Shown here: positions 1 to 64,000 of the stretch, piece by piece | How the letters are laid out: each line of letters begins with the position of its first letter | How positions within the stretch are numbered: position 1 is the stretch's first letter | Source: Phycisphaeraceae bacterium | GTDB taxonomy: Bacteria > Planctomycetota > Phycisphaerae > Phycisphaerales > Phycisphaeraceae | Assembly (NCBI GenBank): GCA_963674705.1 | Contig: OY771506.1 | Coordinates: forward strand, 2,080,001-2,144,000 | Direction of reading: 5' to 3' | DNA: 64,000 bases | Translations under genes and position numbers: made by a program | The notes under the pieces: generated by a model | Told to the model about the DNA's origin: nothing | The model's input: only the letters and a program-made list of their open reading frames with translations | The model's database searches: none

Positions 1-826
1 GCATACTGCCTTGACGCTCGCTCCAAGTCTCCTGGCAGATGAAAGTGCATATACCACGGAATCGACACCGGTGCGCTCAATCACCATCCAATTGAATAAG
101 CATGACTACAACATCATCCTGACAGACGAGCAGGCAAAGGTGAATATCAACGCACTTCTGGCAAATCGTGGCCGAGAGGCGGCGCGTTCGTTTGCTGTCA
201 AGCAACTTGCTGATTACCCGAACTTCATGGGTGTTTATCTGCCTGTCACTACGGACCAGTCTGATGAACAACAAGATCATGGTAAGAATGAATTGCCGCG
301 AACGATCATTGGATTCAATCATCTATTACCTGACTTCGATCCGGATGAGTTGTTGAAGGAGCAGGCAGCTCCGTTTGATGCGCTGACGTGTTGGGGTGAT
401 GGTCGGATCAATATTAAGCTCGCACCGGAGACATTGCTCAAAGAGGTTGCTTCGCCATTGCTTGGCTCGATACAGATCAAACGACTGCACGACATCACTG
501 CGGAAAACGATGACATCACACTTCAGCAGGCACTTACTGATATCGGTGTCGAAGAGAAGAACATCCCGGCATTGCTGAAGCGTATGACGATGGATTCGCG
601 TTGCTTCGGTGTCTGGATCATGATGGATGATGGTAGACGCGATTGGTGTGAATTCAGCGTCATCGAGTTGGCTTCCAATGCAGAAGATAAGCGGGTTGAT
701 GTGACAGGGACTAATCATGAAGAACGATTAAGGGCAGAAGCGGTCGATGTGAATAACATCGGCGATACATCCGACTTCGTACAGTCGAGCGATGCATACC
801 CGAGGCTCCGAGTATTTGAGTGGTAG
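1..826 (+). CDS. Type II secretion GspK-like minor pseudopilin, probably 5'-partial
   Basis: 'DEQAKVNINAL' and 'GDGRINIKLAPETLL' resemble the two 'ININ.A' motifs of GspK; lies upstream of GspL/M-like genes. Confidence 0.6.
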   Translation, partial: HTALTLAPSLLADESAYTTESTPVRSITIQLNKHDYNIILTDEQAKVNINALLANRGREAARSFAVKQLADYPNFMGVYLPVTTDQSDEQQDHGKNELPRTIIGFNHLLPDFDPDELLKEQAAPFDALTCWGDGRINIKLAPETLLKEVASPLLGSIQIKRLHDITAENDDITLQQALTDIGVEEKNIPALLKRMTMDSRCFGVWIMMDDGRRDWCEFSVIELASNAEDKRVDVTGTNHEERLRAEAVDVNNIGDTSDFVQSSDAYPRLRVFEW

Positions 827-830
827 TTGC

Positions 831-1382
831 ATGAACCTGAAACGTCGTAAACAGTTCTGCTGGCTTCTTGCCGTGCTCTTGATGGCCGGGGGTGTCGCGG
901 TTGTGTGTTTGGCGTTTGTGTTGCCTTACGCTCAGCCAGATACCATTGAAGTGAAGACCAAGGCGGTTCAACGAAAAGCCGGGCAACAGCAAGACAGAGC
1001 TGTTGAGCTAGAGCAGTTTACGGGTCTGTGGGATAAGAACCTGCGTCCGCCGTTGATTGATGCGCCCAAGGAAGTTGTGCCTGAGAACACACAAGCGAAT
1101 GTGCCGAAGCCCAAACGCCCGGATATCAAACTGATCGGGTTTGCCATCGAATCCGAGGGTTCATTGGCGATGCTCAAAGCGCCGGACAATTCAATCGCCT
1201 TTGTGGGCGTCGGTGAAGAACTGCAGGGGGTGACGGTGCATGCGATCACCGCAGAAGGCGTCACTTTGGACTTCAACGGGGATCGGTACTTGCTACCGAT
1301 CGACGAAGAGGCGGACGCGGCCCGACCGACACCTAATATTCGCCGGGCCGATCGGCGCAGTGAAAGGCCGGTGAGGTACTGA
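831..1382 (+). CDS. T2SS GspC/PilP-like single-pass membrane protein
   Basis: N-terminal TM helix, Pro-rich linker, C-terminal 'KLIGFAI..ALA...VGVGE.LQGV.V..I' beta domain; operon context. Confidence 0.55.
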   Translation: MNLKRRKQFCWLLAVLLMAGGVAVVCLAFVLPYAQPDTIEVKTKAVQRKAGQQQDRAVELEQFTGLWDKNLRPPLIDAPKEVVPENTQANVPKPKRPDIKLIGFAIESEGSLAMLKAPDNSIAFVGVGEELQGVTVHAITAEGVTLDFNGDRYLLPIDEEADAARPTPNIRRADRRSERPVRY

Positions 1383-2746
1383 TGATGACACGCGCCGTGA
1401 TATTCCTGGATGATGAGACCTGGCGCATCGTTCTGACGAACGCGGTCGACAGCGATACCGATGTCATTCGTGTCAATGGCGATATCCCGGAAGCAGGTAA
1501 GGCCGATCAAGTCTATGAGTATTTACAACAAGCGGGTTGTCTCGATCGGCCGGTGATTCTTGCATTGCCATCTTCATGGTGTGCAGCCGGTACGGTCTCT
1601 CTGGATGATCTACCGCGCAAAGATCGGCGTGAAGCCCTGGCGTATCGCCTTGAAGAAGTGCTGCCCGTGGCTGCGGAACACTTTTCTGCAGACTTTATAT
1701 TTCACAAGCATGAAGCGCTGGGTGTATGCGCGATCCATGAAAAGATCAGGCCCATTGTTGATGCGTTTGAAGCGCGGAATATATCAATCCATACGATCGT
1801 GCCCGCGGCACTACTGATCGCGCAAGCGTATTCAAAGGATAAGCAGGATTCGAACGCCAATGTCCTTATCTGGCGGCACGACGACTGGTGTGATGTGATC
1901 ATGCTTGATGAGAAGCGCCAAAACGCGGTTGGCTGGTCAATGCTGTCGGATGAACCTGAATCGGTGTTGCTGCATCTGAATATGTGTGCGCTTCGTAATC
2001 GGACAGTTCGCGGCGTGGTGTTGTTAGATGATCAATCGAGTCCTGGTGTCGACTATTCTAGCTGCGTGCCTGAAGCGATTGGCCTGAACCGCGTGGAAGA
2101 TGATCCGTATCTGGCTGGGACCGAGTTGGCGGATCAGATATTGCATGGGCAGGTTGAATCCTGGATCGATCTGAAAGATGAGACACTCGGGGGTGTGGGT
2201 TGGGTGAAGCAGATCGGTAAGCCTTTCAAGGCGGTGCTGGTGGCAACCTTGTTACTGTTGTTGTGTGTGAACGGTGCGTTACTGTGGCGGGCGGGGCAAT
2301 ACGACAAGCTTGCGGACGATTACCGTGCTAAAGAGCGTGCCATCTATGAAGACCTGCACCCGGGGCAGGCGCCACCGCTGGCGATCAATATGCGTCTGGC
2401 GGGTGAATTAAGGAAGCACCGCGGGATGCAGGGGCAATCCGAATCACTTCCCGATCCACCTGCGACGTTGTCATTATTGCATGATGTACTCGGCAAGCTA
2501 CCCACCGAGATACGGCTGCGAATACTCGAGCTGCGCATCGAGGATGACCAGGTGTACCTGGATATGCAGAGCCGGTCTCAACCGGATGTGGCGGCAATCA
2601 AAAACGCGCTTGATGGCGGGGGGATACGTGCGGAAGTGATGCATGCCGATAGATTGCAGGGCGAGTCGGGCTTTGGCTTCATGATTGTTGTTAGCCAGGA
2701 AGAGGCTTCGGCTTCCGCAGGTGATCGGAAGGAGGGGGGCGCATGA
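1382..2746 (+). CDS. T2SS GspL/PilMN-like protein
   Basis: Cytoplasmic domain 'ALAYRLEEVLP', one TM helix near aa 285-303, periplasmic C-terminus; start overlaps upstream stop. Confidence 0.65.
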   Translation: MMTRAVIFLDDETWRIVLTNAVDSDTDVIRVNGDIPEAGKADQVYEYLQQAGCLDRPVILALPSSWCAAGTVSLDDLPRKDRREALAYRLEEVLPVAAEHFSADFIFHKHEALGVCAIHEKIRPIVDAFEARNISIHTIVPAALLIAQAYSKDKQDSNANVLIWRHDDWCDVIMLDEKRQNAVGWSMLSDEPESVLLHLNMCALRNRTVRGVVLLDDQSSPGVDYSSCVPEAIGLNRVEDDPYLAGTELADQILHGQVESWIDLKDETLGGVGWVKQIGKPFKAVLVATLLLLLCVNGALLWRAGQYDKLADDYRAKERAIYEDLHPGQAPPLAINMRLAGELRKHRGMQGQSESLPDPPATLSLLHDVLGKLPTEIRLRILELRIEDDQVYLDMQSRSQPDVAAIKNALDGGGIRAEVMHADRLQGESGFGFMIVVSQEEASASAGDRKEGGA

Positions 2747-3276
2747 ACCGCGATTCTGGTTTTAGTCGAGAGGCACTTCTGGTGGCCGCTGCCGGGCTGG
2801 CGCTATTGATGGTCACGTTCTGGAGTTATGGTCGATTCGGCGCAGCTCGTCAACGAGCGATTGAAGATGGCGACGCCTGGGCGCAGAGCGATTTACTGTC
2901 AGGACAGATCAAGACGCTGCGCGATCAACCGGCGCTTGCCAACGATCGCGCGCTTCAACAAGACGATATGACCCAGCGCATCGCCGATGCCGCCGCTTCC
3001 GCATCCCTGGATGAAAAGAAACTGATCGCTGTCGAACACCAGAAAGCCCGTCGGATCGGTCGGACCGCTTATCTGGAAGAACCGACCCGACTCACATTCA
3101 AGGATGTATCGTTAAAAGAAGTCTTGACATCATTGTATGCGTTAACCGGAGACGACCCCCGGCTGCATGTGTCATACCTGAGGCTCGCAGCACCGCGAGG
3201 AGAAGGTGACCCCATGCTCTGGTCTGCGGATGTAACCGTTACCTACCTGATCTATGACCCTATTGCTAAACCTTAA
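2743..3276 (+). CDS. T2SS GspM/PilO-like protein
   Basis: N-terminal TM helix, coiled coil, ferredoxin-like C-terminus; ATGA overlap with GspL-like gene. Confidence 0.55.
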   Translation: MNRDSGFSREALLVAAAGLALLMVTFWSYGRFGAARQRAIEDGDAWAQSDLLSGQIKTLRDQPALANDRALQQDDMTQRIADAAASASLDEKKLIAVEHQKARRIGRTAYLEEPTRLTFKDVSLKEVLTSLYALTGDDPRLHVSYLRLAAPRGEGDPMLWSADVTVTYLIYDPIAKP

Positions 3277-3285
3277 ACGCTTAGA

Positions 3286-3915
3286 TTGATGGATGTTCTC
3301 ATGAAGTATTCAAGAGTATGTTTACGTATGTTGATGGCAGCGATGTTTGTCTGTGTCAGCGGATGCAAGACCCAACAAGCAGGGGTCGGTGCAAGCACAG
3401 GTAACTACGAGACCGTCGCCCGCGATTCGCTGCACGACACCGAGGCGGCCAAGAAACACAACGCTACTGGCTTAGAGGCACTTGAACAGGGCAATTTCGA
3501 TGAAGCGCAGCAAGCGTTTGAAAAGGCCCTTGAAGCCGATGTGATGTTCGGTCCGGCCCACAACAACCTCGGCCAAGTCTATTACGCGCAGAAGCTTTAC
3601 TACAAGGCCGCGTGGGAATACCAGTACGCAATCAAGCTTATGCCGAATCAGCCCGAACCTAGGTGCAACCTGGGTCTGGTCTACGAGGCGGTGGGTAAAC
3701 TCGATGACGCGGTTGTGCAGTACGACGAGGCTCACGAGTTAGAACCCGATAACGCAATTTTCATCGGCAACAACGCCCGAACACGCATCAAACGGGGCGA
3801 CAAGGATGAGCATGTGAAAGCCCTGTTGTCGGAACTCATTATGAAGGACACACGTTCGGAATGGGTCGCCTGGGCGGAGAAGAAGTTGGCACTCATGTCA
3901 GGCGGACAGCCGTAG
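3286..3915 (+). CDS. TPR lipoprotein (PilF/pilotin-like)
   Basis: Lipobox-like 'VSGC'; TPR motifs 'AHNNLGQVY' and 'RCNLGLVY'. Confidence 0.75.
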   Translation: MMDVLMKYSRVCLRMLMAAMFVCVSGCKTQQAGVGASTGNYETVARDSLHDTEAAKKHNATGLEALEQGNFDEAQQAFEKALEADVMFGPAHNNLGQVYYAQKLYYKAAWEYQYAIKLMPNQPEPRCNLGLVYEAVGKLDDAVVQYDEAHELEPDNAIFIGNNARTRIKRGDKDEHVKALLSELIMKDTRSEWVAWAEKKLALMSGGQP

Positions 3916-4018
3916 GTAGGGTTTGACGGCCGAGAATACTTACATGCAATATCAATTGCATTAATCAAGACTTGATCTAGTGAGGAATCGGACTGTCGGT
4001 AGTTGGGTGGGGACTTTG

Positions 4019-5394
4019 TAGAGTGGTCCAAACCCTCTTCGGGAAGTGGGGTATGATTTTTTTGTGGTGCTGGCCCGCTGAATTTCAGATTTCTTTAAGA
4101 CAAATCGGGGGTGTTTGGGGTGGGGGCCTGCTGGCGATTGGGTCGGCGGAGGGGGCCAGGTAAATCGGCGTCGACTGGCAATCCCCCGGGGGTGGTCCAT
4201 AATGTTGGGCAGTTGCCAATACTGGACTTAGGGGAGTGGAGAAGATGTTGCCGCGTTGGGTGTTTGTGCTGTTTACCTTGCTTACTGAGGCCTGGTCGGT
4301 CCGCCGAGATAACCAGATCCGGTTTCTGAAACTCCAGCTCGAACTGTATAAGGGGAAGGTGCCGGGTAGCCGTGTGATCCTGTCGCCGGAAGAGCGTCAT
4401 CGCATGCTTCGGTTGGGCAAGAAGCTGGAGCATAAAGTAGATGATCTCGTCGGGATCGTGACTGTCAAGACCTATAAGCGGTGGCTGCGTGAGCAACAAG
4501 GTGGTCGAGAGCCGGGTCGAGTTGGTCGGCCTCGGAAGATCACCGCGTCGGTGCGTGCATTGATCCTGCGCTTGGCCAGGGAGAATACCGGCTGGGGCGT
4601 GCGTCGAATCGTGGGGGAGCTGCGGAAGCTGGCGCTGTCGCCCAGCCGTAGTTCTGTGCGGCGCGTGCTGGTCGATGAAGGGTTGATGCCTGACCCTGAC
4701 CGCCATGCGCCCAAAGGTGTGACCACGCCGTGGCGGACGTTCATCTCGGCGCACCTGAACACGATGGTGGCAGCAGACTTCTTCTGCAAGAAAATCTGGA
4801 CGGTCACGGGAACCCACATGGCTTACTGCCTGGTGTTCATCCACCTGGGGAGCCGCCGGGTGTTTGTGAGTCCCGCAACGTATCATCCGACCGGCGAGTG
4901 GGTGCAGCAGCAGGCGAGGAATATGATCATGTGGTTGGAGGACGAAGGCCTGGGCTTTGACTTTCCCATTCATGACCGTGACACCAAGTTCACGGAGCAA
5001 TTCGACACCTTCTTCGATAACACCATTCGGGCGGTCGTCAGGACACCCTACCAGTCTCCTATCGCCAACTGCTTCGTCGAATCGTGGATTGGGACATTGA
5101 AGCGAGAGTGCCTGAATCAATTCTTCTGCTTCAGCCTGGGGCACCTGGACCACATCGTACAGGTCTACGCGAACTATTATAATGTGCTGCGCCCGCACCA
5201 GTCGCTGGGCAACGTGCAGTTGAACCGAGTGGGGGAGCCCCCGCCCCCAGCGACGGATGATGAACTCGGTACGATCCGCCGCCACGCATACCTCGGCGGA
5301 TTGCTCAACCACTACGAGCGGAAAGCTGCATGATTCTCGGGAAAAACGGGCCGAGCCCGACAATATGGACCGCCCCCGGCTATGGACCACTTCA
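4019..5394 (+). mobile_element. Insertion sequence, rve/DDE type, copy 1
   Basis: Outer ends TAGAGTGGTCCA / TGGACCACTTCA; inner 23-bp inverted repeat 4188-4210 / 5355-5377 (20/23 match); homologous to 23046-24469 and 33738-35180. Confidence 0.85.
4236..5333 (+). CDS. Integrase-core (rve) transposase
   Basis: HTH-like 'ENTGWGVRRIVGEL'; DDE motifs 'ADFF', 'HDRDTKF', 'ESWIGTLKRECL'; 'YN..RPHQ'. Confidence 0.9.
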   Translation: MEKMLPRWVFVLFTLLTEAWSVRRDNQIRFLKLQLELYKGKVPGSRVILSPEERHRMLRLGKKLEHKVDDLVGIVTVKTYKRWLREQQGGREPGRVGRPRKITASVRALILRLARENTGWGVRRIVGELRKLALSPSRSSVRRVLVDEGLMPDPDRHAPKGVTTPWRTFISAHLNTMVAADFFCKKIWTVTGTHMAYCLVFIHLGSRRVFVSPATYHPTGEWVQQQARNMIMWLEDEGLGFDFPIHDRDTKFTEQFDTFFDNTIRAVVRTPYQSPIANCFVESWIGTLKRECLNQFFCFSLGHLDHIVQVYANYYNVLRPHQSLGNVQLNRVGEPPPPATDDELGTIRRHAYLGGLLNHYERKAA

Positions 5395-5698
5395 GGTCCG
5401 GCCGAAGCAGCCCTACATCAACTGGGCGAATTCCTTTGACTATGGCGGCCCGGAGTACGACCCGGATCATCATCAGGCGAAGGTCTTCCTGATCGATGAA
5501 GTGACAGATACGCGTGATACCAAGAAAGTCGTGCGCCGTCTATGGCCAGCGATCTTTGAAGAAGAACTCAACAGTTAGATGCGCGATCCGGATACATGGC
5601 CACCGCAACGAACACTGAAGATCTTCCTCGAGTGGTTTGAGGTTGAAGCCTGCGACCTCGTCCTTGATCTGGGCAAAAAGCCAATTGATTACGACTGA
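5395..5698 (+). pseudogene. Small hypothetical gene, 5'-truncated by the IS and with an internal TAG
   Basis: Frame reads VRPKQPYINWANS...IFEEELNS*MRDPDTWPPQRTLKIFLEWFEVE...; in-frame TAG at 5576-5578; begins at the IS right end. Confidence 0.6.
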
Positions 5699-5918
5699 AT
5701 CAGCCGGTAGAAAGGCGGGTTTGTCCGTCGGCTTAGTTTTGAACCCTACGAGCTTCGTCTTTGCCTCGCCACGGGGCTTCTACGTGTGTCAAAGAGCCAT
5801 CGAAAATGCCTCGATTATGCAGTCACAAACCGTCGGGCCACTACAACCACTTCAGCCTGAAGTGACGAGAACTCGCGCAGATAAATACAGAATGTCGTGG
5901 CAAATAGCACGGTGTGTT

Positions 5919-6578
5919 TTACGGATCGAACTGCATCACGCCATTGCTGATCGTACCCGTTACGACCAGTGACGATTCACCGTCATCGACCGTAACCACA
6001 GCACGCCAGATGCCGGTCGCGTTGTTGGTAAAGGTGAACCGGCCGAGCGCCACCGTACCCGTGTCGTCTGTCGAGTCGGTGGGACCGAACCAGCTTACAT
6101 CCAACTCGGACGAATCAAATTGTTGCGTGTCACCGCCGGCATCCCCACCGGCGCCAGCGGTTGACGCGTTGTGACCGTTTGCGTGGATGTGGGTGTCATA
6201 CTCTGACGATGGCAACATTGAGAACAACGAACTCGAAGGCTGCTGCGAAGTTTGGCCATTGTACATTTTAAAACCGTTGGCGGTAGCGACGAAGCCTTCT
6301 GTCTCCTGGTAGATCGAGCCGTTTGTCAGTTCAACAAGCATCGCTGCGGCGTGCCAGTCGTCAGTTGTACTGATTGTTAGGTCCTGGCAGACGTAGTTGT
6401 CCAGGTTCCCGATGACGGCGCCGGGCGTGCCACCGGGGTATTCGATGCCGTCCACGATGTTGGTGCCTGTGGGAATGGTAACGGCGGTCAGTGCAAAGGT
6501 GACCTGCGCCGAGGCCTGAGCCGAGGCAACCAGCGTGGAAAGGGCGACGGCAAGTGAGAGAATCGTTCGTTTATACAT
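5919..6578 (-). CDS. Secreted hypothetical protein
   Basis: Signal peptide ending 'ASAQASA'; GGAG RBS; beta-rich composition. Confidence 0.8.
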   Translation of the reverse strand: MYKRTILSLAVALSTLVASAQASAQVTFALTAVTIPTGTNIVDGIEYPGGTPGAVIGNLDNYVCQDLTISTTDDWHAAAMLVELTNGSIYQETEGFVATANGFKMYNGQTSQQPSSSLFSMLPSSEYDTHIHANGHNASTAGAGGDAGGDTQQFDSSELDVSWFGPTDSTDDTGTVALGRFTFTNNATGIWRAVVTVDDGESSLVVTGTISNGVMQFDP

Positions 6579-6658
6579 AGCATGCTCCTGTATATAATTA
6601 AATGTGGTGGTGATGTTATAAGTAGTTGTATGGTTTTGCGATAACTATGACGCGTGCT

Positions 6659-9600
6659 TTATGGGAAAGACGGTGGAGTGCCTTGATTCCAGTTGTTTAG
6701 GATGACGTCCAGATCATCTAGGCCGACATAGCCATCTCCCGAGGGATCTGCATGTGGATCAGCACTAGGATCGTTAATCGGATCAGCCGGGTGAACATAC
6801 AGGTTCCAGTTATTCAGGACAATGTCTAGATCGTCAAGGCCTACATAGCCGTCGCGGTTTAGGTCACCGACGACAGGGACTGCTAAACGGTCATGTTTAA
6901 GGACACCTGTACCACGCGTAGCAATATAGAGGCCGCCTTCGTTCTCACCCTGATGGACGTGCATCATCCACGCACGCCGATTATCGGGTTGAACATCCGC
7001 ATCAAGTGGCAACCAGTTTGTAGCGGTAGTAAGCATCGAGACGCCTTCGCTGAAGTCACACGCGTACAATTGAGGGCTTGCGGAGACGGCATAGCCGGGC
7101 CCTAACTTATCGTAATCACCATCACGAAGGGCGTAGGCTTGTTTAGCAGACACATCAACCGCCACACCTCCGAAGCCTACCTGGCCGTCGCCGTCAAGTA
7201 CTTTGGTATAATTATCACCCGCATCAGTGCTGATATAAAGACCAGCATTAGCAGAAACTAACACAATTGTTGCATGATTCGTGCTATCAGCGTATATCGC
7301 AATATCACTACAATTACCACAATCGCTAATGACCTTTTTCACTTTCCATCCGTCAGCGGTATCAGTCCAGTCACCATATCCTGTGACGCCACTCGCTAGT
7401 TTTACAGCAGTCCAGATTCCTGCACTTCTGTCGTAATCCGAACCAGTACCTGGTTCTGTATACTTCCATGTCCCGATGATTAAACGGTAATCCTCAAGAG
7501 ATGTCCCATCATTATTGGGGTTCGCATTGTGTGGAATCGCTTGTATATTTGTCACGGATTCCGTCTTAAGTGAACCTACCGCGTTATTGTTGAATTTGAG
7601 TATTTGCGTCCAACTAGATCCGTTGTCGGAAGACTGATACACACCCGATTGTGAACGTAATGTGATATCAATAGGTTCCTTGTCCTCATCGACTTCGATT
7701 TTTTGCACGGTTCCTAGCCAGAGCGGCGAATACAGGTCATTCGTATCGGCGGTCATATCCCAGTATTCGAGACCATCACAGGGTAGATTGCCCGCTACAT
7801 TGCCGGGGTTGTAGTGACCGCCACCCACGAGTACCCATGTACTGCCTGCATTTGTCGACTTAAATAACCCACTCAAGCCACTGGCACCGGCAGTACTATC
7901 ATTTGCACTGGCATAAATAGCATTTGTGTTCTGGCTATCGGTGTGAAACTTGACAAAGAAACCATCGCTTGCATAGCCATAGATATCTTCAAGTGTAATA
8001 GGATTTTGGCCGATAACCACTTTCATGCCACCCGCGTGCTCTTTGAAGTAGTAATTTCCATTTACTTCAATTGCTTCTAATATCCCGCGATCACCTTGCG
8101 ACATGAAGATTTTATCGGGATCGTCCGGTTTTGTGGTTACGTGGCGAACTGTGGTGTTAACCATACCACGGTTTGCCCACTCATCATTGGCCCCGTTTTG
8201 CGTACTATACTCCTGGCTCCAACCGTAATTAGCCGGATCTGTGAAGTGAGGAACGATTTCTTCCCCATTTTGTGTTACATAAAAAAAGTTACTTGCGCTT
8301 CGGAAGAAGCTACCACTCTTACCAGCCCAGATACATCCATTACCATTTGTGGGGTTATATGCATAGTACAGTGAGTGGGGGTTGTTGCGGAGCGGTTTAC
8401 TCTGTTGCCAGCCGGCATCCCAGTCGGTGTCATTCACAGCGGTATAACACGTTTTCCACATGCCACCGCTTTTTACATTGTTGCCGTTATACGAATACTG
8501 AATTGTAGTTTCGCCCGCAGTTGAGGCGCCGATGAAAACATAATTGCCCCATATTTGATTACCTCTACTTACATAATCCATCAAGGAAGAGTCGTTGGCC
8601 ATGGACTTTTCATCAATGGCGATCGCGTTCCATTCGACGACAAACGATCCTGAAGAATCCGGATGGCCCTCACCATCATGATATTGCAGTACATTTTGAA
8701 CACGGAACCACTTATAAGTTGGTGGAGTAGTAGGAGGATCAGTATCCTCTTTCCATCTGTAATACCCACCAGGTACTTTGAATTTTGGATCTGACTCATA
8801 TGTATTGGGATCTAGATATTGGTCTCCACCGTTCTTTTCGTAATCGATACCTTTGACGATGACTCTGGCATCTGTATCAAAGTTATCGGGATTCACAATA
8901 ATATCGTTGCAGTGCAGGTTGACGATGAATCCGTCACCGTCTAAGCCATTTGAACGCTCCTCCCAACTGGTACCACCGTTATTAGAGTAGAAGACGCCGT
9001 CTTCGGTGCATACCCAGAGTTGATCTACATTTGCTTGATTAGCCACAATTTTGTATGTCGTCGCCACCCAATCTGGATCTGTTGGCTTCAAACGGCTAGA
9101 TGTCCAAATACCTGAATCAGTGGTCGAATCCACTGGGTTATCGACACCCGGTGTACAGTCATACTTCCAGATATTCCCCGTTGCATGAGAGAGTACAGTC
9201 GATTTTACCAGCAAGCTGCCACATCCGGCATATACCCGAAGTTTATTTCCGCTATCATAGCGCACAACACTGATCGTACTAACCTTGGACAGATTATTAA
9301 ACATATCCTCTACAGGCAAGGTATCAGGGTCCGAATTCAAAGGGACATCCATGATACGCTCATTATCTGCTTCACTGCCCAGTCGTTTCCACGTGGTGTA
9401 TTCGTCGTCCTCGCTGTTGTAGCTGTAGTAAACACCCGTTTGTGTTGCTATAAAAATACCGATCGGATCCGTTGACGTATCGAACGCGATATCCTGACAG
9501 AACCGGATGCTCCAATTTTGAGTCAGGTACTCGTAATTAGGATTTGTTGAGAAAGCATTAAAACCATTCTGCGTAGTGCGCCATAGGCCAGCCACATCAC

Positions 9601-9763
9601 TTCCGATATATAAACGAGTGGGATTGCCAGCGCCGGTGTCAGGTTCTGACTTTATCAGGTGTATCTGGCCACCGGCTCCCTGTCCCAGTTGCTCCCATTC
9701 AGCAAAGGCTGGGGCGGTGAGTACAAAGCACAATGTTATGGTGTAAATCAAACGAAAGAACAT
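6659..9763 (-). CDS. Large secreted BNR/Asp-box beta-propeller protein with C-terminal dockerin-like domain
   Basis: Signal peptide; Asp-boxes 'SNNGGTSW', 'STNAGSTW', 'SSDNGSSW', 'STDAGDNY'; duplicated 'DGYVGLDDLD.ILNNWN'. Confidence 0.8.
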   Translation of the reverse strand: MFFRLIYTITLCFVLTAPAFAEWEQLGQGAGGQIHLIKSEPDTGAGNPTRLYIGSDVAGLWRTTQNGFNAFSTNPNYEYLTQNWSIRFCQDIAFDTSTDPIGIFIATQTGVYYSYNSEDDEYTTWKRLGSEADNERIMDVPLNSDPDTLPVEDMFNNLSKVSTISVVRYDSGNKLRVYAGCGSLLVKSTVLSHATGNIWKYDCTPGVDNPVDSTTDSGIWTSSRLKPTDPDWVATTYKIVANQANVDQLWVCTEDGVFYSNNGGTSWEERSNGLDGDGFIVNLHCNDIIVNPDNFDTDARVIVKGIDYEKNGGDQYLDPNTYESDPKFKVPGGYYRWKEDTDPPTTPPTYKWFRVQNVLQYHDGEGHPDSSGSFVVEWNAIAIDEKSMANDSSLMDYVSRGNQIWGNYVFIGASTAGETTIQYSYNGNNVKSGGMWKTCYTAVNDTDWDAGWQQSKPLRNNPHSLYYAYNPTNGNGCIWAGKSGSFFRSASNFFYVTQNGEEIVPHFTDPANYGWSQEYSTQNGANDEWANRGMVNTTVRHVTTKPDDPDKIFMSQGDRGILEAIEVNGNYYFKEHAGGMKVVIGQNPITLEDIYGYASDGFFVKFHTDSQNTNAIYASANDSTAGASGLSGLFKSTNAGSTWVLVGGGHYNPGNVAGNLPCDGLEYWDMTADTNDLYSPLWLGTVQKIEVDEDKEPIDITLRSQSGVYQSSDNGSSWTQILKFNNNAVGSLKTESVTNIQAIPHNANPNNDGTSLEDYRLIIGTWKYTEPGTGSDYDRSAGIWTAVKLASGVTGYGDWTDTADGWKVKKVISDCGNCSDIAIYADSTNHATIVLVSANAGLYISTDAGDNYTKVLDGDGQVGFGGVAVDVSAKQAYALRDGDYDKLGPGYAVSASPQLYACDFSEGVSMLTTATNWLPLDADVQPDNRRAWMMHVHQGENEGGLYIATRGTGVLKHDRLAVPVVGDLNRDGYVGLDDLDIVLNNWNLYVHPADPINDPSADPHADPSGDGYVGLDDLDVILNNWNQGTPPSFP

Positions 9764-9939
9764 GTTGTCCTCCGGGCAATATGTGGATTAGTTGGCGAGA
9801 CACGTGCAATTACAGCCCGCGCTCTCTGCTAGACACTTCATTCCATGAATCATAAAGTTATCCCCCTGACCCAATGGAATCAACGGATCAGAACATGCTG
9901 ATGTTCATCAATATCATAGCGATAGCTGATAGCGAGTAT

Positions 9940-11277
9940 TCACCGGCCGCGCCTTAGTAATGCCAATCCGCCCAGTGCGAGGAGGCTGAGGCTTGTGGGT
10001 TCGGGGACGGTGAACTTGACAAGGAAGGCGTCCCAATCCCCCGCGTTGGTCCCGACGAGACTGCCGTTGGTGTAGCCGCTGCTGTACACGTTGCCCGCGC
10101 TGTCTACTGCCAGTGCACGACTCTCATCCGTATCCATAGTGCCGAACTGCTGGGTCCACAGCAGATTGCCTGATGCGTCGTACTTCGTCAGGAAGGCGTC
10201 GGAAGATCCTAAGTTAGTCCCATCGAGACTGCCACCGGTGAAGCCGCTGATGAATATGTTGCCTGAACTATCCACAGCTACGCCGTAACTGCGATCTGTA
10301 GCATATGTGCCGATCTGTCGGCTCCACAGGACATTGCCCGAGGCATCTAACTTTGTCAAACAAGCATCAAGTGATCCCGCATTGGTCCCGCCAAGGTCGC
10401 CTTCGGTGTATCCGCTGATGTAGACGTTGCCCGTGCTGTCTGTTGTAACGGCATAGCTACTATCACTGCTTGTCGTGCCGATCTGCTGAGTCCACAATTC
10501 ATTGCCGGAGGTGTCGTACTTCGTTAGGAAAGCGTCATAAGACCCTGCGTTGACCCCATCAAGATCGCCACTTGTGCTGCCACTGATATAGACATTGCCC
10601 GAACTGTCCACCGTTACGGCATGCCCATTATCATTCTCTGTTGTGCCGATCTGTCGGGTCCATAACACATTGCCCGATGAATCGAACTTCGTCAGGTAGG
10701 CATCATCTTCGCCCCGATACGTGCCACCAAGGTTGCCATTGGTGTTGCCGCAGATGTAAATGTTGCTTGAGCTGTCCACGACCACGGAACTGCTGAGTTC
10801 AGTGTTGGCGGTTCCGATCTGTTGGGACCACACCAGGTTGCCGGAAGGATCGTACTTCACCAAGAAGGCATCGCTGCCACCGGCGCTGGTTCCGCCGAGG
10901 CTGCCATACGTATTACCACTGATGTAGGCGTTGCCCGCACTGTCGACCGCTACGGCATTACTGCGATCGTACTTTGCTGTGCCGATCTGCCTGGTCCACA
11001 GCACATTGCCGGAGGCATCGAACTTTGCCAGAAAGGCTTCATAGTGGCCCGCGCTGGTGCCGCCGAGGTTGCCGCCAGTCATGCCGCTGATGTAGGTGTT
11101 GCCCGAGCCGTCCACTGCGACGGAAAAGCTTTGGTCAAGTACTGACGTGCCAATCTGCGCGGACCATTCGACCGCGTATGGCTGTTCCGCATAAACAATA
11201 CTGCCTTCAGCTACCGACGCGCACACCACCGCTACGCTGACTATGCGAGCCATCCACGAAGTCATTTTAGGCATCAT
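9940..11277 (-). CDS. SBBP beta-propeller repeat protein with PEP-CTERM signal
   Basis: Seven repeats of 'VAVDSSGN.YISG.T.G.L.G...G..DAFL.K.D.SGN.LW'; C-terminal VPEP-TM-RRGR. Confidence 0.9.
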   Translation of the reverse strand: MMPKMTSWMARIVSVAVVCASVAEGSIVYAEQPYAVEWSAQIGTSVLDQSFSVAVDGSGNTYISGMTGGNLGGTSAGHYEAFLAKFDASGNVLWTRQIGTAKYDRSNAVAVDSAGNAYISGNTYGSLGGTSAGGSDAFLVKYDPSGNLVWSQQIGTANTELSSSVVVDSSSNIYICGNTNGNLGGTYRGEDDAYLTKFDSSGNVLWTRQIGTTENDNGHAVTVDSSGNVYISGSTSGDLDGVNAGSYDAFLTKYDTSGNELWTQQIGTTSSDSSYAVTTDSTGNVYISGYTEGDLGGTNAGSLDACLTKLDASGNVLWSRQIGTYATDRSYGVAVDSSGNIFISGFTGGSLDGTNLGSSDAFLTKYDASGNLLWTQQFGTMDTDESRALAVDSAGNVYSSGYTNGSLVGTNAGDWDAFLVKFTVPEPTSLSLLALGGLALLRRGR

Positions 11278-11731
11278 GTTCCCTTTCTCGAATTAAAACC
11301 CCGGCCCCGGTGAAGGCTTCCGGCTAGACTGGGCGGATGCCGTGACCCGGACCATGATAATTATGCAGACTATATTGTACTGTTATTGGTTTGAGGTTAC
11401 AAGGCAATAATTATTTGTTAATACGATCCCGTTCTTTGGTAATCTTCGATCCAGCGTTTATGTGAGAATCAAAGAGTTTTGTAGTTGTTTGCGATGCCAC
11501 AAGGATTAACGTAATCCTGGCCGGAACGGCGGTAGATTGCAGGAGGCATTTTAAAGGCGGTCCGCATGACGAAAATCCAAACAACTTGGCAGTAGCCAAT
11601 GTTGATTTGCGATAACCTTCTTCAGTCTGGTTACGGCTTCAACTGCGTGATACGAAGCGCAACCTTAAACATATACTCACCGTCAAATCCACCACGGATG
11701 CAACCGTAAAATCTTCACGTACTAGGAAAGT

Positions 11732-11799
11732 AAAGAAACTATGAAAGCCGGGTCTCCCGAAGACCACTCACCGGGAGACCCGGCTTTCATAGTTTCTTT
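11732..11799. repeat. Perfect 28-bp inverted repeat with 12-nt loop
   Basis: aaagaaactatgaaagccgggtctcccg (11732-11759) / cgggagacccggctttcatagtttcttt (11772-11799). Confidence 0.9.
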
Positions 11800-11895
11800 T
11801 CTTATCAGCGTGTGATTAAATGTTCATCCATAGTGGGCTGTACTTAGCTCAACCGCACCCTGATCGGGAGTAGGGGAGAATGCTGATCCTACCCT

Positions 11896-12324
11896 CTAAA
11901 TATACAGAAGTGCGCCTTCAGGCCAATCACCTTCCCAACCACAAGGGAAGTGACCCTGCTCATAAACAGATAGCAAGTGGACATAAAACAAAGGGGGGTT
12001 GCAATGAGCGTAAGCAATCTCCATGATTGCTGCCAGGACATCCCATTGCACACGATGCACAAACCTTATCGGTTCTCCGTGTTTGGTAGCGAATGCTTCT
12101 GCTTGCGCTGTAACTGAATCAACAACACGTCGTTTCGCTTCATCTGTAATGTTATTCCAAGATCTGTATTCTTGCTTGTAATTGTTGTGCAAATGCAGTG
12201 TTAGATGATCTCTAGCATGAGCCCTAATAGTCCCCCATTCTTCTGCTGTGTAGTAGTTTCTAGCAACGTCCCAGCGATCAATCCACTTGCATGGCGTAGA
12301 CATATTTAAAGTGGCTCCAGACAC
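11896..12324 (-). CDS. Hypothetical protein, probably 5'-truncated by a solo IS left end
   Basis: Protein-like C-terminus 'VYEQGHFPCGWEGDWPEG'; ORF start abuts TAGAGTGGTCCAAACC at 12325. Confidence 0.55.
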   Translation of the reverse strand: MSGATLNMSTPCKWIDRWDVARNYYTAEEWGTIRAHARDHLTLHLHNNYKQEYRSWNNITDEAKRRVVDSVTAQAEAFATKHGEPIRFVHRVQWDVLAAIMEIAYAHCNPPLFYVHLLSVYEQGHFPCGWEGDWPEGALLYI

Positions 12325-12340
12325 TAGAGTGGTCCAAACC
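12325..12340 (+). mobile_element. Solo left end of the rve IS
   Basis: Exact 16-mer TAGAGTGGTCCAAACC, followed by unrelated sequence. Confidence 0.8.
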
Positions 12341-12495
12341 TAGTGAGTGCGCAACCGTGTTCGTAATGGCCGGTATGTAATTATTGCGGTGTCGTACCGC
12401 GCCATTCTCAAATTTTATACTCGTCTCGCTTGATCTTGTTTCTTGGTTGTGGCTAAGTGCGATCCTGTGGTTGCTAGACCATAGGAGCAAATACG

Positions 12496-13257
12496 ATGGC
12501 TTACGACGAACGGGATCGAGACATACCTAAGGATGAACAGTTTCAGGAGGTAAGTAAGGTCCTCGCGACAGCTTTACTCCGCTATTGTCGCGAGGGGCCA
12601 CATCCTAATTCTACGCCGGCACCCGAAGACGCAGACTCCGAATCGCCTCCTACTGATTCTGTCGAATCACCCCACCATGTGGGAGATAAACAAAAAACGA
12701 AAACCAATCATGCTCCCATCGAGGAACGTATAAAAGCCAAGGCTATGGACATTCTCCGCCAGTGCAAATTGCCTCTCACTGACGAAGAGGATCTATGTCA
12801 AAGTATACGTTTGGATCTTCTCAAGCGTGATCATCTATTTGATCCAAAGCGCGGCTCGCGGGAACGGTTTGAGACGATCGTGATCAATAGTTGGGCGGCA
12901 ATGTTTCTACGCGGTCGCTCACGAATAAAGCACGCTTTTCATCTGGATCATGTACCGCTCGACGTTCTCATCGATAACGATGTGGCCAGGGGTTATGGAT
13001 ATTCGTGTGATCAGACGCCGGTAAGCTTGGCAGAACTTGTTCCGGATCCTTCGGTTGAAGTACCATTGCTCATAGATAGGCGCGACGCCCTTGAATATGG
13101 GATGAGGACCCTTTCAGAACATGATCGTCAACTTATATGCTTGATAGCGCGTCATGGAAAGGCGGCGGCGGCTCGAAGTCGTGGCATCTCACGTCGGCAA
13201 GTTGACAACATCATTGTGAAGCGTATTCGGCACCATTTTGAACGGGCGGGCTTTTGA
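12496..13257 (+). CDS. Sigma-70/ECF-like DNA-binding protein (mobile-element type)
   Basis: Region 2-like 'EEDLCQ...FDPKRGS'; C-terminal HTH 'AAARSRGISRRQV'; resembles 40701-41276; AGGAG RBS. Confidence 0.6.
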   Translation: MAYDERDRDIPKDEQFQEVSKVLATALLRYCREGPHPNSTPAPEDADSESPPTDSVESPHHVGDKQKTKTNHAPIEERIKAKAMDILRQCKLPLTDEEDLCQSIRLDLLKRDHLFDPKRGSRERFETIVINSWAAMFLRGRSRIKHAFHLDHVPLDVLIDNDVARGYGYSCDQTPVSLAELVPDPSVEVPLLIDRRDALEYGMRTLSEHDRQLICLIARHGKAAAARSRGISRRQVDNIIVKRIRHHFERAGF

Positions 13258-13387
13258 ACTTCAAGCGACTCGTGTTCGGCTTTATGCCGTGTTTCCTGCT
13301 TTCAGGCTGGAACCCCCCCCCCGTCTAATTACTGCGTTGATTCAAAGACTTCTGCAGGTACATATTTGTAGCTTCAAGAAGTTCCGT

Positions 13388-13762
13388 TAATCATCTTCAT
13401 CTACATCAGGGCAAGGAGAATCGGCTGTGGAACACTAGCCATGATCCGATCAGAAAGACCGAATCCCCGCCGCCGATCGAGCAAACCGTCCTTGTCCATC
13501 GGTATGCGATGTTGGGTGGGCTGTTGAGCCATTACGAGCGAAAGCAGCGTGAAATAAAGGGAAAACGGGCAGAGCCCGACATTTGAATCGGCCCCGGCCC
13601 GAGATTGTCCTTGCCCAATTCGCTGGTGGACCTCTTCACCGTGCCCAATATTTATAGACCGGATCCGGTGGTGGTTGGTTTTCGTCGAAACCGCGAATGG
13701 ACCACTTCACCCGCTCCGACCCGGCAGCTGGTTCTCGCCGAACTCGCAAATGGGCCACTTCA
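13388..13762 (+). mobile_element. rve IS remnant: transposase C-terminus plus three stacked right ends
   Basis: Encodes 'HQGKENR...LGGLLSHYERKAA*'; end motifs at 13626-13637, 13698-13709 and 13751-13762. Confidence 0.8.
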
Positions 13763-14019
13763 GCGTTGACAAACGGCGGGAACCAGTCTCACGCAATCCC
13801 CGCTTGAGACTGATCGGCATCCTGTAACCGCTGATCCTGCCGGTACCTGTGGCGGCGGCATAAACGCACCATCGCCCAGGTTACCCGGGCCCCGCCAGCT
13901 ACCGTGGTCGTGTGACAGCGGCCATGGGAGTCTGCGGCGCTTTATGGAGACGAATACACAAAATACATTGCCATTCGTGCTCTCGGCCCCATAATTTCGC
14001 CATGAATCATGTATTTGCG

Positions 14020-14049
14020 TTGACAAACAGCCATGATCAAGCGTATAGT
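14020..14049 (+). promoter_or_regulatory. Putative sigma70 promoter
   Basis: TTGACA-18 bp-TATAGT, 7 nt before the in-frame ATG at 14057. Confidence 0.5.
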
Positions 14050-15667
14050 ATGGCCTATGGCGAGTTCTTCATCACGAAATTGCTCTAATCGTCCCGACGA
14101 GCGTGCGCGATCTCGTCTACAAGAGTTTGCTCAGGCGATTATGCGCATGGACTCTCGCGAACGAGATGCACTGTTGAGTCTGGTCACAGTACTTGAAGAA
14201 GATCCGCGAGGTCCGGGCGCTGAACGGGGTTGCGGGGTCTTGTTTTCGGAATGGAACCACAAGTACAAGGCGACGTCTGGGCGATCGGAGTATGCGCTGC
14301 GACAATCGATTGCTTGGTTTCAGGAGCACACCGATTCGAATCCCGAGAGAGAGTTCGTACGAATACAGGGGAAAGGCAAAGGCACCCGATATTCGGTACC
14401 TGAGGACGTCGCCATTGCCTCACAGATCGCACAATCGTCCGATGAGGAGAGGGGTCTGTGCCTTGCGCTTGGCGTCGTCCGTTTGACGGAGGTCCTCACA
14501 AGTACAATAGACGCCGGGCAGCAAATTCCATCATTCAGCTCGAAGCCGGACGATTTTGTCGATCTTGGTGAAATGGTCCACCCGGGCTTTGTCACCAACC
14601 AGTCGCTGGAGATCACCGGTGCCTCGGAGTCGTTCAAAAGGCTGTTCCATGTGTCAGCATTCCCCATCGAGATGGAGTCGCTGTTCACGCGCCTCCATTC
14701 GTATGATTTGGTACGCGACAAAGTCGACGATTCTGATAGTACGTTGTTTTCGGACATTGTCGCGCACTTAAGCAATGGCAAGGCGATCAACAACGACTAC
14801 TATCTTTATATGCCGCTCAATGGGGGGGGGGATGAAGGCGTTATTATCGAGGCATTTGTTACGCCACAGCGGAGATATGTAGGTACTCAAGGAACGCTTG
14901 TTGTTGCGACAAACAAGGTACGTCGCATGCAGCAGCGAATGTTCGAAACAGCGCAGTTCGCTCACTTCATATTAACGCATGAAGTTAATAGCCAGCTTAT
15001 GCGACACTCGATGGCGCTTTACCAAGCGCAGGAAGACTTCGCGCGGGCACATCCCGATGACAGCGAGCACCTGCGCCAACTGAAGCTACTTATGCGCGAC
15101 TTCGACAACATTCAATTGCAGTTGAAAGAATGGCAGGAGGAAATGACACTTTCTGACCTTAAGCATCGCGAGAGCAGAGCGGACGTCGAATCGTGCGTTG
15201 AACGCGCCGTTACCCGCGTGGCTGGCCGGTACCCTGATGCTCAGTTCGCAATCGACTCTGACATTCCCCCGCACACGGTAGCCTACGCGTCGATGCCTGC
15301 GCTCGCACTCGTCACTGTTCTCGAAGCGCTTCTCACGAATGCATACGATGCCAGCACAGAATCGAGTGCCCAAGGCTCCCAAGCGTCGATCAGTCTCACC
15401 GTGGATACGGAGTTCCCTGAATACCCGATCCTCATGGTGATTTCAAACTACGGTCGCGGTTTCCCCGAAGAGGTGGTCGCAGCATTCAGATCAGGGGATG
15501 AGCCTCCAAGCACAAAACACTCGGGTGTCGGCCGTGGCCTCGCGCAGTCACGCCGATGGCTGGTGGAAGAATACGGACACCGGATGACCATCGCTTCGAC
15601 ATCGGTCGGCGCATCCGTGACACTTCGCATGAAGGGCAGCATTCAGGCACAAGGGGACGCGATATGA
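14033..15667 (+). CDS. Soluble sensor histidine kinase with atypical N-terminus (start may be 14057)
   Basis: H-box 'LTHEVNSQL', N-box 'LLTNAYDA', G boxes 'NYGRGF' and 'STKHSGVGRGL'. Confidence 0.8.
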   Translation: MIKRIVWPMASSSSRNCSNRPDERARSRLQEFAQAIMRMDSRERDALLSLVTVLEEDPRGPGAERGCGVLFSEWNHKYKATSGRSEYALRQSIAWFQEHTDSNPEREFVRIQGKGKGTRYSVPEDVAIASQIAQSSDEERGLCLALGVVRLTEVLTSTIDAGQQIPSFSSKPDDFVDLGEMVHPGFVTNQSLEITGASESFKRLFHVSAFPIEMESLFTRLHSYDLVRDKVDDSDSTLFSDIVAHLSNGKAINNDYYLYMPLNGGGDEGVIIEAFVTPQRRYVGTQGTLVVATNKVRRMQQRMFETAQFAHFILTHEVNSQLMRHSMALYQAQEDFARAHPDDSEHLRQLKLLMRDFDNIQLQLKEWQEEMTLSDLKHRESRADVESCVERAVTRVAGRYPDAQFAIDSDIPPHTVAYASMPALALVTVLEALLTNAYDASTESSAQGSQASISLTVDTEFPEYPILMVISNYGRGFPEEVVAAFRSGDEPPSTKHSGVGRGLAQSRRWLVEEYGHRMTIASTSVGASVTLRMKGSIQAQGDAI

Positions 15668-16089
15668 TCATGCGTGTACTGGTCTTGGACAACGACGAGA
15701 ACTTTGCCAAACAACTTCAATCAGCGGTCCTTTGGTTGAACAGACACTATCTTGCAAAGCGTGTCGAAATGGACGTTGATGCTGTTTTTGATATTGCATC
15801 TGCGCATGCGGCGATAATACGCAATAGCTATGATATTGCGTTTGTAGACGGCATCCTCAGCAGTACCGATGCTTTCGATGATGGCATCGACTTCGCCAAG
15901 TATCTTCGCGCAGAGTATCCAGAAATGACGATCGTTGTTGTATCAGCATACCCCGCCTGTCTGGACGCAGCCAGAGTCGAGGGCATCGAATATGTGCTGG
16001 CAAAAAGCCATGTACCCATCCGCGGGTTCTATGATCGTCTGAGGAGTATCCTTGATGGTATCTCGTACGCATCGGAGGGAGGATCATGA
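15664..16089 (+). CDS. Single-domain response regulator
   Basis: 'RVLVLDND', 'YDIAFVD', 'IVVVSAY', 'LAK'; ATGA overlap with the kinase. Confidence 0.85.
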   Translation: MIMRVLVLDNDENFAKQLQSAVLWLNRHYLAKRVEMDVDAVFDIASAHAAIIRNSYDIAFVDGILSSTDAFDDGIDFAKYLRAEYPEMTIVVVSAYPACLDAARVEGIEYVLAKSHVPIRGFYDRLRSILDGISYASEGGS

Positions 16090-16775
16090 CTCCGGAAGCT
16101 CTAGTGGCAACCAGATGCGATGAGTTCATCGCTCGATTCCGTAAACTGATCGATCTCTGGCAGCAGCATCTTTCAGTCCGGCCCGATCAGACACGGGCCA
16201 TTCTAACATTCATCCGCCGTTTCGACAGAGAGATGGCTGAGAAACTCCGCAGCTTCGACCGATCTCATGCGGTCGATCCTGTTGCGTCTATTCTGGTTTC
16301 GTCAACATTGATGGATGCACGACATGCAGCCGCAGGAATTGGTTCTGCTCGTGTGACGTTGCTGCTCTGGCAGCTCGAGAAGCACTGGACGATGAGGGGG
16401 TATCGCTACTCACCAAGCTTACAAACCAAGCTCCGGGGCTTCCTCTACGCCGTATGGGGCTTAAGCAGCGGCTACAGCACCAAACCACTAAGGTTACTGA
16501 CCCTAATGGTAGTTCTGTGGATTCTCACTTCACTGGCCCTTATTGCCGTACGTCCGTCGCCAACGACCTCAGCGGACGTGTACCGCGAAATATACACCGC
16601 GTTTTCGGTGATCGTATCGATCGGAGATGTCTTGCCAGCGGCCAATTCAGGAATTGCGTACTACGTCGTTCTTATCGCAGCAACTGGTGGCGGGATATTT
16701 GCCATGGTAAGTCTGCTGTCGATAGTTGGCGTCTACCTTTTGGTCTCTGACCAAGTATCCGGAAAGGCAGAATGA
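16086..16775 (+). CDS. Membrane protein with degenerate two-TM ion-channel-like C-terminus
   Basis: 'GYSTKPLRLL'-TM-'YTAFSVIVSIGDVLP'-TM; no GYG filter. Confidence 0.45.
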   Translation: MTPEALVATRCDEFIARFRKLIDLWQQHLSVRPDQTRAILTFIRRFDREMAEKLRSFDRSHAVDPVASILVSSTLMDARHAAAGIGSARVTLLLWQLEKHWTMRGYRYSPSLQTKLRGFLYAVWGLSSGYSTKPLRLLTLMVVLWILTSLALIAVRPSPTTSADVYREIYTAFSVIVSIGDVLPAANSGIAYYVVLIAATGGGIFAMVSLLSIVGVYLLVSDQVSGKAE

Positions 16776-17584
16776 ACGTATTGGCAAGCAAAAGCCATGA
16801 TGGCGTAGCGGTTGATCTAAGAGACATCACCCACTTCTACGTGAACAGAGGGCGATGCTTGCCTGTTGTTGATAGAGTGGGCATACAGATTCATGAGAAT
16901 CAGGTTGCCGCAATTGTCGGACCCTCTGGATGCGGGAAGACAACCATCTTGAGGATGATTGCTGGCCTCCTAACGCCGTCGTGCGGCAACGTATGGATAC
17001 ATGGTCAATCTCCAGCGGTGTACCTTGACCTTCGCAAGGTATCGTTCATGTTTCAGAAACCCGTGCTGCTTCCTTGGCGGACAGTCAGAGAGAACGTCCT
17101 GTTACCATTTGAGCTGGGTCCGAAGCGACGCGGCGGCGCGGATGCGTGCAGGCCGGCTGCGGCTGACCATTGGATCAACGTAGTTGGCCTAGATGATTTC
17201 CAGGATTATTACCCGCATCGCTTGTCTGGCGGCATGCAGTCGCGTGCAGCGTTGGCACGAGCCCTTGCGACTGCACCCTCGTTGTTGCTGATGGACGAAC
17301 CGTTTGGGCATCTGGACGAGCTGTCGCGCCTGCGACTGAATCAAGAATTGGCAGCAATGCATATTGAGTCGTTACCGACTATTGTGCTCGTTACGCATTC
17401 GATTGAGGAGGCCGTGCTTCTTGCCGACCGCGTATTCGTATTGTCTTCCTGCCCTGCCCGAGTCAGTGATGTCATTGACATAAATATCGCTCGCCCCAGG
17501 CCTCGACACATTGTTGATTCTCCCGCATTTCAGCAGTACGTGAAGCAAACACGTTCATCGCTCAACGAAGGATGTGCATCATGA
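16772..17584 (+). CDS. NitT/TauT-family ABC transporter ATPase
   Basis: GPSGCGKT, 'LLPWRTV.ENV', LSGGMQ, LLLMDEPF, VTH. Confidence 0.95.
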   Translation: MNVLASKSHDGVAVDLRDITHFYVNRGRCLPVVDRVGIQIHENQVAAIVGPSGCGKTTILRMIAGLLTPSCGNVWIHGQSPAVYLDLRKVSFMFQKPVLLPWRTVRENVLLPFELGPKRRGGADACRPAAADHWINVVGLDDFQDYYPHRLSGGMQSRAALARALATAPSLLLMDEPFGHLDELSRLRLNQELAAMHIESLPTIVLVTHSIEEAVLLADRVFVLSSCPARVSDVIDINIARPRPRHIVDSPAFQQYVKQTRSSLNEGCAS

Positions 17585-18717
17585 AGCCGTACGACTTCTT
17601 GGTGGTTGGCTTGGGTGCAGAATCGGCGGTGCTACTTGAAGCCATCGAGCGGCGCTATGAGGTCGTCACCTGCGTCAGTACCACGGAAGTCACTTCAACT
17701 GTCGCAAGTAGAGGTGGCCCACGGGCCGGCATCGTACTGGGGGGCGAAGCAGACTTGGACGACGCAAAACTTTGCAGTCTTGAAATACCGACAGCCACTC
17801 CAGTTGTTGTCGTAGGTAACCAGGGGTGTGCGTCGGCGGTCAGTGTGTTTAAGAACTCCCCACTATTTCGCATAGATGTCGGATCAGAGATTGCGGATCT
17901 GATGGCCCTTCTTGATAGGCTTGCGGTGGCATGTAGACATCGACACAGCATCCTTCGCAATGGTTTAGTACGGGTGATTGCCCCCGGAAGCCTAATGGCC
18001 TCGATAATTATCGCGTGGGAACTGATGTGTCGCTATCTCCACGTTCCAGTGTGGCTACTCCCACCACCTTCGCAGATCGCACTTGCAGTGATGCAGCACG
18101 CCGACAGTCTCCTGATAGACACCGCGATCACCGGCGGCGAGGCGTTGGCGGGCTTTCTGCTGGCAAACGTAGTATCATTGCTGGCGGCGGCGATCTTCTG
18201 TCACATTCGGTGGATTGAACGGTCCACCTATCCACTACTAATCGGACTAAAGTCGGTGCCGGTGGTCGCGCTGGCCCCACTTCTGGTGCTATGGCTCGGA
18301 TATGGTCCCGCAAGCAAGATTACCATGGCCGCTATTGTTGCGTTCTTTCCGCTGGTCGTGAACGCAACATTAGGATTGCGCAGCGTGGAGCATGACGCGA
18401 TCGACCTGTTTCGCACACATGGAGCGACTAAGTTGCAGATACTGCTGAAGCTCCGAATCCCGACGGCCGTTCCGTACATATTTGCTGCTCTACGCGTTTC
18501 GGCAACGCTGGCTGTGGTAGGTGCTATTGTCGCCGAACTTACCGGCGCAACTTCCGGCATCGGATTCGCAATCATCATGGCTTTCTACAACGTCGACACT
18601 CCGATGCTATTCGCCGCGCTCCTATGCGCCTCAGGTATGGGGTTGCTGCTATTCGCGTTGGTGATCACATTCGAATGGGTGTTTGCACATCGCTTCCGAA
18701 TTGATAGCAGGAGATAA
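17581..18717 (+). CDS. NitT/TauT ABC permease with ~130-aa N-terminal extension
   Basis: 'LLPPPSQI', 'P.VALAPLLVLWLG', 'FFPLVVN...G', 'GAIVAE'. Confidence 0.9.
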   Translation: MKPYDFLVVGLGAESAVLLEAIERRYEVVTCVSTTEVTSTVASRGGPRAGIVLGGEADLDDAKLCSLEIPTATPVVVVGNQGCASAVSVFKNSPLFRIDVGSEIADLMALLDRLAVACRHRHSILRNGLVRVIAPGSLMASIIIAWELMCRYLHVPVWLLPPPSQIALAVMQHADSLLIDTAITGGEALAGFLLANVVSLLAAAIFCHIRWIERSTYPLLIGLKSVPVVALAPLLVLWLGYGPASKITMAAIVAFFPLVVNATLGLRSVEHDAIDLFRTHGATKLQILLKLRIPTAVPYIFAALRVSATLAVVGAIVAELTGATSGIGFAIIMAFYNVDTPMLFAALLCASGMGLLLFALVITFEWVFAHRFRIDSRR

Positions 18718-18721
18718 CACG

Positions 18722-20734
18722 ATGTCACTATATCGAAAGACCGTCCTATCCGTGGTCTTGATTTCCTTGATCGTGGCTGCCACAGTTGTGATCTGGCGCA
18801 TCAACAATAGCCAGATTGCTGGCGGAGACAACCATGCTCCCGTGGAAGTGCGCTTTCAGTTGAAGTGGCTGATGTACTCTGGCTTCGGCCCGCAGGCATT
18901 GGGTGTAGCCGACGGAATCTACGAGCGCGCGGGTGTGGATGTTACGCTGATGCCCGGAGGACCTGGCAAAGATCCCCTGAGACTGGTGGCAACCGGGAAG
19001 GCCGACGTGGGATTAGCGAGCTTTGACCAGATTCTTCTAGCGCGAAGTAAGGGATTGCCGATCATTGCCATCTCTGAAGATACCACTAAATCCGGAGTTG
19101 GGTTTATCGCATTGGAGGGCAGTGGCATTACGACTCCGCACGACTTTGCTGGAAAACGTGTCGGAGTAATGCCCGGTACCGACAAGGGCACCCTCTATGA
19201 AGCCTTGATGGCAAAGCTGAATATTGACCGCAGCACAATCACCGAGATACCGGTGGGTCCTAATCTGGAAATGCTTCTTAATGGGACCGTGGATGTCTTC
19301 CCTTCATTCATCACAAACCAACCGATACTCGCTGAGGAACGGGGCTTCCGAGTGAACATTATAGACCCCTACCAGTACGGCATTCGGCCTGGAGGAAACG
19401 TGGTTTTCACGTCGGAGGAGACGCTCAGAACCCAGCGGGAAGATCTTAAGCGATTTCTAGTTGGGGAGTTGTGGGCAATTAGGGCATCTTTGGAAACAAC
19501 TGATGATAACGTAGTTGATGCTGTGGTTGACCTAAACCCGCAGTTGGATCGTGCCGCAGAGCTGCGCATATGGCGTGCAACTCGAGATATGCTCTACGCG
19601 AAGGAGCCACTGCAACTCGGCCGGATGGATGAGCAACTATGGAATCACACGGCCGAGGTCTGGCAGTCATCCGGACTGTTACCCAAAGACATCAACGTAA
19701 AGGAATGCTATACGAACAGTCTCGTTGATGAGATCCACAAAAGCGGTCTCCTGGATTCAGGCGTATCAGACCACCTGCAATCAGATGTAGCGTATACACA
19801 TCGACAGTCAAAGCTGCGACATGTGACAGTCAGCCTAGGTTGGCAACCTAATGCCAATTCGTGTGGGCAGATCGCCGCGCTCGAACTCGGTTTCTACAAG
19901 GCCCAAGGATTGGATGTCACTTTTGAGCCTGGAGGGATCGACAATCCGTCAGTCGTCCGGGTCGCCTCTGGCTCGTCAGACATTGGCATCGCCAATAGTC
20001 CCGTGCTAGTGATCAACGCCGTTTCTTCAGGGGTACCACTTCAGATCGTTGGGACAATTCAGCACACAGGATATCACGCGTTTTTTTCTCGTGCGGAGTC
20101 AAAGATTGCGTCTGTTGAAGACTGGCGAGGAAAGCGAGTAGGTATCAAGCCGGGCAGTCCCACATACTTTCTGTATCATGAGATGCTTCTGAGGAATGGC
20201 GTCGATAGAGCCGAGTTGCATGAGGTACCTCTCAAATACGGTGTGCAGCCGTTTGTAGCCAATGATGTGGATGTGTATCCAGGCGCACTTACAAACGAGA
20301 TGCTTGTCCTTGAGGAACTCGGAATTGATATAGTGATTCTGCACCCAGAGGACAGCGGAATTCCAACTTGTGGCAGCGTTATCTTTGCGAACAGGGAATA
20401 CATCGACCAACATCCAGAGGTAGTGAAAGCATTTGTCTCCGCAACTATGGCTGGCTGGGAATGGTGCCTGGAGCCCGAGAATGAGGCGGAGGCAATAGAA
20501 CACCTCAGCAAACACTGCCGCAACATCGACCGAAATAAGGAACTCAATGCTCTGCGAATGAACCGGGAACTGGTCATGCAGCATGCATTGGGGGCGAACA
20601 ACTTGGAACGATTATCACAGATCATGGAAAGCATGAAGGCGCGTGGGCTTATACGTTCAGATATTGAACTGAATGAGGTAGTTCATAGCGTCCCACACAA
20701 CAGAGCGCCGTGCCCTGAGCATGCCCAAAAGTAG
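18722..20734 (+). CDS. Substrate-binding protein with two tandem NMT1/THI5-like domains
   Basis: Two repeats: 'FQLKW..GIYERAGVDV...DFAGKRVG' and 'LGWQP..GFYKAQGLDV...DWRGKRVG'. Confidence 0.85.
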   Translation: MSLYRKTVLSVVLISLIVAATVVIWRINNSQIAGGDNHAPVEVRFQLKWLMYSGFGPQALGVADGIYERAGVDVTLMPGGPGKDPLRLVATGKADVGLASFDQILLARSKGLPIIAISEDTTKSGVGFIALEGSGITTPHDFAGKRVGVMPGTDKGTLYEALMAKLNIDRSTITEIPVGPNLEMLLNGTVDVFPSFITNQPILAEERGFRVNIIDPYQYGIRPGGNVVFTSEETLRTQREDLKRFLVGELWAIRASLETTDDNVVDAVVDLNPQLDRAAELRIWRATRDMLYAKEPLQLGRMDEQLWNHTAEVWQSSGLLPKDINVKECYTNSLVDEIHKSGLLDSGVSDHLQSDVAYTHRQSKLRHVTVSLGWQPNANSCGQIAALELGFYKAQGLDVTFEPGGIDNPSVVRVASGSSDIGIANSPVLVINAVSSGVPLQIVGTIQHTGYHAFFSRAESKIASVEDWRGKRVGIKPGSPTYFLYHEMLLRNGVDRAELHEVPLKYGVQPFVANDVDVYPGALTNEMLVLEELGIDIVILHPEDSGIPTCGSVIFANREYIDQHPEVVKAFVSATMAGWEWCLEPENEAEAIEHLSKHCRNIDRNKELNALRMNRELVMQHALGANNLERLSQIMESMKARGLIRSDIELNEVVHSVPHNRAPCPEHAQK

Positions 20735-20746
20735 GTACCTGAGTCG

Positions 20747-21712
20747 ATGAACCCTTCGTCGCCTAAACTGAAGGAATCTGTAATAAATTGTATCGCTCGA
20801 CTCAGGGCGAGTGCTGTGGATCGGCTCACATCTAGGCTCAGGCATATGCTGGATGATTCAGCAGTAAGACGCCTCTGGTTGACGCATGGACTGCTTGCAT
20901 CGAAGGATGGCCGCTACGCTCTCAGTGATATCGTCGGCCCGCTGGAGGGGGATAATCAGCTCGCCCCGGTATGTGCCGAAATCGGTTGGAGGTCAGACTC
21001 GGCCCATGACTGCAACCCCTTTGACGGCCTCGATCCAGACTTCTATGACGTTGTAGCCACAACGGCCCCGCGAGACCAGATAATTGCACAGGCGATTGTG
21101 AATTGTGACCCACTGGGACTCGCTGACCGCTCGCGTGGCGGCGATCGGGCAAGACTGTTGGACATCGGATGCGGCACTGGCATTGTCGCAAGAGTTCTAC
21201 GTGACCTTGGCTTCGAGTTTGCCATCGACTCGCTGGATATTGCTGGGCAGCATATTGCTCATTGTCGCAGTTACAACCTGCCGCGCACGCGGTGGATCGT
21301 CGGCGATGCAACGCACGTCAATCTTGATGAGAGGTACCTCGCCGTTCATGCGTTCATGGTTCATCATCACCTGCGTGATTTCGTAGCGAGTTTCCAGTGC
21401 GTAGCTCGCGCATTGGCACCTCACGGAGTCTTTTCATACACCGACAAATGCTCTATTCCAGCAAGCGACGAACGAAATGTGATCGGTCTCCGCCCAATCA
21501 AAGCCCGTTTAAGCACTGGTAGCCAAAATCCGAGAGTCACAGTAGTGCGGAACTACAGGGGCATCCACACTCGACCGCACCCCGAGCACTTTCAGGAGTT
21601 CAATAACCCTGTTGGCGAAATAGCCAGTGCACTTGCGTTTACGAAGATGCGCACCAAACAGGTTTGGTGGTACCAGCCCTATATATTCCAGTTCCTATGC
21701 AATGGGCAGTAG
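20747..21712 (+). CDS. Class I SAM-dependent methyltransferase
   Basis: 'LLDIGCGTG', 'VGDA', 'ALAPHG'. Confidence 0.85.
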   Translation: MNPSSPKLKESVINCIARLRASAVDRLTSRLRHMLDDSAVRRLWLTHGLLASKDGRYALSDIVGPLEGDNQLAPVCAEIGWRSDSAHDCNPFDGLDPDFYDVVATTAPRDQIIAQAIVNCDPLGLADRSRGGDRARLLDIGCGTGIVARVLRDLGFEFAIDSLDIAGQHIAHCRSYNLPRTRWIVGDATHVNLDERYLAVHAFMVHHHLRDFVASFQCVARALAPHGVFSYTDKCSIPASDERNVIGLRPIKARLSTGSQNPRVTVVRNYRGIHTRPHPEHFQEFNNPVGEIASALAFTKMRTKQVWWYQPYIFQFLCNGQ

Positions 21713-22037
21713 CTAAGCTAAGGTACGGTGATCTTCATCTAAGGCGGATACGGGAAAGACCATGGCTCTTGCCGCACGCCGTATATGACATGGAGGGCCG
21801 TTTAGTTCAGCTAAGTCTCGCATGCGATCCATACTGCAAGTGTTAGCGTCACAGTGCTGGTGGCTCGCCCTCGGTCTGGGGCGACGACGGGCGGCATGGA
21901 TAGCGCTGCCCCGTTTAAGGCAACTCATGCGTAGTGATATGTGAACGCTCTTCGAACTATCTAATGGAGTTATTTTCTTGACAGCTCTACCGATTATTCA
22001 TCCAACACTCCCAGGTGAATTTCTGGGTAAGTCATAT

Positions 22038-23045
22038 TAGAGCGTCTTCCAATCTCATGTAGCATACCCGCAGCTGCGGAAGTAGTTGCGGCACTCGTCC
22101 AGGGATACCGCACGCAACGCCCGACCGATCGCCTCAATCAGTTTGTCGCTGGTCCGCGCGGCGGCGGCACGCAGCAGGGCTTTGACCTTGCTCCACATCT
22201 TCTCGATCGGGTTGAAGTCCGGTGAGTACGGCGGTAAGTACCACAGGTCACAGCCCGCCGCTTCGATCGCTTCACGCACCCCGCGCACCTTATGCGACGC
22301 CAGGTTATCCATCACGACGATCTGGCCTTGCTTTAGTGCCGGGGCCAGGCAACGCTCGACGTAGCCGCGGAACAGCGCCGCATCCGTCGCGCCGTCGAAG
22401 GCCAGCGTCGCCCGTTGGATCACACCCTCACAACCGATCGCGCTGAGCATCGTCGTCGTACGCCAGTGGCTGTGCGGCGCCGCGGCGTCCAGCCGGCAAC
22501 CGCGTCCGGCCCAGCCCCGCAGGCGGGTCATGTTCGTCTTCGCGCCCGATTCATCCAGGAACACAAGCTGCTTAGGCTCGATGAACCGCGTGGCGATGCG
22601 GAAGTTCACACGCTGACGCTTCACATCCGCGCGGTCCTGCTCGCCGGGCCGTAATGACTTTTTTTAAACGTCCACCCCAGCTTCCAACGCACCGTCCGCC
22701 ACATCGTGCCCAGCCCGCAACGGATGCCCAGCTCACGCTCACAACGCACACGCAACGCATCCAGCGTCGTGTCCGGCTTCTGCTTGAGCATCGCATGTAC
22801 ACGCTGCAGGTCTTTGCCGGCGAACCGGCTGACGTAGTCGCCGCCCTGAGGCCGCGGCGCGATCCCCTCGCCTTCACGACGCCGTTGCTTGAGCCGACGC
22901 ACCCACGAGGCGCTGACCGAGAACCGCTTGGCCACCTCACGCGTGCCGTGCCCGGCATCACACGCCGCCAACACCCGCTTCCGCAGATCCATTGAATATG
23001 CCTTCATCAAAGCCTCCTTGCTTGAAGGCACAGCATAATCACTTG
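22038..23045 (-). mobile_element. IS630-family element; split transposase 23007-22055 with -1 frameshift; one terminus lost
   Basis: orfA 'MKAYSMDLR'; orfB 'VFLDESG', 'VVMDNL..HK', 'LPPYSPDFNPIE'; slippery TTTAAAAAAAG at 22668-22658; TA at 22038. Confidence 0.9.
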
Positions 23046-24469
23046 TAGAGTGGTCCAAACCCTCTTCGGTAAGTCGGGTATGATTTTTTTGTGGTGCTGG
23101 CCCGCTGAATTTCAGATTTTTACAAAAAGATTTGGGGGTGCTTCAGCGGGAACCAGTGGGGCGATTGGGTCGGCGAAGGGGGCCAGGCAAATCGGCATCG
23201 ACTGGCAATCCGCCGGGGGTGGTCAATAATGTTGGGCAGTTGCCAATACTGGACTTAGGGGAGTGGAGAAGATGTTGCCGCGTTGGGTAATTTTGCTGTT
23301 TACATTGCTTACTGAGGCCTGGTCGGTCCACCGAGATAACCATATCCGGTTCCTGAAACTCCAGCTCGAACTGTATAAGGGGAAGGTACCAGGCAACCGT
23401 GTGATCCTGTCGCCGGAGGAGCGTCATCACATGCTTCGGTTGGGCAAGAAGCTGGGTCATAAAGTAGATGATCTCATCGGGATCGTGAGTGTCAAGACCT
23501 ACAAGCGGTGGCTGCGAGAGGAGCAGGGGGGCCGGGAACCGGGGCGAGTCGGCCGGCCGCGGAAGATCACCGCGTCGGTCCGTGCGTTGATCCTGCGCTT
23601 GGCCGGGGAAAATACCGGCTGGGGCGTAAGACGGATCGTGGGCGAGTTGCGGAAGCTGGCGCTGACGCCCAGCCGCAGCTCGGTGCAGCGTGTGCTGGTC
23701 GATGAAGGGATATTGCCGGACCCGGACCGCCGCGCACCGAAGGGCGTGGTGACCACGCCGTGGCGGCTGTTCGTGTCGGCACATCTCAACACGATGGTGG
23801 CGACAGACTTCTTCTGCAAGAACGTCTGGACGCCATTTGGCAAACGTGTCGCTTTTGGGTTGATGTTCATCCATTTGGGGAGCCGGAAGGTGTTCGTCAG
23901 CCCGAGCACTTACCATCCAACGGGCGAGTGGGTGCAGCAACAAGCACGCAACGTGACGATGTGGCTGGAGGATGAAAACCTGGAACTTCGCTTCCTGATC
24001 CACGACGGTGACACGAAGTTCACCGAAGCTTTCGACGAACACTTCCGAAACGTGGGCGAACAGGTCGTCCAGACCCCGTTCCAGGCTCCGATCGCGAATT
24101 GTTTCGCCGAATCGTGGATCGGCACCCTTAAGCGCGAGTCTCTGAACCACTTCTTCTGTTTCAGTCTCCGCCACATGGATCACATCGTGCAAACGTATGT
24201 GAACTACTATAATCGTCTCCGCCCGCATCAAGGCAAAGACAATAGGCCGTTGACGATGAGCTATGATCCGATCCCCATCCGTGCGACCGAATCCCCGCCG
24301 CAGACCGAGAAACTCGGGCCTGTTCAGAGGCATGCATTGTTGGGTGGTCTGTTGAGTTATTATGAGCGAAAAGCAGCATGAAATAAGGTAAAAATGGGCA
24401 GTGCCCTACATTTTGAACCGCCCCCGAGTGGTTGCAGCTTTTCGCCGAACTCGCAAGTGGACCACTTCA
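23046..24469 (+). mobile_element. rve IS, copy 2
   Basis: Same terminal motifs as copy 1. Confidence 0.85.
23263..24381 (+). CDS. Integrase-core (rve) transposase
   Basis: Paralog of 4236-5333 with intact DDE motifs. Confidence 0.9.
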   Translation: MEKMLPRWVILLFTLLTEAWSVHRDNHIRFLKLQLELYKGKVPGNRVILSPEERHHMLRLGKKLGHKVDDLIGIVSVKTYKRWLREEQGGREPGRVGRPRKITASVRALILRLAGENTGWGVRRIVGELRKLALTPSRSSVQRVLVDEGILPDPDRRAPKGVVTTPWRLFVSAHLNTMVATDFFCKNVWTPFGKRVAFGLMFIHLGSRKVFVSPSTYHPTGEWVQQQARNVTMWLEDENLELRFLIHDGDTKFTEAFDEHFRNVGEQVVQTPFQAPIANCFAESWIGTLKRESLNHFFCFSLRHMDHIVQTYVNYYNRLRPHQGKDNRPLTMSYDPIPIRATESPPQTEKLGPVQRHALLGGLLSYYERKAA

Positions 24470-24485
24470 GTCTCAAACGACTTCA

Positions 24486-25754
24486 TCAATCTGCATCAAA
24501 TAAAAGATATCCGCTTACGGTCGTGTCTATCATGGGGTATTCAATCTTTGCACGGTAAACGTCAAAGTCGGTCAGATTCCATCCAGCTTTGTCGGTGATA
24601 TGTCTTGCGATCTGAACGTGCTTGGGGATATCGATGGTATGAGCCCCGACTTCACCGCGGCCGACATATTGCAGTTGTTCTGTGAATGGCAACTGTCCAT
24701 GCGCTTCGTACATGTCGTCGGGTCTGGTTTGTAAGGCGTGACCGTTGACCTTCAGGAGCGGCTGCATCCGTTCGTTTGGGAAGCCGTCGGCATGGACAAG
24801 GATGTGCAGGACGAGAAGTTTGGTGGGGATCCAGACACGCGTCCTTGCACCGAGCATGAGTTGGCCTTCATTGAACCCGGGCGTGATGTCTGCCTTGCGT
24901 CGCAGGCTACCGAAGGCGAGGTCTACCCGGCTCTTTTGGCCGACCTCGGCGCCGAGCAGTTCCGTGCGTGTTTCGCCATGCTCATTCGAGATGGTAGAGA
25001 ATTCCGGCAAGGGTTTGGAGCAGAACTCTTCAATAAGTGGCGCACCGATCCGCTGTACGGTGTCAGGGTCTAATGGCATTAAAGAGGCTTCATCGGGGTG
25101 CTTGTCTCCGCTGAAGAATTGAACACGGTCGACCAGCATGTTGGCTTCGGCTCGCAGGCGACGGAGCCCCTGGAAGGTGCGGATGTGCCCGTAGTCGACT
25201 CTGTTTTTGCCTTCTTTGCTGGGCGCGATAACTGCGGTGACCGAGCGGGTCGCGACTTCCATGCCCCAGTAGTACATGTGGCCTTTGAAGATCGCCTTAC
25301 GGCTTTGCAGGTCGGCCTGATAGATCGGGTCGGTCTGGTCGCCGAACGTACGACCGGCAACCATCGACTCGAGACTGGCGCGGTCGCCGGCATGATCTTC
25401 TACATATTGCTCAAACTCCTTGAACGCTTGTTCCGCCTCGTCGACTTGCGCGCGATCTAGGCCCTTCTTGCGTGCGGCATCAAAGACGCGTTGCATGGAT
25501 ACGCTCGAAGGGACAAAACGTGATGCGCCTAAAGCATCCGGGCAAGCAAGTACTTTCAATAGCAGCCAGCTCAGGTTCGAGTCAACGCCAAGGTATTTTT
25601 GTGCATCTCGACTCTTGCGTATCCCGTTTGGGAAGTGAGAGAATAGGTCTGTCAGAGTTAACCGAACACGATCCATTACCCTGCCGAAGTCGGCGGTGAA
25701 CGAATCCTCTTTCTCGGTGGTCGGATTGCTTTGGTTTGAAGAATGAATAATCAT
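24486..25754 (-). CDS. Hypothetical protein, possible N-terminal HTH
   Basis: 422-aa ORF; 'AQKYLGVDSNLSW' is HTH-like. Confidence 0.7.
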   Translation of the reverse strand: MIIHSSNQSNPTTEKEDSFTADFGRVMDRVRLTLTDLFSHFPNGIRKSRDAQKYLGVDSNLSWLLLKVLACPDALGASRFVPSSVSMQRVFDAARKKGLDRAQVDEAEQAFKEFEQYVEDHAGDRASLESMVAGRTFGDQTDPIYQADLQSRKAIFKGHMYYWGMEVATRSVTAVIAPSKEGKNRVDYGHIRTFQGLRRLRAEANMLVDRVQFFSGDKHPDEASLMPLDPDTVQRIGAPLIEEFCSKPLPEFSTISNEHGETRTELLGAEVGQKSRVDLAFGSLRRKADITPGFNEGQLMLGARTRVWIPTKLLVLHILVHADGFPNERMQPLLKVNGHALQTRPDDMYEAHGQLPFTEQLQYVGRGEVGAHTIDIPKHVQIARHITDKAGWNLTDFDVYRAKIEYPMIDTTVSGYLLFDAD

Positions 25755-25853
25755 GTGACTTTATCGTAGCTGCTGGAAAGACTCACAGGTTTGTGATCTG
25801 TGAGTCATAACAATCTTGTTATAGCTTAAGATAACATATTCGATTCATACGTA

Positions 25854-26894
25854 CTATGGTTTTCTGTGCCGGCGGTACGAAGCCAGACCCGCAACCCCCA
25901 TTGCGAGTAGAGCGACTGAGGTCGGCTCAGGAACAGCGTTACTTGTCGTGGGCGGAGTTCCTGTGTTCCAATTGCTGAGGACGATGTCCAGGTCGTCCAG
26001 TCCGACATAACCGTCGCCGGATGGGTCACCTTGTAACAGGTTGCCCGCGGAAGCGCTCTGGTTCCAGTTACCGAGCACGATATCCAAGTCGTCCAGTCCG
26101 ACGTATCCGTCGCCGTTAAGATCACCTGCAAGTGTACCGGTGAAGCCAGCGAGGATGGGTGTATCCAGATCGGTTTCCATGGCGATGCCGGTGAACTTGA
26201 CGCTGATGGGTTCTTGCACTTCGGTTGTGCTCGGGTCATCAAGGGAGAGGACCTCGACGCCTAGCCAGCCATAGTAGAACGATGTACCGGTAGCGCTATC
26301 GTTGTTGTCGTTGTCGATGGCGAAGCCAAAGTACTGCTCGCCGAGGCCGGGTGCGTACCAGCCCGCGTTGCCGTAGAGGTCGGTGGTTCCATCGGCAGAT
26401 GCGAGTAGCAAGTGATCGCTAGCTTTGGCGGTTTCGTCGCCAGTGATTTGTCCGACGAATGGGCTCCAGATGTCGCCCGGTGTGCTGGGGCCGATCTCGT
26501 CGTTGAGCGCGAAGGTGAGCGCCTCAATATGCTCAAAGTCTGTATTGATATTCGGATCGGGGTCCACGTAGGTGGACCCGTCTATGAAGTAGTAACCGTC
26601 GGCCGAGACGCTCGAGCCAATCGGCTTGCTCCCACTGATGCCGTTGACCGTATCAATCTCAAATAGGAGCAAGTCGTTCCCATCGATATCGCTGTTGCCC
26701 GTCAGCCCGCTTGGGACCGTGATTATTTGCGACGTGGTCGCATCGCTCGATAGTGTGATGTCCAGATCCTGATAGACAACTGTTGCGCCGGCCTCGGTGC
26801 TTATCACGCCGACCGCACCCATCGCAAGCATTGTCTTTAGAGGCAGCGTTCCAAACTTACCGGTTTCGCTAACCATCGCGTGTTCTGTACTCAT
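25854..26894 (-). CDS. PEP-CTERM protein with dockerin-like insert
   Basis: Signal region; 'YYGWLGVEVLS...TGIAMET' core; two GDxxGDGYVGLDDLD repeats; VPEP-TM-RRHRK. Confidence 0.9.
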   Translation of the reverse strand: MSTEHAMVSETGKFGTLPLKTMLAMGAVGVISTEAGATVVYQDLDITLSSDATTSQIITVPSGLTGNSDIDGNDLLLFEIDTVNGISGSKPIGSSVSADGYYFIDGSTYVDPDPNINTDFEHIEALTFALNDEIGPSTPGDIWSPFVGQITGDETAKASDHLLLASADGTTDLYGNAGWYAPGLGEQYFGFAIDNDNNDSATGTSFYYGWLGVEVLSLDDPSTTEVQEPISVKFTGIAMETDLDTPILAGFTGTLAGDLNGDGYVGLDDLDIVLGNWNQSASAGNLLQGDPSGDGYVGLDDLDIVLSNWNTGTPPTTSNAVPEPTSVALLAMGVAGLASYRRHRKP

Positions 26895-26952
26895 CTCTTT
26901 CTCTTCCTGAAGTAAAAAGTGACACGACAAGCCAGTGTGTCATACGGATTGA

Positions 26953-28047
26953 TCATTGTCCGACCTGAACGGGTTTGGCAGATGCTGAAGCATCGGCAGG
27001 TACTTCCTCGAGCAGCGGGGGGATCATTTCATCCAGGTGCCCTCTTGCTGTAACCGAGTTGCAGACTCCGTTGCGGTCGATGAGGAACAACGCGGGAATC
27101 GCGTTGATGCCGAACTCTTTGGTAAGCGGGTGCCATCCACGTTGCTCTGCCTTGCCCGAATCGAAAAAGTGAGGCCAAGGTAGATCGGGGTTGTTCTTGA
27201 TGAATGCTTCGAGCGCCTGCTTATTGAAGTCATTGGACACGCCGATTATTTCCAAACCCTTATCGTGGTACTTCTCGTAGGCTTCTTTGAGATGGGGCAG
27301 CTCAGCCCGGCAGGGGGCGCACCAAGTTGCCCAGAAGTCGACGAGGATCACTTTGCCTTTCCATTGTTCGGTAGAGAATTCGATGCCGTCGACAAGCGTG
27401 CCTTTGAGAGCCATGGGCTTGCCTTCAAATGCCTTAATACGTTCGGCGGCCTCGGCGAGCTGCTGGGTGCGGCCGGAGCGTTTCATCGCGTCTTCACGGT
27501 AGGCGGCGAGCTGCTTTTTCAGTTCAGGGGTCGCAAGACCCGCATACTTCGTCATCAGCGCCAGCGATAAAGTCGCTTTCATGTCGGTCGGGTCTTTATC
27601 CAGAACCTCTTTGCACTTATTAAACAGGGTTTGCTGATCTTCGTGTGTGCCGGTGATGAACTTCGCGATATTGGAAGCGACCTCCGCTTCGCCTTCGGAG
27701 ACGGGGACATCCGACGGGTCTCCGCCGAGCACGATGTAGTTGGTGAGGAAGCCCAGGCTGAGAGAAATTACAAACGGCATGGGCCTGTGATTCTGTTTCC
27801 ACTCATCCAGTTTGACGAGGAACTGTTCGCAAAGCTCTAAACCCTGCTCACGCACCGCTTCGCGTGCCGCCGGGTCGTTCAGGGCGGAGGTGTCGGGCAC
27901 CAGTGTTTCCCACTGTTTGGCTAGGGCGGTCATCTCGACAATGATCGGATCTGGCTTCTTGTCCTGTTCCTGAGCTCGGGCGGTCGTTGACGCAACAAAG
28001 CAGGTTGCGATCAGTATGATATATATGAGTCTGTTCATGGTTTTCAT
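26953..28047 (-). CDS. Exported TlpA-family thiol:disulfide oxidoreductase
   Basis: Signal peptide; 'GKVILVDFWATWCAPCRAELP'; 'IPALFLID'. Confidence 0.9.
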   Translation of the reverse strand: MKTMNRLIYIILIATCFVASTTARAQEQDKKPDPIIVEMTALAKQWETLVPDTSALNDPAAREAVREQGLELCEQFLVKLDEWKQNHRPMPFVISLSLGFLTNYIVLGGDPSDVPVSEGEAEVASNIAKFITGTHEDQQTLFNKCKEVLDKDPTDMKATLSLALMTKYAGLATPELKKQLAAYREDAMKRSGRTQQLAEAAERIKAFEGKPMALKGTLVDGIEFSTEQWKGKVILVDFWATWCAPCRAELPHLKEAYEKYHDKGLEIIGVSNDFNKQALEAFIKNNPDLPWPHFFDSGKAEQRGWHPLTKEFGINAIPALFLIDRNGVCNSVTARGHLDEMIPPLLEEVPADASASAKPVQVGQ

Positions 28048-28117
28048 CAGGCTCCATTCCGTATTACGTTTGCTTGGTATGAGTGCTTTTGTTTTAGACA
28101 GAGATCGGCAAATGTCG

Positions 28118-28984
28118 TTATTCGCGGAGCCTCTTGATGTCTTTGTTTTTCCAGAAGTAGTAGGTTTGATTCTCATCACCGTATACGACGCCTTCAGGCA
28201 TCAGGTCGCCAAGGAATGCCTGTTTTCGCTGTTCTTGTGTTGAGTTGCCGAACAGCACGCCCGTGCCGGGGTTGGTGTAGTTGGGTTCGCGTGAGTCTGC
28301 GTGTCCATCGAGCCAGAGGATGTTGGCTTTCCCTGAGTGCCGACCGTGAAATGCTGCTTGGTATCCGAAGCCACCCTCACAATCTGTGATTTCACAACGA
28401 GCTAATTCACCATTCAGATAGCGACCACCGTCACCCCACCAGAAAGTTTCGCTAGGCATCTGGACTTCAACGAGCTTCAGCAGCAGATTCGGGAAAGCAT
28501 AATGACCACTGTCGTGAACTGTGGCGGAGAAGCCATAAGCAACTGGAGCGTCCTCATCCAGTCCCAGGTTTGTCCCGAGTCCATCGGCGTTCGGGCAGTC
28601 GCGGATTTCACCGCTGGGCATGTAAGGATAAAGCGAACCCTTTTCCCGTACCGCTTCACCCGTGGTCAGGTCTTCGGCGGCCCACCATTGAACCTCATAA
28701 TTACCTTGATGACTGGAGCCGACATAGACGCAGTCATCGTTGTCGGTGGCATAGGCGGTCCACGCGATGCCGAACTGTCGGAGCGAAGACTTGCACTTCA
28801 TGCTGAGGGCCTGCTGTCGGGCCGCGCCGAGCGCGGGCAAAAGGATGCCGACCAACAGGGCGATGATGCTGATGACGACCAGCAGTTCGATAAGCGTGAA
28901 CCCGGCTGCGGGATGGTTAGATCGACGATGTACGTTGCTCTGGCTGACTCGCCGATCTACGGGGGCATTCCGGGCGTATGTCAT
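28118..28984 (-). CDS. DUF1559-type prepilin-like protein
   Basis: '[29 protein letters not shown]'; '[14 protein letters not shown]' (H-X9-DG). Confidence 0.9.
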
Positions 28985-29370
28985 CACTCGGCCGTACGAG
29001 TACAGTGAATAAGCATAGTCTGCTGCACGGGATATGAGCATCGAATCAATCTCTGCATTCCACAAGTTACAAACCCAAATGATCTGTTCCCCCGCCCGAC
29101 TTGATGCTATTCTAGGTGCTTGACTAGCAGATTGCAATGCTTTATTTTCAGATTATTCAGACATTTGGAATAACGGTGTCCGCGTTACCCAGCTTGACGG
29201 TATCAGCGTATGCCCGGCTCGATTCGGATGCCCGGGCGTCTGGGGGTGAACCGCTGATGCAGATCGTCTGGTGCTAAGGTTGGAGAGGTTGTTGGCTGGT
29301 ATAAATAGTCTTGATTCTCATGCGGATGATTCAATCGCCTCATTGAATCGACAGAAGTTCTGATACCACG

Positions 29371-30300
29371 ATGGGTAGCTTTGATTTGTGTACCAGTGAT
29401 CTGAAGATACGCCCGGGCGACCGCAGCGACTGGCGTGTGCTGCGGATGCTGTTGCCTGAGGTGGTGCATTTGGGGGCGAGGGTCAAGACATGGGTCGCGA
29501 TCGATACGGCTAATGATGTCATCATCGGTGCGATCGCGGCCGATCCAACCTTTCGCCATGAGCCGGTCGTGGGGGTGAAGATTGCCCTGCATGTGGTTGC
29601 ACCCTGGCGGGGCCGAGGTGTGGAGAAGGCTTTGGTTGAAGGCGTTATCCCAGCGGTCAGGCGGTGGGGCGGGCAGGCTCTCTATACCTGGGGAGCGATC
29701 GAAGTCGGGAGTGAGGTTGAGCAATTCTGGCTACAACTCGGATTTGTCCACGGAGAGCGGACGACGGAGGGGAGAATTACGGTGCAGTCGGGCCTGGACC
29801 TGATCGAACCGATCTGGGCACAGCTATGCAAGCGTGGCCGAGTACCCGAGGGGCTTAACGTATTGAATCTGGATGAGGTGGACCCGACGGCCATAGCCCG
29901 GTTGTATCAAAAACATATCGGCGGATCGTACGACGAGATACTTGGCCAGATCACAGGGGACTCGGCTCGCAGGTTTAATGCGTATGCATCCCCTGTTTTG
30001 CAACTGGATGGGCAGCTTGTCGGTGTGATACTGGGGCGGACGATGGAAGAAGCGGGGCTTGGGTTTGTCGAAGCAATCATCGTCGATACGCCTTTCCGCG
30101 GCACTTGGGCTAACATCGCGTTACGTCTATATGGCTGGCGACGTTGTGTTGAGATCGGTGTGCACACGTTGACCTACTTCACACATAAAAAGCACACCGA
30201 CACGATCCGGTTCTGCGACAAACTCGGCGTGACTACCCGCGTATTCGTAGAGCCGTATCGAATCCTAGACGCTGCTTCTGTGACTTGTGGAACTGAATAA
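29371..30300 (+). CDS. Tandem GNAT-fold acetyltransferase
   Basis: 'HVVAPWRGRGV...FWLQLGF' and 'IVDTPFRGTW...FCDKLG'. Confidence 0.75.
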   Translation: MGSFDLCTSDLKIRPGDRSDWRVLRMLLPEVVHLGARVKTWVAIDTANDVIIGAIAADPTFRHEPVVGVKIALHVVAPWRGRGVEKALVEGVIPAVRRWGGQALYTWGAIEVGSEVEQFWLQLGFVHGERTTEGRITVQSGLDLIEPIWAQLCKRGRVPEGLNVLNLDEVDPTAIARLYQKHIGGSYDEILGQITGDSARRFNAYASPVLQLDGQLVGVILGRTMEEAGLGFVEAIIVDTPFRGTWANIALRLYGWRRCVEIGVHTLTYFTHKKHTDTIRFCDKLGVTTRVFVEPYRILDAASVTCGTE

Positions 30301-32176
30301 GCATCAGCCGTTCCCGCAGGTCCTTGGCGTGTGCCTGATTGCCCAGCCGTTCATACAATGCGGCTAGTGTCTGGATGATCTGTACGGAATCCGGATCGGC
30401 GAGAAGTGCATCTTCGAGCCAAAGCCTTGCCGCTTGATCCCTGACGCCCGCCATGAGTGCTTCGCCGTGCAAAAACATGATCTGCGGGTCGTGTGGCCGA
30501 AGGTTTGCGGCTTTCTGAGATGAAGCTATCGCAGCCTCGGTGTTTTCGCATACAAGTTGCGCCGATGCCAGGCCCGCATAAGCGTCGGCAAGGTTCTCAT
30601 CGTTTTCAAGTGCTTTGGTGAACAGCTCGATTGCCTGTTTATGGCACTTCATTTTCAGCATTGCGCGCCCGGCCTCTACCAGCAGCCAAGGGGTGGATTT
30701 TGCCGACGACTCAGTCAGTTTTTGTAAGGTTTTTCGTGCGGTTTCGTGATCGCCGCGCAGCATTGCCGCGATCCCCAAGCCAAGCTGTGCGACGGGCGAT
30801 GTGGGGTATGCCCTGGCGAGCCGGTCTACCAGCTTGCTTAGTGCTTCGGCTTCGCCGGTTGACGCGTACAACTCCGCGAGGCTGATGGCGTATTCGGTGG
30901 TATTGGGGAATTGTTCGACGAGCGTTTCCAGGATCTCGATCGCGCGTTGTGTTTGGCTGTATTCATGGCAAGCCAACGCGAGGATGTGGTTCTTGTCGGC
31001 TTCGAGCCTGTTGTTAGCCGCACGTGCGTAACCATCCGGCTTATCAACGTAGCCCAGAGAATGCAGATAGTTGACAGATCGTTCTTCCGGTTGTTGTAGA
31101 TTCTGCGCGGAACTACCAGGCTTTTTATTTGGTTCGATTAATGGTTGAAGTGTTTGTTCGGGGCAGTCTATTCCAAACAGAGATAACACGATGGAGGAGA
31201 AGTCCGCTGCGGGGATAATCGCGGGCAGTTGAAAAGTCGGGTTGCCGGCGATGACGGCCATGGCTTCCCTTTTTAATCCTGACATAACCTGCGTGGCTGA
31301 CTTCGGTGTGGCGGTTGGGCGGTTCGGTCCGCGTGAAACGCCGTGATTTGATACGAGCATGATTATAGTGTCATCGCCCGCAAGTTCGATCAGGCGTCCG
31401 AGCATCAGGTCGTGGAAGTGCAAAGCATTGGTGATCACGTCGGCGTAACAGCGTGTGTCGTGTTCGGATACGTCTTTCGCGGCCGGGGCGTCATACGACA
31501 GGAAGTGCCTGCACAGCGGACCGAGGCCGTGGTAGTGTACGGCCGCGAAACGCCAGTCGCTCCGTTCGACTACGGCGGTGGCGACCGCGTGCCAGCTCGC
31601 GGTTTGCGCCAGGCATTTTCGAAGAATCGTTGGCCTCGGATCATTTGGGACGATGCCCGATGCGTTGGGCAGGAAAGAACGCAATGTCGCAACATCAATC
31701 TCGTCGGGAGTGATCCGAAGCGTGTTGAGTGTTTCTTGAAGACTGTCTGGTTGAACCGATGCCTCTTGGTCTTTGATATCTGTCGATATCCAATAATCCG
31801 AAATACTCGCGCTCGATAGCGGTACGGCCGGATGTGTTGCGGGGAAGCCAACGACTGCAGTCGGGATGCCTTTTGATTCCAAGCGTTGCCAGAGTGTGGC
31901 GACGCATTGAGCAGATCTACCAATCGTCTGTAAGCCCGAACCGTCGGGGCGTATCTCGCGTTCGGCGAACACGCCGTGCTTTAATGGGTTGGCGCCGGTC
32001 AGCAGTGTGCTCCAAAGGGTTGCCGGCAACAGGGGAGGGCGGTGTAGCAGCAGTGCCCGGTGGCCCCGTGCGATCAGCCCTGCCAGATGCGGCATCCCAC
32101 CTTTGGTCAGGATGGGGTCCACCAAAGACCAGTCCGTAGCCTCCCAGCCGATCAATAGAACACGCGTTTCAGGCAC
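30233..32176 (-). CDS. Alkaline-phosphatase-superfamily (phosphodiesterase-like) domain plus TPRs
   Basis: 'VLLIGWEATDW...MPHL...LWSTLLTG..P.KHG', 'DLMLGRL...MLVSNHG', 'L.SLGYVD', C-terminal TPRs. Confidence 0.8.
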   Translation of the reverse strand: MPETRVLLIGWEATDWSLVDPILTKGGMPHLAGLIARGHRALLLHRPPLLPATLWSTLLTGANPLKHGVFAEREIRPDGSGLQTIGRSAQCVATLWQRLESKGIPTAVVGFPATHPAVPLSSASISDYWISTDIKDQEASVQPDSLQETLNTLRITPDEIDVATLRSFLPNASGIVPNDPRPTILRKCLAQTASWHAVATAVVERSDWRFAAVHYHGLGPLCRHFLSYDAPAAKDVSEHDTRCYADVITNALHFHDLMLGRLIELAGDDTIIMLVSNHGVSRGPNRPTATPKSATQVMSGLKREAMAVIAGNPTFQLPAIIPAADFSSIVLSLFGIDCPEQTLQPLIEPNKKPGSSAQNLQQPEERSVNYLHSLGYVDKPDGYARAANNRLEADKNHILALACHEYSQTQRAIEILETLVEQFPNTTEYAISLAELYASTGEAEALSKLVDRLARAYPTSPVAQLGLGIAAMLRGDHETARKTLQKLTESSAKSTPWLLVEAGRAMLKMKCHKQAIELFTKALENDENLADAYAGLASAQLVCENTEAAIASSQKAANLRPHDPQIMFLHGEALMAGVRDQAARLWLEDALLADPDSVQIIQTLAALYERLGNQAHAKDLRERLMLIQFHKSQKQRLGFDTALRIRG

Positions 32177-32674
32177 TGGGCATCATCCTTCAAGTAAATC
32201 AAGGTGGCATGTCAGCATGGTTATGAGCATCATGGAGACTTCGCCGGTATGAGGATCGTTTGCCGTCACATGGGGAGCTTTAATGGTCACAATACCACCA
32301 TCCAGGAGGGTGTCGGACGGGTGGGTATATACCTATACCGGCCCTAAACACCATGTAACGGCCCTGATATCAGCCAATTACCAAATGGGCATCATATACG
32401 ATTATTATCGTCAATTTGCTAGGCTAGCATCTTGACTTACAGATTTCGTCGGTTATGCTAAGCAGGTCTGACTTTGTCCAAAGCAGCAGGAGCGGAGAAC
32501 CGGCAACACTTGAATCAGGTTTTTCTGTCCGTGCTCAGGATCTTGAGGGTTAACGAACGGACACGACGCCCTCGGTTATGCCAGAACCTCATCAATTTGG
32601 CGCGATCTATCTTTATGCGCCTGGTTGGACACCGAATGGCTTGTTGGTTCAAAAACTCAGGAGAGGAGAACAGG

Positions 32675-33439
32675 ATGCAGATGACTACAAACACGAATGA
32701 TCGGTCCGCAGCGAATCGGTCACTCAGCTTCGTCAAACTCACCGGTATGGTTGCAGGCGTTGCCGGTGTCGGCGGGCTTGCCTTGCCTTCGGCGACGGCC
32801 GGCGTCGTATACACACCGCTGGATGTTACGATCAGCAGCAGCGGTACAACCTCATTTGATATTGAGCAGCCGCCTTTGGGGGAGAATTCCGACAACGATC
32901 CGATATTCACCGTCACGGCCGACACGGTTAACGGCGTGTATGGTACGAAGCCGACGGCTGGCAATGCGTTCTCGATCTCGGTATACACCAATGAGAACTT
33001 TGCAGGCAATGTCGACGAGACCGATCCGCCCGTTGCTAACCTCACGGGTTATACCGCCGGTACGTTGCTGGACAGCCCAGCCTTTGTTGTCTCGACCCAG
33101 GACAGCGGTACGGATGCCGCGCCCGATCAGCCCAAGTTTCAATTGCTGTCTGCCGATGGTTTGACCGGCGACTTTGCCGTCAGCGCCGGCACGTTATACA
33201 TCGGTTTTAATAAGTCTGTGGGATCGACTATTTCTAATCCCAATGATTACTTCCACGGCTGGATCGGCGTGGAGGTCCTTAGCACAGGCGCCGAAGTCAG
33301 CGCCCACATTACCGGTATCGCGATTGAGAGTGTGCCCGATACGCCCATCGTCGCCGGTGCGGTACCCGAGCCGTCATCGGTAGCGTTGCTTGCTCTCGGC
33401 AGCGCCGGACTTGCGGGCTATCGCCAACGAAGAGCCTGA
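32675..33439 (+). CDS. PEP-CTERM protein, paralog of 25854-26894
   Basis: GGAG RBS; 'HGWIGVEVLS...TGIAIESVPDTPIVAGAVPEP'-TM-RQRR. Confidence 0.9.
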   Translation: MQMTTNTNDRSAANRSLSFVKLTGMVAGVAGVGGLALPSATAGVVYTPLDVTISSSGTTSFDIEQPPLGENSDNDPIFTVTADTVNGVYGTKPTAGNAFSISVYTNENFAGNVDETDPPVANLTGYTAGTLLDSPAFVVSTQDSGTDAAPDQPKFQLLSADGLTGDFAVSAGTLYIGFNKSVGSTISNPNDYFHGWIGVEVLSTGAEVSAHITGIAIESVPDTPIVAGAVPEPSSVALLALGSAGLAGYRQRRA

Positions 33440-33485
33440 TCAGCGAATTGGTCCCGCTGGCAAATTGAATACAAATCATGACTTT

Positions 33486-33521
33486 AGCCCTCGTCCAATC
33501 AGTGACGGACGAGGGCTTTTT
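33486..33521 (+). terminator. Rho-independent terminator
   Basis: agccctcgtcc / ggacgagggct hairpin followed by a T-run. Confidence 0.8.
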
Positions 33522-33737
33522 CTATCGATGCGTTACGAAAAAAGTGTCGCATGTGACGGCCCAGTGGTTTGTGACTTGGCTTAACGACAGGTTGTCCACC
33601 GATACTACCCTTCTTGATCGGTACGGCTGTTAAAGTAGTGCCCGGTTTATCATGCGAGTTTGCCTTCTTGGGATTTTGCATGAAGCTATTCAGTTATCCA
33701 GCCGCTCTTCGAATCATTGATCATGTTGCTGCAACCC

Positions 33738-35180
33738 TAGAGTGGTCCAAACCTAGAGTGGTCCAAACCCTCTTCGGTAAGTCGGGTATGATTTTTTTGT
33801 GGTGCTGGCCCTCTGGATTTCAGATTTTTTCAAAAAGATTTGGGGGTGCTTCAGCGGGAACCAGTGGGGCGATTGGGGCGGCGAAGGGGGCCAGGCAAAT
33901 CGGCATCGACTGGCAATCCGCCAGGGGTGGTCCATAATGTTGGGCAGTTGCCACTACTGGACTTACGACATTTGGACTGGAGGGTGGATTTGTGCTTCAA
34001 CGTTGGTTGATGGTCGCGTTTTTGATGCTTACCGAGGCTTGGTCGGTCCGCCGAGATAACCAGATCCGGTTCCTGAAACTTCAACTCGAACTGTACAAGG
34101 GGAAGGTGCCAGGCAACCGTGTGATCCTGTCTCCGGAAGAGCGTCGTCGCATGCTTCGGTTGGGCAAAAAGCTGGAGCATCAAGGTAGATGATCTCGTCG
34201 GGATCGTGAGTGTCAAGACGTACAGGCGGTGGTTGCGTGAACAAAAAGAGGGCCGGGAACCGGGGCGAGTTGGCCGGCCGCGGAAGATCACCGCGTCGGT
34301 CCGTGCATTGATCCTGCGCTTGGCCAGGGAGAATACCGGCTGGGGTGTAAGGCGGATCGTGGGCGAGTTGCGGAAGCTGGCGCTGACGCCCAGCCGCAGC
34401 TCGGTGCAGCGTGTGCTGGAACGCGAAGGGATCTTGCCGGACCCGGACCGCCGTGCGCCGAAGGGCGTGGCCACGCCGTGGCGGCTGTTCGTGTCGGCAC
34501 ATCTCAACACGATGGTGGCGACAGACTTCTTTTGTAAGAATGTCTGGACACCGTTTGGCAAACGTGTCGCTTTTGGATTGATGTTCATCCATTTGGGTAG
34601 TCGGAAGGTGTTCGTATCGCCGAGCACTTACCATCCGACCGGCGAGTGGGTGCAGCAACAAGCACGCAATGTGACGATGTGGCTGGAGGATGAAAACCTG
34701 GAACTTCGCTTCCTGATCCACGACGGTGACACGAAGTTCACCGAAGCCTTCGACGAACACTTCCGAAACGTGGGCGAACGGATTGTCAAGACGCCGTTCC
34801 AGGCTCCGGTCGCGAATTGTTTCGCCGAATCGTGGATCGGCACCCTTAAACGCGAGTGCCTGAATCACTTCTTCTGCTTCAGCCTCCGCCACATAGACCA
34901 CATCGTGCAAACTTATGTGGACTACTATAATCGTCTCCGCGCGCATCAAGGCAAGGACAACCGGCCGCTGACTATGAGCAATGATCCGATCGAAGTGACC
35001 GAGTCCCCGCCGCCGACTGTGGAAGTCGGGCCTGTTCGGAGACACGTGTTGTTGGGCGGTCTGTTGAATCATTACGAGCGGAAAGCAGCATGAAATAAGC
35101 GAAAACGGGCAGAGCCCAACAAATTGGACCGGCCCCGGCCGGCGGTTGGTTCTCGCCGTACTCGCAAATGGACCACTTCA
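33738..35180 (+). mobile_element. rve IS, copy 3, with tandemly doubled left end
   Basis: (TAGAGTGGTCCAAACC)x2 at 33738-33769; right end TGGACCACTTCA at 35169-35180. Confidence 0.85.
33992..35093 (+). pseudogene. rve transposase, frameshifted
   Basis: One extra base near 34181 relative to copies 1 and 2 splits it into 33992-34192 and 34206-35093. Confidence 0.8.
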
Positions 35181-36708
35181 CTTATCCACGAGCATCGACA
35201 GCTTATCTCAGGCGTTTGAGCGACTGGAGCGATCACTCCGAGACGATCTAGCCACGGCACGGAAAGATGCGGGCGAGAGGGGTCGCCTTCAGCGAGAAGA
35301 GGTTAGCAAGGCGATGGAGGCGTTTCGATCTGCGATGGTTGACACCCTCTCGAAACTGTCTGAGGCACAGAAGGGCCGCCTTGAGGAGTTTGGGAAACGG
35401 CTGACAGACAACAGCGATGCTAGTATTCGAAAGCTTGACGAAATGAAGACCGCGGTGGATTCGCGTCTCAAGACTTCGCAGGAAGAAACAGCAAAGAGCC
35501 TGGATCAAATGCGGACGGAGTCGAATGCAGGTGCGAAGTCCACACGCGACGAGTCGGCGAAGTCCCTTCGAGAGTTCAGCGAACAGCTTGTTAAGCGTGT
35601 GGCCGACGGATTCAAGGAGCAGAACGACCGCCTGGATAGTTTCTCTCGCCGTTTGGGCGAGCTGATCGAGGCCAGCGACAAGCGTAGCGAAGCCCTGAAA
35701 GCGAGTGTTGAACAACGGCTCGATAAGCTACGTGAGGAAAACGCACAGAAGCTTGCTGAGATGCAGAAGGTTGTTGATGAGAAACTTCAGGGCACGCTTG
35801 AGAAGCGATTGGGCGAGTCATTCAAACAGGTAAGCGAGCGACTGGAGCAGGTACATAAGGGCCTCGGGGAGATGCAGTCCCTTGCAAATGGTGTCGGCGA
35901 TCTCAAGCGAGTCATGACCAACGTCAAATCGAGGGGAACATGGGGCGAATTCCAGCTCTCGGCCATTCTGGAACAGGTATTGTCGACAGATCAGTATGAA
36001 GCGAATGTCGCCACGAAGCCAGGGGGCAGTGAACGTGTCGAATTCGCGATTCGGCTACCCGGTAAGGATGACGCAGATAGCGCGGTGGTCTATCTGCCAA
36101 TTGATGCGAAGTTTCCATCCGAAGATTATCTGCGTCTGATCGACGCCCAAGACGCTGCTGATCCCGATGGCGTGGCAACGGCAAGCAAGCAACTCGAAAA
36201 CGCGATCAAGTCGTGTGCGAAAGATATCTCAACAAAGTACTTGTCTCCTCCCCACACGACTGATTTTGGGATCATGTTCCTCCCAACTGAAGGGCTTTAC
36301 GCTGAGGTTGTACGGAGGGCCGGACTGGTCGAGCATTGTCAACGGCACTGCCGGGTTGTCGTCGCTGGCCCAACGACACTCGCAGCTATTCTGAATTCAC
36401 TTCAGATGGGGTTCCGAACGTTGGCAATTCAGAAGCGTTCAAGCGAGGTCTGGAAAGTTCTCGGGGCTGTTAAGACGGAGTTTGGTAAGTTTGGCGACGT
36501 CATCGCAAAGGTCAAGAAGAAATTGCAAGAAGCGGCCAACACGGTTGACCAAGCCGAAACTCGGACTCGTGTAATGACCAGAGAGTTACGGAATGTCGAA
36601 CAACTGCCTGCCGATCAAGCGGTCGCAGTTCTGGGACTGTCGGACAATGGCGATGAAACGACGACTGACTCTGCGGGTGCGGACGTGATCGACACTCAGG
36701 TGGATTGA
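35181..36708 (+). CDS. rmuC: RmuC-family protein, 5' end replaced by the IS
   Basis: 'NVKSRGTWGE', 'LPIDAKFP.EDY', 'TTDFGIMFLPTEGLYAE', 'GPTTL', 'GFRTLAIQKRSSEVW'. Confidence 0.85.
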
Positions 36709-36792
36709 TTCGTCGCGGCTATCAAAGGGTAACTGCCGAACGGCCCCAATGGTGATAATCGCTCGGGCGTGATCCGAACTGGAAACGTTCCT

Positions 36793-37060
36793 CTTTGAGC
36801 GCAACCTTCCCATAACCCGAGCCCATGTCTCTGCCCGGCGAAGAGAGACTTTCGGTCCAGACGGGCCGATCTGGCGGCCGGGACCGCTGATCCGGTTATG
36901 ATGTGGGGCGAATAAGAGACACGGATAGAATTAGCCGCCAGTCGTAAATTGAGGCCATAACTGGCGTAAAAACGAAAACGCCACCGAGATCTCTCGGCGG
37001 CGTTCTGCGTTAACCGTGGGGCCGGTTGGGTTTGCAACCGGCCGACTAATAGCGGGGGCA
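36793..37060. repeat. ~268-bp diverged direct repeat of 54981-55249 (tRNA-downstream module)
   Basis: Colinear by eye; both copies end in TAGCGGGGGCA and contain a minus-strand terminator-like hairpin (36977-37004 / 55166-55193). Confidence 0.9.
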
Positions 37061-37162
37061 CGGCTTGGTATCTGCACGCGACCGGACGGCGGCCTCTTCT
37101 GGCCGTTCGCGTGGGGGCCGGACGGCGTGATAGATACCTTCGCATAGTGTGCCTGGGACACG

Positions 37163-37576
37163 TTAAGCCTCTAGAAATCGGCCAATGCGATCTGTCAACT
37201 TGCCTACTTTGGTCGGTTTCGTCTGGCATTCCCAAATCACGAGCACATCCCATCCTTCACGTCTAAGGCGGCGTTGTACTTTTCGATCCCGTTTGACATT
37301 TGCCTCAAATTTCGATGACCAGAATGTCTTGCGTGTACTTGGCATTGACTTTCCTCGCCTACACGAATGGCGGTGCCAGAAGCACCCATGCACGAAAATA
37401 ACCTTTCTACGGCCCGCGAACACAAGGTCGGGTTTGCCTGGCAGGCGGTGATCATGCAATCGGTAGCGATAACCCATGGCATGAGTCAAACGTCGGACCA
37501 CAATCTCGGGCTTGGTGTCGGTCCCACGAATACGCGACATGATCTCACTACGACGAATTGAGGTCATTGTGTCCAT
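37163..37576 (-). CDS. vsr: Very short patch repair endonuclease
   Basis: 'MSRIRGTDTKPE', 'LPGKPDLVF', 'IFVHGCFWH.H', 'VIWEC'. Confidence 0.95.
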   Translation of the reverse strand: MDTMTSIRRSEIMSRIRGTDTKPEIVVRRLTHAMGYRYRLHDHRLPGKPDLVFAGRRKVIFVHGCFWHRHSCRRGKSMPSTRKTFWSSKFEANVKRDRKVQRRLRREGWDVLVIWECQTKPTKVGKLTDRIGRFLEA

Positions 37577-37601
37577 CTGTTCGCCACGATAAGCTATGTA
37601 A

Positions 37602-38411
37602 GTGGCTGATTCAACGAAACCATCAGGTGTCAACGATCTGGAGGCGATTAAAATCGCCAATTGGCTCCAGGCAGAATCGCGGATCGATAAGATCGGCTTG
37701 GCGATTCGCACCGCCATCGACTGGGTGATCGATGGTGCACGTACTAGACGGTTTGACTTGGATCAGGTTGAGCAAGGTGAAAAGCTGTACCTTGGCAATC
37801 GCGTTGAATACGAAGTTATTCATCAACTCGACCTGATAAAGAACAGTCAAGGCATTGATACTACGATCTGTGATTGTTTGGTTGATATCAAATTTTCGAT
37901 TGCTACAAGTTGGATGATACCACCTGAAGGCGTCGGTCATATCTGTCTATTGCTTTCTGCTGATGACCATAGATCAGTGTATTCGGTTGGGGTGCTGCGC
38001 GCACGGCCGGAATACCTGAATGCGCCAAACCGAGATGGGAAGCGGAGTATCAACAAAAAGAAGGGGTACTCACAAATTGAGTGGGTCACCCAGGATTCTG
38101 GTCTTCAAAAAAATTTCTTACTTCATCTCGAACCCGAAATCCGTGAACGAATACTTTCGGAAAGGAGTGGTCAGGCTAGAGTTACGCAGGCATTCCGCCT
38201 TGTGCTTGAAAGGCCGATTTCTGTTATTGCTTTGGATACTCTCGCCGTGCAACGCGACCCATCGAAGCGCGCCAGAGATGCAAGAAAGGCGCTTGCGAAA
38301 GAAGGTATTCGGGTTCTATGCGGACGATGGGAAGACGATAGAACCGAGGCGAGTAGATTAGGTATGCCCAAACTCAAAGTAGACGAGTGGATCTCTACTC
38401 GGCAGCGCTAA
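37602..38411 (+). CDS. NaeI-family type II restriction endonuclease
   Basis: 'EKLYLGNRVE', 'VDIKFS...WMIPPE', 'NRDGKR', 'SGQARV'; adjacent to a C5 methyltransferase and vsr. Confidence 0.75.
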   Translation: MADSTKPSGVNDLEAIKIANWLQAESRIDKIGLAIRTAIDWVIDGARTRRFDLDQVEQGEKLYLGNRVEYEVIHQLDLIKNSQGIDTTICDCLVDIKFSIATSWMIPPEGVGHICLLLSADDHRSVYSVGVLRARPEYLNAPNRDGKRSINKKKGYSQIEWVTQDSGLQKNFLLHLEPEIRERILSERSGQARVTQAFRLVLERPISVIALDTLAVQRDPSKRARDARKALAKEGIRVLCGRWEDDRTEASRLGMPKLKVDEWISTRQR

Positions 38412-39837
38412 CTAGTTGCATCTTTCTCGCACCCGCCAACAAGTTTGCAAGGTGTTTTCCAATAGCTTCTGCAAGTGGGATTGGCACGGCATTTCCGATT
38501 TGTTTCGCAACATTGATTTTAGTGCCACAGAATTGGAAGTCATCATCGAAGCCTTGAAGACGCGCAGCTTCGCGGTGTGTGATTGGACGGTCCGCCTCCG
38601 GGTGCAGGTATCGTCCCTTCTCCGGCTTGTAGAATTCGGTCCGTATTGTCACCGATGGGCGATCCCACCACAACCGACCGAATAAGTCAGTACCACCTTG
38701 GGTCTTTCGTTTCCAGCATTCAGGCGTGAGTTCGGGTGGTAAATCAAACCGATTACCTCCGGCAGGAATACATGCGTAGCGCTGCTTCGACATTTCGGTC
38801 GGATTTCGGCCAATATGCCAGTTCTTCCCGCTTGGTTTAAATGGCAGATCACCAATTGCATCTCGCACGGTTAGCCAAGCAGGTAGATCATGAGTCTGCA
38901 GCGTGCGACGTTCAGGATTAACGTGTGTCTGCAGCGGTTTGGTAGGACGCTCCCCCTTCATGCCGATGATGATTGCTCGTTTGCGAGTTTGCGGCGCGCC
39001 ATAGTCTGCCGAATTCAATACCCATGATGCTACGTTGTACCCTAGCGATTCAGCTTCGCGCTGAATTTCTATGAACTCTTGCGATTTCAAGAGTGGTGGT
39101 ACATTCTCCATGACAAACGCAATCGGGTTAGCGTCGCGGACCGCACGAAGGTAGTGCCGCCAAAGTTGCCGTCGTGGATCAAAGGGTACACGCTCGCCTA
39201 GATTACTGAAACCCTGACATGGCGGTCCCCCAGCTACAACATCTGCTTTGGGGAATTCTTTGATTTCTTCAATTGCGCACTGGGCAACCCGTTCCGTGAT
39301 GTTGGCGCGTAACGTATCAGACGCGTCGGGGCTCCATTCTACGGCTAGTTCGGTGCGGAACCCTGCACGTTTGAAACCGAGCGCGAGCCCACCACAACCG
39401 GCGAACAACTCGAGTACCGTAGGGCCATCCCCATCGAGGGGCTCATTCAATACCCCATCCCAATCGGTTTCTCGTAGCGCTACAGTATCAAAAGGGTAAA
39501 GCCGATATTCTCGTTTTCCGATTCGCTCCAATGCGAGCACATCGCCCGGCTGAATCTTATGGTGATCGAAAAACTCGCGCACCCAAGTCCGGGAGCGGAA
39601 CTCACGCCTGGGTTTACCCGACTGGGCATCTCTAGCAATGTCAGTTTCGATGATCTTACGAAGGCCATCAATGCGTATCTTGACCGGTCGGCCCGACTTG
39701 CCAGTAGCGAGACTGGGGGCACCAATGCAATCGTCCGGAAAGAAATCGTGGTGACCGGTGATGTAGACATGGCTGTTGCGCAGGTTCCCGGCTGTAACTC
39801 GGATTAACCGCTTTCTGTCTGCAACAGCACCGCTCAA
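38395..39837 (-). CDS. DNA (cytosine-5) methyltransferase with N-terminal extension
   Basis: FAGCGG, GGPPCQGFS, ENV, Q.R.R, REAARLQGF, QIGNAVP. Confidence 0.95.
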   Translation of the reverse strand: MSGAVADRKRLIRVTAGNLRNSHVYITGHHDFFPDDCIGAPSLATGKSGRPVKIRIDGLRKIIETDIARDAQSGKPRREFRSRTWVREFFDHHKIQPGDVLALERIGKREYRLYPFDTVALRETDWDGVLNEPLDGDGPTVLELFAGCGGLALGFKRAGFRTELAVEWSPDASDTLRANITERVAQCAIEEIKEFPKADVVAGGPPCQGFSNLGERVPFDPRRQLWRHYLRAVRDANPIAFVMENVPPLLKSQEFIEIQREAESLGYNVASWVLNSADYGAPQTRKRAIIIGMKGERPTKPLQTHVNPERRTLQTHDLPAWLTVRDAIGDLPFKPSGKNWHIGRNPTEMSKQRYACIPAGGNRFDLPPELTPECWKRKTQGGTDLFGRLWWDRPSVTIRTEFYKPEKGRYLHPEADRPITHREAARLQGFDDDFQFCGTKINVAKQIGNAVPIPLAEAIGKHLANLLAGARKMQLVSAAE

Positions 39838-40175
39838 ATTTTGCTCCTTCGCTCCAAAGGCCTTCTGGCAATGGTCTTATGGTATACACATTTGGGTATA
39901 ATGAAAAGTGGGAAACCCAAACATTTTACAAACACAGATCGAGCAACGAGTTATTGGCAAATATCTGTGAACGAACCATTCATAGATTTTATGGGAAGGC
40001 TTGTATTTTATGCCTTCAACCATTTCTAGATGATTGGTGACGATATCGGCGTGGTTGAGGTAGATCAACGACAGTGCTGATTATTTAGATTTCGATCTTA
40101 CGAATTACCCCTTGAAATGGAAATAAGGAGATAGTCGGGCACCGAGGCCCGGCCTAACCCTCCAAGGAGACCGCC

Positions 40176-40700
40176 GTGATGAGAATCGGACTGACGTTCG
40201 ACGAATACGTGGACCTGACGCTCAAGCCGCTCAAGGGTGCTGACAAAGCATTTCATAGGGGAGCCGAAACCCTCGTAGGGCAGATGTTCCCGATGACCCT
40301 GGGGGCGGCATCGAGCCACCTTCGGTCTCGCGGGTACGATTGCCGGCCCGAAATGCTCGAAGTGCTTGTTCAGAATGGGGTTGTGACGCCCACAGAAGGC
40401 GCGTGGACCCGGGCGGATGTGGACGCCGCCGCAGACCACTTCGAGGACTGCGAGATGTTCACGCCCTACGCCGCCATGTGCCAGACGCTTGGGTGCGGGT
40501 ACGCCGACTTCGAGCGTCCGCTCCGGGAGGCGGCTGAGCGGGAATCCGAGAAGTGGGGCCGGCGCATCCCCGATGATGACCAGTACTTCGTCATGCACCG
40601 CCAGCCACCCCGGGGCGGCGACAACGCCCGCCCGGCGATCATCACCTTCTCGCTGTGCGACGACATCCGGGAGAGGCTCGAGCGCGGCGAGGAGGTCTGA
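40176..40700 (+). CDS. Hypothetical protein, first gene of the satellite core operon
   Basis: AGGAG RBS; GC-rich codon usage; abuts the next gene. Confidence 0.7.
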   Translation: MMRIGLTFDEYVDLTLKPLKGADKAFHRGAETLVGQMFPMTLGAASSHLRSRGYDCRPEMLEVLVQNGVVTPTEGAWTRADVDAAADHFEDCEMFTPYAAMCQTLGCGYADFERPLREAAERESEKWGRRIPDDDQYFVMHRQPPRGGDNARPAIITFSLCDDIRERLERGEEV

Positions 40701-41276
40701 GTGGAATCCTCACCTTATGAATTGAAACTAACGGACGACCTTCTGGAATACGCCAGGAAGGTCGCCATCAAGGAGGCGCGCAAGTGCTGCGCGCCGCGCC
40801 ACGACTACAAAAACGTCGTTGGTGAGGCGGTTATGCAACTGATTAGGAAGCCATTGAAGTTTGATCCCTCGCGTGGTGCGAGCGAGAAGACCCTGATCTA
40901 CACCATCGTGAAGCGCGCCGTACTACGGTTTGCGGAGCGCGAGGCGAAGGAGGCGCGTAAGTTCAGGCAATTCCCCGAGCGGGTTGGAGCGGCTCAGGAT
41001 GGCGAGGATAACGAACCGGCGCAGAACCAGATCGGCGAGAGCCGGACAAAGGCGCTTAGACGTGGCCGGTGGACCCTGGATGACATGTTTAAGTACATCG
41101 ACAACGAAGACAGCCGCGCCCTGTGCAAGCTGGTCATCGAATGCGATGGCAACAATAGTGAAGCAGCAAGCAGACTCGGGGTATCTGAAGGCACCGTACG
41201 TTATCGCCTGAAACTCCTTGCCCCCAAACTACGTGCGGCCGGTTTCGACCCGTTTCCCGATGGAGAGGTGCCATGA
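40701..41276 (+). CDS. ECF sigma-like DNA-binding protein
   Basis: 'KFDPSRGAS..TLIY.IV'; HTH 'SEAASRLGVSEGTVRYRL'. Confidence 0.7.
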   Translation: MESSPYELKLTDDLLEYARKVAIKEARKCCAPRHDYKNVVGEAVMQLIRKPLKFDPSRGASEKTLIYTIVKRAVLRFAEREAKEARKFRQFPERVGAAQDGEDNEPAQNQIGESRTKALRRGRWTLDDMFKYIDNEDSRALCKLVIECDGNNSEAASRLGVSEGTVRYRLKLLAPKLRAAGFDPFPDGEVP

Positions 41277-43165
41277 GTATCGCGGTGACGAATGACAACA
41301 TGCTGTTGGCGGCACCCGAGGTCGAGATCGAAGCGGGTGCGGAGCGAACGGGTAAGCCGCGCATCAATATCGTCGCTTACACCGGCGGCGTGATGCGGGT
41401 GCCGGGCTGGGGTGATGTGGCCATCGACCTGACCGGGCTTGATGCGACAGGCCAGGTGCCGCTGCTAGCCGATCATGACGCACGCGTCAGCGGCGTCGTG
41501 GGACATGGGCAGGCAAACGTCGCGGATGGCCGATTGATGGTGGCCGGTGTGATGAGCGGCGCGGGCGAAGCGGCGCGTCAGATCGTTGAGATGACCACCG
41601 GCGGATTCTCATTTCAAGCATCGGTCGGCGTCGAACCGGTCGAGCACGAACGCGTGCAGGCGGGCGCAAAGGTACAGGTAAACGGTCGCATGCTGTCCTC
41701 GGCGAGGGGTTTTTCGCTGGTTAAGGTCGGGCGGCTCAGAGAAGTCAGTATTACGCCGTTGGGCGCAGACTCGGGTACGAGCGTCGCCATCGCGGCTTCA
41801 CAACGTAACACGGAAACGCAAGTCATGAGCACGGACGTTCAGAACACCGACGAACAAGCTATTCGCGCCGACGAACGGCAGCGTATTAATCAGATCGAAA
41901 GCCTCTGCGCCAGACCTAGCGGCGGCTGGGGCACCATGCAGCCGAAGGTTGATGCGCTGAAGGCCTCGGCCATCGCGGGTGAGATCAGTGCGCAGGACCT
42001 CTCTGCGGAACTGCTGAACATCCTGCGCGAATCTCGGCCCAAGGTCAGCACGTTCCAACCGACGCAGCCGGTGGGTGGTGTGGCCACCCTCGAAGCGGCC
42101 CTTCTCAAGCGGATGGGGTTGAGCGATCTGGGCGAGAAGGCCCTCGGCGCGATCGCGATGGAGCATGGCGAGCGGATCAAGGCGACGCACGCCCTGGATA
42201 TCTGCCGTGCCGCCCTGATGCTTGATGGTGCTGAGATCCCGCAGGGCCGTGAACAGATGGTGCGTGCGGCGCTCTCGACGTACTCGTTGCCGACGGCGCT
42301 GGGCAACCTGGCCAACAAGCTGCTGCTGGATGCTTACGACGAAGCGCCCGCGACGTGGCGGTCGTTCTGCTCGGTTCGGTCGGTCTCCGACTTCAAGCCG
42401 AACACCGCGATCCGTCCGAGCTTCACCGGCCAGCTGGAGACGGTTGCGCCGGGCGGCGAGATCAAGCACGCGACCGTTGGGGAATGGTTCACGCAGTTCC
42501 AGGCCGACACCTACGGCAAGGTCCTGAGCATCGACCGCCGCGACATCATCAATGATGACCTGGGCGTGTTCGATCAGAGCGCCCGGGCGTTCGGCCGCGC
42601 CGCGATGCGGAAGGTCAGCGACCTGGTGTACGCCACGCTGCTGGCCAATGCCGGCGCGTTCTTCTCGGCGGCCAACGGCAACTACATCTCGGGCGCGGAC
42701 ACGGCGCTGAGCTTCGATTCGTTGGCTCAGGCCATCCAGGCGATGATGCTGCAGCGCGATGACGAAGGCAACGACCTTGACCTGCGGCCGGCCACGCTGC
42801 TGGTGCCGCCGGGGCTTCAGCCTACGGCCAAAGCACTGCTGGAGTCTGAGTTCATCCAGCAGATCTCCGAGCGCATGCCCACCGGCAACTCGCTGCGGCG
42901 GGCGGTCAGCATCGAGGTCGAGCCGCGTCTGAGCAACACCGACAAGTTCAGCGCCGCCAGCGCCAAGCACTGGTATCTGTTCGCCAGCCCGAGCAACACG
43001 CCGATGGTCGTGGCGTTCCTCAACGGCCGGCAGCAGCCCACCGTCGAGTTCTTCGGCCTGGACCAGGACGTGAACAAGCTGGCGGTGAGCTGGCGGGTCT
43101 ACCACGACTTCGGGTCGGCGCTGGTCGATCCGCGTGCGGCGGTCCGCAGCAAGGGTGAAGCGTAG
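41273..43165 (+). CDS. Prohead protease-major capsid protein fusion (HK97 fold, Mu gpT-like)
   Basis: Protease-like 'AYTGG..PLLADHD..FQASVG..LREVS...GAD'; capsid 'ANKLLLDAY..VSDFK..GGEIK..TYGK..IDRRDIINDDL'. Confidence 0.85.
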   Translation: MSIAVTNDNMLLAAPEVEIEAGAERTGKPRINIVAYTGGVMRVPGWGDVAIDLTGLDATGQVPLLADHDARVSGVVGHGQANVADGRLMVAGVMSGAGEAARQIVEMTTGGFSFQASVGVEPVEHERVQAGAKVQVNGRMLSSARGFSLVKVGRLREVSITPLGADSGTSVAIAASQRNTETQVMSTDVQNTDEQAIRADERQRINQIESLCARPSGGWGTMQPKVDALKASAIAGEISAQDLSAELLNILRESRPKVSTFQPTQPVGGVATLEAALLKRMGLSDLGEKALGAIAMEHGERIKATHALDICRAALMLDGAEIPQGREQMVRAALSTYSLPTALGNLANKLLLDAYDEAPATWRSFCSVRSVSDFKPNTAIRPSFTGQLETVAPGGEIKHATVGEWFTQFQADTYGKVLSIDRRDIINDDLGVFDQSARAFGRAAMRKVSDLVYATLLANAGAFFSAANGNYISGADTALSFDSLAQAIQAMMLQRDDEGNDLDLRPATLLVPPGLQPTAKALLESEFIQQISERMPTGNSLRRAVSIEVEPRLSNTDKFSAASAKHWYLFASPSNTPMVVAFLNGRQQPTVEFFGLDQDVNKLAVSWRVYHDFGSALVDPRAAVRSKGEA

Positions 43166-43300
43166 TCGTTCAGCGGGCGGGGGCACACTCCTGGGCACTC
43201 GCCCGCTTTAAACCATTCTCACACCGATCGAATTGACGCCTACGGGTAAATGAATTGGGGGCCGCGCTTGTGGTCTGCGCACAGGTAATGGAGTGCCGGT

Positions 43301-43486
43301 ATGACAAATGCCCTGAAAGTACATGGGCCACCGCAGCGTGTGGGCAGTATCGAGATGCGTATGGCAATTGCTGGTTCGACGCACGAATCGGAGCAGCGTT
43401 GGTCCCGGCGCTCAGAAGCCATCGCTGCTTGGCTGCTGTCTGAATGGAAACGCCAGCAATCGCAGGGTAGCAGGGAGGCCTCCTGA
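43301..43486 (+). CDS. Small hypothetical protein
   Basis: GGAG RBS; TGATG coupling to the primase gene. Confidence 0.55.
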   Translation: MTNALKVHGPPQRVGSIEMRMAIAGSTHESEQRWSRRSEAIAAWLLSEWKRQQSQGSREAS

Positions 43487-45918
43487 TGTTTGATGCACGA
43501 CGCTGCGATGACCATGTTCCTCAATGCCTGCGAGACACGCCGCAGTGGGTGTTGTGGAAGTTGGTGGAGCGCGGCGGTAAGCCGACGAAGGTGCCGGTGG
43601 CCCCGAACACGGGCTGGAACGCGTCATCGACTGATCCCGCAACTTGGGGCACGTACAAGCAGGCTACCTTCCGCGCGATGGGGTCGGAAACGTACCGGGG
43701 TGTGGGCTTCGTGTTCACCGAAGCCGACCCCTACTGCGGCATCGATCTGGACGACTGCATTGTTGACGGGCAACTGACGCCCGAAGCTCGTGAGATCATT
43801 GATTCGTTTCCCACGTACACCGAGGTGTCGCCCAGCGGCAAGGGCGTGAAGCTGTTCCTGCGGGGCCGTAAGCCGGAACACGCTGGCTGCGCGACCGGCA
43901 AGATCGAGGGCATGGCCCGTATCGAGGTGTACGACAGCGGGCGGTTCTTCACCGTGACCGGTTGTCAACTCGATGGTACGCCACGTGAGGTGGCTGACTG
44001 CCAGCAGCAGCTCGAGGAGCTGTGCGAACGGCTGTGGCCCAAGCCGCAGGCCAGGCCGGTTGCGGCGTCCACGCCATCACCGGCGCACCACATGGGCAGC
44101 ACCGAACAGGACATGCCTGCACGCGAGCGCCGGTGCATGAACTATATCGAGAGATGCCCCGACGCCATCAGTGGGAACGGCGGTCATAACGCCACGCTGC
44201 GGGCCGCTTGCGAGTGCTACCGTTTCGGCCTGGACGAAACCGCCGCCTGGAGCGTGATGCAGTGGTTCAACGACCGCAAGACCGGCGGCGAGCGCTGGAC
44301 GGATTGCGAACTGAATCACAAGCTCGATGCGGCGAGGAAGAAGGTTGACCAGGCCGGAGAGTTTGCCGTGAGGTTGGTGGATGTTCACGTTGATGCCGCC
44401 GAGATGAGCACGCAGCAGGTCGCGGCGCTGATGACCGATGTGGGTAACGCCGCCCGGCTCGTGCAGCGCTACGGCAACCGCATCCGGTACTGCTACGGAC
44501 CTGAGCAGTGGCTCGTGTGGGACGGTCGGCGCTGGAAGATCGACGAACGGGGCATGATCGTGCGGTTGTGCAAGAAGACGGCGCTGGCGATCCTCGATGA
44601 GGCGAAGAAGGTAGAGGGTGATGCGCAGGACGAATTGATCCGGTGGGCCATGTCCAGCCAGAAGCGGGATCGGCTTACCGCGATGGCAGCATTGGCTCAG
44701 CCCGACGTGGCGGTCGGCCCGGATGACCTCGACGCTGATCCTTGGGCGTTCAACGTGCTCAACGGCACGATTGACCTGCGCACCGGCGAGATCGAACCGC
44801 ATAACCAGACTGATCTGATCACCAAGCTTGCCCCGGTCGAGTTCGATCCCGACGCCACGTGCCCGCGGTTCGATGCGTTCCTCGAGCGGACATTCGCCGG
44901 TGATGTTGACCTCATCCGCTTCGTGCAGCGCTGGCACGGTCATTGCCTAAGCGCCGACATCCGCGAGCAGTACCTGCCCATCTATCATGGCGAAGGCAAC
45001 AACGGCAAGAGCGTGCTGCTGGACACACTCAGCGCGGTGATGGGCGACTACGCCGGTGAAGCCCCGCCCGACCTGGTCACGGTTCGCAAGCACCCCGAGC
45101 ATCCGACCGAGATCGCCGACCTGCTGGGCAAACGGTTAGTCATCGCCAGCGAAACGGAGCGCGACGCCGAACTGCGCCTGCAGCTCATCAAGCGACTGAC
45201 CGGTAACGCCCGGCTCAAAGCCCGACGCATGCGGCAGGACTACTTCGAGTTTGGCCGCACCCACAAGATGATCCTCGTGACCAACAACCGCCCGACGATC
45301 AAAGAGGACACCGAGGCGGCCTGGCGACGCCTGCGGTTGGTGCCGTTCGATGTCATCATCCCGAAGGACGAACGCGATCCTGATCTGATCCGCAAGCTAA
45401 GCCACGAATACTCCGGCATCCTGTCATGGATGGTGTGTGGCTGCGTCGATTGGCTGCGTGAGGGCCTGACCGAGCCGGACGCAGTGACGATCGCGACCGA
45501 AGCGTATCGCGGTGCCGCCAATAGCCTCGATGCGTTCCTGATTGAACGGTGCAGCATGGCCGACGGGTTGATGTGCGCCACGTCCGATCTGCTGGCTGCG
45601 TACGGCGAATGGTGCGCTCAGCACCGGCGCGTTCCGCTACAAGGTAAGGCGCTGGCTGCAGCATTGAAGGCACAGGGATGCATCCCGACGAAGGTCAGCG
45701 GGCAGCGCCATTGGATTGGTTTGGACCTCGATGATGATCCGCGTGGACAGAACGGGCGCAATGGACGCCAGGTGCCCGTTAACGCCTACGTGAGGGGCAA
45801 TACTCCGGTTAACGGGCATCAGGCGTCCAATCCGTCCAATGCGTCCAGTACCCAGGCGATGGCGCTGGATGCGGACGAAGGAAGCAATGGCTTATCACCA
45901 GAGGAATCAACGGATTAG
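43486..45918 (+). CDS. Prim-pol fused to P4/D5-type SF3 helicase
   Basis: 'GIDLDDC', 'YTEVSPSGKG', 'IEVY..GRFFTVTG'; 'TDVGNA.RL'; 'GEGNNGKS'; 'ASE'; 'TNNRP'; 'WRRL..VPF'. Confidence 0.9.
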   Translation: MFDARRCDDHVPQCLRDTPQWVLWKLVERGGKPTKVPVAPNTGWNASSTDPATWGTYKQATFRAMGSETYRGVGFVFTEADPYCGIDLDDCIVDGQLTPEAREIIDSFPTYTEVSPSGKGVKLFLRGRKPEHAGCATGKIEGMARIEVYDSGRFFTVTGCQLDGTPREVADCQQQLEELCERLWPKPQARPVAASTPSPAHHMGSTEQDMPARERRCMNYIERCPDAISGNGGHNATLRAACECYRFGLDETAAWSVMQWFNDRKTGGERWTDCELNHKLDAARKKVDQAGEFAVRLVDVHVDAAEMSTQQVAALMTDVGNAARLVQRYGNRIRYCYGPEQWLVWDGRRWKIDERGMIVRLCKKTALAILDEAKKVEGDAQDELIRWAMSSQKRDRLTAMAALAQPDVAVGPDDLDADPWAFNVLNGTIDLRTGEIEPHNQTDLITKLAPVEFDPDATCPRFDAFLERTFAGDVDLIRFVQRWHGHCLSADIREQYLPIYHGEGNNGKSVLLDTLSAVMGDYAGEAPPDLVTVRKHPEHPTEIADLLGKRLVIASETERDAELRLQLIKRLTGNARLKARRMRQDYFEFGRTHKMILVTNNRPTIKEDTEAAWRRLRLVPFDVIIPKDERDPDLIRKLSHEYSGILSWMVCGCVDWLREGLTEPDAVTIATEAYRGAANSLDAFLIERCSMADGLMCATSDLLAAYGEWCAQHRRVPLQGKALAAALKAQGCIPTKVSGQRHWIGLDLDDDPRGQNGRNGRQVPVNAYVRGNTPVNGHQASNPSNASSTQAMALDADEGSNGLSPEESTD
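45762..45829. repeat. 22-bp inverted repeat with flanking TGGAC/GTCCA repeats (candidate origin)
   Basis: tggacgccaggtgcccgttaac / gttaacgggcatcaggcgtcca, 20/22 match. Confidence 0.7.
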
Positions 45919-46288
45919 CGGCGATCTGTCCCGGCTTGCGCCGTCGTGGCGGACGGTGGCCCGTCGTGGACGGAATCACCGAGCTTGGCCAATGTTCGGC
46001 GCGACAAACCGAACGCGACACGGCCCAACGTCGGGCCACAGGGCGGCGGATAGGTACTTCCAGCGCCCGGTCTGCCTCGTGATGGCGGCGGGAACGGTCG
46101 CGCCATACCTTTGATTCGCTTGCAGATGAAAAACGGCGCGTTCAAAAGAAACTCTGTCCTCCATGGCGACTGGTTCCGCCGCCATCACGGAAATGGCCGC
46201 AATTCCGAGGACCCATGGGCAGACTTGATGTTCCTCGCGAAACAAGCCCTCATGGTCTGGTAGATACCCACGACCGGAGACCGCGACC

Positions 46289-48121
46289 ATGACTACCACG
46301 ACCACCATCCCCGCCGTCGCTTACCTTCGCCGCTCGTCCGACAAGCAGGAACAGAGCATCGGCGATCAACGCACCGAGATCGTGCGCTATGCGGATGACA
46401 ACGGCTATACCGTCATCCGCGAGTACGTGGACGATGCGATCAGCGGCACGAGCGCCGAGGAGCGCCCGGGCTTTCAGCGGATGATCACCGATGCCGAAGC
46501 GGGCCAGTTCAAGGCTGTGATCGTCTGGAACAGCGACCGGTTCAGCCGGGGCGACGTTACCGAAACCGAGCATTACCGCTATCTGCTTCGTCGCGCCGGC
46601 GTCATGCTCGTTTCCGTGACCGAAGACTACCTGCACCGCGAGAGCTTCGACGGAGACATCTTGCGGACGGTCAAGCAGTTCCAGAATCGGCAGTTCTCCA
46701 TATCGCTATCGCAGAACACGCTGCGCGGCCAGATCTCGGCGGTGCAGGCTGAATCCGATCCCGGCAGGCCATGCCCATACGGGTACGACCGCGAGATCGT
46801 GGGGCCCGACGGGCAGGTGCTCTACTGCGTTCGGTTCTGCCCGGGTCGGGTACGCGAGGTACTCGACGCCAATGGCAACTTGACCGCCACATACCGCAAG
46901 GGCCAATCGCTCCGTAAGCCCGGCAAGGAATGCAAGGGCAGGATGGTGTTGTCGGCACCCGACCGTGTGCAGGTCGTCAAAGACATCTTCGCCGGATGCC
47001 TAGACGGTGTGGGATTCAAAGGCATCGCGGACCGGCTCAACGCCCAAGGCATCCCAAGCCCCAGGGGTGGCCTGTGGAACTTCACCACGATCAAAGCCAT
47101 CCTGATGAATCCGATCTATCGTGGCGATCTGGTTTGGAACCGGCGAACCGAGAGCAAGTTCTATTCGGTTCGGAAGGGACGAGCGGACAAGATGAAGTCG
47201 CGCGACATGGCCGACCGCCCGGTGCTGATGCCCGAAGATGAATGGATCGTCGTGCAGGACGCGGTGCCCGCCATCGTTAGCCGCGAGGATTGGGATCGCG
47301 CGCAGCTCATGGTCATCCGCAGGCGGAAGGCCAAGGGCGGGCAGGGCAAGCAGCGAGACCGGTGGCTTCTATCCGGCGTACTTGTATGCGGGCACTGCGG
47401 CCAGCCGTTCTGGGGCGAACGAAAACGGAAAGGGCGCATCCCGGGTAGAGCCGAGGTCGCATGCAACTACTACACATGTGCCGGGCGTCGGCGATACGGA
47501 AAGAGCACGTGCCCGACATCGGCCAGCGTGAAAGCCGATGAGTTGGAGGCGTGGGTACTCGGCAAGCTCGGCGGCCTGATCTTAAATGATGTCGGTGGCG
47601 TCGATGAGGCGGTTGATCGGTTCGTTGCAGCCACGCTCGGCATGGCGCGGGGTGGCACCGATACCAACCGGATCGTCCGCGAGATCGCAGAGATCGATCA
47701 AACGGTGGCATCGCTAACCAGCAGCCTCGATCCGGCAAACCTGGCGATGCTCAACGACCGGCTGACGCAGATACGAACTCGCCGCGAGCACCTCGAGGCC
47801 GAACTCCGATCCGCCAGGCTGGACGAGCGCCGTCTTGACGCCGACCATCTTCGCCGATGGGTGTACCGGCAGATCGAGTCCTTGGCGGCGATAATCGACG
47901 GCCGGCGCGACCCGCAGCTGCGGAGAACCATGGCGAGCTACATCGACGAGATTCGCATCTTCCCCGAAACCAAGACGGGCGAACTGATTCTCAATAGCAA
48001 CATTTGGGGCCTGATCGGCACCGGGGACGAGGCCCCCAATGAAAAAGACCGCCCGGTTGGGCGGTCGTGTGCAGATACAATAGCGGGGGCAGGATTCGAA
48101 CCTGCGACCTCCGGGTTATGA
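46289..48121 (+). CDS. Large serine recombinase
   Basis: 'AYLRRSSDKQ', 'DAISGT...RPGF', 'DRFSR', 'NPIYRG', Zn-ribbon 'LLSGVLVCGHCG', coiled coil. Confidence 0.95.
   Translation: MTTTTTIPAVAYLRRSSDKQEQSIGDQRTEIVRYADDNGYTVIREYVDDAISGTSAEERPGFQRMITDAEAGQFKAVIVWNSDRFSRGDVTETEHYRYLLRRAGVMLVSVTEDYLHRESFDGDILRTVKQFQNRQFSISLSQNTLRGQISAVQAESDPGRPCPYGYDREIVGPDGQVLYCVRFCPGRVREVLDANGNLTATYRKGQSLRKPGKECKGRMVLSAPDRVQVVKDIFAGCLDGVGFKGIADRLNAQGIPSPRGGLWNFTTIKAILMNPIYRGDLVWNRRTESKFYSVRKGRADKMKSRDMADRPVLMPEDEWIVVQDAVPAIVSREDWDRAQLMVIRRRKAKGGQGKQRDRWLLSGVLVCGHCGQPFWGERKRKGRIPGRAEVACNYYTCAGRRRYGKSTCPTSASVKADELEAWVLGKLGGLILNDVGGVDEAVDRFVAATLGMARGGTDTNRIVREIAEIDQTVASLTSSLDPANLAMLNDRLTQIRTRREHLEAELRSARLDERRLDADHLRRWVYRQIESLAAIIDGRRDPQLRRTMASYIDEIRIFPETKTGELILNSNIWGLIGTGDEAPNEKDRPVGRSCADTIAGAGFEPATSGL
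48042..48066 (-). terminator. Minus-strand terminator inside the integrase 3' end
   Basis: gaccgccc-ggtt-gggcggtc preceded by A5 on the + strand; downstream of the tRNA fragment. Confidence 0.65.
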
Positions 48122-48123
48122 GC
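48081..48123 (-). repeat. 43-bp duplicate of the tRNA-fMet 3' half (att site)
   Basis: Identical to 55239-55281. Confidence 0.95.
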
Positions 48124-48396
48124 GTCTAAAACGGCAAAAACCCAGACGCTTGTCTTTGAGGCATTTACAGCAATCGCAACGGTTTACGTCCGTTGCGCTG
48201 GGTGCCCATCATAGCCATTTTTGCCATGTTTTCCAGCTCATTTGGCGCAGATTCTGGCGCAATAAAACGGACTCGAGTCAGCGTTTCTCCGGGTGTTCAC
48301 ACCGACGATGAGTTGTATGGCAAAAGAACTGGTATTGTATTTGAGATGTGAGAGAGCTATTCAGCACTCGATATTACTGCGTTCTGCGGGAAACGG

Positions 48397-49248
48397 ATGG
48401 AGGTAACAGTGAAATATATCGTCATTATTACTGTGACTGTTATGTCGTCGGTCCTAACAGCGAGAGCTGAAAATACCGAAAAACCAGACTTTGAGTCAAT
48501 GGATAGGCAGACAATGATTGCTCTATTGGAAGAGCAATACGAAGAAATAAAACAATTAAAGAATATGGTTGAAAAACTAGTAGAGGCTAATTTAGATGAA
48601 AAGGAAACAATTGATCAATCATTTTTAATCGGAAGTGTAAAAATTGTTATACCTGCACCGTTAGATGGTTTTGTCGAAATTGGAGAAATAAATCGCGACA
48701 TTATGGAAGTATTTGTTCCTGATACTAATAAGTTAGTATGTGGATTTGTAATGCCGGATGACCTGGCGCGTATGAATGAAATGGACGAAGACCTAGTCTT
48801 GGATAGATATGGATTAGTGCAAATATATCGTGAAACTGCAGATCAAGAGATGAGTGAGCAAGATTTTGAGAAGATAGCACTAATGTTCGACGAACTAATG
48901 AAGGGTGAATTTGGGTCTATTCTAGATAAAGCCAGTAATGATCTGAATCAAAGACTTGAAGATGCGGGTATTGATGCTCAGGCAAGTATTAAAAAGCCTG
49001 TCAACCTAGGGAAGTTATTTACAATCAAAGATGCTTCTGGTTATGGTTTTATTATGCCGTATGACTTAAAAATGGATGGTGACGATGAGAGTTTAACTAT
49101 GGCTGCTGGTATATCTATCCTCCGGGTGAAGAATCGATTCATGTTCTTATACTTATTTGATACATATGAGAATGCGGAAAGTATCAAATGGATTGATAGC
49201 ACCAGTGAAAGTTGGTGTAAAGCGATATTAAAGGCTAATAATCAATAG
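48397..49248 (+). CDS. Secreted hypothetical protein, AT-rich
   Basis: Signal peptide ending 'ARA'; short coiled coil. Confidence 0.75.
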   Translation: MEVTVKYIVIITVTVMSSVLTARAENTEKPDFESMDRQTMIALLEEQYEEIKQLKNMVEKLVEANLDEKETIDQSFLIGSVKIVIPAPLDGFVEIGEINRDIMEVFVPDTNKLVCGFVMPDDLARMNEMDEDLVLDRYGLVQIYRETADQEMSEQDFEKIALMFDELMKGEFGSILDKASNDLNQRLEDAGIDAQASIKKPVNLGKLFTIKDASGYGFIMPYDLKMDGDDESLTMAAGISILRVKNRFMFLYLFDTYENAESIKWIDSTSESWCKAILKANNQ

Positions 49249-49422
49249 AGTTGTTGTTAAGATGGTGCTAGGTATGGAAGAAAATTGATTATTAGTATTG
49301 AAAAGTTAATGCCTTTATGTGACAAAGTTTCTACTTCCGGGGGTAGCCCGGGGTACAGGGGGCGGCAATGAGCACACCTGTACGTATGATGCGGTACGAC
49401 CAGTTGTTCTGGGGATCATCTC

Positions 49423-50391
49423 ATGAGCGATAAGAAAGCGCGTTTGAGGAATTGGGCAGCATCCGTCCCACCTTTGCTCGCATATAGTGCAATCAATATT
49501 GCTTCGTCGGCAGTAGATGAATACTACATCCTCGAAGAACTACGACAACGAATTGATTCACCATTACTGATGCCGCTTCCGCCAGTAAAGGTATGGATGG
49601 GTTACTACCGTAAACACAGATTCCTGAGTCCCGTTATCGATATGCACCTCGGCCTAGATGGCGAAGAATGGCTAACTGCTCTTAATTTCGCTGGTGCTTT
49701 AAGAGAGCATGACAAACTCAGTCGCGAGGAACTATTGAGCTGGTGGAATGGAATGACTCAAGAGGATAGACGGAAGTTTGTACTAGCTACGGCTGAATTA
49801 CATGAATGTATAAGAAAAATTGTTGAAGCTCAGATAACGGCTCTTGCTGTTGGTGAGGTTGGAGAGCCGAACGAAGTAAAAAGCTTAGTATCTACGCCAG
49901 AGATACAATTTATTATTCGAGTCCTTGTTCCGTGCTGGGCGAAGTGCCAAATGTATCCGGGTGAGTTGTTGAGGGCAGCTAGATCGGGTGAATTGCTGGC
50001 TCTAGAGCAACTGCTTGCAATCGACAAATCCATAGTAGCAGATCCAAAGATACACGAACAAATACACCAGACTGCTAGCGGTTCGAACAAAGCAAGGTTT
50101 GAAAGAATCGCTAATGCTTTTAGAGCCCCCACGATTGGCCGTATCAGCCTGAAAAGCGTTAAGCTGTTATCAGCTGCATTAGTAGGACAGTCTGCACATG
50201 AATTGGGACACCCTCTTACTGAGCCGCAAATACGAGAGTTGTTTGATTCGATAGCTGCAATTGAGGGGAAACTTCGCGATACTGACCTACCGAAGAGCTC
50301 AGAAGCGTTATCAAAGGCCCTGCAACGTAAGAAGCCAGAATGGGCTCCGATGATCAGGCGGACAAAAGTTGTTGCCGAAATGTCCGGGTAA
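49423..50391 (+). CDS. Hypothetical protein
   Basis: 322-aa ORF upstream of rep. Confidence 0.65.
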   Translation: MSDKKARLRNWAASVPPLLAYSAINIASSAVDEYYILEELRQRIDSPLLMPLPPVKVWMGYYRKHRFLSPVIDMHLGLDGEEWLTALNFAGALREHDKLSREELLSWWNGMTQEDRRKFVLATAELHECIRKIVEAQITALAVGEVGEPNEVKSLVSTPEIQFIIRVLVPCWAKCQMYPGELLRAARSGELLALEQLLAIDKSIVADPKIHEQIHQTASGSNKARFERIANAFRAPTIGRISLKSVKLLSAALVGQSAHELGHPLTEPQIRELFDSIAAIEGKLRDTDLPKSSEALSKALQRKKPEWAPMIRRTKVVAEMSG

Positions 50392-50420
50392 TCTGAAAAC
50401 TGCCTCCTAGTCTGGGGGGC

Positions 50421-51638
50421 ATGAAAAACAACACACTAAATCGAGATGTAACGGAAAAGACCGAGCGGGGGGCGGAGCAGGGGCCGCCCCCGCCGGCCTG
50501 TGGTTCAAACATGGGGGACTCTGTAACACCCCATGTTCTAATGCCAATACCTGGAGACTGGCGTTATTTGATATCTGGGATTGATACCCTAGACCTCGGT
50601 ATCTATGTCGACTGGGGGATTCACTTTCAGGCTATTCAGCTGCAGCTAGAGCATAACCGGGATAAGTCTATTGTCGGCGAGACTGCGATCTGGCGCCATC
50701 CTGTGATCGGTGAGGCTCTTGTCCGATCAAGTGGGAAGCGCAATTACAGATTCATGGTAGAGCTTCCTGGCGTTGTTCTGTGGATCGCCAATGTAGACAA
50801 GCCGAATGGCTTCCCGAATGTCTATGTCAGTCCTAGAGCCCGGTCCCTCTGGATCAATGGTGTTAATAACACGCTCGAATATATCACCAGCGTGATAGAA
50901 GAGCTTGGTGGGGTCGTTCAGCAGGTGCAGGTAAGTCGATGTGACCTGGCAGCCGACTTTTACCTGGAAGAGCCTTTGTCGACCGAGTTCGTTAAATCGG
51001 GCTTAGTCAGCAAGTGTAGGACATCAAGCCAGTATGAGACTGCGGGGCAGCTTGAGACTTTCTATGTCGGGCGTGGCAAGGCTCCTATTCAGGCACGTAT
51101 CTATAACAAGCTTCTGCAGGTCATGTCCAAGCCAGAATCTTTGTTCTTCCTGCCGCTTTGGGGTGGTCCGGTTAAGGCCTGGCGTGTGGAGTTTCAACTT
51201 CGACGTACCGCCTTAAGACAATTCCAGATTGATACAGTTGATGACCTGCAGGCCATGTCTGGGGCGTTGTGGAAGTATCTCACAGAAGATTGGCTGTCCC
51301 TGCGTCTGGATGATTCAAACAAAACAAACCGTCGTACAGTCCATCCCTGGTGGCAGGCGGTCGCGGATTGTGCGGAGACATTCGGGCCGGTGTTCGACCT
51401 GGATCGGCGGGAGAACAAGATACCCGTGGCCGATGTGGATTGGTATGTCTCGCATGTCTCGGGGTGTCTGGTTTCCTTTGCTGCTCGTTTAGGTCTACCG
51501 ACTGTCAATAAAGCTTTGGCAGAGCTGGATGAGCGTGTAGCCAATCACTGGGGTGCTAACAAGTGGGATGATGAGTATCGCAAGCGTCGTATCCAGCAGG
51601 GCGAAGCTGACGAGGGGGAATGTGATGTCCCGTTCTGA
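50421..51638 (+). CDS. Rep_trans-like rolling-circle replication initiator/relaxase
   Basis: 'SRCDLAAD', 'ETFYVG', 'RIYNK', 'WRVEFQLRR'. Confidence 0.8.
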   Translation: MKNNTLNRDVTEKTERGAEQGPPPPACGSNMGDSVTPHVLMPIPGDWRYLISGIDTLDLGIYVDWGIHFQAIQLQLEHNRDKSIVGETAIWRHPVIGEALVRSSGKRNYRFMVELPGVVLWIANVDKPNGFPNVYVSPRARSLWINGVNNTLEYITSVIEELGGVVQQVQVSRCDLAADFYLEEPLSTEFVKSGLVSKCRTSSQYETAGQLETFYVGRGKAPIQARIYNKLLQVMSKPESLFFLPLWGGPVKAWRVEFQLRRTALRQFQIDTVDDLQAMSGALWKYLTEDWLSLRLDDSNKTNRRTVHPWWQAVADCAETFGPVFDLDRRENKIPVADVDWYVSHVSGCLVSFAARLGLPTVNKALAELDERVANHWGANKWDDEYRKRRIQQGEADEGECDVPF

Positions 51639-51831
51639 ATCTATTGAAGTGGAATCGCCTTACCTGTCGCCTAAGGAGCTGGCCCAGCGCTGGCGGTGTT
51701 CAAGGTCGAGTGTGGATCGTATCGCCAGGCGAGCGGGGTTGTCTCGTCTGTGCCTTGGCGAAGGTGCTAACGGGATTGTTCGTTTCGACAGGAAGGAGGT
51801 TGAGGCCTATGAAGCAACCCGGCGGGTATGA
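51625..51831 (+). CDS. Excisionase-like HTH protein
   Basis: 'YLSPKELAQRWRCSRSSV...VRFDRKEVEAY'; overlaps the rep stop. Confidence 0.8.
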   Translation: MSRSESIEVESPYLSPKELAQRWRCSRSSVDRIARRAGLSRLCLGEGANGIVRFDRKEVEAYEATRRV

Positions 51832-51899
51832 GTGATCCGCCGATCAATTGATTCTGCTCTACCAATGGCTGCCCCGGAGATGCAAGTCCGCCGGGGTGG

Positions 51900-54164
51900 T
51901 TATTTTTGACGTTCAAAGAGGTCCTTAATTGCTGAAAGGGTGCTATCTTGAGCAGGTGAAGTGTGGAACTCTTCTCGTTGCGGAATTGCATCTGGAGTAA
52001 AATCGTCTGAGTGTCGATCGAATACTATGTCATAATCGTACGCGTCTAATATGGAATCTATTTGCTCCTGACTTAGCTCAAATTCCATGTCATCGAGTAT
52101 AGACATTAGGTAGTCTTGGACAGCCTCTGATGCATCGTCAGGTTTGTCTAAGTAGTCGTAAATAATGTCATTAAAGTAGACATCTTGATTAATGTCTTCC
52201 TCAAAATTCGTAGCTACAAATTCACATAATTCATCAGTTAAATCAGCTCTGGCTTCAGCATCATGTATTGAGCCAATGATGCGATAAAGCGTGTTTGTAT
52301 GCTCTACTTCTTTCGCTGATGGCATTGCTGATTTGAGGTGTTGCATGATGATAGCATCTTCGATCTGTTCCCCCAATTCCAATGCCCATAGTATCAAAGA
52401 TGACGCATACTCATCATATTTGTATGTAACTTGGTTGTATGCAATTGAGTTACATTTACTGCGAACAATCGCCAAATGATCCGCACCCGATAGTTTTGCT
52501 CGCGCCAAGCTGCCAAGTGCAACGAAGTAGTCGGCAGACTCGGGACGGTTATCATTGGTCATCTTCATATCTACTAGTTTTTTAATTACCAATATAAGAT
52601 CTGTTGCCTTTGAGTCTTGGACATTGAACAGATCTCCCAATGTATTGATAGATTCCGGCGTGTCTAGAGCAAGGTAATACTGGGAAAGGGCGTCTGGGTC
52701 ATTGATTGTACGTTTAAGGATGAAATCGCCTACTGCCGGATTGAATAAGTCGAAGGACACGGAATCTGACTTGGATTTACGGTTAAGCATGGCACCCGTA
52801 ACTAGTCTTGTGGCTTGGTTGTATTTGTAACGAATATCTGTATCTCTTGCCAAATCCAATGATAGTGCGAGATGGCGAAAGGCACTGAACAGTCGATCAT
52901 CATGAATCGTGCCACCGTTTAGGACGGTGAGACAGACCAATAATTGTGCTTCAGTGGATATCTGGTCGTCATACACCTTTGACCAGATCTCACTAGGATT
53001 ATCAAGGTTTGTTGTTATGTAATTCCAATAAGCAGGGGGGGCAATGTCGCGAATCTTGTAGGCATCAGTTATAAACGCGATAAGCCGTGGAATATAGTTT
53101 CTATGTTTGATGATTTCGAGATACTTATCGTCTTTGTAAAGCTCATCAATATATTCAGTTTCCAAATCACTGAACCAGATATGGTTGTAAAGTATCTTAG
53201 CCTTTTCAATGTCTGACAGGCTGGCGACTTGAATTTCATACTCGTTGCGTTCGACATTCTCGTTTCGGTAGGATTCGCTTAGTTGTTTCTCTCGATTGAG
53301 AATATGCGTTCGCGATGTCAGTAGGAATCGAGTATTTGGGCTTCGTGAGACGGTTTTGATGAAAGCCATTGTGGCGGAATCTTCAAATGACCGCAGCGCT
53401 TCTAGGTAGTTGGTGCCAAGAAAATCGTCAAAATAGAATACTTGCTTCTTCTTAGGGGTAAACACCTCCTCGGCTTCATCTATAGATTTGTGGATGACAT
53501 AAGCATTGAAACCCTTACCGGAGTAGTAGAAAAATAATTGATTTGCAAGTGTAGTTTTGCCAATTCCAGGATCACCGGAAATGATAAGAGTGTGAAGTGA
53601 TTCTATTTGCTTCAAGGCGGCTTCATGATGTCTGGTTTGTACGTACTTAGCTGCTGCGTCGGATATCTCCCGAATTGTGTACTCTGAACGTGCGATTATT
53701 CCAGCATTGAGTATTGTTTGAAGGACTGTAGTGCTGGCAAACCACAGTTTGTAGTGACGTTGTTCGATATCGGGTGAATTGGCGATGAGAGTATTAAGGT
53801 CTTCATTACCAAGTATGTCGGATTCGGATTTTATATAGGGGTCGAATATTTTCTTTATTCGTTTTTTGTTAGAACGACTTAGCGGAAGACAGGTGCAAAA
53901 TATATAGCGAGGGCAGTTGAGTTTCTTTGCCTTTTTGGCCTCTTCGGGAAGGCTGCGAATTAACGCCGCCAGTCCAGCATTCGGCCAGTGTTTACATTGG
54001 ATTATTACTTCGGAGTTGTCTGTAGAAAAAAAACGGCCGTCAACGCCAGAGTCTTTACCCGGTTTGAACCGTTCGACCGTTGCGCCTTCACGAATTGAGA
54101 GAAGATCAGCAACAAGGTGTTCAAATTCTTTATCATTGAGGGTATGGAAGTCGTAATCAGTCAT
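51900..54164 (-). CDS. Mrr-like nuclease fused to STAND-type NTPase (putative defence protein)
   Basis: 'EFEHLVADLL...D.GVD...IIQCKH'; Walker A 'GDPGIGKT'; Walker B 'FYFDDFLG'; 'LLTSR'. Confidence 0.8.
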   Translation of the reverse strand: MTDYDFHTLNDKEFEHLVADLLSIREGATVERFKPGKDSGVDGRFFSTDNSEVIIQCKHWPNAGLAALIRSLPEEAKKAKKLNCPRYIFCTCLPLSRSNKKRIKKIFDPYIKSESDILGNEDLNTLIANSPDIEQRHYKLWFASTTVLQTILNAGIIARSEYTIREISDAAAKYVQTRHHEAALKQIESLHTLIISGDPGIGKTTLANQLFFYYSGKGFNAYVIHKSIDEAEEVFTPKKKQVFYFDDFLGTNYLEALRSFEDSATMAFIKTVSRSPNTRFLLTSRTHILNREKQLSESYRNENVERNEYEIQVASLSDIEKAKILYNHIWFSDLETEYIDELYKDDKYLEIIKHRNYIPRLIAFITDAYKIRDIAPPAYWNYITTNLDNPSEIWSKVYDDQISTEAQLLVCLTVLNGGTIHDDRLFSAFRHLALSLDLARDTDIRYKYNQATRLVTGAMLNRKSKSDSVSFDLFNPAVGDFILKRTINDPDALSQYYLALDTPESINTLGDLFNVQDSKATDLILVIKKLVDMKMTNDNRPESADYFVALGSLARAKLSGADHLAIVRSKCNSIAYNQVTYKYDEYASSLILWALELGEQIEDAIIMQHLKSAMPSAKEVEHTNTLYRIIGSIHDAEARADLTDELCEFVATNFEEDINQDVYFNDIIYDYLDKPDDASEAVQDYLMSILDDMEFELSQEQIDSILDAYDYDIVFDRHSDDFTPDAIPQREEFHTSPAQDSTLSAIKDLFERQK

Positions 54165-54860
54165 TATTGCCTCGCACAAATATTGGCGACGATTGCACTT
54201 TTATGGAAGTCGATGTCAATATGCATTTGCTCAGAAATCAAACTTGTATAATGGCGGCGGCAAATCTCGGGTGAATTTCCCATCAATGCAGCAGTTTTTT
54301 GAAGACTCAAGCCAGATTGTCCAAGGTGGCTTCCAAATGTATGTCGATAATCAAGGCACGACCAAATCAAATCATGTTCGCAATTCGCACTGCGAAGACC
54401 TTGTGAAAACCCGTCCGGGTCCCACCACTTCCCCATCGGGCTGGGGGAAGAACCAACCAAAGTCAGAAGCCGGTGGGATGTACTTATCCAGGTATCCCCG
54501 TAGTGCCTGGCTGATCGGCACCGCACGATTGCGTTTAGTCTTGGGCTGCCAGAAGCGGCCATTGATGGTCTTTGCCCGGACTCGTATCAAACCGTTACCC
54601 CCATTGCGTCGACTGAGGTCGATGTCGTTGTGTGTGAGCCAGAAAAGTTCTTCCCGCCGCAACCCGGCGTAAATATGTGTCGCGACCATTGTCTGCAATT
54701 GGGGCTTGAATCGCAAGGCAAAAAGCTACCCGTCCGTCTGCAAGTGTCAGAAAGCGGATTTCGGGCGCCCGCTCGGCGTAAGGCTTAACCTTGGTGTTGT
54801 TGGGAAGCCTGACGTTCTGCGTCTGAACGGCCCATTTGTAGATCCGCTGGAAGATCGGCG
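54164..54860 (-). pseudogene. Tyrosine integrase, frameshifted and truncated
   Basis: 'YAGLRREEL...PKTKRNRAVPI' and 'YRHTFGS...LMGNS...RRHY' lie in different frames; N-terminus decayed; 5' limit approximate. Confidence 0.8.
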
Positions 54861-55238
54861 ATAGTGATTGGCGATCTAGGACTGACCAACCTCACAAAGA
54901 GACCTGTCTATGCAAACCATCGCGCCGGGATCCCGTTTGCCATAACCGGAGGGTGATGATTCCGTACTCAACTTCTTCCACTTCGAGCGCAACCTCCCCA
55001 TAACCCGAGCCTCTGTCTCTGCCCGTCGAAGAGAGACTTTTGGCCGAGACGGTACGATTTGGTGGTCGGAACGGCCGATTCGGTTATGGCGTTGGGCGGA
55101 CGAGAGATACGGATCGAATTGGCGGCCAGCCGTAAATTGTGGCCAGAACTGGCGTAAAAAGCGAAAACGCCGCTGAGGTTTCTCAGCGGCGTTCGCCGTT
55201 AACGGGTGGGTCGGTCAGTTGTGTAACCGAACCATAAG

Positions 55239-55312
<74 letters not shown>

Positions 55313-55585
55313 TTCGTTAGCACATTATTATCAGGGATCGATGCCAGGGTCAAGGTGTGCGGACTTGTCCACGGCCTTTGGGGGTACATAGACACCGATT
55401 GAAAAACGATTTACAGTGACCGGTCTGTATTTGGATACCACTTGTGATGGTCAGGCAATACAAGACGGGATCGAGCGTTTATCCTTGTGCTACGCGGTGC
55501 ACCGTGGGTATCAGTGCGTCTATATTAATAGGTGCTAAGAAGACAATAGCCCGGCTGCGATCGGGGTCTGGGCCGGGGATGGTTT

Positions 55586-57508
55586 GTGTATCTCATGATT
55601 AAATCAAGCACTTACCGCAATGTGGCCGGAATGGTGGCCGGCGTCGGACTTGTAGTGGCGGCGATCGTCACCCTGCCTGGCTGTACGCCGGGGGATTACC
55701 GGGTTGAAGCCGATGAGGTTGCCACGGACATCATCCAGCAGAAGCAGATGGAAGCGTTGGGGCGCAACGAGCCTTTCACGATCGAGAAGCCGGAGTTGAC
55801 GCTTCGGCGCAGACTGATGGAAGCACAGGAGTTAGCCAGATCACACGCGGCTTCATTGGGGGTGACAAATCTCGAGCCGATCCCGAATTGGCCTGACGAT
55901 GACTATTTAAAGCAAGGCGTTGGCGAATCCGACGGATTGATGGAAGTCACGCCCGATCAGCCTGTCAAACTCAGCTTGCAGGATGCTTTACGCGTCGCAG
56001 CGGGCAACAGCAGGGAATACCAAGCCCAAAAAGAAACGGTCTACCGAACGGCGCTGGCGCTGGACTTGGAGCGTGATGCATTTCGAACAACGTTCACCGG
56101 CGTGACCAGCGGTGATGTCAGCTACGACTCCGGCGCCAACCCGCAGGTGGCGGGGATCGACAGCAGCACGGAGTTCGGGCTGACGCAACGTTTCCAGAAC
56201 GGGCTGACACTCAGCGGGGCGATCGCGCTGGATGTCGCCAAGCTGCTGACGCAGGATCGGTCTTCGAGCAATGCGTTGTCAGCCGACTTCTCGGTGGAGC
56301 TGCCTCTGCTTCGTGGTTCGGGCAAGCACATCGTCGCGGAGCCTTTGATTCAGTCTGAACGGGATGCGCTGTATGCGATCTATCGGTTTGAACGATACAA
56401 GCGCGAGTTCGCGGTGAGTATCGCCAGCGATTACCTCTCGGTCTTGCAGCAGTTGGACCGCATCCAGAATGAAGAAGACAACTACCGGGGTCTGATTATT
56501 ACCGTCCGCCAGGTTCGGCGAGAGGCGGAGGCAGGCCGGCAATCGCAGATCGAGGTGGACCGTGCGTTGCAGGACGAGCTGGCGGCACGTCAGCGTTGGA
56601 TCTCGGCACAGCAGTCATATCAAAGGCAACTGGACAGTTTCAAGCTGACGCTCGGTTTACCGGTCGATGCGAGTATCGAGCTGGATCGCGAAGAGTTGCA
56701 ACGGCTTGCACAGGAAGTGCGTGCAAAGATCCCGGACACGGAAGACCCATTAGCGACGTCGGATGAGGTGTTGCCTGCCGATGCACCGGTGACGCTGGTC
56801 GTACCAAGCCGGGAGGGCGCCGGGCCGATGGAACTGGAAGAGGACATCGCGATTGATCTGGCGTTGAATAACCGTCTCGATCTACGGATCGCCCAAGGCG
56901 AGGTTTACGACGCCCAGCGTCAGGTGGTGGTGGCGGCAGATGCGTTGGGTGCGGAGTTGACGCTGCTTGGCCGAGCGTCTGCCGGGCAAGGGCGGTCGCT
57001 ATCGTCGGCCGATCAACCTGATGCGTTCGATCCGCGGTTTGATGAGGGATATTACGACACATTATTGACACTGGACCTGCCTTTTGAGCGGACGCGAGAG
57101 CGCAATACGTACCGCAGCAGCCTGATCACGATGAAACGGGTAGTACGTGACTTCCAGGAAACGGAAGACCGCGTGAAGCTGGACGTGCGTAATATCCTGC
57201 GGGACCTGCTGGAAGCCCGTGAATCGTTGCGTATTCAGCGGGGCGCGGTTGACCTGGCGAAAGAGCGTGTCAAGAGTACGGATATGCTGCTTCAGGCCGG
57301 CCGGGGCAGTATCCGCAACGCGCTGGACGCCAAGGACGACCTGGTCCAGTCGCAGAACAACCTGACACAGGCGTTAGTGTCCTATTTGATCGCGGAACTA
57401 GAGATTCAGCGTGACATGGGGGTATTGGAAGTCAACGAGCAGGGGCTGTGGCGTACCATTGACCCAGAGGAGTTAATCCATGACGGCAACGATCACAACG
57501 GCGGGTAA
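55586..57508 (+). CDS. TolC-family outer membrane lipoprotein
   Basis: Lipobox 'LPGC'; 'LSLQDAL', 'PLLRG', two OEP-like halves; adjacent MFP and ABC genes. Confidence 0.85.
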   Translation: MYLMIKSSTYRNVAGMVAGVGLVVAAIVTLPGCTPGDYRVEADEVATDIIQQKQMEALGRNEPFTIEKPELTLRRRLMEAQELARSHAASLGVTNLEPIPNWPDDDYLKQGVGESDGLMEVTPDQPVKLSLQDALRVAAGNSREYQAQKETVYRTALALDLERDAFRTTFTGVTSGDVSYDSGANPQVAGIDSSTEFGLTQRFQNGLTLSGAIALDVAKLLTQDRSSSNALSADFSVELPLLRGSGKHIVAEPLIQSERDALYAIYRFERYKREFAVSIASDYLSVLQQLDRIQNEEDNYRGLIITVRQVRREAEAGRQSQIEVDRALQDELAARQRWISAQQSYQRQLDSFKLTLGLPVDASIELDREELQRLAQEVRAKIPDTEDPLATSDEVLPADAPVTLVVPSREGAGPMELEEDIAIDLALNNRLDLRIAQGEVYDAQRQVVVAADALGAELTLLGRASAGQGRSLSSADQPDAFDPRFDEGYYDTLLTLDLPFERTRERNTYRSSLITMKRVVRDFQETEDRVKLDVRNILRDLLEARESLRIQRGAVDLAKERVKSTDMLLQAGRGSIRNALDAKDDLVQSQNNLTQALVSYLIAELEIQRDMGVLEVNEQGLWRTIDPEELIHDGNDHNGG

Positions 57509-59336
57509 TGCAACAGCTCAGTCGCGAAACACGCCCTGGTGGCGTTCCTGGCCGGTGCTGACCGGTGCGGTGATCGTGATCCTGGTGCTGGGGATCTTCG
57601 GCTTTGTCGACTTCTCCGGGCCGGAGAGCATCAGCAATAACAGCCCGATCTACATCGCAGAGCGTGGACACTTGACGATCAACGTGACCGAGTCGGGCAC
57701 GATCCAGGCACGTGAACAGGTTGTACTCAAGAGCGAGGTTGAAGGGCAGACCACGATCATCTGGATTGTCGAGGAAGGCAAACACGTCGAGAAGGGCGAC
57801 CTGCTGGTTGAACTGGATGCGAGCCAGCGGCAGGACGAGTTGCTGGATCAGCAGATCCGGGTGCAGAACGCCGAGGCGGATTACGTCCGCGCCCGTGAGG
57901 CGCTTGAGATCACGCGCAGCCAGGGTGAGAGCAATGTCGCCAAGGCCCAGCTTGATTACGACTTCGCCCAGCAGGACCTGAAGAAGTACGTCGAGGGTGA
58001 ACACCCGAAAGAGCTGGAGGAACTCGAGGCAAAGATCAAGCTCGCCGAGGCGGACCTCGAAGATTCACAGAAGACGGTGGAATGGTCCAAGAAGCTGTTT
58101 GAAGAGAAGTACATCGCCGAGGCGGACCTGACCCGAGATGAATTGAGCTATGAACGAGCCAAGCTGGACCTGAGCACGGCCAAGGCGAACCTGGACCTTT
58201 TAAAGAACTACACCTACGGCCGAACCGTGCGCCAGTTGGAGAGCGATGTTGATCAGACGAAGATGGCGCTGGACCGTGTCAAGCGTCAGGCGAACGCGAA
58301 CCTGGTGCAGGATCAGGCGGACCTTCAGGCGCGTGAGTTGGAGCTTCAGCGCCAGAAGGAACGGCTTGCCAAGGACGAGGACCAGCTCGAGAAGACCAAG
58401 ATCTATGCCCCGACCGCGGGGATGGTTGTCTACGCGACGACGGGCCGTGATGACCGCCGGGGCAACGATGAGCCGTTGGAAGCCGGTCGTTCCGTGCGGG
58501 AACGTGAGGAGCTGATCAATCTGCCTACCGCGAACTCGATGCTTGTGAATGTCAAGGTTCATGAGTCGAGTCTGAAGAAGGTGAGGGTCGGTCAGCGTGT
58601 GCGTATCACGATCAATGCGTTGCCCGGGCGTCAGTTCTGGGGCAGGGTGGCGCGTATTGCGCCGCTGCCGGATGCTCAGAGTTTCTGGCGTGGCAACCCC
58701 GACCTGAAGGTTTACAACACCGAGATCCATCTTGATGGTCAGTTGGAAGGTGTCCGTACAGGCATGACGTGTAAGGCCGAGATCATCGTTGAGTCGCTTG
58801 AGGATGTGATATCGATCCCGGTGCAATGCGTCGTGCGTATCGGTAATCAGCCGACGGTTTACGTGAAGCACGGCGGTCGGATCGAGCCGGTGCAGGTTGA
58901 ACTGGGTTTGGACAACAAGGACCGTGTGCACATCAAGTCCGGCATCTCCGAGGGCGATCACGTGCTGACGAATCCGCCGTTGCAGGACGCCGGCGTGAAA
59001 CCGAATGGCGGTGATGCGGCAAGTAATGGGCCACCACCTGAGGATAAGTCCCAGCAAGGCGCGTCGGGTGAAAGTGAACGTGCTGGTGGCCCAAAGACCG
59101 AGGCAGGTGGGCCCCAAGCCGGTGGGCAAGGCCCGCAGGCAGGCGGCGAACCCGGTAGTGGCTGGAATGGTCAACAACCGCAGGGCCAACCCACCGCTGA
59201 GCAGCGCGAAGAAATGCGTAAGCGTTTTGAGAACATGACACCCGAGCAGCGCGAGGAGTTGCGCAAGCGTATGGAACAGAGACAAGGCGGACCGCGCCCC
59301 CAAGGTAACGGCGCCCCCCAGGATCAGCAGAAGTAA
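57480..59336 (+). CDS. Efflux periplasmic adaptor (MFP)
   Basis: 'EGKHVEKGDLLVELD', long coiled coil, 'IYAPTAGMV', 'GMT'. Confidence 0.9.
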   Translation: MTATITTAGNATAQSRNTPWWRSWPVLTGAVIVILVLGIFGFVDFSGPESISNNSPIYIAERGHLTINVTESGTIQAREQVVLKSEVEGQTTIIWIVEEGKHVEKGDLLVELDASQRQDELLDQQIRVQNAEADYVRAREALEITRSQGESNVAKAQLDYDFAQQDLKKYVEGEHPKELEELEAKIKLAEADLEDSQKTVEWSKKLFEEKYIAEADLTRDELSYERAKLDLSTAKANLDLLKNYTYGRTVRQLESDVDQTKMALDRVKRQANANLVQDQADLQARELELQRQKERLAKDEDQLEKTKIYAPTAGMVVYATTGRDDRRGNDEPLEAGRSVREREELINLPTANSMLVNVKVHESSLKKVRVGQRVRITINALPGRQFWGRVARIAPLPDAQSFWRGNPDLKVYNTEIHLDGQLEGVRTGMTCKAEIIVESLEDVISIPVQCVVRIGNQPTVYVKHGGRIEPVQVELGLDNKDRVHIKSGISEGDHVLTNPPLQDAGVKPNGGDAASNGPPPEDKSQQGASGESERAGGPKTEAGGPQAGGQGPQAGGEPGSGWNGQQPQGQPTAEQREEMRKRFENMTPEQREELRKRMEQRQGGPRPQGNGAPQDQQK

Positions 59337-59338
59337 AC

Positions 59339-60079
59339 ATGACCGACACGATTGCCGAGCCTTCTCCGGCACCAGCCCCGGACGATAAAGCCCTGATTGA
59401 GTTGAAGGGTTTGCGCAAGACCTATCAGATGGGGTCGCAGCAGGTCCATGCGCTGGCGGGGGTTGACCTGCGGCTTGGGCGTGGCGAGTTCTGGGCGATC
59501 CTCGGCGCATCCGGTTCGGGTAAGAGCACGATGTTGAACGTGCTTGGTTGTCTGGATCGGCCGACCGCGGGAACGTACATGCTCGAAGGGCAGAACGTAG
59601 CCGACCTGAATGACGATGCGCTCAGTGAGTTTCGTTTGCGTCACCTGGGTTTTATCTTCCAGAGTTTTAACCTGATCCCACAGTTAACGGTGCAAGAGAA
59701 CATCGAACTGCCTTTGTATTACCTGGGGTGGGAAGCGGAAAAGAGTGCCGAACGGGCCGCGGAGCTTGCGGATCGTGTCGGGCTGGGGGATCGACTGGAC
59801 CACAGGCCTAACGAACTATCCGGCGGCCAGCAGCAACGCGTCGCGGTCGCTCGTGCGCTTGCCAATGATCCGCCCGTTCTGCTTGCCGACGAACCGACCG
59901 GCAACCTCGATTCATCCACAAGCTCGCAGATCATGGCCCTGTTGGATGATCTGAGCAGACAGGGCAAGACGATCATCATGGTGACGCACGAACTGGACAT
60001 CGCCGAGCATGCCCAGCATCGGCTGCATATGAAGGACGGCCTGATCGACCGGATCGAGAGGAGCAACGGGTATGAATAA
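59339..60079 (+). CDS. ABC exporter ATPase (MacB/LolD-like)
   Basis: GASGSGKS, 'GFIFQSFNL', [19 protein letters not shown]. Confidence 0.95.
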
Positions 60080-61328
60080 ATTTATCCGTATGCTCCGCCT
60101 GGGTATCAAGAGCCTGCTGCTGCACAAGCTGCGGTCGGCGCTGACGATGTTGGGTGTGGTGTTTGGTGTGGGCGCAGTGGTGGCGATGCTCGCGGTCGGT
60201 GAAGGGGCGCAGCGCAAGGCCCTGGACGAGATCAAGGCGCTGGGCTCGAACAACATCATGCTCAGCAGTAAGCAGAACGCTGACGATGCCGAGGCAACCA
60301 CCACCTCGATGATCAAGACCTATGGTCTGTTGTATGAGGATGAAAAACGCATCCTCGATACATTCAGTGCCGTGGAGCGCACCGTGCCGACCAAGGACCT
60401 GCGCAAGGTGACCTACTTCGGCGAGCGTTCGGTGGAACTGCGTATCGTCGGAACAACGCCGGGCTGGTTCGAGCTTGTGCCACGTGAAGTGATCGCCGGA
60501 CGTGTGCTGCTGGATCGTGATATGCAGACGTCGGCGAACGTCTGTGTTTTGACCGAATCGGGCGCGCGTAAGTTGCTGGCAGCGAGCAGCGTGATCGGCG
60601 AATCCGTCCGTGTAAGCGGTGATCTTTATCAGGTCATCGGGATTGTCCAGAACGAGGAATCATCCGGTGGCGGCCGCACGCCCGACTCCGATGTCGATGC
60701 TTACATCCCGATCAATGTCGCGAAGGAACGTTACTCCGATTTGATGATCCGTCGCGCCTCGGGTTCATTCTCGGCCGAGCAGGTTGAACTGCACCGCATT
60801 CTTATCCAGGTCAAGGACCTGAACGATGTCGAATCGGTCGCGGCGGGGATCGAACGGATGATGAAGACGTTCCACCCGCAGGGGGATTACGATCTGTACG
60901 TCCCGCTCGCGGTGTTGAATGCCGCCAAGGCGCAGGCGAGCATCTGGAAGTGGACGCTGTTCTCGATCGCCGCAATCAGCCTGCTGGTCGGCGGGATCGG
61001 GATCATGAACATCATGCTCGCATCCGTGACCGAACGCACACGCGAGATCGGCATCCGCCGGGCAATCGGTGCGAAGAAGAAACAGATCGTCAGCCAGTTC
61101 CTGGTTGAAACAGTAGTGTTGTCAGCGGTGGGCGGCCTGATCGGCACGGTCGTCGGGCCGGCGATTGCGCTCGGGATTACCGCGATGTCGGGGATCGATA
61201 CGGTGGTCCCCATGTACAGCATCGTCCTGGCGGTCGGCATCTCGGGCGGCATCGGCATCGTGTTCGGCTTGTACCCCGCCGTGCGCGCGGCGAACCTCGA
61301 CCCGATCGTGGCGCTGCGGCACGATTAA
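60072..61328 (+). CDS. MacB/FtsX-family permease
   Basis: 'RSALTMLG', '[28 protein letters not shown]', 'LDPIVALR'. Confidence 0.95.
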
Positions 61329-61480
61329 TCACCACAATCCCGACTCTCCCCAAGCCGCGGTCTTCGCGCAGCGATAGCGCGGGCCCTCGAATGTCTTCTG
61401 CACTTTTTGCGGCAAACCGATATCGCCACAAAAAGTCACAAAATGCAGATGAATAGAATTGCTAACATATCCTGCACTTA

Positions 61481-62437
61481 GTGAATCAATCGTTCTTCTG
61501 GAGAATTCTCTTGGCGGGATCGAATAAGAAAGTCATCTACGCCGCTCTGACCGGCAACGCATTGATCGCGATCACGAAGTTTGTCGCTGCGATGATTACC
61601 AACAGCTCGGCAATGCTTGCCGAAGGTATTCACTCGATCGTGGATACGGGCAACCAGTTGCTGCTGCTGTTCGGTTTGAAGCGGGCGAAGGTGCCTGCAG
61701 ATGAGCAGTTTCCGTTCGGGCACGGCAAAGAAGTCTACTTCTGGTCGTTCATCGTGGCGATGCTGATCTTTGCGGTTGGTGCGGCGGTGTCGATCTATAA
61801 AGGCGTGCTGCACGTCATCCATCCCGAGCCGATCGAGAACGCACTGGTGAACTACATCGTGCTGGGATTTGCAATGCTGTTTGAAGGCGCGGCCTGGTTT
61901 TTTGCACTGCGTGAGTTCGGCAAAGCCAAGGGCGACTGGGGCTATCTCGAAGCAGTTCACCGCGGCAAAGACCCATCCATGTTCGTCGTGTTGTTTGAAG
62001 ACTCCGCAGCGATGATCGGGTTAGCGATCGCGTTCCTCGGCGTGCTGCTCAGCCAGCTTACGGGCATTTATATGTTTGACGGATTGGCATCGATCCTGAT
62101 CGGCATCGTGCTCGGTGGGACCGCGGCGTGGCTTGCTTACGAGACACACAGCCTGCTCATCGGGGAAAGCGCGAACAAGCACGTCGTCGCCGGCATACGC
62201 AAGATAGTCGCCGCACAGCCTGAAGTGGAACGCGTGAACGAAGTATTAACCATGCACATGGGCCCGCAGTTTATCCTGCTCAACCTCAGTGTAGACTTTG
62301 AGGATTCTGCAACTACCGAAAAACTCGAACACCGTATCGCTTCGATCGACAAGCAGATCAAGCAAGCCTATCCGCAAGTCAAGCGCATCTTTATCGAGGC
62401 GGAACACGCAAAGTCAGGTGAATCGGGTTCAACCTGA
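61481..62437 (+). CDS. Cation diffusion facilitator transporter
   Basis: 'AEGIHSIVD.GNQ', 'FPFGHGKE.YFW', 'FEDSAA'. Confidence 0.9.
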   Translation: MNQSFFWRILLAGSNKKVIYAALTGNALIAITKFVAAMITNSSAMLAEGIHSIVDTGNQLLLLFGLKRAKVPADEQFPFGHGKEVYFWSFIVAMLIFAVGAAVSIYKGVLHVIHPEPIENALVNYIVLGFAMLFEGAAWFFALREFGKAKGDWGYLEAVHRGKDPSMFVVLFEDSAAMIGLAIAFLGVLLSQLTGIYMFDGLASILIGIVLGGTAAWLAYETHSLLIGESANKHVVAGIRKIVAAQPEVERVNEVLTMHMGPQFILLNLSVDFEDSATTEKLEHRIASIDKQIKQAYPQVKRIFIEAEHAKSGESGST

Positions 62438-62832
62438 TCGTCGGCCGTGTTATCACGGGGCATTCATATCTCTACATCGCGCGCTTTTGTGTATTCCGCA
62501 TCGCTAACAAGAAAAACATGCATAGCTAATGTGTTGTACGCACTCGACTTTGTCGTGTCGCCGCAGCAACAGCATGGATTCCTGTTTTAAATCAATCGCA
62601 ATCTGTTACAATTAATTTGTTGAATCGGCGTCGGGCGGGGAGAGAGGGCGGACCATGACGAGCGTTCAACAATCCACTTCTGTTATCTCCCTGGCCGTAT
62701 CTATGCCTGCATTACCACCCGCGTGTGGAATGGTTCCACGCGCTGACTGATTGAACGTCCTTCGTTCTATCTCGGTATCTGTTTGCTCGATCAGGAGGAC
62801 GTGGCACACCCATTGGAGAAAGGCGGATCACA

Positions 62833-64000
62833 ATGAGGAGCGTATCACTTCGTTTTGGCACATCAATTCTGGGTATGTTTGCCATCGCGGCAACAGGGAC
62901 ATTATCAGAGGCGACGATTCCTTACGGCGGTGCGGGCGGGCCGTTCCCCGGCTTCGGCCCGGGATTGGGGACGCCTTTGAGCGTGGGCGGCAAGGAGTAC
63001 AGCCATGACTGGGACGCGACGACCATCGGCGCCGTTGCTTCCCCGCCCCCGTTCGATGCCGAGCAGATCATCGCATGGGACGGCGTCGGCGGGACGGTGG
63101 ATGTGACGGACTTCACAGGCACGCGCCCGACCTGGACACCCGACGACGAGATCGACGCCATCGCCAACCACGGCGACTTTGCTTACAAAGAGTTGAAGTC
63201 TGAGATCGCACACCTGGTGTTCTCGATCGACGACACAAGCTACGCGTATCCCGGCGGGCTCGGTGCCGCGCCGCTCCTGATGACTGTCCCATCCGCCGGG
63301 CCGATCGCGACACCGGTTGGCGCGATCGGTGGCGCGGGCGAGGTGTCGTATGAGTTGGGCACTTCGTTTGGCGCGTTGCCGAGCACCGTCGGCATCTGGG
63401 CCAAGCAGGCGGACGTCAATGGCATGCCGCTGCCTGATGATGTCGATGGTGTAGAGGTCTGGGGCCCCGAGCCACCGTTAGCCGATGCGGACAAGTATTC
63501 GCTTGATATGGATATCTTCAGCGGCGGCGCTGCCGGCGGAGCAACGTCGGTGTGGAACGCATCAGGCACGCCTTACCTTCCACATGCTGCGATTGTCGGC
63601 GCGGTAACCAGCCTGCTCGGCACACATGTGGACCCCGACCTGATCAACCTTGATGCGCTGATGGTGCAAGATATGTTTGGCGACCCCGATCGGTTTGATG
63701 ATGGCATTGCCGGGCCTGGCGATGAGATCATCTTCAGCATCCGTCAGATCCCGTCGACCGCCGACCCCAGCGGCTACTACGCCACGGGTAGCGAACTGTT
63801 TGTACTCAACGCGGTCGGTCCCGCGACGTTCCTGTCACACGGCGGGCACCTGTGGGACAAGGCGTACGCGCTGACCGCCTTTGATGTCGGCGGCCCGAAT
63901 ATGCCTCACGTGCTGGATGTCAACGCGATTGAGGCGATCGGCGAGTACTCGGTCCCTGAGCCGGCGGCGGTCACACTGACATTGCTCGGGCTGGGCGTGT
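62833..64000 (+). CDS. PEP-CTERM protein, 3'-partial (absent from the ORF track)
   Basis: ATG 62833 'MRSVSLRFGTSILGMFAIAATG' is in frame with 'VPEPAAVTLTLLGLG' at the window edge. Confidence 0.85.
   Translation, partial: MRSVSLRFGTSILGMFAIAATGTLSEATIPYGGAGGPFPGFGPGLGTPLSVGGKEYSHDWDATTIGAVASPPPFDAEQIIAWDGVGGTVDVTDFTGTRPTWTPDDEIDAIANHGDFAYKELKSEIAHLVFSIDDTSYAYPGGLGAAPLLMTVPSAGPIATPVGAIGGAGEVSYELGTSFGALPSTVGIWAKQADVNGMPLPDDVDGVEVWGPEPPLADADKYSLDMDIFSGGAAGGATSVWNASGTPYLPHAAIVGAVTSLLGTHVDPDLINLDALMVQDMFGDPDRFDDGIAGPGDEIIFSIRQIPSTADPSGYYATGSELFVLNAVGPATFLSHGGHLWDKAYALTAFDVGGPNMPHVLDVNAIEAIGEYSVPEPAAVTLTLLGLGV

Follow-up and report, generated by a model that had tools for sequence, protein, structure and literature searches.

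A large serine recombinase of a satellite-like planctomycetal element has attP within its gene and a conserved C-terminal tail encoded only by the rejoined form

In the ssrA-islands of Dehalococcoides, the 3' end of the gene for the large serine recombinase DsiB lies over the att site at the end of a structural RNA gene and the stop codon lies outside the island, and DsiB has been proposed to be fully functional only when it is carried on the circle or lies behind a tandem island (McMurdie et al. 2011, PMC3146451). Myxophage Mx8 has attP inside int, and on integration the gene acquires another 3' end, which alters the behaviour of the enzyme without inactivating it (PMC6070905, PMC4383910). 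In mycobacteriophage BPs, attP lies in the repressor gene and integration removes a C-terminal degradation tag (PMC3694055). Serine integrases were, as of 2014, not known to target tRNA genes according to the available text of PMC4383910.

We analysed a 64,000-nucleotide stretch of the genome of a Phycisphaeraceae bacterium (the window), in which the original prediction had placed attP inside a serine recombinase gene. Like DsiB, the window integrase is a large serine recombinase whose gene runs over att at a structural RNA gene to a stop codon outside the element. DsiB targets tmRNA and is accompanied by a second small recombinase, DsiA, whereas the window element targets tRNA-Met and its integrase is the one serine recombinase match in the whole genome. 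The available text on DsiB calls the C-termini divergent and presents no conserved circle-side tail, in contrast to the conserved motif and the capsid gene of the window family. With Mx8 Int, the window integrase shares an attP in the gene and a 3' end that integration renews; Mx8 Int is the experimentally tested tyrosine recombinase of a full phage, whereas the window enzyme is a serine recombinase of a satellite-like element. The tail that is replaced in Mx8 is also much longer. As in BPs, attP lies in a coding sequence and a C-terminal piece is lost on integration, but BPs splits its repressor whereas the window element splits its integrase, and what is conserved in the window family is not a terminal tag. 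Mx8 Int and DsiB are therefore closer analogues than BPs.

The observation behind the original prediction was confirmed and all its coordinates hold. Both copies of the 13-bp att core and the two inverted attP arms were found (Table 1). In the 5.54-Mb genome the exact core occurs only at these two positions, identity between them stops at the core edges, and chance matches with at most one mismatch amounted to 0.08 in shuffled sequence. The attP rejoined in silico has a single clear centre of symmetry, which falls after core position 10 and has 20 of 27 positions symmetric, where other centres give 3-10; the rejoined attB reaches a maximum of 13. We infer GG as the crossover dinucleotide, at 37057-37058 in the distal copy and at 48088-48089 on the integrase side. 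Among related elements described below, attP was more symmetric (8-16 of 18 positions) than attB (2-7) in nine out of nine.

The rejoined sequence supports the location of attP within the integrase gene, 10 codons ahead of the integrated stop. The circle-form ORF would comprise 601 + 28 = 629 aa and stop at 37145-37147. Since the insertion site is inside the recombinase gene, insertion replaces the 28-residue end by nine residues of antisense tRNA. The crossover is thus within the ORF and integration alters the C-terminus, as in Mx8 and DsiB, and the free and inserted elements probably encode different isoforms of the enzyme with residues 1-601 in common.

Table 1. Positions of the att sites, genes and tRNA sequences in the window
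Feature	Coordinates	Strand	Evidence or remark
Distal att core, junction of host arm and P' arm	37048..37060	+	sequence match
28-aa attP-form C-terminal tail and stop	37061..37147	+	separated from integrase while integrated
attP P' arm	37068..37084	+	16/17 complementary to P arm
Tail motif F-x-W-G-x-x-G-V	37106..37129	+	beyond att arm
Vsr very-short-patch endonuclease, cargo	37163..37717	-	PF03852
NaeI-like restriction endonuclease, cargo	37602..38411	+	PF09126
C5 cytosine methyltransferase, cargo	38395..39837	-	PF00145
174-aa ORF without known family	40176..40700	+	in 5/7 other elements
Sigma-70-like HTH protein	40701..41276	+	in 3/7 other elements
Prohead protease/major capsid fusion	41273..43165	+	in all 10 rebuilt elements
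61-aa ORF, candidate RDF or accessory	43301..43486	+	in 9/10 elements; no family match
Primase-helicase, P4-like	43486..45918	+	D5_N
Large serine recombinase, integrated isoform, 610 aa	46289..48121	+	residues 602-610 and stop from antisense tRNA
Terminator-like hairpin and T run on tRNA strand	48047..48066	-	inside integrase gene, overlaps P arm
attP P arm	48062..48078	+	within integrase gene
att core, integrase-side copy	48079..48091	+	sequence match
Displaced 3' half of tRNA-Met, 43 bp	48081..48123	-	identical to 55239-55281; source of host arm and integrated stop
Second element, 7.1 kb, between first element and tRNA	48124..55238		bounded by 43-bp repeat
Intact tRNA-Met(CAT)	55238..55312	-	

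The original prediction had overlooked that what adjoins the integrase is a displaced 3' half of the tRNA. A distance of 7 kb, taken up by the second element, separates the serine element from the intact tRNA-Met. The anticodon stem of the intact tRNA has three G-C pairs and its first base is unpaired, and by hallmarks of this kind we take it to be the initiator type. The second element carries a fragmentary integrase (PHROG 1/216), presumably of the tyrosine type, together with a Rep_trans protein, an excisionase-like HTH protein and an Mrr-nSTAND3 protein that is probably the product of a defence gene. In the simplest order of events, the serine element would have arrived first and would then have been displaced by the second element. 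The latter would also have duplicated the tRNA half, so that the integrase still has its host arm and stop codon in place. The left flank (36800-37060) resembles the DNA beside the intact tRNA at 75-83% and also the tRNA flank of one same-genus genome. About 260 bp with a terminal terminator-like hairpin are present twice (36800-37047 and 54988-55237, 75-83% identity) and again beside tRNA-Met in G892, with shorter matches at the far att sites of two other loci (L138 and L141); this repeated flank may be the terminus of an older element family. The genome also has about 30 tRNA genes arrayed on one strand (G000:C1:622407-634804), and the window has two related rve-type transposase genes (23263-24381 and 34206-35093), the second of them interrupted N-terminally.

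The element spans 37061-48091 (11.0 kb) and encodes a capsid protein. Its integrase has resolvase (PF00239), recombinase (PF07508) and Zn-ribbon (PF13408) domains in this order, all above cut-off, and S16 and four Cys are invariant in alignment A1. Family searches detected neither terminase nor portal among the ORFs scanned in the element. A size of approximately 10-15 kb is one criterion for phage satellites. In its size, integrase, primase-helicase and head gene, and in having no tail genes, the element agrees with capsid-encoding satellites, and by its gene content it is a satellite-like integrative element of Planctomycetota. A limited literature search found no description of such a family of 10-12 kb with a protease-capsid fusion and variable cargo in Planctomycetota. 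One IMG/VR contig (L175:4161-11906) has a capsid fusion matching at 82% and a similar small ORF, combined with another replicase, a recombinase of 35% identity and a tRNA-Val, which suggests that elements exchange modules.

A search for homologous regions returned 92 proteins, from Phycisphaerae where named, many of which end in tRNA-antisense peptides. At integrase identities of at least 57%, 42 distinct junctions terminate in tRNA sequence; 19 are of the Met type and the other 23 have a Pro-type core, and at two of the latter ARAGORN calls tRNA-Pro. The integrated tails vary in length and sequence with the tRNA target, as would be expected of filler. The integrase was absent from the six same-genus genomes searched (E<=1e-150). 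At several further loci (L017/L141, L153, L067 and L011), the junction core is altered and leads into a hairpin and T run, not into tRNA; we read these integrases as having a different or displaced target.

To rebuild circle forms, the far att site was sought upstream by DNA alone, as a match to core and arm. Among the 18 distinct loci that extend at least 9.5 kb upstream, 8 yielded it; no far site was detected in the other ten, for most of which less than 12 kb of upstream sequence was available and for three 18-20 kb. Three genomes added later gave a far site in one and none in two. With the window included, ten elements of 10.3-11.7 kb were rebuilt, all with a capsid gene and with integrases 56-84% identical. 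They use two tRNA targets, Met and Pro-type, which separate on the tree. Since the ten are kin, they may represent perhaps five or six lineages. Nine pass a threshold, set post hoc, of at least 9/10 for the core and at least 9/18 for the arm, and one of these (L155) was fetched after the motif described below had been defined; L015 scores lower (8 and 8), and its tail was already known. Weaker candidates (core 8) lacked the motif and were taken as chance matches. For a distant recombinase, two positions separated by 1.6 kb qualify as candidate far att sites, with similar short tails (L146:10312 and 11908).

The circle-form tails of the homologues are not random in sequence, in line with the original prediction; they share a conserved in-frame motif. 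F-x-W is present in the integrase frame in all ten rebuilt tails (nine of nine at threshold, plus L015), and F-x-W-x-x-x-G in eight. The chance of F-x-W is 0.78% per site, and the other five frames gave it once in 50. It is common to elements targeting tRNA-Met and Pro-type tRNA. In the ten elements it lies 45-126 nt from the crossover, in frame every time, and the linker ahead of it varies widely in length. Conservation by codon position is 0.73/0.79/0.60, lowest at the third, for an alignment window anchored on the motif. A profile search found five further F-x-W tails, and three natural ORFs (P0061, P0075 and P0206) read through into the same tail. Distant recombinases carry other tails, so the motif is specific to the subfamily of the window integrase. 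Translation of the motif requires the circle or a tandem array, yet its frame is kept throughout the rebuilt elements, which implies selection on the circle isoform, and the pattern of conservation shows the circle-only tail to behave as a selected peptide. Separate expression of the tail while integrated was considered and is unsupported: the open stretch upstream ranges from 6 to over 100 codons, with no common start.

The end of the integrase gene also has roles as nucleic acid. By a simple test, a terminator-like hairpin is present at 27 of 42 close junctions, and because of this hairpin the D-R-P-x-G-R-S motif that homologues have just before the core is best seen as a nucleic-acid feature. 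If the conserved letters of the tail were likewise a DNA or RNA signal, such as an extended binding site, the peptide would be a by-product, and the R-P of the tail does lie within the P' arm. However, a DNA site need not keep frame, and F-x-W keeps it at all its distances from the crossover, with variable third positions. We regard this explanation of the motif as highly improbable.

The termini of the tails bear on the BPs-type switch to which the original prediction had likened this locus. A degradation tag lost on integration has the BPs precedent (PMC3694055), and the host tmRNA tag ends in AA. The ending -AA occurs in two of the ten rebuilt tails, in two of the five tails found by profile and in a relic tail copy (L103), against a background of 3.2% of long host frames (66/2056). 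A second tail family with an aromatic F-W (L013, L069, L074, L110, P0029 and P0035) ends in -AA in four of six and is the better candidate for a degradation tag. In the F-x-W tails, however, -AA is missing from eight of ten, the window tail ends in -FA, and the invariant part is the internal F-x-W, not the terminus. The stop follows 9-10 residues after W in seven tails, but three extend 15-24 residues beyond it. A degron as the conserved function is thus not borne out and is improbable as the main role of the tail; a degradation tag may be a secondary feature. The relic in L103 (1527-1610) is a second F-x-W tail copy, in the same frame after the first.

The shape of the tail was examined in an AlphaFold2 model of P0061, a natural homologue in the attP form (mean pLDDT 82.7). 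The model has a disordered linker at 577-612 (pLDDT <50) and a strand at 615-620 over F-x-W, in a block of pLDDT 70 in which the tail is covered by only two or three alignment rows. Solved recombinases align with the model to about residue 575-587 (one row to 609), the best match being SPbeta (Z 19.4, rmsd 6.8, 417 aligned). Since the solved folds end there, the canonical fold is complete in the integrated isoform, and the tail comes in addition to it. SPbeta SprA, Bxb1, LI/A118 and phiC31 resemble the window integrase in domain order, in a Zn ribbon with an inserted coiled coil and in a short symmetric attP (PMC11722253), but have no aligned counterpart of the linker and F-x-W strand. The motif is thus predicted to be a beta-strand beyond the known fold; docking on the enzyme and pairing with a short strand at 629-631 would both be compatible with the model. 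A profile search gave no solved relative of the tail or of the 61-aa ORF (best E 0.94), and an atlas search gave only unnamed clusters, below 0.9.

An addition to an enzyme that is complete without it could be a real but minor structural feature whose swap has no regulatory effect. The attP site would then lie in the gene for compactness, with the gene end doubling as att arm and tRNA terminator. The full canonical fold of the integrated form, the DNA and RNA roles that the gene end already serves with its hairpin, and the variable linker before the motif are all consistent with this. Against it, the motif stays in frame down to 56% integrase identity and across two tRNA targets, and we consider it unlikely.

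From the conservation of the motif, the model and the analogues, we tentatively favour a reading in which the tailed form would be the more active integrase and integration would turn the enzyme down; we put its probability at just under one half. The large serine recombinase would recombine at GG in the acceptor-stem end of tRNA-Met. The circle isoform would carry an appendage made of a flexible linker followed by an aromatic beta-strand or hairpin (F-x-W-G-x-x-G), which would pack onto the enzyme or a partner and render the circle form fully active. Much as in Mx8, integration would then turn the enzyme down and so stabilise the inserted state, and excision would rely on the short form, probably assisted by an accessory protein. 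A bolder proposal, that the F-x-W strand docks at the RDF site, that integration itself yields an excision-biased or silenced enzyme and that tandem neighbours lend tails, seems to us rather unlikely.

The original prediction had also stated that no obvious RDF gene is present. Family searches agree in that no known RDF family was detected, but the 61-aa ORF, although without a family or structure match, is conserved and is a candidate RDF or accessory protein; RDFs have no common fold (PMC11795197). This bears on a further explanation, in which the tail would be a built-in directionality switch that occupies or shields the hinge between DBD2 and the coiled coil, so that the tailed enzyme integrates and the tail-less enzyme excises without an RDF. 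Known RDFs act at the DBD2-coiled-coil junction (PMC11722253, PMC11795197), in the P0061 model a long linker joins the tail to DBD2, and the element is without a known RDF family. Yet a conventional RDF could be encoded by the 61-aa ORF. A resident enzyme able to excise would also destabilise the element, and no excision products were seen, which is a weak argument for the reasons given below. We judge such a switch to be distinctly unlikely.

In three public contig sets from one study, no circle joint or empty-site joint was found, and one public contig is continuous over 36200-48109. Contigs drop rare forms, and these may also be the source of the assembly, so the absence of a circle joint carries little weight. 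In IMG/VR, a query with the integrase protein for the free attP form gave no relative, an alignment query gave two partial matches, and two attP patterns gave 0 and 1 matches, the one being unrelated. The capsid query returned two contigs whose recombinase is a different one, of 35% identity. Tail reading also occurs on the chromosome in two tandem arrays (L013:11875 and L015:987), where the recombinase gene lying upstream continues into the tail sequence of the element that follows. This occurs even across subfamilies 24-28% identical and gives chromosomal chimeric isoforms.

Our literature search, which covered openly available main texts, found no report of tRNA-targeting serine recombinases with a conserved tail specific to the attP form, and the available texts of PMC10083194, PMC13626063, PMC10654092 and bioRxiv 2025.09.16.676606 make no mention of one. 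As far as sequence can tell, the conserved tail strengthens the published speculation on DsiB. The directionality of large serine recombinases is attributed to separate RDFs, which are hard to find, and a conserved appendage confined to the excised form would offer a second route of control. Since genes mined from integrated copies carry the tRNA-derived end, recombinase screens may be testing the wrong isoform.
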